This document shows positions 1 to 40,429 of a DNA stretch of 40,429 bases, in pieces; within the stretch, counting starts at the first letter, position 1; each line of letters starts with the position of its first letter. The translations under genes and the position numbers were made by a program. Source of the stretch: Armatimonadota bacterium (GTDB lineage: Bacteria; Armatimonadota; UBA5829; DTLH01). The notes under the pieces were generated by a model. It ran no database searches. It saw nothing but the letters and a program-made list of their open reading frames with translations, and was not told where the DNA came from. The stretch spans positions 1 through 40,429 of the forward strand of contig JBBRAE010000025.1 in assembly GCA_038207085.1 (NCBI GenBank), written 5' to 3'.

Positions 1-18
1 GGATTGGTTCGCCTGTGA
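1..18 (+). CDS. Possible last codons (GLVRL*) of the intron-encoded reverse transcriptase/maturase, partial
   Basis: gga ttg gtt cgc ctg tga lies just upstream of domain V and resembles the GLxxL C-terminus of endonuclease-less intron proteins. Only 5 codons are visible. Confidence 0.45.
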   Translation, partial: GLVRL

Positions 19-138
19 TCCTTGCGCGCAACTGCCTGTGAATGCCTGTGGCGACTGTTACGTGGAGAGCCGTATGCGGGAAAACCGCACGTACGGTTCG
101 GGGAGGGGGGTGAGCCAATGCTCATCCCTACCTCCGAT
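1..138 (+). mobile_element. 3' end of a group II intron (domains V and VI; remainder lies upstream of the window)
   Basis: Domain V GAGCCGTATGCGG-GAAAA-CCGCACGTACGGTTC at 67-99, with the AGC triad (68-70) and AC bulge. Domain VI hairpin GGAGGGGGGTGAGC-CAAT-GCTCATCCCT(A)CCTCC at about 102-135 with a candidate bulged A130, ending ...CCGAT at 138. Confidence 0.93.
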
Positions 139-207
139 GGACAACAAACCGAGAGCCGAAGCATCAAAACATCCATGCCTCCAATATTCAACAAAGTTTC
201 CCAAGCC

Positions 208-233
208 TGTAACCCTCGCCGCTTGCCTGCGTC
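208..233 (+). promoter_or_regulatory. Putative ECF-sigma promoter (TGTAAC-N16-CGTC)
   Basis: tgtaac at 208-213 and cgtc at 230-233 upstream of the 320 CDS, matching the AAC-N16/17-CGT ECF pattern. Confidence 0.4.
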
Positions 234-319
234 TATAAATGTTAGTCGCAAGGGATCCCGCTGCGTGGCGCAGAGTGCCGCGTCCTGCGGGATAGTCAGA
301 AAGGAAGGATGCAGCCATT

Positions 320-1174
320 ATGAAACTGCAAAGAGTGCTGGCAGCGTTTGTGGTCGCGTTGGCAGTCGGTGCAGGTGCTGCGGAGTCACCCAAGGTGTCT
401 CTGCAGGCCGAACAGACGCCGGTTAAGGATGTTATGGCGGAGATCTCCAAACAGGTTGGTCTCCAGATCTTTTGTGAGTCGGACGTGCAGGGAGCCGTGA
501 GCGGGTCGTTTGCCGCGATGGAGCTCGAAAAGTTTTTCGACACCGTCACTGCGGGAGGCAAGCTCTCGTGGCAGAAGCTTTACCTGCCAGTTACCCCTGA
601 AAAGAAACCCACACTCGAAGACATAAAGGCGCGGATCAAGGCGATCAAGGCGATCGGCGAGCGCTCGATCGTCGTCTACGACCCCAAGACCAAGGTGCAG
701 ACAGCCTATGTCATCGGGCCAGTGGAGTCTTCCAAGATCATCCCTGAGTCGCTTGGCATGCAGACGTTCTACCTGATAAGCGCGGTCAAGACCCAAGCTC
801 CGGCCACGAAACTGGCCGATGCCTCCGCGCCCGGTCAGGTGGAGCCGATCGACCCCAAGGTCGTCGAGCAGTTCCAGTCGATGCAGATGGAACGCATCGG
901 GATGCTGAACGCGCTGAAGCCCGAGCAGCGGGCCAAACTCCTTCAGCAGGAGATGGTAAGCGAGATGTCGCTTGATCCCACAACCCGCGCGGCGGTTATG
1001 AAGGCCCAGTTTGACGCGCGCAGAAGCATGACTCCAGAGATGCAGCAGCAGTACCGCGACTCGATGCGGGAGGTCATGCAGTCTGTCCGCCAGATGGACC
1101 CAAGCATTGGCAATATGCGAGGCCCAGGTGGAGGCGGCCGCGGCGGTAACAGAGGCCAGAACCAAGGCCAGTAG
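320..1174 (+). CDS. Secreted protein with N-terminal STN-like (secretin/TonB short N-terminal) domain
   Basis: Signal peptide MKLQRVLAAFVVALAVGAGA, then VSLQAEQTPVKDVMAEISKQVGLQIF...VSGSF (STN-like), a helical Q/M-rich C-terminus and a Gly-rich tail. RBS-like ggaagga upstream. Confidence 0.65.
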   Translation: MKLQRVLAAFVVALAVGAGAAESPKVSLQAEQTPVKDVMAEISKQVGLQIFCESDVQGAVSGSFAAMELEKFFDTVTAGGKLSWQKLYLPVTPEKKPTLEDIKARIKAIKAIGERSIVVYDPKTKVQTAYVIGPVESSKIIPESLGMQTFYLISAVKTQAPATKLADASAPGQVEPIDPKVVEQFQSMQMERIGMLNALKPEQRAKLLQQEMVSEMSLDPTTRAAVMKAQFDARRSMTPEMQQQYRDSMREVMQSVRQMDPSIGNMRGPGGGGRGGNRGQNQGQ

Positions 1175-1189
1175 CACCGTACATAAGTT

Positions 1190-1220
1190 AAGGGCGAGTC
1201 ACGAGGGGGCTCGCCCTTTT
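1190..1220 (+). terminator. Intrinsic terminator
   Basis: aagggcgagtc...ggctcgccctt hairpin followed by T run, 15 nt after the stop at 1174. Confidence 0.75.
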
Positions 1221-1268
1221 GTAAGATCAGGGGTTATTCTCTTCAGTCTTCCACTTTGACTTCTACCT

Positions 1269-1296
1269 AATTAAAGGGGACAAATTAAAGGGGACA
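1269..1296. repeat. Perfect 14-bp tandem duplication (aattaaaggggaca x2)
   Basis: Read directly at 1269-1282 and 1283-1296. Confidence 0.85.
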
Positions 1297-1379
1297 GACA
1301 CCTTTTCGTGTCTTCGTGTGGCAAACGGCGGGGAGGCTTGACCGGGCGCGAGACCTCTCTCGCACCCGACCATGTTCTA

Positions 1380-1685
1380 TCAGGCCATATTGACGCCAGC
1401 GGTGATAAACACGTAGGCGGCTACGTATACCAAAATAGCGGCGCGGGTGGCTTGCCGGGCGAAATGGGGGTTGCTCCGGCCATACCACTCGGTGACAACG
1501 ACAAACGGCAGGAAGCTGAGTACCTTGACTGCCGCAAAACAGGCTGCGCTGTGCTTCAGGCATACAGCCATAAGAGGGTTCTGTTCGGTGGCGACACCGT
1601 GGGCTGTGAGGATCAGCGTGCTGATCATATCAGCCAAACAGACTACTATCAGAACAATGCTTTCGTTGCTTAAGAGTCGTCTCAC
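1380..1685 (-). CDS. Small membrane protein, DUF5658-like
   Basis: LADMISTL...ATEQNPLM...FAAVK pattern with three hydrophobic helices. GTG start at 1685 preceded by aaagga. Confidence 0.7.
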   Translation of the reverse strand: MRRLLSNESIVLIVVCLADMISTLILTAHGVATEQNPLMAVCLKHSAACFAAVKVLSFLPFVVVTEWYGRSNPHFARQATRAAILVYVAAYVFITAGVNMA

Positions 1686-1852
1686 CGGTGTTTCCTTTCT
1701 ATGCAGGTATCCATAACTATACTCTTTCAAGAAGCGTGCCGTACGCACAGGTTGCTATACCTGATTGTTGGGTTGATTTAGCGCCCTCTTGGTTTTGAAG
1801 CCTGCCAGCTTGGGTAATACGTTTTGACTTAGTCTTGCACGGTGGGCATTTG

Positions 1853-3301
1853 ATGCGGGTTCTTATAATCAACACAAATCGTGAACGGTCGCCTCACACG
1901 CTGGTTCCGCTTGGGGCATGTCTTGTGGCGTCTGCGGTCCGAGCGGCCGGGCACGAGGTGAGGTTTGTCGACCTTACGTTCGACGGCTCGCACCGGTCCG
2001 TGGTCGCTCAGGCTGTGAGAGATTTTCGGCCACGGGTAGTTGGGCTGTCGATCCGCAACATCGACAACTGCGACTATCTCGACCCAAGATCGCTTCTGCC
2101 TGAAGTGGCCGCAGTGGCCGACGAGTGCCGTAGGGCAGGGGCTCAGATAATAGCCGTCGGCGGACCAGCCGTAACCACCTCGCCGGGCGCGATTCTCCGC
2201 TACGTGGGGGCCGATTACGCGGTCGTCGGCGAAGGGGAAGTCGCCATGCCTGGTCTGCTGCGCGCCATCGAAACCGGCAGCGATCCCATGTGCGTTTCCG
2301 GGATTGCCACAGTCGACGGCGAATGGGTGGTCGCCTCGCCTCCGGAGTCGATCCACGACCTCTCGGCGCTCCCCGACCCAACATTTCCCGACTGGCTTGA
2401 CCTCGGGGCCTACCAGCGCTACGATGCGGCGATGCCGGTGCAGACCAAGCGCGGCTGCCCGTTCCGCTGCGCGTACTGCCCGTATCCCGCGATCGAAGGT
2501 GAAGGCATCAGGCTTCGAGACCCCGAAAGTGTCGCGGCTGATGTCGCGCGGGCCCGCAGGCTGGGGTTTCGCTCGGTCGAGTTCGTCGACAGTGTCTTTA
2601 ACGCCCCAGAGTCCCACGCCATAGACTGCTGTGAGGCGATAGCCCGCCTGCCTGAGAGATTGCCGCTTCAGACCGTGGAGATGAACCCGTCGCGCTGTTC
2701 GGACGACCTCGTGCGGGCGATGAACGCCGCTGGGTTTTCCGCCGTAGGATGCACTGCCGAAAGCGGGTCGGACCGCATGCTCCGGTCGCTCGGCAAGGGC
2801 TTCCAGGTCGATGATCTTTACGCTGCTGCGGCCCGAATGCGAAAGCTCGACGCGCTGAAACTGTGGATATTTATGATCGGCGCGCCCGGTGAGGACGAGT
2901 CGACCGTCGCAGAGACCGTTAAATTCCTGGAAACCGCGCTTGGACCTGACGACCTCGCCTATATCAGCTTCGGCGTGCGCGTTTTGCCAGGGACCGATCT
3001 CTTCTCCCGCGTGGTCGAGGAAGGCGCGATCCCGCCGGACGCCGACCTTTTGCAGCCGACGTTTTATTTTTCGCCGCACATTACCCCCGAGCGCTCGATG
3101 GAGATCATCTCTCGGGGCCGGTTCCCGTCCGACAACATCGTGCAGCTCGGCGACGGCAACAACAAGCTTCTGCCGATCGCTCAGCGCATCGGTCACGCGC
3201 TTGGGATGGAGCCGCCGTACTGGCGATACGCACCGATCTGGAACCGCGCGAGGCACTGCTTCACCCCCAGGCTCCCCTCACGCGAGGGCAGAACGTGCTA
3301 G
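1853..3301 (+). CDS. Cobalamin-binding radical SAM protein (resembles lipid-biosynthesis B12/rSAM family)
   Basis: N-terminal B12 domain (PLG...VVGLSIRNIDN...VGGPA...VVGEGE) and CxxxCxxC motif QTKRGCPFRCAYC, plus FVDSVFN and AESGS. Confidence 0.9.
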   Translation: MRVLIINTNRERSPHTLVPLGACLVASAVRAAGHEVRFVDLTFDGSHRSVVAQAVRDFRPRVVGLSIRNIDNCDYLDPRSLLPEVAAVADECRRAGAQIIAVGGPAVTTSPGAILRYVGADYAVVGEGEVAMPGLLRAIETGSDPMCVSGIATVDGEWVVASPPESIHDLSALPDPTFPDWLDLGAYQRYDAAMPVQTKRGCPFRCAYCPYPAIEGEGIRLRDPESVAADVARARRLGFRSVEFVDSVFNAPESHAIDCCEAIARLPERLPLQTVEMNPSRCSDDLVRAMNAAGFSAVGCTAESGSDRMLRSLGKGFQVDDLYAAAARMRKLDALKLWIFMIGAPGEDESTVAETVKFLETALGPDDLAYISFGVRVLPGTDLFSRVVEEGAIPPDADLLQPTFYFSPHITPERSMEIISRGRFPSDNIVQLGDGNNKLLPIAQRIGHALGMEPPYWRYAPIWNRARHCFTPRLPSREGRTC

Positions 3302-3999
3302 ACCCCGGCCGCCGGCAGGACGTGGAGGAACTCCTCGATATGCCGGATGCGTCGGGATCAGAGCTCAACCGTTCACTTTCAGATCTCGAGCTTGCCAACC
3401 GTCTGTTGGGTGGCAGGCGGGCTGTTGCGCGCCACCTGCTCCCACTTGCTGGTGATGGCGCGACGTTTCTCGATGTCGGCTGCGGAAGCGCCGATATGCT
3501 CCGCTGGCTCTCAGACTTTGCACAAGCCAGGCACGCCAAAATCATTCTCACCGGCATAGACTCGCACTCCGGCGTTGTCGAAATCGCCCATGCCCGCTGC
3601 CGGGACTATCCCAATATCCAAATTGCCGAGGCCAACGCGCTCGCCCTGCCGTTTTGCGACCAAAGCTTCGATGTGGTCTTGTCAAGCACGTTTTTGCATC
3701 ACTTGGACCCAGAGGACGCCGTCCGTGCGATCTCCGAGATGCGTCGGGTCGCCCGCCGTCGCGTCGTGATCTCTGACCTCGTTCGTGGATGGTTGGGCCG
3801 TGTCGGGGTTGTGATCGTCGGGCGGACGCTTTTTGGGAAGATGAGCCGCATTGACGGCTCCCGCTCTTTTCTGCGCGCCTATTCACCCTCCGAGCTTGCG
3901 GACTTGGCCGAGCGCGCTGGGCTTACCGGTGTGCGCGTCTTGGGAGGCGCGGTGCGGATGATCCTGATCTGGGACAGGGAGATATGTGATGAAGTTTAG
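3295..3999 (+). CDS. Class I SAM-dependent methyltransferase
   Basis: Motif I FLDVGCGSAD, LPFCDQSFDVVLSSTFLHH, and N-terminal EELLD...SLSDLELANRLLGG. Overlaps both neighbours. Confidence 0.9.
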   Translation: MLDPGRRQDVEELLDMPDASGSELNRSLSDLELANRLLGGRRAVARHLLPLAGDGATFLDVGCGSADMLRWLSDFAQARHAKIILTGIDSHSGVVEIAHARCRDYPNIQIAEANALALPFCDQSFDVVLSSTFLHHLDPEDAVRAISEMRRVARRRVVISDLVRGWLGRVGVVIVGRTLFGKMSRIDGSRSFLRAYSPSELADLAERAGLTGVRVLGGAVRMILIWDREICDEV

Positions 4000-5209
4000 C
4001 GTCGCCACCAACTTTGACAACGACCTGCCCGCCCGCATCGCCGACTACGGGGCTCACGAGCTCTTCGGCAAGCTCCCCAAGGATGCGGCTGGCGGCGGGC
4101 GCGCAAGCTATATGCTCGCCCCTGTGTCGGCGATGCGGCTGCGCGAGCACGTGCGTGCCGTGCATCGGGCCGGGATGACTTTCAACTACCTGATCAACTT
4201 CGCCTGCATGGGAAACCGCGAGTTCACCCGCGCGGGCCAGAAGTCGCTTCGTCGGCTTCTGGACTGGCTCTCTGAGATCGAGGTCGATTCGGTCACGGTA
4301 TCCGTCCCCTATATGCTGGAGCTCGTCAAGCGCCGCTACCCGCATTTCATGGTCAAAGTCGGGGTGTTCGCATCGGTCGACACGCCGCGCAAAGCGAAGT
4401 TCTTCGAGGACCTCGGGGCCGACTGCATTGCGATTCAGCCGCTTGTCACGGTGCGAAACTTCCCTCGCCTGCGGGCGATCAGAGAAGCTGTGGGGTGTGA
4501 GCTGCAGCTGATCGCAAACAGCACGTGCCTTCTGGAGTGCCCGATGACCCCCTACCACAACGTCGGCCTGTCGCACGCGTCGCAGGCGGGTTCACAGGGG
4601 TTCTTTATCGACTACTGCCTGATGCGCTGCCTGCTCAAGCGGCTCGACGACCCTGCGCAGTACATCAAAAGCCCCTGGATCAGGCCAGAAGACGTTCACT
4701 ACTACGAGGCAATTGGGTATAGCTCACTCAAGATTCTCGAACGCGGCGCGCCGACAGAGACGCTTGTGCGTCGCGTGCGGGCCTACCATGACCGGCAATT
4801 TGACGGAAATCTGCTCGACCTCGTGCAGTGCTGGGGGTACCGTGATGCCCACGGCAAGGGCGAACCCCGGCGCGGTCGCTTCTGGGAGCTGCGGGAGTTT
4901 CTGAGGCCACGGAGCGTCCGCCCGACCCGGCTTCTTGCGCTAAAGGAGCTTGCGAAGCTTCAGGGGATGCTCTATGACTCGGGCCGGGAGTCGATTCGCA
5001 TCGATAACCGTGAGCTTGACGGCTTCATCGAACGCTTTGTACGGGAGGACTGTTCGCTTTTGGACTGCGAAACGTGCCGCTACTGCGACGAGTTCGCCGC
5101 CCGCGCCGTGTCGGTCGATCAGGGTTTCAGGGACAGATGCGCCGCTCTTGCCCGGGGGATACTGGGTGACCTCGCAGGCGGCGGGATGTGGGGATTGGAG
5201 AAGCGATGA
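3986..5209 (+). CDS. U32 'peptidase' family Fe-S protein (UbiU/UbiV/TrhP/RlhA-related, probable O2-independent hydroxylase)
   Basis: GGGR...FNYLIN, LIANSTCLLECP...YCLMRC, WIRPEDVHYY, LKILER, and an extra C-terminal Cys cluster CSLLDCETCRYC. Confidence 0.82.
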   Translation: MMKFSVATNFDNDLPARIADYGAHELFGKLPKDAAGGGRASYMLAPVSAMRLREHVRAVHRAGMTFNYLINFACMGNREFTRAGQKSLRRLLDWLSEIEVDSVTVSVPYMLELVKRRYPHFMVKVGVFASVDTPRKAKFFEDLGADCIAIQPLVTVRNFPRLRAIREAVGCELQLIANSTCLLECPMTPYHNVGLSHASQAGSQGFFIDYCLMRCLLKRLDDPAQYIKSPWIRPEDVHYYEAIGYSSLKILERGAPTETLVRRVRAYHDRQFDGNLLDLVQCWGYRDAHGKGEPRRGRFWELREFLRPRSVRPTRLLALKELAKLQGMLYDSGRESIRIDNRELDGFIERFVREDCSLLDCETCRYCDEFAARAVSVDQGFRDRCAALARGILGDLAGGGMWGLEKR

Positions 5210-6624
5210 GGGTTCTTCTGCTTGGAATGCCGGACGTGGCAAGCTGCTTTGACCGGACGATGAGGTTTCCAAACCTTGGCATCGCTTCGGTTGCGGCCAA
5301 TATTACCGGGGCTGAGGTAAGCGTGCTCGACCTCGTCTTGCACGCCCGCAGGGTAGGGGACGCCGTCCGCGACGCGCTCGAACGTGTCCGGCCCGATGTT
5401 GTCGGCCTCTCGGCGATGACTTTCCAATACGACACCGCAAAGCTCGTCGCCGGGATCGTCAGGTCAGCGCTTCCCGGCGCAAAGACAGTCCTCGGTGGCT
5501 ACCATGCGACGCTTGCGTACGAGTCCATCGCATCCGACGACGGCGCACGCGTCTTCGATTATCTCGTGCGCGGCGAAGGAGAGGTCACGATGGACCGGCT
5601 CGTCGCTTGTATCCGTGATGGCGGTGACCCCGGTGCGATAACTGGCCTCTCGCACTGGGTGGACGGGACGATGGCCCACAACCCACCGGCAGACATTCTC
5701 GACCTCGCCCAAATTGCTATTCCCGCCCGCAGGCTTCGCATGTCCCGCAAGTTTCACTACTTCGGGCGGCCCTTTGACGTCGTCGAGACTTCCCGTGGCT
5801 GCCCCAAAGCGTGCCGATTTTGCAGCATTCGGGGGATGTACGGCGCAAGCCACAGGGTATACCCAATAGAGCGGGTGATCGAAGACATCAAAGACGCCCG
5901 GGCGATTGGCGCACGCGGGGTGTTTTTTGTCGATGACAACATCAACATCGACACCGATAGACTGCTCAAGCTCTGCGAGGCGATAGTCGAGGCGGGGCTT
6001 GACGATATGGAGTATGTGACCCAGGCCGATGTGGCGGGTTTTGTCCGCGAGCCGGGGCTCCCCTCTGCGATGAAACGCGCGGGCTTTAGCGGCGTGTTCC
6101 TGGGAATCGAGAGCGTCGACTCTGGCAATTGGCGCTTTTTGAGAAAGAAGAACGCGCCCGACGACACCCGCAAGGTCGTAGGCTCGCTCCGGGCTCATCG
6201 TATAGCGGTCGCGGGAGGGTTTATCATCGGCAACCCTGAGGACGATCTCGCAGCGGTGCGAAGCGCGTTTCAGACAGCGAAGACCCTGCCGCTCGACCAC
6301 GCGATTATGTGGTGCCTCACTCCCTATCCTGGCACTGAGGCGCGCGCTGAGATGCTTGCAGACGGCCTGGTCGAAAACGCAGACGACTTTAGCCGCTATA
6401 ACGGCTTTATCTGCAACGTGCGGACGCGAAAACTGAGTCACGAAGAGCTTGCGCGGGCGATTGCGACAGAAGGGGCGAAGCTCTACTTCAGCCCGTCGTT
6501 CTTCCTGAGAAGCCGTGCATGGCCGCGCAGCCCTCGGGCGGCTTGGATGTATTTCAGCAGCGTAGCCGAGTATCTGACTCGGGCTCCGAAAAACCGGCTG
6601 TTTGCCTCAAGGCACCGGGTGTAA
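5206..6624 (+). CDS. Cobalamin-binding radical SAM protein (class B methyltransferase-like)
   Basis: PNLGIAS, VVGLSAMT, VLGGYHAT, VRGEGE, ETSRGCPKACRFC, FFVDDN, LGIES, TPYPGT. ATGA overlap with the U32 stop. Confidence 0.92.
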   Translation: MRVLLLGMPDVASCFDRTMRFPNLGIASVAANITGAEVSVLDLVLHARRVGDAVRDALERVRPDVVGLSAMTFQYDTAKLVAGIVRSALPGAKTVLGGYHATLAYESIASDDGARVFDYLVRGEGEVTMDRLVACIRDGGDPGAITGLSHWVDGTMAHNPPADILDLAQIAIPARRLRMSRKFHYFGRPFDVVETSRGCPKACRFCSIRGMYGASHRVYPIERVIEDIKDARAIGARGVFFVDDNINIDTDRLLKLCEAIVEAGLDDMEYVTQADVAGFVREPGLPSAMKRAGFSGVFLGIESVDSGNWRFLRKKNAPDDTRKVVGSLRAHRIAVAGGFIIGNPEDDLAAVRSAFQTAKTLPLDHAIMWCLTPYPGTEARAEMLADGLVENADDFSRYNGFICNVRTRKLSHEELARAIATEGAKLYFSPSFFLRSRAWPRSPRAAWMYFSSVAEYLTRAPKNRLFASRHRV

Positions 6625-6822
6625 ACAAGAAGTTCATACTATGAGACTCGGCAGATGTGGTATGGTTTGGTGGGCGATTCCCGGAGGGCTCGGTGTGGCG
6701 GCAATCGTTGCGGCGGAGTTGATCGCCGAATAGTGCGCGGGGTTATTTGACTCCTCGAAGCGCTCGCGAAACGAAGCAAAATCTGACATCCGGGGACAAT
6801 CACCTGTTATACCAGACAGAAG

Positions 6823-6856
6823 AAAAGCCGGGAGGTTATCATTTCCTCCCGGCTTT
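6823..6856. terminator. Likely bidirectional intrinsic terminator between convergent units
   Basis: aaaagccgggagg-N9-cctcccggcttt. Confidence 0.8.
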
Positions 6857-6887
6857 GCGTGCTTAGTCTGAATACCCCATCACCCTA

Positions 6888-9800
6888 CTAGTTGCTCTCG
6901 GGCTTGTGGCCGCTCTTGAGCTCACGAGCGGCGGTTGCGAGCACTTCGTAGAGCTCAGGCAGACTCTCTGCATCGACTGCTGAGAAGGCGACTCGGATGT
7001 CGCGCTTGCCGTCGGCGATGACTCCCACGCCGTGATGCTCAAGCAGGTGCTTGCGGTAGGTCTCGGCGTCGATTCCCTTTAGCTTCAGACACATGAAGTA
7101 GCCTGCGTTGAAGGGATACGGCTCCCAAAGGTCAGCGTACTCCGGCGAGCGCAGGATCTCTTTGACCTTGTTTGCTCTTGATTCGAGCACCGCGCGCTTT
7201 TCGGCGGTCTCAGACTCGAACGTGTCGCTGTTCATCGCCTTGATGAGAATCGACTGCGCCGGGTGGCTGCAGTTGGAGATCGCGGCACGGATCGCGCCCG
7301 CGAACTTCTTCTCAAGTGCATTGTAGAGCGCGTCCTGGCTCATCGCCGCCTTGGTGCTGAAGGTGAGCATGCCGGTTCTAAAACCCCAGACATACTCTTC
7401 CTTGGTAGGCCCGTCAACCTTTACCGCGAGAATTCTCTCGTGGAGGTCAGCGAGCTTGGCGAACATCGACTCGTCGAGAACGTCCTCATCGTAGAACAGA
7501 CCGAAGTAGGCGTCATCGGCCACGACGATCAGGTCGCAGCCGTTTTCGGCAGCCTCTTTCAAGACAAAGCAGACCTTTTCGGCCTCTTCTTTTCTGATCG
7601 AGTAACCGGTCGGGTTGTTCGGGAAGTTCAGGATGACGATTGTCTTGCCGCTGTCGGTTCGGCTTGCAAGCACCCTTCGCAGCCCTTCGGCGTTGAAGTT
7701 GCCCTCCATATCAAAGAACGGGTAGACAGCGAGCTGCGCCTGAAGCCTTACACCAAAGATCAGCTCGTAGTTCTCCCAGAACTTGTCGGGAAGCAGGATC
7801 ATATCACCCTTTTCGACGAACATATCGCCTACGAGGCTCAGGGCATGCGTGACGCCGCTTGTAACGATCGGCATCGAGAAGCTCTTTGCCGCAAGCGACG
7901 GGTTCTTGGCGATGAGCTGCTCGCGCCACTTCTTGCGCAGATCGGCGCGACCCGTCGCAGGGGCGTATGTGAGCGCCTCAACTGCCGTTAGCCCGCCGAG
8001 GTAGTTCATAACGCTCTGCAGGAACATCGGCTTGCCGTTTTCCTTGGCGATACCGATGGTCGCATCGAACTTCTTAGCTTTATCTTTGGCCTCAGCGCTC
8101 TGAGAAAGAATCCCCTTGGGGAAGAAGAGTCTGCGCCCGAGTTCGGAGAACATCTCAAAGACGTAGGGGTTCTCTCGCTCGATGACCTCGTTCAGCTCTG
8201 CTGCGAGCGGGCGAACGTCGGTGCCCGATTTGAGCATCGTGATCGGCGCTTTCAGTCTGAGCTTGAGCGACTCGTGCTGCTCCCAGAGTTCCTTCGGGAA
8301 CCTGTCACCGAACGTTTCGAAGAACGTCGCGGTCTGATTTGTCTCTTCACGCCAGTCCATTGGGTTGACAGAGAACAGCTTGTCGAGCGCATCCTGCGAG
8401 ACATCTAGCCCGGTAAGGTCGAGGCTGTCGGTTGTCGGCAGATACCCGATGGGGCTGATCTGTGCGTCGGCCTCGCCACGGCAGCGGTCGAGAATCCACT
8501 CGATCACCCGCAGGTTCTCGCCGAACCCCGGCCACAGGAAGTTGCCGTCCTCGTCCTGCCTGAACCAGTTGACATGGAAGATCTTGGGCGGGTTGCTCAT
8601 TCTCTTGCCCATGTCGATCCAGTGCTTGAAGTAGTCTCCCATGTGGTAGCCGCAGAACGGGAGCATCGCCATCGGGTCGCGCCTGACCTGGCCGATCTTG
8701 CCGAACGCCGCAGCGGTCATCTCGCTTCCCATTGTAGCGCCGACGTATACGCCGTGCTCCCAGTCAAACGCTTCGTAAACGAGCGGAGCAAGCTGCGCTC
8801 GGCGTCCTCCAAAGACGATCGCCGAGATCGGCACGCCGTGATGGTGCTCGGTCCTAAACGAGTGCGACGGGCACTGGGTAAGCGGCGAGGTGAAGCGGCT
8901 GTTTGCGTGCGCCCCGACGACCTTCTTGCCGTCAGCATCGACCATTCCCGGCTTCCAGGGGTTGCCCTTCCAGTCTGTAGCTTCTGCGGGCGGCTCGTCG
9001 TCGTGACCTTCCCACCAGACTGTTCCGTCGTCTTTCAAGACGACGTTGGTGTAGATCGTATTCTTGGCGATGGTCATCATCATGTTGGGGTTGCTCTTCA
9101 TATTGGTCCCTGGAGCAACGCCAAAGAACCCCTTTTCGGGGTTGATGGCCCAAAGCCTGCCGTCGGTGTCGATTCTCATCCATGCGATGTCGTCGCCGAC
9201 GGTCCAAATTCTATAGCCTTTAACCTTCAAGCCCTCGGGCGGAAGGAGCATAGCGAGGTTTGTCTTGCCGCATGCGCTCGGGAACGCCGCCGCGACGTAT
9301 TCGATGTGTCCCGACGGGTCTTCCACGCCCATAATGAGCATATGTTCCGCGAGCCACCCTTCGCGCTTGCCGAGGTAGCTTGCGATTCTGAGCGCGAGGC
9401 ACTTCTTGCCAAGGAGCACGTTTCCACCGTAGCCAGAGCCGACGCTCCAGATGGTGTTGTCCTCCGGGAAGTGCATAATCAGCCTTCGGTCGATGTCGAG
9501 ATCGGCCTTGCTGTGCAGACACCTGGTAAACTGTCCGCCTGCGCCGAGCTGCTTCAGCACCGACGAGCCGACGTGGGTCATAATCCTCATATTGAGGACG
9601 ACGTAGATGCTGTCGGTGAGCTCGACGCCGATCTTGCTGAATGGTGAGCCGACGGGGCCCATCGAGAAGGGGATGACATACATCGTCCGGCCCTTCATGG
9701 AGCCGTCGAAGAAATCCCGGGCGCGGCGATAGCCTTCTTCGGGGCTCATCCAGTTGTTGGTGGGTCCTGCGTCCTCTGGGAGAGTCGTGCAGATGTAGGT

Positions 9801-10019
9801 CAGGTTCTCTGTGCGGGCGACGTCGTTCTCCGCTGTGCGGTGAAAGATGCAACCCGGCAGTGTCTCTTCGTTGAGGGGTTCAACCTCTCCTGAGGCGATA
9901 GCTTCGGCGGTGAGCCGTTCTCTCTCTTCCTCAGACCCGTCGACCCAGACAAGTTTCTCCGGCTGGCAAAGCGCCGCCATCTGGTCGACCCATTCCTGTA
10001 GTTCACGATGCTGAATCAC
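6888..10019 (-). CDS. pckG: Fusion: GTP-dependent phosphoenolpyruvate carboxykinase (aa about 1-590) plus class I/II PLP aminotransferase (aa about 605-1043)
   Basis: PEPCK motifs GSGYGGNVLLGKKC, FPSACGKTN, VGDDIAW, NSRF, RRDPMAMLPF, WPGFGEN. Aminotransferase motifs NFPNNPTG, DDAYFG, DGPTKEEYVWGFRTG, IRVAFS. One uninterrupted frame; GTG start with ggagga RBS. Confidence 0.93.
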   Translation of the reverse strand: MIQHRELQEWVDQMAALCQPEKLVWVDGSEEERERLTAEAIASGEVEPLNEETLPGCIFHRTAENDVARTENLTYICTTLPEDAGPTNNWMSPEEGYRRARDFFDGSMKGRTMYVIPFSMGPVGSPFSKIGVELTDSIYVVLNMRIMTHVGSSVLKQLGAGGQFTRCLHSKADLDIDRRLIMHFPEDNTIWSVGSGYGGNVLLGKKCLALRIASYLGKREGWLAEHMLIMGVEDPSGHIEYVAAAFPSACGKTNLAMLLPPEGLKVKGYRIWTVGDDIAWMRIDTDGRLWAINPEKGFFGVAPGTNMKSNPNMMMTIAKNTIYTNVVLKDDGTVWWEGHDDEPPAEATDWKGNPWKPGMVDADGKKVVGAHANSRFTSPLTQCPSHSFRTEHHHGVPISAIVFGGRRAQLAPLVYEAFDWEHGVYVGATMGSEMTAAAFGKIGQVRRDPMAMLPFCGYHMGDYFKHWIDMGKRMSNPPKIFHVNWFRQDEDGNFLWPGFGENLRVIEWILDRCRGEADAQISPIGYLPTTDSLDLTGLDVSQDALDKLFSVNPMDWREETNQTATFFETFGDRFPKELWEQHESLKLRLKAPITMLKSGTDVRPLAAELNEVIERENPYVFEMFSELGRRLFFPKGILSQSAEAKDKAKKFDATIGIAKENGKPMFLQSVMNYLGGLTAVEALTYAPATGRADLRKKWREQLIAKNPSLAAKSFSMPIVTSGVTHALSLVGDMFVEKGDMILLPDKFWENYELIFGVRLQAQLAVYPFFDMEGNFNAEGLRRVLASRTDSGKTIVILNFPNNPTGYSIRKEEAEKVCFVLKEAAENGCDLIVVADDAYFGLFYDEDVLDESMFAKLADLHERILAVKVDGPTKEEYVWGFRTGMLTFSTKAAMSQDALYNALEKKFAGAIRAAISNCSHPAQSILIKAMNSDTFESETAEKRAVLESRANKVKEILRSPEYADLWEPYPFNAGYFMCLKLKGIDAETYRKHLLEHHGVGVIADGKRDIRVAFSAVDAESLPELYEVLATAARELKSGHKPESN

Positions 10020-10117
10020 TATAGTCCTCCATCCTCCGTCTTCGGGAATAGACCACTGTCCGCTCCCTACTCTGTGAGTTTTCGGTTCTACCAGTGAAGT
10101 TACCGCCCGATGTCACG

Positions 10118-10148
10118 AAAAACCGGCAGCCTGCCTCGGCCTGCCGGT
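10118..10148 (-). terminator. Intrinsic terminator after the GT-C-like gene, or attenuator in the pckG leader
   Basis: Minus strand accggcag-N11-ctgccggt followed by TTTT. Confidence 0.55.
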
Positions 10149-10213
10149 CCGTTCCTGAACAACGCAACGGTACTCTACTAGCAATAATAGAATAGCAGGA
10201 TGGCAGGTTTTGG

Positions 10214-11836
10214 TCAATCGGAAATTTTGGCCTGTTCCATACGAAGCCGGGTGGAGGACTGCTTCGTAGTGTGTGTGACTGGCGGTCTGGTCAGTTTGTA
10301 GACGTGGTAAGCTGCACTCTTGTTGTTGAGCAACCTCAGTCGCCACCCTTTCTGCTGCAAACCGTGCGCAATACCGAATATCCTCTCCCAGTTCGCCAAG
10401 ACCACCAGGTGATCGGCCTTGGAACGAAGCGCGATCTCGTTTAGGGCATCCCATCGTCGGGTGCCAGAGGAAGGCAATGTCAGCCGAAGATGGCTGTCGA
10501 CGCTTGACGGTGTTTTTAGTCCGACCATGTCAACCATCCGAAACTTGGTGGCATAGGCGATGTACCCTGCGTCGTGGATGAGTAGGACACTGTTCTTTGG
10601 TAGAGTGGCGTTGCACCCACTCGCGACCCCCGCGAGTTCCTCTTGCGTGAACGCTACGCCCTTGTTATACTCTTTCCAGCGGTACGGTAGATAATACAAA
10701 GACTGGCATGTTCCAAGCACGAGCAGCATTGCCGCAACTACGCGCAGGGGTAGGGAGCGGCTGGCAAAGAGCAGCATCGCGCCATAGAGCACAAATGGCA
10801 ATATAATGTAGAGATATCTCTGTTCGTAGTGGGCAAGCGCTCCCGGAAACTGCGCCCAGTAACAGCCAAGTAGAATGACGCAGAACAATACCGCCGCTCT
10901 GCCGGTTCTTGATAATATAAGGCCGACTGCTGCAGCGCTGAGTATCCCGATCTTTAGAGCAAATGCTTCCAGTTGGAATGTGACCCACTGTGTCTTGATG
11001 CTAATCGGAAGATGTGTTTCGGCGAAGAAGGCCCGTTTGGCGGCAATGGTGGACGGAAAAGGCATTCCAGTGCTTACCCAATACCACACAAACCACGGAG
11101 CGGTCGCGGCTGCGGCCAGCGCCATGTCGATTGCACAAGCCGTGAGCGCGGTTCGGCGGGTAGGAGATGACTTCAAGTGCCTGAGGCATCGCAGTGACAT
11201 AATAATCGCAGATAATGCCACAAGTTCCGGTCTGATGAACGGAATTGTCCCGCACAGGATTGGCAAAACCCTGTTTGCCGGTTTGGCTCTGTCTGAGGAG
11301 TAGACCAGCATCCAAGTCAGTGCGGCGAGAGCAAGACCGGTTTCGAGCCCATTCATGAGCTGGTGCGGAGTCAGTGCGACTGTGACTCCAGCGATCACAA
11401 ACAGAGCTGCGACAGGTGTCGACGCGCGATATAGGAACGCCAGGCGCGACAAGCCAAGAACGTACGCTATGATCGAAAGCCACGCAGCCGTATGCAGCGC
11501 CCACAACGGCTTCATAACGGTCATTAGCATCGTAACCAGGCCCAAATGGACCGCGCTGGTCGCTCCACAAAGTGCCGTGGATCCTGCATAGTTGGGATCA
11601 TGTCCCCACCATATCACCTGTGCGTTGTGCAGTGTGATGTATGCGTCATCTACCGGAAAGACTGGAATGGTTTTGTTGGTGGTGAACCAGACCGTAAGCG
11701 TAGCCATCAGCGTCGCAATATAGAACCATCGCTTCTGCATATCTGGCGCTGGTGACAGCAGCCCCAACTGATGGCGCTTTGAAGGTGATACACTCTCACC
11801 ACTGTAAGCACGTTCTGTTTGAATTGTAGTGGACAT
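10214..11836 (-). CDS. Polytopic membrane protein, GT-C-like glycosyltransferase
   Basis: DDAYI after the first TM helix, GLET, RPE, QRY, many TM helices, and a soluble C-terminal domain with DAGYIAY and DMVGL. Confidence 0.65.
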   Translation of the reverse strand: MSTTIQTERAYSGESVSPSKRHQLGLLSPAPDMQKRWFYIATLMATLTVWFTTNKTIPVFPVDDAYITLHNAQVIWWGHDPNYAGSTALCGATSAVHLGLVTMLMTVMKPLWALHTAAWLSIIAYVLGLSRLAFLYRASTPVAALFVIAGVTVALTPHQLMNGLETGLALAALTWMLVYSSDRAKPANRVLPILCGTIPFIRPELVALSAIIMSLRCLRHLKSSPTRRTALTACAIDMALAAAATAPWFVWYWVSTGMPFPSTIAAKRAFFAETHLPISIKTQWVTFQLEAFALKIGILSAAAVGLILSRTGRAAVLFCVILLGCYWAQFPGALAHYEQRYLYIILPFVLYGAMLLFASRSLPLRVVAAMLLVLGTCQSLYYLPYRWKEYNKGVAFTQEELAGVASGCNATLPKNSVLLIHDAGYIAYATKFRMVDMVGLKTPSSVDSHLRLTLPSSGTRRWDALNEIALRSKADHLVVLANWERIFGIAHGLQQKGWRLRLLNNKSAAYHVYKLTRPPVTHTTKQSSTRLRMEQAKISD

Positions 11837-11954
11837 TGGCAACCCCCTACGTCATTATGGCGTTCGGATGACGCTATCTGTAGGGTTGTTATGGCACTAT
11901 ATAGCTTTGCTGCCGCGTCCCAACATCTGCAACTAGAGAAATGCCCCTTGTAGA

Positions 11955-12773
11955 TTAGCGACCACCCGCTCCCAACACCACATACTCGTGCTGCGCGCGC
12001 TGGCCGCTCACGCGAAATACGCTGTAGCCAACTGGGTCTTTGCCGAGCGACTGGCTGACGGCTGAAGTCGTAATCATCGTAAGTCCGCCGTCTTTGGCGA
12101 TCGACTCCTTGTGCAGATGCCCCGCAAGCGCGAAATCTACGCCATAGTCCTTCATCAGCGCGAGATATTTGACCCGCTCGCTGCTTGGGACGTTGAAATA
12201 TTCGTCCTTTTCGTCCGGCGTGGCGAGAAACCACGGATGATGCGTCAGCACGAAGACGTGCGCGGGGTTCTTCTTTTTTGCGGCCTCAAGAGATTGCTTG
12301 AACCACTCAAACTGAGCGTCTTTGAGCTTTGCTTCGGCTCCGCCGTTGCAGTAGAGGTTGCTGTCGAGCACGATGAACTGTGAGTTTTCGTAGGAAAACG
12401 TGTAGTGGTCCGGTCCGAAGAGCCTGGTGTAGGAGCGAACCCCCGCCTCGTTCGGAGTTGCGATATCGTGGTTTCCCGCGACGAGGTAGAGCGGAATACT
12501 CGCATCAAGCTTTCGAGCTATACGCCAGAACTCCCTGATCTGCCTGGGGTCGTGCGCCTTGTTCACCAGGTCGCCGCTTATTACGACAAATGCCGGCTCC
12601 AGTTCGTTGATCTGCTCTACAGCCTTGGTGAAGTTCGCAATCTCGATCGACATGTCGTCGCCTTTGGTCATCCCGAGCTGGGTGTCGGCGATCTGAACGA
12701 AGGTGAAGTTGTCTGCTGCAAACGCTGAGATCGGCAGCAGCAGCAAAAAGATCAGTGCGCGAAGGTATCTCAT
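11955..12773 (-). CDS. Secreted calcineurin-like metallophosphoesterase (CPPED1-like)
   Basis: Signal peptide, DTQ, SGDL, GNHD, THHP, AGHLH. Confidence 0.88.
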   Translation of the reverse strand: MRYLRALIFLLLLPISAFAADNFTFVQIADTQLGMTKGDDMSIEIANFTKAVEQINELEPAFVVISGDLVNKAHDPRQIREFWRIARKLDASIPLYLVAGNHDIATPNEAGVRSYTRLFGPDHYTFSYENSQFIVLDSNLYCNGGAEAKLKDAQFEWFKQSLEAAKKKNPAHVFVLTHHPWFLATPDEKDEYFNVPSSERVKYLALMKDYGVDFALAGHLHKESIAKDGGLTMITTSAVSQSLGKDPVGYSVFRVSGQRAQHEYVVLGAGGR

Positions 12774-12827
12774 AACACGCTCCCAAAATGCTTATCTTGA
12801 TAAGATACTCTTACGCGCGCTGCTCGA

Positions 12828-13223
12828 TCATTCCTCCGATTTACCCACGTGATTGTCCCCGTCACATATTCGAAAAGCCGCCAGCAGCGCCTCGATGACG
12901 TTGCCCTTGGGGATAAACTCGTTCCCGACGTAAAGGCTGTACCCCGACGTGGAAATCGCTCGCGAGATCGCCGTATAGTTTAGCTCCTGTGTGTCGTCGA
13001 GGTCGTTTCTGCCCGGGATGCCGTGCTCGGCGGCGATATCGATCGACTCCACGAGTTCGCGCTCGATGCGGTCGTGGTTTGCGGGGTTATTGAGCCCATC
13101 GTGGAGCGCCTCGTGCCCGCACATACCGGCAACAACCAGCCCGTGCCGCTTGGCAAGCGCGACCGTTTCCCCAAAATGCTCGTCTCTGCCCCACATCTCC
13201 ACCGCGACAAAACCGATATCAGC
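12828..13223 (-). pseudogene. Hydroxypyruvate isomerase-like (Hyi, TIM barrel) remnant, 5'-truncated and internally deleted
   Basis: ADIGFVAVEMW...GLNNPANHD...SIDIAAEHGIPG is joined directly to the C-terminal RNDLDDTQELNY...GYSLYVGNEFIP. An in-frame TAA at 13224-13226 precedes it, and the central catalytic region is absent. Confidence 0.8.
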
Positions 13224-13310
13224 TTATCTCCTTAACTCTTCTCCACACCATCACCCACTGCCCGGCTTTGACGAGCTCACGACAACAGGTTCATCGACTT
13301 CGGACTCCTC

Positions 13311-13334
13311 GATGGCGCCGGGTCTCCCGACCCC
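13311..13334. repeat. Single REP-like palindrome, same family as the 34333-34453 cluster
   Basis: gatggcgccgggtctcccgacccc compared with gatcgtgccgggtctccagactc. Confidence 0.6.
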
Positions 13335-13337
13335 GAA

Positions 13338-15485
13338 TCAACCCCTCGCCATCGGATTGCTCTTCATCGAAAGCGAAATCCTCTTCCTCGGAATATCGAC
13401 CCCGACCACGGTCACCATCACCTTTTGGGCGACCTTGACGACCTCGCTTGGGTCGCGGACGAACTTGTCGGCGAGGTGGCTCACATGCACGAGTCCGTCC
13501 TGATGCACGCCGATGTCGACAAACGCCCCAAACGCGGCGACGTTGGTGACGATCCCCGGAAGCTTCATTCCTACACTCAGGTCTTCCATCTTCTCGACGC
13601 CGTCAGCGAACTGGAACGCCTCGAACTTCTCGCGGGGGTCGCGCCCGGGCTTGGCGAGTTCGTCGACGATGTCGCGCAGGGTGGGGAGGCCGACCTTTTC
13701 ATCAACATAAGCGTCAAGCTTGATCTGGCGGCGCAGCGACTCGTCTCTTATGAGATCAGAGACTTTGCAGCCGAGGTCTTTGCTCATCTTATCGACTACA
13801 CGATAGCTCTCGGGGTGCACAGCGCTTGAGTCGAGCGGGTTATTCCCCTCTCGAATGCGAAGGAACCCCGCCGCCTGCTCAAACGCCTTCGGCCCAAGCC
13901 CTTTGACCTTCTTTAGCTGATCGCGCGAGCCAAACGGGCCGTTGTCGTCCCTGAACTTCACGATGTTCCCGGCAAGCGTCGGCCCCAGACCCGACACGTA
14001 GGTCAGAAGTTGCTTGCTCGCCGTGTTCACGTCCACCCCGACGCCGTTTACACAGCTCACGACCACGTCGTCCAGGCTGCGCTTCAGTGCCTTCTGGTCT
14101 ACGTCGTGCTGATACTGCCCGACCCCGATAGACTTGGGGTCGATCTTCACAAGCTCGGCCAAGGGGTCCATCAGGCGTCGACCGATCGAAACCGCCCCGC
14201 GCACCGTCACGTCATAGGTCGGGAACTCCTCGCGCGCGACGTCTGAGGCGGAGTAGATCGACGCGCCCGACTCGTTAACCATCACGATATGAATCTCCGA
14301 AGGCAGCCCAAGCGAGCGGACGAACTGTTCGGTCTCGCGGCTTGCGGTGCCGTTTCCTATCGCGATCACCTCGATCCTAAATCTCTTGACGAGGCTGAGC
14401 ACCGTTGTCCCCGCCTCATGGAGCCCACGCTGGCCGGTGTGAGGGAAGACCGCCTCGTAATGAATGAGTTTCCCCTGACGGTCGAGGCACACGAGTTTGC
14501 ACCCGGTGCGAAAACCCGGGTCAAGGGCGAGCACCATCTTCTGTCCCAGGGGCGCGGCAAGCAGGAGCTCTCGAAGGTTGGAGGCAAAGACGCGGATAGC
14601 CTCCTCGTCGGCGATTTTCTTAAGCTCTGCGCGGACTTCGGTCTCCATCGACGGCGCAAGGAGGCGCTTGTAGCTGTCCTCGACCGCCGTCTGCACCTGC
14701 TCGCTTACCGCGTTGCTGCCACGGACGAAGCGCCAGGATAGCTTCCTCACCGCGTCCTCATCAGGAGGGGCGACGTGGAGCTTGAGGAACCCTTCGTTCT
14801 CCCCGCGCATCATCGCAAGAATCCTGTGGGACGGCGAGTTTGCGGCAAGCTCTTTCCAGTCAAAGTAGTCTTTGTACTTGGCGCCTTCCTCTTCTTTGCC
14901 CTTGGCGACCGATGTGCTGATCGAGCCTCGCTTGGTGAAAAGCTCTCTCATCTCCGCCCGGGCTTCAGCGTCCTCGCTCACCATCTCCGCGATGATGTCG
15001 CGCGCCCCGGCAAGTGCGTCGTCAGCTGTCGAAACACCCATTTCTTCGTTTAAAAATACGGAGGCCTCGCGTTGGAGGTCCATTGGCTTTTGCACCAGAA
15101 TCGCGAGTGCGAGCGGCTCAAGCCCCTTTTCGCGCGCGATAGTGGCCCGCGTGCGGCGCTTCGGCCTGTAGGGAAGATAGATATCCTCAAGCTCGGCCAT
15201 CGCCTCTGCTGCTTCGATCGCCTTCTTGAGTTCATCGTTAAGAAGTTCTCGTTCCACAAGCGACTTCAGTATCGCCCCGCGCCGGTCGTCGAGATCGGCA
15301 AGCTGCGCGAGCCTGTCTCTGATCGAGGTAATCTGCACCTCGTCGAGCAACCCCGTAACCTCTTTTCGGTAACGGGCGATAAACGGGACGGTGGCGTCCG
15401 ACTCAAGTAGCTCTGCTGTGGCGTGCACCTGCCTCGGGTTGAGCGCAAGCTCCATGGAGACTCTGGAAATATGACTGCTGTTCAT
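13338..15485 (-). CDS. tex: Tex family RNA-binding transcription accessory protein
   Basis: TVPFIARYRKE, EDIYLPYRPKRRT, LDPGFRTGCK, AIGNGTASRET, NESGASIYSAS, IGVGQYQHD, and a C-terminal S1 domain (FGAFVDIGVHQDGLVHVS). Confidence 0.97.
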   Translation of the reverse strand: MNSSHISRVSMELALNPRQVHATAELLESDATVPFIARYRKEVTGLLDEVQITSIRDRLAQLADLDDRRGAILKSLVERELLNDELKKAIEAAEAMAELEDIYLPYRPKRRTRATIAREKGLEPLALAILVQKPMDLQREASVFLNEEMGVSTADDALAGARDIIAEMVSEDAEARAEMRELFTKRGSISTSVAKGKEEEGAKYKDYFDWKELAANSPSHRILAMMRGENEGFLKLHVAPPDEDAVRKLSWRFVRGSNAVSEQVQTAVEDSYKRLLAPSMETEVRAELKKIADEEAIRVFASNLRELLLAAPLGQKMVLALDPGFRTGCKLVCLDRQGKLIHYEAVFPHTGQRGLHEAGTTVLSLVKRFRIEVIAIGNGTASRETEQFVRSLGLPSEIHIVMVNESGASIYSASDVAREEFPTYDVTVRGAVSIGRRLMDPLAELVKIDPKSIGVGQYQHDVDQKALKRSLDDVVVSCVNGVGVDVNTASKQLLTYVSGLGPTLAGNIVKFRDDNGPFGSRDQLKKVKGLGPKAFEQAAGFLRIREGNNPLDSSAVHPESYRVVDKMSKDLGCKVSDLIRDESLRRQIKLDAYVDEKVGLPTLRDIVDELAKPGRDPREKFEAFQFADGVEKMEDLSVGMKLPGIVTNVAAFGAFVDIGVHQDGLVHVSHLADKFVRDPSEVVKVAQKVMVTVVGVDIPRKRISLSMKSNPMARG

Positions 15486-15503
15486 CAAAACCTCTGGTAA
15501 TCA

Positions 15504-15550
15504 GGTGGCGCTACTGCGCCAGCCTTTAAGTGTGGCACAGTAGCGCCACC
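15504..15550. repeat. 18-bp imperfect inverted repeat (REP-like hairpin) just upstream of tex
   Basis: ggtggcgctactgcgcca at 15504-15521 and tggcacagtagcgccacc at 15533-15550. Confidence 0.7.
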
Positions 15551-15699
15551 GAATTGCTGGGGGATATATAATGTGGTATTCTTCGCCGAACGAACCCGAA
15601 TAACCTCCCACAACGTTTCGTGGAGGTCGCAGGGCAGGCGATGTCGAAGTCTTCAAATGTCAGGGGAGCCGATCAAGTGTTCTGCGGGGACTTATTGGG

Positions 15700-15767
15700 C
15701 AAATAATGAAAGTGGCCGGGAAGCCTGGCCTACTCCCCGGCCGAGGCAAGCGGTAAACCGCTCACCC
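15700..15767 (-). ncRNA. Candidate two-hairpin small RNA or attenuator directly downstream of a promoter
   Basis: Hairpin gggtgagcgg-ttta-ccgcttgcct, then ggccggggag...cttcccggcc followed by actttcattattt. No family recognised. Confidence 0.35.
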
Positions 15768-15774
15768 AAGTGTC

Positions 15775-15803
15775 ATTATAGATGTATCCGTATGCACAGA
15801 CAA
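15775..15803 (-). promoter_or_regulatory. Sigma70-type promoter facing tex
   Basis: Minus strand TTGTCT-17bp-TATAAT. Confidence 0.7.
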
Positions 15804-15847
15804 GTGCTATTTAGCGACTATTCTCTTAAGCTTTATTCACATATTCT

Positions 15848-16549
15848 ATGACTATTTTTGCAATATCAGATCTACACCTGTCTTTTGCCAACCCAAAACC
15901 GATGGACATCTTCGGAACCGAATGGGAAAACCACCCCGAGAAGATCGCCCGAGCATGGGACAGCACGGTCGCACCAGACGACGTTGTGCTGGTCGCGGGG
16001 GATACATCCTGGGCTATGAAGTACTCGGGGGCCGTGCCCGACCTGGAGTTCGTCGCTGCGCGTCCGGGTGGGAAGATTCTTATCCGTGGAAACCACGACT
16101 ACTGGTGGGGTAGGCAGTCGACGAACAAAATCGCAAAAGCGGTCGACCCCAGCATTACGCTGCTTCAGGGGTCGTCGTGTGTGGTGGGAAATGTCGGCAT
16201 CGTCGGCACTCGGGGCTGGAGGCTGGAGGACGCCGAAAGTGGTGACCTGGCCGAAGCGGACCGTAAAATCTATGACCGGGAGCTTATGTATCTTAGGAGA
16301 GCTTTGGAATCGCTTCCAGGCGATATCTGTGCCCGAATAGCGATGCTGCACTATCCGCCCTTTGGGCTAGACATGCAGCCAAACGAGTTTCGAGAAGTGA
16401 TGGATGAGTTCTCGGTCGACATTTGCGTCTACGGTCACATCCACGGCCAGTCAAGCGCGATTCTCGAAGGTGACGTAGGCGGCATCGCCTATTACCTGAC
16501 ATCCGCCGACCACGCGGGCTTCCGACCGATAGAGATCCTAAAAGTATAA
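15848..16549 (+). CDS. Metallophosphoesterase (DR1119-like predicted phosphohydrolase)
   Basis: SDLHLS, AGDTSWAM, RGNHDYWW, GTRGW, LHYPP, YGHIH. Confidence 0.9.
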   Translation: MTIFAISDLHLSFANPKPMDIFGTEWENHPEKIARAWDSTVAPDDVVLVAGDTSWAMKYSGAVPDLEFVAARPGGKILIRGNHDYWWGRQSTNKIAKAVDPSITLLQGSSCVVGNVGIVGTRGWRLEDAESGDLAEADRKIYDRELMYLRRALESLPGDICARIAMLHYPPFGLDMQPNEFREVMDEFSVDICVYGHIHGQSSAILEGDVGGIAYYLTSADHAGFRPIEILKV

Positions 16550-16558
16550 CTCGGTGGT

Positions 16559-17758
16559 CTATTCAGATTCCACTACGAGCACCGCTGCGTCGTCACGGAG
16601 TTTGCCGCCGGTCACGCAGGTCGCCGCCTGAAAGATCGCCCGCATGACCTCCTCAGCTCCCCTGTGCGCGGTTGACTGAAGCACCTCGGTGATTCCGTTG
16701 GTCCCGAGGAAATGCCCCTCGCTGCGGGCGTCGGTGATCCCGTCGGTGTAGAGCAGCAGCATGTCCCCAGGGTGCATATACACTTCAAACTCCGAGTAGC
16801 GGCTCCCGGGGACGACGCCAAGCGCGATTCCTGTCACATCAAGCGGAGTGACGCGCTTGGTGCATTGACAGAGCATCAGTGGCTCGTCGTGCCCGGCGTC
16901 AGCGTAGGTGAGGGTATTTCGCCCGGTATCAAGCACCCCATAGAACGCGGTGATAAAGAGTTCTTCGGGTGTATAGTCGCAGAGTGCGCTGTTGAGCTTT
17001 TCGAGCACTCGGGCAGGCGAGGGGTCTTCGTGAACGTAAGCCCGGACCATATTCTTGGTCATAGCCGTGTAGACCGCGGCTTTGAGTCCCTTGCCCGACA
17101 CGTCGGCCATCACAAAGGCGAGGCGTCCCTGCCCGATGTCGAAAACGTCGTAAAAGTCACCCCCGACCTCGGCTTCATCAAGCGCCGGATGGTAGTCGGC
17201 TATGATTCTGTAGCCGTCCCGGCTGAGGTTGACCTCAGGAAGCAGCGTCCGCTGGAATACCTGCGCGATATTGTGCTCGCGCTGATACATTTCTTCCAGT
17301 TCTTCGGACCGTTTTTCGGCGCGTGACACGCTCTCTGTGACGTCGGCAAGCGATACGACGAACCCACAGACGCAACGCGCGTCGTCGAACTCTGGTGACA
17401 CGGTGCAGTCCCAGTAGGAGGCTGATTGTTGGGGGGCAGGATGAAGTGCATACGATTGCCCGTGGGTGTGAACCGTTTCTCCGGTTTCACGGGCATGCTC
17501 GAAAGCTCGTCTCGGGGCGTGCTGAGTGAACACATCGGTGTAGGGGATATCTGTAAGCTCTTCGAGTGTCCGTCCGCAGCGGTCCAGAAACGCATGGTTG
17601 GCCCAGACAAATCTTAGACCACAATCGAGATAAGCCAGCAGCGCAGCGGTTCCATCTGCCACTGCTTCAAGCACTCTCGATGTCCTGATGACCTTTGAAA
17701 GGTCGTTGGTCCCCTCATCGAGACGATCGGCCAACGTCACTAGGTCCTTCTGTGTCAT
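16559..17758 (-). CDS. PAS-domain SpoIIE/RsbU-type PP2C serine phosphatase
   Basis: PAS region, then VGGDFYD, ADVSGKG, AGH, YTDGITDA, DDAAVLVV. Confidence 0.92.
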   Translation of the reverse strand: MTQKDLVTLADRLDEGTNDLSKVIRTSRVLEAVADGTAALLAYLDCGLRFVWANHAFLDRCGRTLEELTDIPYTDVFTQHAPRRAFEHARETGETVHTHGQSYALHPAPQQSASYWDCTVSPEFDDARCVCGFVVSLADVTESVSRAEKRSEELEEMYQREHNIAQVFQRTLLPEVNLSRDGYRIIADYHPALDEAEVGGDFYDVFDIGQGRLAFVMADVSGKGLKAAVYTAMTKNMVRAYVHEDPSPARVLEKLNSALCDYTPEELFITAFYGVLDTGRNTLTYADAGHDEPLMLCQCTKRVTPLDVTGIALGVVPGSRYSEFEVYMHPGDMLLLYTDGITDARSEGHFLGTNGITEVLQSTAHRGAEEVMRAIFQAATCVTGGKLRDDAAVLVVESE

Positions 17759-17821
17759 GCGCTCCCCCTTTCGAAGCTTATGAACGTTGAGGCTACGACA
17801 ACTATTGTAGCATACAGGGGT

Positions 17822-17848
17822 AATATGTCAAGGGTCAATTGACATATT
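17822..17848. promoter_or_regulatory. 10-bp perfect inverted repeat in the divergent PP2C/MFS spacer, overlapping a minus-strand -35 box
   Basis: aatatgtcaa-N7-ttgacatatt. The minus strand reads TTGACA-16bp-TACAAT. Confidence 0.45.
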
Positions 17849-17866
17849 GACTGATTGTTGACAGGG

Positions 17867-17895
17867 TTGCCTCGTGCGGTCGCTATGTTTATAAT
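17867..17895 (+). promoter_or_regulatory. Sigma70-type promoter of the MFS gene
   Basis: TTGCCT-17bp-TATAAT. Confidence 0.55.
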
Positions 17896-17951
17896 GGCTG
17901 AGGCTGAGGACATTAACAGAGAACTTGCCGAGCCAGTCATTGAGGTGAACT

Positions 17952-19151
17952 ATGCAGACGACTGAAAAACCGGGTTTCATCGGGCTGTCGCGCACGATCG
18001 TCGTGCTCGGGTTTGTGAGCCTGTTTACAGACCTTTCAAGCGAAATGCTGATTCCCATCCTGCCGATTTTCCTGAGCGACATCCTGAAAGTGGCCCCAAC
18101 AGCGATCGGCGTCATCGAAGGCGTCGCTGAGTTCACCGCAAGTTTTCTTCGAATCTTTGCAGGCTGGCTCGCGGACAAGCTCGGACGCCCGAAGCTTCTC
18201 ACCGTGCTCGGCTACGGCCTGTCGTCCATCGCCAAGCCGTTTCTTGTCTTTGCCCGAGTTTGGCCGGACGTTCTCTTGATCCGTTTTACAGAGCGACTGG
18301 GCAAGGGGATCCGCTCGGCTCCCCGCGACGTGATCATCGCGGAGTCGGTTGAAGCCGAAAACCGCGGCAGGGCGTTCAGCTTTCACCGGGCGATGGATAC
18401 CACAGGCGCGGTGATCGGGCCATTGGTGGCTTACGCGATTCTTCGCATGTTTGAGCCGGGGAGGCAGAGCTTTAACGTGGTCTTTCTTGCCGCGACGGTC
18501 CCTGCGATCATCGGGGTAATCATCCTCGTCGTGTTCGTGCCCGAAAGGCCCAAGGAGGCGAGGGTGGTTGCCCCTCCCAAGATCGAGTGGGGCGCAGTGC
18601 GTGGACCCCTCTTGTCCTTTCTTGCCGTGGTTGCGGTTTTTGCGCTCGGCAACTCAAGCGACGCGTTTTTGGTCCTGCGGGCTAACAATCTCGGTCTGGA
18701 CACAGGGCACGTGCTTTTGGTGTATGCGCTTTTCAACGCCGTTTCCGCGCTTATTGCGACCCCGGCGGGTATCGCCTCGGACAGGGTGGGCCGCCGCCCG
18801 ATCATCATTGGCGGACTTGCGATATTCTCCCTGTCCTACCTCGGTTTCGCGCTCGCGAAGACGTCCATCGCCATTTGGCCGCTTTTTGCGGTCTACGGGA
18901 TCCATGTTGGGATGGTCGGCGGAGTATTTCGCGCCTTCGCTGTAGACCTTGCCCCGCGTGAGTTGCGCGGCACTGTCATTGGCGCATACTACGCCATCCA
19001 AGGCACGATGCTTCTGTTAGCCAGCACCATTGCCGGAGCGCTTTGGAAATACGTCAGCCCGTCCGCGCCGTTTTTCTACGGGGCCACAATGGCCGCCCTT
19101 GCAGCCCTCCTGCTGTTCTTCTTCATCCCAAGGGAGAGTCGGTCTCGCTAG
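17952..19151 (+). CDS. MFS transporter
   Basis: 12 TM pattern, motif A GWLADKLGRPK and GIASDRVGRR, plus ERLGKGIRSAPRD and FHRAMDTTGA. Confidence 0.93.
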   Translation: MQTTEKPGFIGLSRTIVVLGFVSLFTDLSSEMLIPILPIFLSDILKVAPTAIGVIEGVAEFTASFLRIFAGWLADKLGRPKLLTVLGYGLSSIAKPFLVFARVWPDVLLIRFTERLGKGIRSAPRDVIIAESVEAENRGRAFSFHRAMDTTGAVIGPLVAYAILRMFEPGRQSFNVVFLAATVPAIIGVIILVVFVPERPKEARVVAPPKIEWGAVRGPLLSFLAVVAVFALGNSSDAFLVLRANNLGLDTGHVLLVYALFNAVSALIATPAGIASDRVGRRPIIIGGLAIFSLSYLGFALAKTSIAIWPLFAVYGIHVGMVGGVFRAFAVDLAPRELRGTVIGAYYAIQGTMLLLASTIAGALWKYVSPSAPFFYGATMAALAALLLFFFIPRESRSR

Positions 19152-19200
19152 CTGAGGGCAGCTGATCGCAAACAGCTCGCACCATTCGTTTTCGGGAAGA

Positions 19201-19575
19201 TCATTTGTCAATTAGGCTACCTACCGTAAGCCCCTGAGGTGCGCTGGGGACATTTTCGGTTGACTCCTCATCTTCGGGAGGCAGCCCCTCAAGCATTCTT
19301 CTGGCATCGCCGCTCGCTTCTTCTGAGAGCCTTGCCTGGTCCGGGTCGAGGTATTCAAGGAGCACCGTGAACTCGGCTATGTGCTCTTTTTCCTCGTTCA
19401 TGATGTGACCGATTATGCGCTTGGCGTTTTCGTCGTCGGTTGCGTCGATATGGGCTTCATAGAGCGCTACCGCGTCGAGCTCGGCGATGATATCCTGCCG
19501 GATAGCCCGTGCGAGCTCGCTTTTGTTCATCTTTCTTGGAGTAAGGCCGATGTAGGGGTTTGTAAGTTCAGGCAA
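19201..19575 (-). CDS. Ferritin-like protein with C-terminal encapsulin targeting peptide
   Basis: AELDAVALYEAH and NEEKEH di-iron motifs, an acidic/Pro linker, and terminal GLTVGSLIDK. TTG start at 19575 after aaaggtggag. Confidence 0.85.
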   Translation of the reverse strand: MPELTNPYIGLTPRKMNKSELARAIRQDIIAELDAVALYEAHIDATDDENAKRIIGHIMNEEKEHIAEFTVLLEYLDPDQARLSEEASGDARRMLEGLPPEDEESTENVPSAPQGLTVGSLIDK

Positions 19576-19775
19576 TTGGACTCCACCTTTCGTCAAACTG
19601 CGCGCCACTGCGCAGACTTGAGACTGTAGATTGCACTGATGTTGCTTCAATCCAAGAAGCAGCCAGCCTGAACGTCATATACCGCAACCGAGCTTGTATT
19701 AAACCAGGCAGACGTGTGTTTAGCAGGCTAACCCGCTTTATTCGTGAAGCGAATAAAGCTCTTGCTAAGAGGGCA

Positions 19776-20117
19776 TTATTCACGCTTCTCGTGAATAATA
19801 CGGGCTAAGGCGATCTGTTTGTCGTTGCGGCTCACGGTGAGGGGTTTGTGAAGCGCCAGGCAGATGCGCAGCAGCATTTCGAGCGCGCTTCCTTCGTAGT
19901 CCGCGTTCTCCAGTCGGGAGATGATCGATTGGCTGGAGCTGATAAGCTGTGCCAGCGCTTCCTGGGAAAGCCCCGCCTCCGCCCTGAGGTCATAGATAAT
20001 CTGGCTCACCTCAAGCTTTACACGTTCCTCGGCGACCATCTCATTCCAGTCGGGGGTATTGCTGTACCACTTATCCATCAACTCAGCTGCATCTGAGGTC
20101 TTCTTGTTATTCTTCAT
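19776..20117 (-). CDS. higA: XRE-family HTH antitoxin (HigA-like)
   Basis: IYDLRAEAGLSQEALAQLISSSQSIISRLENADY. ATG at 20117 overlaps the toxin 3' end. Confidence 0.8.
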   Translation of the reverse strand: MKNNKKTSDAAELMDKWYSNTPDWNEMVAEERVKLEVSQIIYDLRAEAGLSQEALAQLISSSQSIISRLENADYEGSALEMLLRICLALHKPLTVSRNDKQIALARIIHEKRE

Positions 20118-20483
20118 GGCGATACTTCTCCGGGTCAGATTCAAACACTGCCTTTCGCCTGATGGCGAGATTGATCTCTCTTGTCGGCACTTCCGCCTCT
20201 TTGGTCAATCCGTGAGAGACGACGGCTATACAGTCATTGTGGAAGAAATACAACACCCTGTAATTCAGTCCTCCAAACTGTGTGCGCAGTTCATATATTC
20301 CATCTCTGAGATAATCCGCTCGTGGCCGACGCAGGTCCCGTCCCAATTCCGCAAGCATATCGATCATCGCCTTACACTTAGCCGCGGTTCGAATATCACG
20401 CTTTGAAACTGGGCGTCAACCCACTTTTTGTATGGAACAGAGCCGTCTTCATCTCTGAAGAAGACCACTGCAGTCTTTGGCAT
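20107..20483 (-). pseudogene. higB: RelE/HigB-like toxin split by a frameshift
   Basis: ATG at 20483 gives MPKTAVVFFRDEDGSVPYKKWVDAQ. Homology continues in the -1 frame as KRDIRTAAKCKAMIDMLAELGRDLRRPRADYLRDGIYELR...RVLYFF...SHGLTKE, with the break near 20400-20412. Confidence 0.8.
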
Positions 20484-20619
20484 CTCTTTGTCCTTTGTCA
20501 CCCCCAACCTGACGAATGCGCAGTTATCCCAATTGGCAGCCTAACGTTTTACCCCATCTCAACCGTATAACATAATTGGTGAGATTATGGTAAAATGCCT
20601 CCAGGAGGTTAGGTCACTT

Positions 20620-22713
20620 ATGAGAAGAACTGTGCTTTTGTTGTCAGCCGTCGCGGCGCTCGTCGCGTCCGCTGTTGTTGCCGCGCCGGGGCTTTCCGAG
20701 CAGGTTGTCCCGAAGATGTTGGGTGTGAGCGTTGCGCTCGACTCGTCTGTGGACAGAGTCGCCGAGTCCGGCGCAGGCTTCGCCCGGACCGAGGTTCGCT
20801 GGTCTGACCTCGAAAAAGAGAAGGGCGTCTACGACTTTTCCGCGCTCGACTCGCTCTTTACAAAACTTGAATCCAAAGACATCCGCGCGATCATCGTCAT
20901 TTCGGGGGGAAACCCTCTTTACGAAAGCGGCAGGCCGCCTCACACCCGAGAGGGCCGCACCGCGTTTGCCGCAATGGCCGCAGCTGCCGCCGCAAAGCAC
21001 AAAGGCGCCATCTGGCAGGTCTGGAACGGGCCGAACCAGGCTACATCCTGGGCTCCCAAGCCAAACGCGCAGGAGTACGTCGAGCTTGTGCAGGCGACTT
21101 CGATTGCGATCAAAGCCGCCGACCCAAGTGCGCTCGTCATCGGTCTTTCATCTTGGGTGAACGACCTCGCCTTTGCCAGCAGATGCTTTGAGCTTGGTCT
21201 CCTGAAGTCCATCGACGCAGTTGCGGTTGAAGGGGGTGGGGCCGGGCTTCCCGCTCTCGGTTACGGACCGCTGCGCGAGCTGATTGCCAAGCACGCGGGC
21301 AGGGGCAGGACCTATCCTTTGGTGGTCAACCACCAGCTGGCTCAGAGCCCCGCGTTTGTGCAGACCGCGGGTCAGTTGACAGACATCGCGGACGGAGTAG
21401 CCGTCTCGATCTGGCCTGGCGCGGCCGATTCCCTCGGCGATCTCACCGGCTGCAAGCTTGTCCGCAAGCTCGGCGGCAGGTTGGAAGACTCGATTTTGCT
21501 ATTCAAAGGAAACGACGGCTACCGCATCGCCGCATGGACCACAGGCTCCGAGCGCGAAGTGACCATACCCGCCGAAGGCGACGCCTCCAAGCTGAATCTC
21601 ACAGGCACACCGGCGATTGTTCGCTCGGGCTCGGGGGAGAGGTTCGCTCTTGAAGAGGCCGTGGATATCTCAACCGGCATCGACCACCGCTGGAGGCTCC
21701 AGGATGAAGTCAACGTCGCGATTGTGAACCCGCTTTCCCGCACGTTGAAGGGCGAAGCTTCCATCACCGTTCCCGGCATGCCCAAGCCTATGAGTAGGAA
21801 GTTCAGTGTCGGCGGTGGCAAGAGCGAGCTTGTTCACTTTGACCCGATAGTCCTCTGGGACGGCAGGGCGTCGGTGGTCGCTGAGGTCATCGTCAAGTTC
21901 GACGGCGTCGCAACTCCGATCGCCCGCACTGTCGACCTCGGCACGTCGCGGCGCATCTCAGCGCGCCCGAGTTGCCCGATCGAGCAGATAATGGAGTTTC
22001 AGGTCAGCAACCCCTCCGGCGTCCGCGTGAAGGGCAGGCTGAGGCTGACCGACATCAAGGGCCTTGAGATCAAGAACCCGATGGTCAAGTTCGACGCTGA
22101 CGGAAGCGCCATTGTCGCGCTTTCCCTCGATGAGCCCGCGCGCCGCGAGTTCTCGTTTGGCTACGAGTTGCTCGATTCGCTCGGCAAGGTAGTCTTCCGC
22201 GCTCCCGTTAGGAACTACACGATCATCGAGACGTTCCAGGGAGCGTCAAACGCCATCCCGCCCGCGGCCTACGATTTCGTCTCCTTCGGGGACAGCAATA
22301 CAAAGGCAACGAGCGACGCCTTCTGCATGCTCCACGACAGCCAGTATACGTCGCTCCAGCGCATGTCGGTGCTGCGACTGCGCTACTCGTGCGCTTCCGG
22401 CAATCGCCACTTCAAGCTTGACCCAAAGACGGACCTGACCCTCCAGGGCAAGCCGATTGAGCTCGGAATGTGGCTTCAGGGCGATGGCAACGGCACCAAG
22501 CTGACCTGCCGCCTGACCGACGCCTCGGGCAAAGCAATCCAGCCCGCCGGTTTCGTGATGGACACCAAGCAGTGGCGTTACAAGACGATACAGATCGACA
22601 CCGCAGGCTCCGAAGCGCCCTACAAGCTCGAAACCCTCGCGCTGATCGACCCCCAGGGCGCCGCCGCAATCGGCAGCATCTACCTCGGGCCGATCATGGT
22701 GGTTTCGGAGTAG
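20620..22713 (+). CDS. Secreted clan GH-A (GH39/GH5-like) glycoside hydrolase homologue with C-terminal beta-sandwich/CBM-like domains, probably non-catalytic
   Basis: Signal peptide after aggagg RBS, RTEVRWSDLEKEKGVYDFS, WQVWNGPN in place of WNEPN, AIKAADPSA, and CBM-like LGMWLQGDGNG. Confidence 0.7.
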   Translation: MRRTVLLLSAVAALVASAVVAAPGLSEQVVPKMLGVSVALDSSVDRVAESGAGFARTEVRWSDLEKEKGVYDFSALDSLFTKLESKDIRAIIVISGGNPLYESGRPPHTREGRTAFAAMAAAAAAKHKGAIWQVWNGPNQATSWAPKPNAQEYVELVQATSIAIKAADPSALVIGLSSWVNDLAFASRCFELGLLKSIDAVAVEGGGAGLPALGYGPLRELIAKHAGRGRTYPLVVNHQLAQSPAFVQTAGQLTDIADGVAVSIWPGAADSLGDLTGCKLVRKLGGRLEDSILLFKGNDGYRIAAWTTGSEREVTIPAEGDASKLNLTGTPAIVRSGSGERFALEEAVDISTGIDHRWRLQDEVNVAIVNPLSRTLKGEASITVPGMPKPMSRKFSVGGGKSELVHFDPIVLWDGRASVVAEVIVKFDGVATPIARTVDLGTSRRISARPSCPIEQIMEFQVSNPSGVRVKGRLRLTDIKGLEIKNPMVKFDADGSAIVALSLDEPARREFSFGYELLDSLGKVVFRAPVRNYTIIETFQGASNAIPPAAYDFVSFGDSNTKATSDAFCMLHDSQYTSLQRMSVLRLRYSCASGNRHFKLDPKTDLTLQGKPIELGMWLQGDGNGTKLTCRLTDASGKAIQPAGFVMDTKQWRYKTIQIDTAGSEAPYKLETLALIDPQGAAAIGSIYLGPIMVVSE

Positions 22714-22903
22714 CTATTAGCTGTTAGCACAAGAGCTTCTGCTGGATGGTGGGCTGCAGACTCCTGTCCAATATCTAAAAATAACAACGGGTGCAGTGAA
22801 CTCTCTCACTGCACCCGTTCTGCATTTCTTGTAACTACTGACGGTTAACTACTGGTAGCTAATAGCTAACTGCTAATAGCTAAAGGCTAAAGCCTAACAG
22901 CTA
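22711..22903. repeat. Inverted blocks of heptamer repeats (TAGCTAT/TAGCTGT-like) flanking a terminator
   Basis: tagctattagctgttagc at 22711-22728 and gctaatagctaactgctaatagctaaaggctaaagcctaacagcta at 22858-22903. Confidence 0.7.
22786..22819. terminator. 14-bp perfect hairpin between convergent genes
   Basis: aacgggtgcagtga-N6-tcactgcacccgtt. Confidence 0.75.
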
Positions 22904-24085
22904 CCCCTTAACCTGCCGATACATCCGAGCCTGCAGCCCGTGCACCGCGACCATTCCTTCCATCTTGGACTGATCGAAGGTCTGGGAGTCGAAGCTTGCG
23001 AGGTCCTCGTTGTAGAGCGCGAACTTGCTTGCGCGGCCCATCACCTTGACGCTTCCCTTGAAGAATCTTAGCTTGACCGAGCCCGTCACGCGCTCCTGGA
23101 TTTTGTTGATGAACGCCTCAAGGTCGTCTTTGAACGGGTCGAACCACAGGCCCTGGTAGGCAAGCTTGCCCCATTCCTGGTCTACGAGCGACTTGAACCG
23201 CAGTTCTTCCATCGTGCAGACCAGCGACTCAAGCGCCTTGTGCGCCATAATGATCGGAACCGCCGCCGGGCACTCGTAGTTCTCGCGAACCTTGAGGCCG
23301 ATCATCCGGTCTTCCATAATGTCGACGCGCCCGACGCCGTTTTCGCCTGCGATGTCGTGCATTCGGGTGATCATCTCAACGGGTGAGAGCCTGTCGCCGT
23401 TCACCGACACCGGCACGCCGTCCTCAAAGCCGAGGTCGACCTCGGTCGAGGTGTTCGGGGCGTCTTCAGGGCTCTTGGTCCATATAAAGATCTCCTCCGG
23501 AGGCATAAAGTCGGGCTCTTCGAGCCGTCCGCCTTCGATTGAGCGGCCCCACATATTCTCATCGATAGACCAAATCTTGTCCGTGCTCTGGCTGATCGGG
23601 ATGCCCTTCTGTTTTGCGTACTCGATCTCCCAGGTGCGGGTCATGGTCTTCTCGCGCATCGGCGCGATGATCGGCATCTCGGGCATAAGCGCGCGCATGA
23701 CGAACTCGATCCTGAACTGGTCGTTGCCCTTGCCCGTGCAGCCGTGGCAGAACGCGTCTCCACTGACTTTCTTGGCGATCTCAACGGCCTTCAGACCGAT
23801 CAGAGGCCTGGCGATCGACGTGCTGATCGGGTAACCCTGATAGTCGCCGTTTGCCTTGATCGCCGGGAAGATAAAGTCCTCTGCGAACTCCTTCTTGGCG
23901 TCGATCGTATAATGCTCGGTCCCAAGCGCCTTGGCTTTCGCCTCGGCCTCCCGAACGTCCGATGCCGGCTGCCCAACGTCGACGGTGCAGGTGACCACAT
24001 GGTCAAACCCATAGTCCTCCCGCATCATCGGAATGGCGACCGACGTATCAAGCCCGCCGGAATAGACGAGCACGACTGTTTTCAT
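22901..24085 (-). CDS. argG: Argininosuccinate synthase
   Basis: YSGGLDTS, ARPLI, HGCTGKGNDQFR, SIDENMWGRSIEGG, GLKVRENYECPAA. aggagg RBS. Confidence 0.97.
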   Translation of the reverse strand: MKTVVLVYSGGLDTSVAIPMMREDYGFDHVVTCTVDVGQPASDVREAEAKAKALGTEHYTIDAKKEFAEDFIFPAIKANGDYQGYPISTSIARPLIGLKAVEIAKKVSGDAFCHGCTGKGNDQFRIEFVMRALMPEMPIIAPMREKTMTRTWEIEYAKQKGIPISQSTDKIWSIDENMWGRSIEGGRLEEPDFMPPEEIFIWTKSPEDAPNTSTEVDLGFEDGVPVSVNGDRLSPVEMITRMHDIAGENGVGRVDIMEDRMIGLKVRENYECPAAVPIIMAHKALESLVCTMEELRFKSLVDQEWGKLAYQGLWFDPFKDDLEAFINKIQERVTGSVKLRFFKGSVKVMGRASKFALYNEDLASFDSQTFDQSKMEGMVAVHGLQARMYRQVKG

Positions 24086-24120
24086 CAACTTTCCTCCTGG
24101 TTATTATGTTACGTAAACTT

Positions 24121-24203
24121 GTTGGTCGAGGGAATCCGTCCCCCCGACCCAATCACCGATTATGCTCGATAACTGAGCTGGGGGACAGATTCCCCGGACG
24201 AAC
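24121..24203. repeat. Inverted pair of REP-like palindromes between argF and argG
   Basis: gttggtcgagggaatccgtccccc ... gggggacagattccccggacgaac. Confidence 0.6.
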
Positions 24204-24209
24204 GTCGAT

Positions 24210-25676
24210 TCAGACTATCAAACTCATTATCGCCTTCTGAACATGCAGGCGATTCTCTGCCTCATCCAGCACAAACGACTGCGGCCCGTCCAGCACCTCG
24301 TCGGTGATCTCGTCGCCTCGATGCGCGGGCAGACAATGCAGCACAATCGCATCAGACTTGGCCTTGGCGACCAGCTCTGAATTGACCTGATAAGCGGCGA
24401 ACACCTTCTTGCGCTCGGCGGTTTCGTCTTCCTGGCCCATCGATGCCCAGACGTCGGTGTAGATCACGTCGGCGTCCTCGACGGCCTCGGACGGATCACG
24501 CACGATCTCGATCGTCGACCCCGTGCTCGCCGCGATTTCACGGGCGCGCTCGACGACTTTTGCGTCCGGATCATACCCCTCAGGGCAGGCCAGCGCAAAT
24601 CGCATTCCGACTTTGGCGGCAAGGAGCATCAGGCTCTGCGCGACGTTGTTGCCGTCGCCGATGAACGCGAGCTTCAGCCCGCGCAGCCCGTGCTTGTTCT
24701 CCTGAATGGTCAGGAAGTCGGCGAGCGCCTGGCAGGGGTGCTCAAGGTCTGAGAGCCCGTTTATGACAGGGATCGACGCGTTGTTCGCAAGCCCAGTGAC
24801 GGTGCCGTGCGAGAAGACGCGCGCCATAATGACATCACACCAGCGCGACAGGTTGCGGCTGACGTCGGCGACCGACTCACGCTGCCCGAGCTGGATGTCA
24901 GACGGCGCAAGGTAGATCGCATGCCCGCCGAGCTGGGTCATCCCCACCTCAAACGTCACGCGGGTCCGAAGCGACGGCTTCTCGAAGATCATCGCAAGCG
25001 TCTGGCCTGCGAGTATGCTCTGATGCGCCGTCGGGTCCTTCTTGCCGGTCGCCTTAAGCAGTGTCGCGACTGAGAGCACCAGATCGATCTCTTCTTTTGA
25101 CAGGTCATCGATCGACATAATGCTGCGCCCGCGCAGGCGATGGGTGGTTTTGAGCGCGACCAAGGTCAGCGGGTGCTGCGCCACGTCGCCTCCGATAAGG
25201 TTACGCACGACCTCGCGGCTCTTCTCTCGGATATCCTGGTCGCGACCCGACTGAAGCTTGCGCACGGCGTTTCGCGCCTTGTCCAAGCTTGCGCCTGAGG
25301 TTGTCAGCACCTTGCCGGCGGTCCCTTCCTTCTCGCGGATCAGGCCAAGGAGCAGATGCTCGGTCCCGATGTAGTTGTTATCGAGGAACCGCGCCTCTTC
25401 GTAGGCCCGGTCGATAACCTTCTTCGATCGGGGCGAAAGCTGCATGTCCTGCCCGATCTTGCCGTTGCCCGGAGGCGTCTGGCCCTTGACTGTTTCTCTA
25501 AGCTGCTCCGGGTCGATCTTCAAATCCTCGAGGGTGATCGTCGCGATGCTGTTCTTCTCGCGCAGCAGACCAAGGAGCAGGTGTTCGGAGAGCACATTGT
25601 TCTCTCCGAGTTTGCCCGCTTCCTCCTGGGCGAAGAAGATGACCCTTTTTGCTCTCTCAGTGAACTTTTCCCACAT
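24210..25676 (-). CDS. argF: Fusion: ClpC-type N-terminal repeat (Clp_N) domain plus ornithine carbamoyltransferase
   Basis: aa 1-143 carry FTERAKRV...SEHLLLGLLRE...SPRSKKVI...GTEHLLLGLIRE. From about aa 180 the OTC motifs are FEKPSLRTR, NGLSDLEHPCQ, GDGNN, TDVWASMG, HCLPAHRG and AENRLH. It sits between argD and argG. Confidence 0.95.
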   Translation of the reverse strand: MWEKFTERAKRVIFFAQEEAGKLGENNVLSEHLLLGLLREKNSIATITLEDLKIDPEQLRETVKGQTPPGNGKIGQDMQLSPRSKKVIDRAYEEARFLDNNYIGTEHLLLGLIREKEGTAGKVLTTSGASLDKARNAVRKLQSGRDQDIREKSREVVRNLIGGDVAQHPLTLVALKTTHRLRGRSIMSIDDLSKEEIDLVLSVATLLKATGKKDPTAHQSILAGQTLAMIFEKPSLRTRVTFEVGMTQLGGHAIYLAPSDIQLGQRESVADVSRNLSRWCDVIMARVFSHGTVTGLANNASIPVINGLSDLEHPCQALADFLTIQENKHGLRGLKLAFIGDGNNVAQSLMLLAAKVGMRFALACPEGYDPDAKVVERAREIAASTGSTIEIVRDPSEAVEDADVIYTDVWASMGQEDETAERKKVFAAYQVNSELVAKAKSDAIVLHCLPAHRGDEITDEVLDGPQSFVLDEAENRLHVQKAIMSLIV

Positions 25677-25678
25677 GG

Positions 25679-26908
25679 CTATTTTCCTTCTCCGCCGCCC
25701 ATCCCCGCGGCGGCAATTGCTCCGTTAAGAATTCCGATGGCTTTGTCCACCTCCGCCCGCGTTACCGTGAGCGGCGGGATAAGCCTGATTATGTGATCGC
25801 CGATCCCATTGATGATCAGTCCGTTATCCATACAAATCTCAGCGATGTTCTTCACGACCGCCGCTTCAAACTGCACCGCGATCATAAGCCCAAGGCCCCT
25901 GACTTCCAGAATCTGCCCCGAGTACTTTTCTTGAAGCTTCCTGAGCTCTCCCATGAAATACTCGCCGGTGTCGCGGGCGTTTTCGACCAAACCCTCTTCG
26001 TGGATCGTCGAAAGCGTCGCAATCGCCGCCGCGGAGGCAAGTGGGTTGCCTCCGAAAGTCGCCGCATGGTCTCCGGGCTCGAACACGGTAGCCGCCTCGC
26101 CCCTTGCAAGACATGCGCCGATCGGGAACCCGCCGCCGAGCGTCTTCGCAAGCGTCATAACGTCGGGAATCACGCCGAAGTGCTCGTAAGCGAACAGCTT
26201 TCCAGTCCTTCCAAGCCCCGTCTGAACCTCATCGAATATGAGAAGCGCGCCGTCGGAGTCGCAGGCTGTCCTTGCAAACTGCAGGTAATCCAGGCTCGCT
26301 GGATGCACTCCGCTTTCGCCCTGAACAGGCTCAAGGATCACCGCGCAGGTGTTCTCGTTGATCGCCTCTTCAAGCGCCTCTATGTCGTTATACGGCACAT
26401 ACTTGAACCCCGGCACAAGCGGCTCGAACGCCTTCTGATACTTGTGCTGCCCCGTCGCGGTGATCGAGCCCATTGTCCTTCCGTGGAAAGACTTGAGCGC
26501 CGTCACGATCTCGAACTTCGAGTCCGAGGTCCTCTTGCCGAACTTGCGGGCGAGCTTGATCGCCGCCTCGTTGGCTTCGGTGCCGGAGCTGCAGAAAAAC
26601 GCCTTGTCAAACTCCGACCACTCCACGAGCATCTTCGCGAGTTGCGGCTGCTCTTCGGTGTAGTAAAGGTTCGACGTGTGCATCAGCTTGGCGGCCTGCT
26701 TTGCGATAGCATCGACGAGTTTGGGGTGGCAGTGCCCGAGCCCGTTGACGGCGATTCCCGACACGAAGTCAAGATACTCCTTGCCGTCGGCGTCCCAGAC
26801 CTTGGTCCCTTCGCCCTTGATGATCGCAAGCGGCAGCCTGCCATAGGTGGTCATTACATATTTCTTATCTAACTCAACGATCTCTTTGTAAGTCATGTTT
26901 GTATCCAT
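25679..26908 (-). CDS. argD: Acetylornithine aminotransferase
   Basis: YLDFVSGIAVNGLGH, SGTEANE, SFHGRT, EPVQGESG, FDEVQTG, LAKTLGGG, TFGGNP. Start is ATG 26908 or 26896. Confidence 0.93.
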   Translation of the reverse strand: MDTNMTYKEIVELDKKYVMTTYGRLPLAIIKGEGTKVWDADGKEYLDFVSGIAVNGLGHCHPKLVDAIAKQAAKLMHTSNLYYTEEQPQLAKMLVEWSEFDKAFFCSSGTEANEAAIKLARKFGKRTSDSKFEIVTALKSFHGRTMGSITATGQHKYQKAFEPLVPGFKYVPYNDIEALEEAINENTCAVILEPVQGESGVHPASLDYLQFARTACDSDGALLIFDEVQTGLGRTGKLFAYEHFGVIPDVMTLAKTLGGGFPIGACLARGEAATVFEPGDHAATFGGNPLASAAAIATLSTIHEEGLVENARDTGEYFMGELRKLQEKYSGQILEVRGLGLMIAVQFEAAVVKNIAEICMDNGLIINGIGDHIIRLIPPLTVTRAEVDKAIGILNGAIAAAGMGGGEGK

Positions 26909-26945
26909 TCCAAATAAAGCTATCAGCGAAATCGCCATCCCTGAT

Positions 26946-27184
26946 CGTGCGCGATATTTATCGCGCACGCAAAGAAGAACAAGGGAGCTTGGCTCCCGGT
27001 GAATCGACTTAAGCCCATTCCCCGGACTAAAGTCCTAATTCTTCTATCGTTCGTCCGGATTTGCAATCCGGGACGTCTGGGCCGAATAGGCATCTGTGAT
27101 GCCGGTAGATTGGGCACGGTCGAAAGAGCGGGATCACAGATGCCTCTCTTGCCAACAGGCCCCGGATTGCAAATCCGGGCCAAC
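26946..27184. repeat. Cluster of REP-like palindromes upstream of argD
   Basis: cgtgcgcgata-tt-tatcgcgcacg at 26946-26969. Outer inverted pair ccggatttgcaatccgg / ccggattgcaaatccgg (27049-27075, 27158-27184) encloses the inner pair ggcatctgtgatgcc / gggatcacagatgcc. Confidence 0.7.
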
Positions 27185-27237
27185 ATCATATGCCAACATC
27201 ATACTCGTCCGGGCCAACATACTCCAGCCCCCAGCCC

Positions 27238-27897
27238 CTAACCTCTATCCCCTGAATCGCCCGGGCCAGGCGTTGTACGCCGCCGTTTCTTGAGCTTGGG
27301 GAAGACCTCTTCGAGCCCCTCGGTCAGGTCATAGACAAACGACGCAAGGTCTCTGTCCTGTTCCTTCAGGTTTCGCAGTTCAAGCAGCAGAATGTCTTTG
27401 AACTGCTGAAGCTGACGCGTTTGGGACTCTCTGATATCCTGGACTTCCGAGCGAATCTCCTCAAGCGCGGTCTTGACCTCGGGCGTTGGCATAGAGAAAT
27501 CTTTCGCGCGCTCCATATCCATTCCGGCGTCAGAGATGAACCGGGTCAGTGCTGATTCGCTGACGAGCCTGCGCACTCCTTCAGGAAAGCGCACCTGGAT
27601 GGAATCGAGTTCGCCACTTTGGAGCAGTCGTACCATCGCGCCTTCGGAGAGCCCAAGCCGCATGCGCGCATCTTCAGAGGAGACCGTGTAGTCGCCGACC
27701 GGCTCGGGGAAGACCACGGGTTCGAGCTCCACCCGAAACTCTTTTTTCCCCGCAGCAGGCACGAGTCCGAGCGCTTTCCACTCGTCGTGAAGCCGTGCGA
27801 TCCCCGCAGGAAGTTTTTCCTCCTGGGGAGCCGCTATAGTGTCCTCCTGACTCTCGGTCAGGTCAAGGTTTTCTGGTCTGATTTCTTCTTGATCCAT
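27238..27897 (-). CDS. Hypothetical protein with Xis/MerR-like HTH and C-terminal coiled coil
   Basis: VSSEDARMRLGLSEGAMVRLLQSGELDSIQ...RRLVSESALTRF followed by a heptad-rich helix. Confidence 0.6.
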   Translation of the reverse strand: MDQEEIRPENLDLTESQEDTIAAPQEEKLPAGIARLHDEWKALGLVPAAGKKEFRVELEPVVFPEPVGDYTVSSEDARMRLGLSEGAMVRLLQSGELDSIQVRFPEGVRRLVSESALTRFISDAGMDMERAKDFSMPTPEVKTALEEIRSEVQDIRESQTRQLQQFKDILLLELRNLKEQDRDLASFVYDLTEGLEEVFPKLKKRRRTTPGPGDSGDRG

Positions 27898-27993
27898 ATT
27901 TATCCGTTACCGCAGGCTCGCTGGCGCGGTTACAATGCCAATATCTCCCTACTTCACAAACAATACCATGTCTTATTGTACACACGTTTCCGC

Positions 27994-28022
27994 TTTACCT
28001 CCCATTACTGCGGTGGTATAAT
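27994..28022 (+). promoter_or_regulatory. Sigma70-type promoter with extended -10
   Basis: TTTACC-17bp-TATAAT with TG two bases upstream (tggtataat). Confidence 0.55.
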
Positions 28023-28111
28023 CCGTGGAAAAGGGGAATAGCGTTTACAGGCACTGGGCAAACCGACAAATCCGGCTCTTTGCGTTTTGAACTCTATGTC
28101 CGGGAGTAACA

Positions 28112-29008
28112 ATGATAACTGTATCGACGGCATGGAACGCGTCACGGCACGCAAGCGGCGAGGAAGCCATTCGAGAGCTGATGGGGCTCGGATTCGGCTC
28201 ATTTGAGCTCTCTGTCAAGCACACAGAGGCGGAACTCGGAGAGATCGACGCGATCTCGCTTGACATCGAGGTGCGATCGCTTCACAATTTCTGTCCAGTG
28301 CCGCATGGTCCCAAAGAGCACGGTGGAGGCGATTTTCACCTGCTTTCGAGCCCGGACTCCGCGGAACGCCGCCGAGCCGTCGACGCATCCAAGCGCACTT
28401 TGGAATGGGCCGAGCGCCTTGGCGCTCAGGCCGTAGTCTTTCACCTCGGCCGGGTGGAGGCTGTGGAGAACAATTTCGACCAGATAATCTCCCTGCGCGA
28501 ACAGGGAAGATTAGGCGAAGCCCAGTTGCTCATCTCCGAAGACCTGGACTGCCGCGAACAGGAAAAAGGCCCATACCTCGAAGCCGCGCTGAAAAGCGTC
28601 GAAGAGCTCGCGAGTTTTACAACCAAGGTGAAAATCGGCGTAGAGACCCGTTTCCACTATTTCGAGATCCCATCGCTCGACGAAATCGCTCTGTTTCTCG
28701 ACGTAGTAGGCGAGCGCGGAGGCTACTGGCACGACTTCGGCCACGCCTGGATCAACGACCACATTGGAGTTCTGAAGCACGAAGACTATCTCACTCGTTA
28801 CGGCTCCCGCACGATAGGTATGCACGTCCACGATGTAGACGGCATCCGAGACCACTGCTCGCTCACCTGCGGCATGATCGACTTCGCCAAACTTCTTCCG
28901 ATGATCTCCAAGAATGCGATAAGCGTCCTTGAAATCCACAACGCCACGCCCGAAGAGCTTGTAGAAAGCTGGAATATCTGGCAAACTCTACTGGCAAAGA
29001 ACGCGTAG
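28112..29008 (+). CDS. Sugar phosphate isomerase/epimerase family (xylose isomerase-like TIM barrel) protein
   Basis: SLHNFCP, VFHLG, GVETR, WHDFGHA, MHVHD, DH, VLEIH metal-binding pattern. Confidence 0.8.
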   Translation: MITVSTAWNASRHASGEEAIRELMGLGFGSFELSVKHTEAELGEIDAISLDIEVRSLHNFCPVPHGPKEHGGGDFHLLSSPDSAERRRAVDASKRTLEWAERLGAQAVVFHLGRVEAVENNFDQIISLREQGRLGEAQLLISEDLDCREQEKGPYLEAALKSVEELASFTTKVKIGVETRFHYFEIPSLDEIALFLDVVGERGGYWHDFGHAWINDHIGVLKHEDYLTRYGSRTIGMHVHDVDGIRDHCSLTCGMIDFAKLLPMISKNAISVLEIHNATPEELVESWNIWQTLLAKNA

Positions 29009-29046
29009 AATCAATTATAGAGTTTTGATTGACGACACCCCAAATT

Positions 29047-29847
29047 ATGCCAAACTTACAACAAAGAGAACTGATATACGCCGGAATCGACATCGGCTCG
29101 CTTTCGGCAGACGCCGTGCTGCTTCGCGGGGGTAGTGTGCTTGCGTGTTCCGTCCTTCCAACGGGCGCGAACAGCGAGGTTGCCGCCCGTGAGGTGTTCG
29201 CTGACGTGCTGGCCCGTGCGGGTGTCACCGAATCGGACATCGCCTCGGTCGCATCGACCGGCTACGGGCGGGGAAGCGTCCCCTTCGCCGCGAGAACGAT
29301 CACCGAGATCACCTGCCATGCCGTCGGAGCTCGATCTTTGTCGGCGGAGGCCGCGACTGTGATCGACATCGGCGGGCAGGACAGCAAGGTGATCCGATTG
29401 GGAGCTGACGGCCGAGTAGAGGACTTTTCGATGAACGACAAGTGCGCCGCCGGGACCGGTAGGTTCCTTGAAGTGATGGCGGGCGCGCTTGAGACCGATC
29501 TTCAGTCGCTCGGCGAGCTTTCCCGTCGCTCTACAGAGCAGATCAGAATTTCAAGCACCTGCACGGTCTTCGCCGAAAGCGAGGTCGTCGCCCTTGTCGC
29601 CCGGGGGGTTCCCAAGGAAGACATTATCCGGGGGCTCCACGAAGCGATCGCCGAGCGGATCTACGGTATGGTCCGCCGCCTGCGCTGTGGCGGCCCCTAC
29701 GTGATGACCGGTGGGGTCGCAAAGAACTCGGGAGTAGTGCGAGCGATCGAATCGCGCCTCGGTTCGAGGCTCTTTCTCCCGGAGGAACCTCAGATAGTGG
29801 GCGCACTGGGCGCGGCGATTATGGCTGCGAGGGAGTCGCAGGATTAG
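29047..29847 (+). CDS. 2-hydroxyacyl-CoA dehydratase activase (HgdC/BadFG ASKHA ATPase); start uncertain
   Basis: GIDIGS, TGYGR, EITCHA, DIGGQDSK, MNDKCAAGTG, SSTCTVFAESE, TGGVAKN. Confidence 0.92.
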   Translation: MPNLQQRELIYAGIDIGSLSADAVLLRGGSVLACSVLPTGANSEVAAREVFADVLARAGVTESDIASVASTGYGRGSVPFAARTITEITCHAVGARSLSAEAATVIDIGGQDSKVIRLGADGRVEDFSMNDKCAAGTGRFLEVMAGALETDLQSLGELSRRSTEQIRISSTCTVFAESEVVALVARGVPKEDIIRGLHEAIAERIYGMVRRLRCGGPYVMTGGVAKNSGVVRAIESRLGSRLFLPEEPQIVGALGAAIMAARESQD

Positions 29848-29993
29848 CTTCGAGTGTATTGGCCTGTGTCGAGGATTTGGGTGGAGCGCACGTTTCGAGA
29901 GCCTCAACGTGATTGGTTTTGGATTGATCAACCTTGAGGGATCCTACGGCTAGCGGTACAATCTCTCATATCTTCACCCAAGCCAATACCCAT

Positions 29994-30016
29994 CACCCTG
30001 AGGTTCTCGAAGGGTG
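29994..30016. repeat. Isolated REP-like palindrome caccct-gaggttctcga-agggtg
   Basis: Resembles the CCCTGAGnnnnTCGAAGGG class of short intergenic repeats. Single copy in the window. Confidence 0.4.
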
Positions 30017-30070
30017 CGCTACACAAAACAACGGGCGTACTACAACCAATCGCAGCTAATCAAATCCCCC

Positions 30071-30097
30071 TGCAACCTTTTCTTGGTTCAAAACGTT
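30071..30097 (+). promoter_or_regulatory. Putative ECF-sigma promoter upstream of the PBP genes
   Basis: TGCAAC-17bp-CGTT, with an overlapping TATAAT. Confidence 0.35.
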
Positions 30098-30184
30098 ATA
30101 ATAGATGGGTCCGATGTTTGACGTAGTTGAGCGTCGGTCCTATAATCAAGGGGGGCCTGCGAGGCCGCGAGGTGGAAACGGCTG

Positions 30185-32467
30185 ATGAGCACGAATAGAA
30201 CTACATTTAAGGCAAGGAAACCGCAGCCCAGACGAAAGTCGAGCAAACTCAGAACGCTCGTGCTTTATATGCAGATTGGGCTGCTTTTGGTGTTTGGGAT
30301 AGGCATAGGCGCGATCTGCGGCACGTTCCTCAGTGTATCCAGGGTTCTGCCCAAGGTTACCGACTATAGCCCGCCCGAGGTCACCAAAATATATTCGAGC
30401 GATAACGTGCTGCTTGCGACCGTCGGTGAAGAGAACCGCGAGGTCGTGAAGCTCGAAGAGATTCCCAAAAACCTTGTCAATGCGACCGTTGCGATCGAGG
30501 ACAGCCGGTTCTACGAGCACGGAGGCGTCGACTTCCGTGGAATCGCCCGTGCGGCTGTGAAAAACATCATCGGCGGCAAGATAGACGAAGGCGGCAGCAC
30601 CATCACCCAGCAGCTGGCGCGAAACGTCTTTTTGACCCAGCGCAAAACCATCTCAAGGAAGATGCGTGAGGCCGTGCTCGCGGTTATGATCGAGCGCAGC
30701 TACACCAAGACCAAAATCCTTGAGCTTTATATGAACCAGATTTTCTATGGTTCGGGCGCGTTCGGCGTGCAGGCTGCCTCCAAAGCCTACTTCGGCAAGG
30801 AGGTTAAAGACCTCGACCTCTCCGAGTGCGCGATGCTCGCGGGTCTTCCTCAGGCGCCGACCCGACTTTCCCCGCACCGAAACGTCGAAGCCGCTATCAA
30901 CCGACGCAACATCGTGCTTGCGAGGATGCAGGATCTCGACTACATCACACCCGAGAAGCGCGCCAAAGCCAAAGCCGAAGACCCGAGAATCGTCGACCTC
31001 AAGCCGACTAAATACCGATCAAGAGCGCCATATTTCACGGACTACGTGAAAGAATATCTCGCCGACAAATACAGCTACGATGATATGATCTACCGCGGCG
31101 GACTTCACGTCTATACTACTGTGAACTACCGGATGCAGGAATCGGCCCAGCGGGCGCTTGCCGCAGGGATCCGCCGCGCCAGAGCGAGCGGACAGGTAAG
31201 CCGCACCAAGGGCAACGGCGCGCTGATCAGCATCGAGCCCGGCACCGGCTACATTCGGGCGATGGTCGGCGGCGCTGACTACACAGACCGCGAAGCAGGC
31301 GAGTTCAACCGAGCATTGAAGTCCAGACGCCAGCCCGGAAGCGCCTTCAAGGCGTTTGTCTACACGGCTGCTGTCGATTCGCTCGGCTGGGACGCGAACC
31401 ACGTAGTCCTCGGCGGACGCTACACCTACAGTTTCGGTGACGGTCGCACGTGGTCGCCAAAGAACTACGACGGCAAATATCCGGGGTCTATGACGATTAA
31501 AAAGGCCGTTGCGAACTCGGTAAACGTTCCGGCAGTCAGAACCGCGATGCAGGTGGGCTTGAGCACGGTCGTTCGATACGCGCATCTGCTCGGGATCAAG
31601 AGTGAGATCGAGGCGTACCCGGCGATGGCGATCGGCGGCATCCGGGGCATCAGTCCAATCGAGATGGCGGGAGCATACACCGTTTTTGCATCAGAAGGCA
31701 TGTATGCCGAGCCGACTCCGATTGCCAAGATCACCACAGCAGACGGAGCGATCATCGAAGACATCATCCCCAAGCCCAGGCGCGTCATTTCAGAGCGCAC
31801 GGCCAAGGTTATGGACGAACTTTTCCGGGCGGTTGTGACTCAAGGCACCGCGCGGCGGATACTTTCGGGCTTTCCCGAGGCCCGTGGCAAGACCGGCACC
31901 ACCAACAACGATGTCGACGTTTGGTTCATCGGCTACGTGCCCAAGAAGCTCGTCACAGCCGTTTGGGTGGGAAACGACAACAACACCTCGATGCGTAACG
32001 TTTCGGGAAGCGGCGTCTGTGCTCCTATTTGGAAAGATTATATGCACGACGCCATTCGGGTATATAACGACACCCATCGCACGGCTCCGTCGCACAAGCC
32101 GAAGGACACCACCGCCCAGAAGCCGCGCACTGAGAACCGCGACAATGCCACGCCACGCGACGAAATAAACGCCGTCGAGGAAACCGATAACGGCGCAGTT
32201 CGCATAAAGATATGTAATGAGAGCCAGCTTATCGCCAGGCGGGCATGCCCGTCATGGCACACAGAGACTTTCGCCAAGGGCACGGAGCCCACGGCTTTCT
32301 GCAATATTCACGGGAACACGCCTCGCGGAGAAGGCGGAGGGAACCCGGCCAATACCGGTGACACGGGCAATAACACCCAGCCGACTCCGGCTCCAGCCGA
32401 GGGTGCAGGTCAGGATAACGGCGAGATGAGGATGACTCCGCCTCCGGCGATACCGATCAACCATTAG
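30185..32467 (+). CDS. Class A penicillin-binding protein (PBP1A family)
   Basis: TM anchor. Transglycosylase motifs EDSRFYEHGGVD and GGSTITQQLARN. Transpeptidase motifs SAFK, SVN, KTG. C-terminal C..C..C..H segment and low-complexity tail. Confidence 0.95.
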   Translation: MSTNRTTFKARKPQPRRKSSKLRTLVLYMQIGLLLVFGIGIGAICGTFLSVSRVLPKVTDYSPPEVTKIYSSDNVLLATVGEENREVVKLEEIPKNLVNATVAIEDSRFYEHGGVDFRGIARAAVKNIIGGKIDEGGSTITQQLARNVFLTQRKTISRKMREAVLAVMIERSYTKTKILELYMNQIFYGSGAFGVQAASKAYFGKEVKDLDLSECAMLAGLPQAPTRLSPHRNVEAAINRRNIVLARMQDLDYITPEKRAKAKAEDPRIVDLKPTKYRSRAPYFTDYVKEYLADKYSYDDMIYRGGLHVYTTVNYRMQESAQRALAAGIRRARASGQVSRTKGNGALISIEPGTGYIRAMVGGADYTDREAGEFNRALKSRRQPGSAFKAFVYTAAVDSLGWDANHVVLGGRYTYSFGDGRTWSPKNYDGKYPGSMTIKKAVANSVNVPAVRTAMQVGLSTVVRYAHLLGIKSEIEAYPAMAIGGIRGISPIEMAGAYTVFASEGMYAEPTPIAKITTADGAIIEDIIPKPRRVISERTAKVMDELFRAVVTQGTARRILSGFPEARGKTGTTNNDVDVWFIGYVPKKLVTAVWVGNDNNTSMRNVSGSGVCAPIWKDYMHDAIRVYNDTHRTAPSHKPKDTTAQKPRTENRDNATPRDEINAVEETDNGAVRIKICNESQLIARRACPSWHTETFAKGTEPTAFCNIHGNTPRGEGGGNPANTGDTGNNTQPTPAPAEGAGQDNGEMRMTPPPAIPINH

Positions 32468-32470
32468 CTT

Positions 32471-34276
32471 ATGCCAACCCCACAAGAAGATATAATGCTC
32501 GAAAGGAGCAGGATGAAGACGCTCGCGATTTTTTGCATCGTGGTGTTCATCATCCTGCTTGCCCGGCTCTGGTACTTGCAGATCGCGATCGGCAAGACGC
32601 TTCTTGTCGAGTCCGAAACCAACCGCACGCGCCTGGTAAAGGTCCGCGCGCCCCGTGGGATGATCCTTGACCGCAAGGGTAGAGTGCTTGCGACAAGCCG
32701 TCCGCAGTTCGTCGTGATGGCTATCCCTGAGACGCTTCAGGCGAATCCCAGGGCTATGAAGATACTCTGCACCACGCTCGGGATCACCAAGGACGAGCTT
32801 CAGGCGATCTTCAAGCGCGAGAGGGCGGCGAAGCTTGCGCCGGTGCGCGTCGCAATCGACGTTCCCCTCGACGTTGTAGCAAAGCTTATGGAGCGCAGAC
32901 CGATCCTGCCTGGAGTAAGCGTTGAGCAGGACCAGCTAAGAAGCTACCCAGACGGCTCACTTTGCGTTCATGTGCTGGGGTACATCGGCGAGGTCAACAA
33001 AGAGCAACTCGATGCCCTTCGCACCAAGGGTATGAAGCTGAACCCTGGAGATTACGTCGGCAAGTCCGGCATCGAAAAGCAGTATGAGGGGATCTTGCAC
33101 GGTGTCGACGGTGGTCGCGAGATTGAGGTCGACGCCCGGGGCCGCACCCGCAGGATTCTTGGGGTAAGAGAACCCATTCCAGGCTCGACTCTTGTGCTTA
33201 CGATCGACAAGGACCTCCAGATCGCCGCCGCCCGTGCACTTGAGGGCAAGACAGGCGCAGTGGTCGCGGTCGACCCCAGAAGCGGCGAGGTGCTTGCGAT
33301 GGTCAGCAAGCCGGATTTTGACCCCAATATCTTCGTGAAGAAGGTCAAAAAGGCCGACTGGGACAGGATATTTCTTAATAAGTCAAACCCGCTTCAGAAC
33401 AGGGCTGTGGCGAACAAGTATCCCCCCGGCTCGACATTTAAGCCGATCACCGCGACTGCCGGTCTTGTTAACCACGTGACTAGTGTAAACGCCCACACCT
33501 ACTGCTCGGGCGTTGGCCTGTATCGCCGCCGGTGTTGGAAGCGGCACGGGGCGGTTACGTTTACGACCGCGATGTCCCAGTCCTGCGACGTATTCTTCTA
33601 CCAGGTTGGCGACCGCCTCGGGATCAATCGTCTCGCCAAGATGGCGCGCGCCTTTGGGCTTGGCTCGCTCACCGGAATCGACCTTCCCGAAGCCCGCAAG
33701 AAGGGCACTGTACCGGACGAGGCGTGGAAAGAGGAGCGCTATCACGAACGCTGGTACCCGGGAGAGACGGTCATCTGTGCGATCGGTCAGGGCTATATCG
33801 AGGCGACGCCGCTTCAGATGTCCCTTGTGTCTGCAACCGTGGCGATGTCGGGTAAGCGTTATCAGCCGCACATGTTGAGAGAGATTCGAACTCCCAACAA
33901 CAAGACCGACCGCAAAATTGGTTCAATTGAGCTTCCTTCGGTCCCTGCTTCGGCTGAGAACTTCAAAGATGTAAAATGGGGGATGCGCCAGACCGTAGCA
34001 GGCCCCGGCGGCACCGGCAAGGTCGTCAACATCGAGGGTGTCACCGTCTGCGGCAAGACCGGTTCGGCAGAGGTCACTCGCGGTCTGCCTCACGCGTGGT
34101 TCATCTGTTTTGCGCCGATGGACAACCCGGAGATCGCGATCGCGGTCATCGCCGAGCACGGCTGGCACGGAGCCACCGCCGCCGCCCCGGTAGCCCGCGC
34201 GATTCTCGATGTCTACTACGGCAAAAAGAAGCCCTCAGAGGTAAAAGCCAGCGTCGCGCACACATCCGGGGACTGA
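32471..34276 (+). CDS. mrdA: Penicillin-binding protein 2 (class B)
   Basis: RLWYLQI, APRGMILDR, RSYP, GKSGIEKQYE, YPPGSTFK, SCD, KTG, HAWF. Start may be ATG 32495. Confidence 0.93.
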   Translation: MPTPQEDIMLERSRMKTLAIFCIVVFIILLARLWYLQIAIGKTLLVESETNRTRLVKVRAPRGMILDRKGRVLATSRPQFVVMAIPETLQANPRAMKILCTTLGITKDELQAIFKRERAAKLAPVRVAIDVPLDVVAKLMERRPILPGVSVEQDQLRSYPDGSLCVHVLGYIGEVNKEQLDALRTKGMKLNPGDYVGKSGIEKQYEGILHGVDGGREIEVDARGRTRRILGVREPIPGSTLVLTIDKDLQIAAARALEGKTGAVVAVDPRSGEVLAMVSKPDFDPNIFVKKVKKADWDRIFLNKSNPLQNRAVANKYPPGSTFKPITATAGLVNHVTSVNAHTYCSGVGLYRRRCWKRHGAVTFTTAMSQSCDVFFYQVGDRLGINRLAKMARAFGLGSLTGIDLPEARKKGTVPDEAWKEERYHERWYPGETVICAIGQGYIEATPLQMSLVSATVAMSGKRYQPHMLREIRTPNNKTDRKIGSIELPSVPASAENFKDVKWGMRQTVAGPGGTGKVVNIEGVTVCGKTGSAEVTRGLPHAWFICFAPMDNPEIAIAVIAEHGWHGATAAAPVARAILDVYYGKKKPSEVKASVAHTSGD

Positions 34277-34332
34277 TCTGTCTACTAATACGTTTAGAAA
34301 CCTCAGGAATTGAGCATTATTGTTGAGGTTTT

Positions 34333-34453
34333 GATCGTGCCGGGTCTCCAGACTCGGCACGCGCATTTGAGGAGTCTCCTGACTCCGATTCTTGCGCTGC
34401 GGGGTCAGAGACCCTGGGAATATTCGCACCGGGTCTGGAGACCCAGCGCGATC
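34333..34453. repeat. Four-unit REP/BIME-like cluster with about 21-bp terminal inverted repeats
   Basis: gatcgtgccgggtctccagac at 34333-34353 and gtctggagacccagcgcgatc at 34433-34453. Inner units are ggagtctcctgactcc and gggtcagagaccc. Confidence 0.75.
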
Positions 34454-34485
34454 GTATCTGATAGCTAATAACCCGAGGTTTTTAA

Positions 34486-36255
34486 TTGATCAATCTGACC
34501 ATAGACGGCAAACAGGTTTCAGTATACGAAGGCACTACGATCATGAACGCGGCTGAGAAGACCGGGGTCAAGGTGCCGAGGCTCTGCTATCACCCGAGTC
34601 TGAGCATCGAGGGCGCGTGCCGCGTCTGCGTGGTTGAGGTGGAGGGGATGAGCGCGCTTGTCGCCTCGTGCGCGTACCCGGCAGCGGACGGGATGGTCGT
34701 TCGCACGATCACCCCCGAGATTCGAGAGATCAGGCGCGACATAGTCGAGCTTCTTCTCGATAATCACCCCAAGGACTGCCAGACCTGCGAGCGCGACGGC
34801 AACTGCGAGCTTCAGGACCTTGCCTACTCCACCGGCGTGCGCGAGCGATACTATGAAGGCGAACGCAAGCACTACGAGGACGATCTTTCTTCCCCGTCGG
34901 TCATCCGAGTCCCCGACAAGTGCATCATGTGCCACCGGTGCGTGCGCATCTGCGGGGAAGTGCAGGGGATTTCGGCGCTTGGGTACTCCCACAGAGGCTT
35001 CAAAACGGTCGTCATGCCCGCCTATAACCTCCCCTTTGCCGACAGCGTCTGCTCGACCTGCGGGCAGTGCATCAACGTCTGCCCGACCGCCGCTTTTCTC
35101 GAAAAAGAGGCCGTTTCAGACGTTATGAAGGCGCTCGCCGACCCGGACAAGCACGTCGTCGTTCAATTTGCGCCTTCGGTTCGCGCGTCGATTGGCGAGG
35201 GTTTCGGAGTTGAGCCCGGCGAGCCGCTTCAGGGCAAGACCGTTGCCGCGCTTCGCAAGATCGGCTTTGATGCGGTATTTGACACCGAGTTTGGCGCGGA
35301 CGTCACGATTATGGAAGAGGCGACCGAGTTCGTCGAGCGCGTGAAAGCTGGCGGCCCGTTCCCGCTTATCACGTCGTGCTCATCGGCCTGGGTCAAGTTC
35401 TGCGAGCACTTTTATCCTGAGATGATCCCGAACCTCTCAAGCGCGAAGTCGCCGATGAGTATGCTCGGCTCGCTTGTGAAGAGCTACTACGCCGAAAAGA
35501 CCGGTGTCGACCCGAAGAAGATATACAGCGTCGGTGCGATGTGCTGCACGGCCAAGAAGTTCGAGGCGGCGCGCCCGCAGTGCTGGATCGACGGGGAGAT
35601 GCGCCCGGTAGACTCGGTGATGACCACCCGCGAGCTTATCTGGCTCATCAAATGCAACGGAATCGACTTTTTGAACCTGGAAGACGAGGAGTTCGACAAC
35701 CCCATGGGGCTCTCGACCGGCGCGGGCTCGATCTTCGGCTCGACCGGGGGCCTCGCCGAATCGGTCATACGCACGGTTTCCTATATGCTAACGGGTGAGA
35801 CGCCGATGGAGATCGAGTTTGAGAAGCTTCACAGCGTCCACAGCGTCAAGCGCACGAGTCTTGTGATCGGTGACAGGGAGTATCACTTCGCAGTCGCTGA
35901 CGGGCTGAAGAACGCCCACGAGCTGCTTCAGGCCGTCAAACGTGGGGATGAGTATTACGACTTTATCGAGGTGATGGGGTGCCCCGGCGGGTGCATCGGC
36001 GGCGGTGGGCAGCCCTACGCCCGCACAACGGGCTCGATCCCGCTCGACCCCGAGCTTCTTACCAAGCGCGCAGAGGCGCTTCGAGTGGAGGACCGCGGCA
36101 AGACCATTCGCATGTCCTACGCCAACCCCTGGGTGCAGAGGCTCTACAAAGACTACCTCGGCGCGCCGCTTTCGGAGAAGTCGCACCACTTGCTTCATAC
36201 TACCTACGAAGAGCGCGCGCCGCGCGGGATATATCGAGAGGAGACACAGCCATGA
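34486..36255 (+). CDS. hydA: Group A [FeFe]-hydrogenase catalytic subunit (HydA/HndD-like)
   Basis: 2Fe-2S (LC...GACRVC...SC), His-ligated cluster HPKDCQTC...NC, and 2x4Fe-4S (CIMCHRC, CSTCGQCINVCP). H-cluster motifs TSCSSAW, MCCTAKKFE, EVMGCPGGCIGGGGQP, and C-terminal HHLLHTTY. Confidence 0.93.
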   Translation: MINLTIDGKQVSVYEGTTIMNAAEKTGVKVPRLCYHPSLSIEGACRVCVVEVEGMSALVASCAYPAADGMVVRTITPEIREIRRDIVELLLDNHPKDCQTCERDGNCELQDLAYSTGVRERYYEGERKHYEDDLSSPSVIRVPDKCIMCHRCVRICGEVQGISALGYSHRGFKTVVMPAYNLPFADSVCSTCGQCINVCPTAAFLEKEAVSDVMKALADPDKHVVVQFAPSVRASIGEGFGVEPGEPLQGKTVAALRKIGFDAVFDTEFGADVTIMEEATEFVERVKAGGPFPLITSCSSAWVKFCEHFYPEMIPNLSSAKSPMSMLGSLVKSYYAEKTGVDPKKIYSVGAMCCTAKKFEAARPQCWIDGEMRPVDSVMTTRELIWLIKCNGIDFLNLEDEEFDNPMGLSTGAGSIFGSTGGLAESVIRTVSYMLTGETPMEIEFEKLHSVHSVKRTSLVIGDREYHFAVADGLKNAHELLQAVKRGDEYYDFIEVMGCPGGCIGGGGQPYARTTGSIPLDPELLTKRAEALRVEDRGKTIRMSYANPWVQRLYKDYLGAPLSEKSHHLLHTTYEERAPRGIYREETQP

Positions 36256-36776
36256 TGAGTGAAGAGTGCAGAGTCCAAAGTGCAGAGGTTGAAGAGCTGT
36301 TCTCCGAGAGGATCGCGGAGCTTGATAAGTTCATCGAGGATAACCCGGACCCGGTAGACCCGCAGGGGAGCCTGATTTCGGTGCTTCACAGGGCGCAGGA
36401 CCTCTTCGGGTTCCTTCCCCGAGAGGTGATGGACCACGTCGCCGACCGGCTTCAGGTGCCTGCGGCCGATGTCTACGGCGTGGCGACGTTTTACTCGTAT
36501 TTCACGCTTGAGCCCCGTGGCAAGTATCCGGTATCGGTTTGCATGGGGACGGCGTGCTACGTGAAAGGCGCGTCTACGATTCTGGACACTATAGAAGAGC
36601 AGCTTCAAATCAAAACTGGGCAGACGACCGAAGACGGCCTCTTCAGCATGGTCGAGTGCCGCTGCATCGGCGCGTGCGGCCTCGCTCCCGTGATCACGAT
36701 CGGCAAAGACGTCTACGGCAGACTCACCGCAGACCAGATTCCGGAGATACTTGCCAAATACCGGCATGGGGGGTAA
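36252..36776 (+). CDS. NuoE-like 2Fe-2S hydrogenase subunit (HydC/HndA-like)
   Basis: LISVLHRAQ, VATFY, VCMGTACYVKG, RCIGACGLAP. ATGA overlap with the hydA stop. Confidence 0.92.
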   Translation: MMSEECRVQSAEVEELFSERIAELDKFIEDNPDPVDPQGSLISVLHRAQDLFGFLPREVMDHVADRLQVPAADVYGVATFYSYFTLEPRGKYPVSVCMGTACYVKGASTILDTIEEQLQIKTGQTTEDGLFSMVECRCIGACGLAPVITIGKDVYGRLTADQIPEILAKYRHGG

Positions 36777-36803
36777 CATTGTGGAAAGAGTATTTGAGGA
36801 GGT

Positions 36804-37036
36804 ATTGTAACAGCCAAGGATGTGCTCCGCGTACTTCTTCGCCTGGGGTTTGTGACGCGGGGCCAAACAGGTTCACACATGAGGCTGGTTCACCCGGACA
36901 GGCCGACCTCAAATGTCACCCTGAGTATACACGCTGGTCAGGATATTTCAGAAGCTAACCTCGCAAGCATACTGCGGCAGGCTGAGGTGAGGTGACTCGG
37001 GAAGAGTTCGACCAAGCTCGGAGGAGACGATTATGA
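36804..37036 (+). pseudogene. hicA: HicA toxin, disrupted (5-bp duplication, no clear start); missed by the ORF track
   Basis: VTAKDVLRVLLRLGF...QTGSHMRLVHP...IHAGQDI...LASILRQAEV. A tgagg duplication at 36983-36992 gives TGA at 36993. Removing it restores VTREEFDQARRRRL* ending in an ATGA overlap with hicB. Confidence 0.85.
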
Positions 37037-37257
37037 AGCGATTTACAGTTGTTGTTGAACAGGATGTTGAAGGCAAGTGGACTCTGACCGCCCCGGCATT
37101 GCCTGGCTACATTGCTTGCGGAGCGAGTGAGCAAGAGGTCGTAGACCTTGCCCTGGAGGGGATACCTTTTCACTTGGACTGTCTTCGTGAAGAGGGGCTT
37201 CCGGTTCCCGATTCCGAAGGTGATGCAAAGGTGTTGACGCTTGAGGTTGCTGCGTAG
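37033..37257 (+). CDS. hicB: HicB-family antitoxin (short form)
   Basis: FTVVVEQD...PALPGYIACGASEQE...EGIPFHLDCLREEGLPVP. ggagga RBS. Confidence 0.88.
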   Translation: MKRFTVVVEQDVEGKWTLTAPALPGYIACGASEQEVVDLALEGIPFHLDCLREEGLPVPDSEGDAKVLTLEVAA

Positions 37258-37264
37258 CAGGATA

Positions 37265-37293
37265 TTGACGCCGAAGCTGGTGGGCTCTATGAT
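37265..37293 (+). promoter_or_regulatory. Sigma70-type promoter
   Basis: TTGACG-17bp-TATGAT upstream of the aggagg RBS and ATG 37319. Confidence 0.6.
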
Positions 37294-37318
37294 GTAGTAT
37301 ATCATCAGGAGGACCAGC

Positions 37319-38389
37319 ATGAATAAGTTCTTTATCCGTCTACTCCCTCTGGCCATACTTGTTTCGGCGATTGCGGTCGGTTCAGCGTTTGGGGCTGCGA
37401 AAAAACCCGTCGCAAAGAAGCCCGTCGCCAAGTCAGCGGTCAAACCGGCTCCCAAGCCCGCGCCGCGCCCGGCCATCATCAGCAGCACACAGCTCAAGGG
37501 CGACCAGGCCAAGTTCGAGCAGGAATATTCGCTCGGCAAAGACTCACCGATCAACATTGTCGTTCACAGCGCGGAGTACTCCGTCGCAAGAGTCGTCACT
37601 TCCGGCGAGATGGATTTCCCCATGGCGAACGAGAAATACTTGATCGTCAAGATGACCCTTCGAAACCCCCAGCCGAGCGAGCTCTTTATCCGATACGACA
37701 GTCTGAAGATCACCGCGATCACCGCCGACAGCGTGAACTTCGATTGCCAGAACTGGGTGCTCACCGGCGGCAATTCTCTGTCAATGACGGTGAAACCGGC
37801 GCAGAAGATCGAGGCAGTCGCCTATATCAAGGTTCCGGCCAACGAGAATATCCCCAAGCTTATGTTCAAGTCGAGTGATGATCTAGTGCTGCGCTACGAC
37901 CTGCGCGACAAGATCAAGCCGCTAGTCGCGCCGTTTGCCGACTCCTCCGACCCCAAAGGCGCGACCGCGCTTGCGACCGTCCCCGGGCAGTTGGGCGCAT
38001 ACTGTGACCTCGGCGAGTGGGATTTCAAGCTCGACAGCGCTGCTTACACCACCGAGCCTCCCAAAGAAACTTCGCTGAATGATGAGAACAACCACTATCT
38101 CGTCATCAGCGGAAGCTTCAAGAATGGCGGCCCGGCTGAATACTACTTCAGGTACGATTCAGTCGCTCCGACAGTCACCACAGCCGACGGCGACGACATC
38201 GAGAGCCGTGGTATGATGGAGCTTGCCAGCCGGCATGAATGGGTGGCGCTCAATATGAAGAAAAACCAGGAGATCAAGGTTCGCATCTACTTCGAGATGA
38301 GCAAGGATGTAACTCCCAAGGTCTTCACCATGAAGATGCAGGACGGCACGAGAGCCTTCAGCTGGGACCTCTCGACTATGAGCCTGTAG
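37319..38389 (+). CDS. Secreted hypothetical protein with two tandem Ig-like (DUF4352-like) domains
   Basis: Signal peptide, K/P/A-rich linker, and an internal repeat YLIVKMTLRN..FIRYDS / YLVISGSFKN..YFRYDS. Confidence 0.65.
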   Translation: MNKFFIRLLPLAILVSAIAVGSAFGAAKKPVAKKPVAKSAVKPAPKPAPRPAIISSTQLKGDQAKFEQEYSLGKDSPINIVVHSAEYSVARVVTSGEMDFPMANEKYLIVKMTLRNPQPSELFIRYDSLKITAITADSVNFDCQNWVLTGGNSLSMTVKPAQKIEAVAYIKVPANENIPKLMFKSSDDLVLRYDLRDKIKPLVAPFADSSDPKGATALATVPGQLGAYCDLGEWDFKLDSAAYTTEPPKETSLNDENNHYLVISGSFKNGGPAEYYFRYDSVAPTVTTADGDDIESRGMMELASRHEWVALNMKKNQEIKVRIYFEMSKDVTPKVFTMKMQDGTRAFSWDLSTMSL

Positions 38390-38408
38390 AGACACCAACG
38401 CAGTTATC

Positions 38409-38445
38409 AAGAGCCTGTCGCACTCCCTGTTCGGCAGGCTCTTTT
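38409..38445 (+). terminator. Intrinsic terminator
   Basis: aagagcctgtcg...cggcaggctctt followed by T run, between convergent genes. Confidence 0.75.
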
Positions 38446-38446
38446 G

Positions 38447-39355
38447 TTATGTGGATTCGAGTACGTGAGTGAGCGACGCGCGAACGGTGGGGTAGTTGAA
38501 CCCAAATCCGCTGGCGACAAGCTTATCGGGGAGCACTCGCTGGCTTGCAAGCACGGTTTCCTCGCCCATCTCACCGAACGCTATCCTGATCGCAAACTCG
38601 GGCACCGTAAGCGCTGCGGGTTTGCCCAAAACACGCGCAAGTGTTCGGGTGAAGTCTTCGTTTGTGACAGGCTCGGGCGCGACGAAGTTGATGGGCCCCG
38701 CGAGGCTTTCGGTCAAGATAACGTGCTCTATCGCCCGGCACAGGTCGTCGATATCGATCCAGCTCATCCACTGTTTCCCGCTGCCTAGTTTGCCGCCGAC
38801 ACCGAGTTTGAAGGGGGTAAGCATCTTCTCAAGCGCCCCTCCCTCCGAGGCGAGCACGACCCCGAATCTGGCGTTTGCGACACGGACCCCGGCTTCGCGC
38901 GCGGGTTCGGTCGCCGATTCCCATGCCCCGCAGACCTCCGGTAGAAACCCAAAGCCTGGGGAGCTTGTCTCGCTTAGAACCTCGTTTCCGCGGCTGCCGT
39001 AATACCCGATCGCGGATGCGCTAACCATCACCTCAGGCGGACCATCAAGCTCGGCAATTGCCTGAGAAAGCAGACGCGTGCTCTTCTCACGGCTTTCGAT
39101 GATCCGGTGTTTCTTCTCAGGTGTCCAGCGCCCGAACAGGTTCTCTCCCGCGAGGTGGATGACCGCGTCGAAGCCGTTTAGTGCTTGTCGGTCAATTTCT
39201 CCCTTGTCAGGGTCCCAGCGGATGTCACCGGCAGCTTTCGGTGAGCGAGTCAGGCGAGCAACCGTGTGTCCGCGGTTTTCGAGATAGGATACGAGCCGCG
39301 AGCCGATCAGCCCTGTTGCGCCGCTTGCGAGAATCCTCACTGGTTTGTCCTCCAT
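38447..39355 (-). CDS. TIGR01777 family (YfcH-like) NAD-dependent epimerase/oxidoreductase
   Basis: SGATGLIG, HLAGE, SASAIGYYG, RFGVVL, GSGKQWMSWI, ASQRVLP. Confidence 0.93.
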   Translation of the reverse strand: MEDKPVRILASGATGLIGSRLVSYLENRGHTVARLTRSPKAAGDIRWDPDKGEIDRQALNGFDAVIHLAGENLFGRWTPEKKHRIIESREKSTRLLSQAIAELDGPPEVMVSASAIGYYGSRGNEVLSETSSPGFGFLPEVCGAWESATEPAREAGVRVANARFGVVLASEGGALEKMLTPFKLGVGGKLGSGKQWMSWIDIDDLCRAIEHVILTESLAGPINFVAPEPVTNEDFTRTLARVLGKPAALTVPEFAIRIAFGEMGEETVLASQRVLPDKLVASGFGFNYPTVRASLTHVLEST

Positions 39356-39591
39356 ATCCCAAAGCTCTCAGTTTGCCAAAATCGACTTTTATATGCGCAG
39401 TATACCCGCTTTATGGCTCAGTTGTTCACAGCGCTTGCGGTGGGGATGGTAGATAAGTTTTGTCAATTGTTGCCTTTCTCTTGTGCGTATTGGCGCGAAA
39501 CGGCGATTCCCGGCAGAATTACCAGCTTGACTATATGCCTGCCAGGTGATATTTTGAGTTGAACATCAATAATTTGATCAGGGGAAAGACT

Positions 39592-40429
39592 TTGACTTTT
39601 AGAAGTATATTTGGCCTCATAGTTCTGTTTGCCGCAGTGAACTGCTCTTTTGCTTTTATCTCCACCGGGGATGGCTCCTGGGTCTGGCAGAACCCGCAGT
39701 CTCAAGGGAACAACATCCGTGCAATGAGTTTTGTCGACTCTTCCAATGGTTGGTCCGTTGGTAGCGCCGGAACGGTTTTGAAGACTGTTGACGGCGGCTC
39801 GTCCTGGGTTCCGCTCTTTAGTGGGACTGTGACCGATTTGTACGCCGTGTCGTTTGTCGACCTCTCAGTCGGCTACGTCGGCGGTTCGGGTGGCATGATT
39901 CTGAAGACCCTCGACGGCGGCCGGACGTGGAATCTGACCACCACTGGAACCACCGAAACGATCAAGAGCATATTCTTCTTGAACGCCGACACGGGTTGGG
40001 CGGTTGGGACATCCGGCCTCGGCATAAAAACAGTCGACGGCGGACAGACCTGGCAGGGTATGACTATGACTATGGGGCAAACGGTCAATTTGAACTCCAT
40101 CATCTTCGTCAGCTCGACAGTAGGCTGGGCCGTAGGAAACAGCGGCAAGATCATCAAGACGACAAACGGAGGCTACACATGGAGCGTTCAGCCCGTTTCT
40201 GGTCTCACAACCAATCTGAACGCGGTATACTTCGCTGATAGTAGCAATGGATGGGCAGTCGGGGACTCCGGCAAGGTGGCGAAAACCACCAACGGCGGTG
40301 CCACCTGGGCTGTATCCGCCGTTTCATCGAGTCCGAACCTTTACGCCGTCACGTTTCTACCTAACAAGACCACGGGCTGGGTTGTCGGCGCAGGAGGAAA
40401 GACTTCCAAGACGACCACCGGCGGAGGGT
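39592..40429 (+). CDS. Secreted YCF48-like beta-propeller (Asp-box/BNR repeats), partial at window end; missed by the ORF track
   Basis: TTG after agggg, signal peptide, WVWQNP, and about 42-aa repeats of F..GWAVG..G.I.KT.DGG.TW. The frame is open to the window end. Confidence 0.88.
   Translation, partial: MTFRSIFGLIVLFAAVNCSFAFISTGDGSWVWQNPQSQGNNIRAMSFVDSSNGWSVGSAGTVLKTVDGGSSWVPLFSGTVTDLYAVSFVDLSVGYVGGSGGMILKTLDGGRTWNLTTTGTTETIKSIFFLNADTGWAVGTSGLGIKTVDGGQTWQGMTMTMGQTVNLNSIIFVSSTVGWAVGNSGKIIKTTNGGYTWSVQPVSGLTTNLNAVYFADSSNGWAVGDSGKVAKTTNGGATWAVSAVSSSPNLYAVTFLPNKTTGWVVGAGGKTSKTTTGGG

Follow-up and report, generated by a model that had tools for sequence, protein, structure and literature searches.

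RESULTS

An ornithine carbamoyltransferase with a ClpC-type N-terminal domain in an arginine operon

In the window, by which we mean the whole stretch of 40,429 nucleotides of Armatimonadota DNA analyzed here, argD, argF, and argG follow one another on the reverse strand (Table 1), and argF encodes a protein in which a ClpC-type N-terminal domain and a linker precede an ornithine carbamoyltransferase (OTC). The assembly that contains the window is of metagenome type and comprises 83 contigs. The argD stop codon, TAG, occupies positions 25679 to 25681, and the argF ATG begins 2 nt further on, at 25676; argD and argF are translationally coupled, with adjacent stop and start codons and the Shine-Dalgarno-like sequence GGAGAAGGA upstream. 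A terminator-like hairpin downstream of argG likely marks the end of an argD-argF-argG unit. The initial annotation had read domain and enzyme as one frame starting right behind the argD stop, and this is confirmed, with no internal stops in the frame. It had also raised translation from an internal start as an objection. The only nearby Met is M186, which has no Shine-Dalgarno-like sequence before it and whose position is not conserved in an alignment of 87 sequences (alignment A1), so translation of the OTC part alone, from within the gene, is unlikely and the start next to the argD stop is favored.

Table 1. Features of the argF locus in window coordinates, with the basis of each assignment
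Feature	Position	Strand	Basis
argF fusion, 488 aa (ClpC-type N-domain + linker + OTC)	24210..25676	-	ATG start, single ORF
ClpC-type N-terminal domain, aa 1-145	25242..25676	-	Pfam, 5hbn_A, fold matches, AF2
Clp_N repeats matched	25488-25631 and 25257-25406	-	Pfam
Linker, aa 146-183 (approximate boundaries)	25128..25241	-	AF2 pLDDT; A1 consensus; linker columns
OTCace_N, predicted carbamoyl-phosphate-binding domain, aa 184-326	24699..25127	-	Pfam E 1.4e-47; S235-L-R-T-R239, H313-P-C-Q316
OTCace, predicted ornithine-binding domain, aa 333-486	24219..24680	-	Pfam E 6e-63; D408..S412-M-G414, H447-C-L-P450
Shine-Dalgarno-like GGAGAAGGA within the argD end, 8 nt 5' of the argF ATG	25685..25693	-	Read from sequence
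argD (acetylornithine aminotransferase, Aminotran_3)	25679..26968	-	Pfam; stop 2 nt before argF start
argG (argininosuccinate synthase), downstream of argF	22901..24088	-	Pfam
Terminator-like hairpin after argG, 15-bp stem then T run	22786..22819	-	Consensus pattern match only

The argF fusion is the sole OTC of the genome; the other OTCace match, a 327-aa frame on a separate contig (C50), is presumably PyrB. The fusion scores 416.9 bits against the NCBIfam OTC equivalog TIGR00658 (cutoff, 280.85) and 436.1 bits against NF001986 (cutoff, 306). The OTC motifs listed in Table 1 are invariant in alignment A1; we take SxRTR and HPxQ to be the carbamoyl phosphate motifs and DxxxSMG and HCLP to be the ornithine motifs. 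By fold, the OTC part matches 1a1s, the OTC of P. furiosus, with Z 44.1, an rmsd of 1.5 across 307 aligned residues, and 53% identity (Foldseek TMt 0.94). We predict that the OTC part is an anabolic ornithine carbamoyltransferase, ArgF (TIGR00658/PRK00779), which shares with solved anabolic enzymes (1a1s and M. tuberculosis ArgF, 7nnv) the equivalog score class, the SxRTR, HPxQ, SMG, and HCLP motifs, and the fold. However, none of the solved OTCs among the listed matches aligns to the N-terminal 145 residues, and their matches start at model residue 165 at the earliest. Public databases name these fusion proteins plain "ornithine carbamoyltransferase."

The N-terminal part is matched by Pfam Clp_N (PF02861) in two stretches, with 95.6 bits and an E value of 1.9e-27 (cutoff, 20.7). 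Its best solved relative is the B. subtilis ClpC N-terminal domain (NTD) in complex with phosphoarginine (pArg) (5hbn_A; E 3.9e-34), and 32 of the best 33 PDB sequences are named ClpC or ClpC1, the remaining one being named "ATP-dependent protease (heat shock protein)." By fold, the best match is 8b9o_A (Z 20.7, rmsd 1.6, aa 2 to 147), and 3pxg_A matches with Z 19.4 and 45% identity; the NTD of the same genome's ClpC is 58% identical. No AAA Pfam match was found in the argF fusion and Clp ATPase models scored far below their cutoffs; the ClpB, ClpK, ClpG, and ClpA models align solely to about aa 5 to 156, so no AAA+ module follows the N-domain. What the initial annotation had read here, a complete two-repeat Clp_N domain on ArgF with a linker of roughly 35 aa, no AAA+ module, and an N-terminal domain of ClpC type, is therefore borne out, with fold Z values of 19 to 21 and a linker of about 38 aa.

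An AF2 model of the full-length protein has a mean pLDDT of 91.9 and a pTM of 0.68; pLDDT is 86 to 98 over aa 1 to 140 and falls below 50 at linker residues 154 to 164. The linker has no majority residue in the A1 consensus, its columns differ between lineages, and it varies in both length and sequence. Given the pTM, the low linker pLDDT, and this variation, the arrangement of N-domain and OTC is not confidently fixed in the model. A predicted complex of N-domain aa 1 to 150 with OTC aa 178 to 488, both taken from A1, scored 0.00, which is evidence neither way, and the ESM Atlas gave no usable match.

The fusion is conserved among Armatimonadota

All of the best 120 database matches share the Clp_N-OTC architecture, and all named ones are from Armatimonadota. 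Among 75 genome loci examined, both parts lie in one frame at 45. At 26 of the 75, neither the OTC gene itself nor the DNA around it out to about 1.6 kb contains Clp_N; some of these loci are congeneric with fused ones, and the N-domain is therefore dispensable. A 2807-nt contig from a public run, which may be the source sample, covers positions 24700 to 25900 with 0 differences. The fusion is thus genuine and conserved in relatives, and the two doubts attached to it at the outset, a chimeric assembly and a lack of such fusions in relatives, have both fallen away. A literature search found no publication describing a Clp_N-OTC fusion, consistent with the earlier remark that no OTC of this architecture had been characterized.

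The architecture also varies. Two tandem N-domains occur in 22 and three in 2 of the best 120 proteins, some relatives carry MshEN or T2SSE-N inserts, and in some, separate Clp_N genes adjoin argF. With the full-length protein as query, 55 of 401 genomes of the phylum reach an E value of ≤1e-125, and none of 251 genomes does so in each of three other phyla (those of a Chloroflexia, an Obscuribacterales, and an Eremiobacterota MAG), a threshold that would miss diverged fusions, so the latter result means not found in the genomes searched. A search of genome contigs for related loci retrieved 80 OTC loci of the ordinary kind, spread over many phyla; it used OTC-core patterns and its matches begin at query residue 146 at the earliest, and it is therefore uninformative on where the fusion occurs. 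Clp_N also occurs fused to TIR, hydrolase, and GerE domains, and elsewhere OTC is fused to Aminotran_3, argininosuccinate-lyase-like, and CPSase partners.

The N-domain derives from ClpC and is gained, renewed, and lost

Sequence comparisons indicate that the fused N-domain was copied from the N-domain of ClpC within the phylum itself. The identity of fused N-domains to the best ClpC NTD ranges from 95.8% down to 32%. The highest value comes from a relative (G199) whose gene is also 90.2% identical to its own clpC at the nucleotide level, over 440 nt confined to the N-domain. The fused domains evolve much faster than ClpC NTDs, with a mean pairwise identity of 57% versus 91%. Between two other genomes (G132 and G105), the dS of this gene is 1.50 over the N-domain but 0.49 over the OTC part. 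The N-domain dN/dS values of 0.04 to 0.42 (computable for 9 of 13 pairs) indicate purifying selection where the domain is present; the old, diverged N-domain shared by G277 and G139 is 96.6% identical, with a dN/dS of 0.04.

On an OTC tree of 75 genomes, the presence and absence of the domain require at least 15 changes, and the domain is often lost between close relatives with little alteration of the OTC part. The idea that the fused N-domains had one clean origin or form one clade was rejected: the N-domain tree does not resolve this, the ArgF group requires 6 changes on it, and the analysis carries a long-branch warning. We propose that the N-domain came from the phylum's clpC and was then, time and again, overwritten from clpC or reacquired, duplicated in tandem, split into a neighboring gene, or lost. 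Such a combination of renewal from clpC, fast divergence, tandem gain, and loss is odd for a domain of a housekeeping enzyme and calls for an explanation.

Pocket residues are retained but are not diagnostic of pArg binding

The ClpC NTD, according to PMC12583610, contains a pair of pArg pockets (residues E32 and E106), and MecA docks into both. The argF N-domain carries the motifs F5-T6-E7-R8, S30-E31-H32, S81-P82-R83, and G104-T105-E106-H107, and alignment to 5hbn_A places E31 at ClpC E32, E106 at ClpC E106, and T6 at T7. All the motifs named at the outset are therefore present and both half-sites are retained (FTER with GTEH, SPR with SEH). Among the best 120 fused homologues, E31 is kept in 117, E106 in 118, and T6 in 114; across 60 N-domain copies, including copies only 30 to 40% identical to ClpC, the counts are 55, 54, and 53, respectively, and just 25 of the 60 retain R83 from the SPR motif. 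The same Glu/Thr/His pocket residues are carried, however, by both of the two ClpB N-domains of relatives that served as a control. The residues are therefore not diagnostic of a pArg binder and may be a mere signature of the fold; as proof of pArg binding they are rejected, and the half-sites no longer serve as the sign of a pArg reader that they had first been taken for.

Association with mcsB and ArgR

An mcsA-like gene, mcsB, and clpC lie adjacent in a row in this genome. The mcsB candidate, which adjoins clpC, scores 163.4 bits against PF00217, and its best NCBIfam model, "protein arginine kinase," gives 273 bits, below the 385-bit cutoff. Among the matches listed, mcsB (PF00217) occurs in 50 of 58 colinear-fused versus 34 of 64 short-frame unfused genomes, classes that refer to the phylum set of 401 genomes, with the match rows of 251 genomes outside those listed. 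The search for PF00217 gave no match in 8 of the 58 colinear-fused genomes, 5 of which belong to a single family (f10). In that family the fusion occurs although mcsB was detected in 0 of 32 genomes, which rules out a strict dependence on mcsB. No match to the ArgR C-domain was found in this genome, and just 10 of the 401 genomes of the phylum have one. Of the two co-occurrences that the initial annotation pointed to, that with mcsB holds here and in most fused genomes but is weakened by the unfused genomes that have mcsB and by the family without it, and the absence of argR holds here but is phylum-wide, whether or not the OTC is fused, and therefore nonspecific.

DISCUSSION

The N-domain of the argF fusion has the same two-repeat Clp_N fold as ClpC, but in ClpC it is followed by AAA+ modules, an M-domain, and a ClpP loop, whereas here it is followed by OTC; having no AAA+ modules, the fusion is not a Clp/Hsp100 ATPase. 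Clp_N modules outside an ATPase are known. Plant ClpT1 (4y0b) and other AAA-less Clp_N proteins resemble the fusion in lacking an ATPase but are not joined to an enzyme; in plastids, ClpT is a regulator of ClpP assembly. Tandem arrays of 4 to 10 Clp_N repeats occur in Capsulimonadaceae (Armatimonadota) and Actinoplanes. ClpC2 of mycobacteria and Streptomyces (8b9o, 8ad9, 9p2p) is, as here, a ClpC-NTD homologue outside an ATPase, and PMC13345244 reports it to be an ATPase-less Clp_N domain that binds pArg, serving as sensor and sponge and as a pArg-responsive repressor with a Kd of about 5 uM. ClpC2, however, is a small DNA-binding repressor with Clp_N at its C terminus and one conserved pArg site, whereas in argF the domain is N-terminal and both half-sites are kept; since the rest of the protein is OTC, the fusion is not a ClpC2-type repressor.

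Judging from sequence and context, the most likely role of the extra domain is that of a tethered receptor for ClpC-type ligands that couples ArgF to McsB-ClpC, an explanation that, taken as a whole, we hold tentatively and at somewhat less than an even chance. The flexible linker would tether ClpC-type domains to the N terminus of the sole OTC. Because OTCs are trimeric, three receptors would be displayed per enzyme, or six or nine with tandem copies. The ligands of the tethered domains may be pArg marks carried by proteins, adaptors that use the same pockets for docking (McsB, for instance), or both, and this binding would tie the location, availability, or turnover of ArgF to McsB-ClpC stress proteolysis. 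No rigid allosteric switch acting on the active site would be expected. Against this explanation, nothing accounts for why OTC especially carries the N-domain.

The repeated refreshing of the domain from clpC of the same genome (reaching 95.8% identity at the amino acid and 90% at the nucleotide level) could also mean that the copies act as mimics of the ClpC receptor and soak up its ligands, with OTC serving as an abundant trimeric carrier. These ligands would be pArg substrates or adaptors, or else natural products or phage proteins that target the N-domain of ClpC, and their capture would protect or tune ClpC. Tandem amplification, the separate Clp_N genes adjoining argF, frequent gain and loss, and the occurrence of AAA-less Clp_N arrays and of Clp_N fused to TIR, hydrolase, and GerE fit such a decoy. 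We nevertheless consider it unlikely, as the tie to argF is persistent and specific in many families of the phylum, and the old copies, at 32 to 42% identity to ClpC, would be poor mimics and yet are strongly conserved, as in G277 and G139. We know of no ClpC-targeting agent for Armatimonadota. A precedent for a decoy is ClpC2, described in PMC13345244 as sponging up cyclomarin and rufomycin.

The location of the gene in an arginine operon, the retained pocket residues, and the missing ArgR would suit a small-molecule sensor, in which the pockets bind free pArg, arginine, or carbamoyl phosphate, which is nearly isosteric, and tune OTC allosterically in place of ArgR-type control. MshEN domains, which bind c-di-GMP, occupy the same position in some relatives, which suggests that the N terminus of OTC is an attachment site for sensor modules. 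Several observations make a sensor a decidedly unlikely answer. The variable linker, modeled with low confidence, and the pTM of 0.68 disfavor a rigid sensor as the form of the allosteric feedback that had first been considered. In G199 a nearly unaltered ClpC NTD serves at this position, which means that the domain need not have changed its specificity. Unfused relatives also lack ArgR, and replacement of ArgR by the N-domain therefore does not discriminate. Moreover, free pArg acts on ClpC and free arginine does not, according to PMC12583610.

A ligand-free structural role, whether in higher-order assembly, in solubility, or in forming a metabolon with further enzymes of arginine synthesis, would accommodate the tandem and adjacent split forms and the fusions of OTC to Aminotran_3, argininosuccinate-lyase-like, and CPSase partners. 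It is very unlikely, however, in view of the frequent loss of the domain among close relatives with the OTC part barely changed and the retention of pocket residues in highly diverged copies, and no partner has been identified. A chimeric assembly, or two genes misread as one, is effectively excluded by the stop-free frame, the 120 of 120 fused matches from many independent assemblies, the 45 of 75 loci, and the junction-spanning contig.

pArg is a degradation mark read by ClpC and, as found more recently, a signal to which the ClpC2 repressor responds. If the N-domain is a tethered receptor, a bolder extension, possible but doubtful, is that this OTC would be the first known metabolic enzyme wired directly to protein-arginine-phosphorylation signaling. 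Under proteotoxic stress, trivalent ArgF would be captured by proteins bearing pArg or by McsB in its autophosphorylated form, and arginine synthesis would be switched through either sequestration or ClpCP turnover; with recurrent gene conversion from clpC, the reader would stay matched to the protease receptor. The fusion offers an easy test case, being a soluble enzyme with a simple assay and with natural variants that have or lack the domain and carry one to three copies of it. If the coupling is real, a ClpC reader would sit on a core biosynthetic enzyme across much of the phylum, and pArg signaling would reach into metabolism.

Results

The ornithine carbamoyltransferase (OTC) gene of the arg operon, argF, is a single open frame of 488 codons with an ATG start, and its product carries two Clp_N repeats (Pfam, 95.6 bits with a cut-off of 20.7; E 1.9e-27) ahead of the two OTC domains. 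The C-terminal 305 residues exceed the cut-off of the NCBIfam OTC equivalog TIGR00658 (416.9 versus 280.85 bits). We found no AAA+ module in the fusion, where models of ClpB, ClpK, ClpG and ClpA cover only about residues 5-156 and stay far under their cut-offs. The ATG lies 2 nt behind the stop of argD (Aminotran_3, 427.7 bits, Pfam) and is preceded by a GGAGAAGGA stretch; argG follows downstream, with a terminator-like hairpin 3' of it. The initial annotation had described the fusion, the missing ATPase module, the start right behind argD and the N-domain motifs FTER (residues 5-8), SEH (30-32), SPR (81-83) and GTEH (104-107), and all of these are borne out. A further ORF, which precedes argD in the same orientation, may play a part in arg regulation in a phylum mostly without ArgR. 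Elsewhere in the window, a complete GTP-type PEP carboxykinase and an aminotransferase share one ORF, an unusual fusion, and two large ORFs match no Pfam family.

Positions of features in the window (JBBRAE010000025.1), in the ArgF protein and on contig C37 of the same genome
Feature	Position	Strand	Length	Remarks
argF fusion	24210-25676	minus	488 aa	
ClpC-type N-domain	aa 1-145 of argF fusion			two Clp_N repeats (Pfam)
Linker	about aa 146-183 of argF fusion			
OTCace_N	aa 184-326 of argF fusion			Pfam
OTCace	aa 333-486 of argF fusion			Pfam
Conserved Clp N-domain core	25332-25378		47 nt	codes for ...GTEHLLLGL...
ORF upstream of argD	27238-27897	minus	219 aa	no Pfam match
PEP carboxykinase-aminotransferase ORF	6888-10019	minus	1043 aa	PEPCK_N + PEPCK_GTP, aa 9-586; class I/II aminotransferase, aa 683-1026
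Large ORF	20587-22713	plus	708 aa	no Pfam family at E <= 1e-4
Large ORF	10214-11842	minus	542 aa	no Pfam family at E <= 1e-4
mcsA-like gene, mcsB and clpC in a row	942-3573 of locus L007 (contig C37)			

A chimeric assembly at the junction, which the initial annotation had named as a danger, is ruled out. In a search of 5.8 billion clusters, all of the best 120 of 8000 candidates (query included) contain Clp_N and both OTC domains in proteins of 464-835 aa, and a 2807-nt contig of a public run spans window positions 24700-25900 with 0 differences, giving weak independent support because its run may be the source sample. The named organisms among these 120 are all Armatimonadota, Armatimonadetes or Chthonomonadaceae MAGs, and the proteins are labeled plainly as "ornithine carbamoyltransferase" in the database. 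Contigs of many other organisms from four metagenome runs stack up, to a depth of about 360, on the segment coding for the conserved Clp N-domain core; we rejected this peak as a feature of argF and attribute it to cross-mapping of the motif.

In the genome that the window belongs to (3.35 Mb in 83 contigs; completeness 100%), the only other OTCace match is a 327-aa frame that we take to be PyrB. The OTC motifs SLRTR, HPCQ, D..SMG and HCLP are present in the OTC part and invariant across 87 aligned fused homologues. The AlphaFold2 (AF2) model of the fusion has a mean pLDDT of 91.9 and matches the Pyrococcus furiosus OTC with Z 44.1. The argF fusion is thus predicted to be the working OTC of this genome.

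The full-length query matches 398 of 401 sampled Armatimonadota genomes. Among the best 150 of these matches, 58 are colinear over the full length, 3 are partial, and the OTC part alone is matched in 64 frames of <=400 aa and 25 longer ones; as these are the best-scoring matches and 251 further genomes lie outside them, the fusion counts are not prevalence figures. We checked 75 loci for the N-domain, 60 taken with flanks from the best 150 and 15 others. The 13 long-frame loci comprise 10 in-frame fusions, 2 with an adjacent Clp_N gene and 1 without; of 27 short-frame loci, 25 lack Clp_N both inside the gene and for about 1.6 kb around it, and the other 2 have it as a neighbouring gene. Over all 75, 45 are fused in one frame, 4 have the adjacent gene and 26 have neither, so that the fusion does recur in relatives, a point on which the initial annotation had made its case depend. 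At E <= 1e-125, a threshold at which diverged fusions are missed, it was found in 0 of 251 genomes in each of three other phyla (those of a Chloroflexia, an Obscuribacterales and an Eremiobacterota MAG) and in 55 of 401 genomes of its own phylum.

The architecture itself varies. Of the best 120 fused proteins, 96 carry a single N-domain, 22 a pair and 2 a set of three. A separate Clp_N gene immediately upstream of argF replaces the fusion in four genomes (G222, G001, G017 and G048) and is additional to it in five (G085, G328, G321, G184 and G074). Pfam scans of 11 fused proteins showed MshEN flanked by two N-domains in one and, in three, the N-terminal part of T2SSE inserted between N-domain and OTC. 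Such inserts (MshEN in database proteins P0030 and P0127; the T2SSE N-part, over its first ~110 positions, in P0052, P0067, P0071 and P0128) are N-domains of a second type, these too from hexameric ATPases, placed between Clp_N and the OTC.

Of 1.84 billion representatives searched, 49,126 matched at E <= 0.001, and 36 of the best 150 were scanned with Pfam. Nine were Clp_N-OTC fusions, 16 were Clp_N-only proteins, one had Clp_N with a marginal extra match, four joined Clp_N to HAAS, alpha/beta hydrolase, TIR or GerE, and six were OTCs with another or no recognised N-terminal part. Where the source was named, the fusions came from Chthonomonadaceae or Chthonomonadales, and the arrays from Capsulimonadaceae and Actinoplanes (Actinoplanes globisporus). 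The proteins that consist solely of tandem ClpC-type N-domains (P0125, P0132, P0133, P0135, P0138, P0139, P0197 and others) reach 10 Clp_N repeats and 1762 aa, and arrays also occur with alpha/beta hydrolase, TIR, a GerE HTH or HAAS (P0206, P0220, P0269 and P0144). OTC is also fused to arginine-pathway enzymes in some of the query's nearest representatives, namely as Aminotran_3-OTC (P0161 and P0245), argininosuccinate-lyase-like-OTC (P0270) and a 1905-aa CPSase-OTC (P0242).

The best solved sequence relative of the N-domain is 5hbn_A, the Bacillus subtilis ClpC N-domain in complex with phospho-arginine (pArg) (E 3.9e-34); the original ClpC-pArg structure is reportedly that of Trentini et al. 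2016. In this alignment, query E31 and E106 fall under ClpC E32 and E106, and T6 under T7. Residues 2-147 match the folds of the ClpC2 C-terminal domain (8b9o; Z 20.7, rmsd 1.6), the ClpB N-domain (1khy; Z 19.9) and ClpC (3pxg; Z 19.4, 45% identity). One report assigns the key role in the ClpC pArg2 and pArg1 pockets to E32 and E106, respectively; both pockets are used for MecA docking, T7, R9 and K85 anchor the resting state, and ClpC is activated by free pArg and not by free arginine (PMC12583610). T6 is kept in 114, E31 in 117, E106 in 118 and H107 in all of 120 OTC-proximal N-domains. In 60 more diverse genome copies, down to about 30% identity to ClpC, the counts are 53 (plus 5 Ser), 55, 54 and 59, and R83 is kept in only 25. 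The initial annotation had taken both half-sites as retained, and the residues are indeed present and widely kept, but they are not proof of pArg reading, as two ClpB N-domains of relatives also have T6, E31, H32, P82, R83, K85, T105, E106 and H107. The pocket columns appear to be a signature of the domain in Armatimonadota and not a marker of a pArg reader.

Besides argF, the only Clp_N gene in the genome is an 821-aa ClpC frame, directly preceded by a 359-aa McsB-type kinase (163.4 bits on the McsB family PF00217; 273 bits on its best NCBIfam model, "protein arginine kinase", under the 385-bit cut-off) and a 126-aa Cys-rich ORF with weak McsA likeness (24 bits). Neither an ArgR C-domain nor CtsR was found in this genome, and the row would constitute a pArg-type system outside Firmicutes without a recognisable CtsR regulator. 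PF00217 occurs in 216 of 401 Armatimonadota genomes; among the best 150 matches, where related genomes are not independent samples, it accompanies 50 of 58 colinear fusions versus 34 of 64 short-frame and 18 of 25 long-frame genomes. Yet family f10 has PF00217 in 0 of 32 genomes and includes five of the 58 fused ones, among them G199, whose ClpC copy is very recent. Co-occurrence with mcsB, which had been proposed as a check, is therefore partial. The parallel check on argR tells little: ArgR is found in 10 of 401 genomes, all in one family, so its absence here is uninformative.

Discussion

The history of the N-domain differs from that of the enzyme to which it is attached. An OTC-domain tree (75 loci, quick IQ-TREE search) tracks taxonomic families, so that the enzyme is vertically inherited. 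On this tree, presence or absence of the N-domain requires 15 changes, of which well-supported branches force at least 8. Within one genus, G270 is fused and G331 is not; the G331 N-terminus retains the C-terminal motif of the linker, with about 720 nt coding the N-domain swapped for unrelated sequence, which is a loss. ClpC N-domains hardly vary over the phylum, with a mean pairwise identity of 90.8% (13 genomes); among fused ones it is 57.0% (15 genomes). Compared with the closest of the 13 ClpC N-domains, fused or adjacent N-domains show a continuous range of identities, 95.8% down to 32%, and spread widely even within families (93.8%-34.5% in f29, 81.7%-36.7% in f27). In G199, argF and clpC share 90.2% nucleotide identity over 440 nt, from the start codon to the end of the N-domain, and within the one gene compared between G132 and G105, dS is 1.50 in the N-domain and 0.49 in the OTC part. 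This spread, the likeness to clpC and the dS contrast indicate an old fusion whose N-domain would have been repeatedly overwritten from clpC or re-acquired, by gene conversion or re-fusion. The N-domain tree is unresolved, with long-branch warnings. dN/dS, with several dS values near saturation, is 0.04-0.42 for the N-domain (9 of 13 pairs with defined dS) and 0.04-0.16 for the OTC part (12 of 13 pairs). In family f16, N-domains with only about 36-42% identity to ClpC are 96.6% identical between G277 and G139. The low dN/dS and this conservation show that the N-domain is maintained by selection and is not decaying.

OTCs are trimers, and the ArgF OTC part finds its best fold matches among trimeric or dodecameric OTCs. 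Each enzyme trimer would therefore present three tethered ClpC-type receptors, with a higher number where the domain is in tandem. These could bind the ligands of the ClpC N-domain, that is, pArg-marked proteins, McsB or other adaptors, and binding would couple ArgF to the McsB-ClpC system. We put forward such a multivalent receptor as a tentative reading of the sequences, one that may well prove wrong. A Clp_N-type domain without an ATPase has a precedent in ClpC2, which is reported to bind pArg with a Kd of about 5 uM and to work both as a repressor that responds to pArg and as a sponge for antibiotics; the same source states that pArg can occur in mycobacteria without a recognisable McsB (PMC13345244). 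That the ArgF domain likewise acts on ClpC as a decoy or sponge, as the initial annotation had also considered, is unlikely. A sensor of a small molecule (free pArg, arginine or carbamoyl phosphate) is more doubtful still. The linker varies in length and sequence among lineages, with motifs that are only lineage-specific, AF2 predicts both domains with high confidence and the linker poorly (pTM 0.68), and G199 has a nearly unaltered ClpC N-domain in this position; together these favour a tethered binding module over a rigidly coupled allosteric domain. A structural role without a ligand seems improbable.

The multivalent receptor for ClpC N-domain ligands stays our tentative choice. We found no description of a Clp_N-OTC fusion in the full-text literature, with subscription journals outside coverage, in keeping with the earlier statement that no characterised OTC of this architecture was known. 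Clp_N outside ATPases is already known (ClpC2, ClpT) and the OTC is ordinary; what is new is their combination. The fusion offers a testable link between an arginine-pathway enzyme and pArg signalling, and the way its N-domain is renewed from clpC is unusual.
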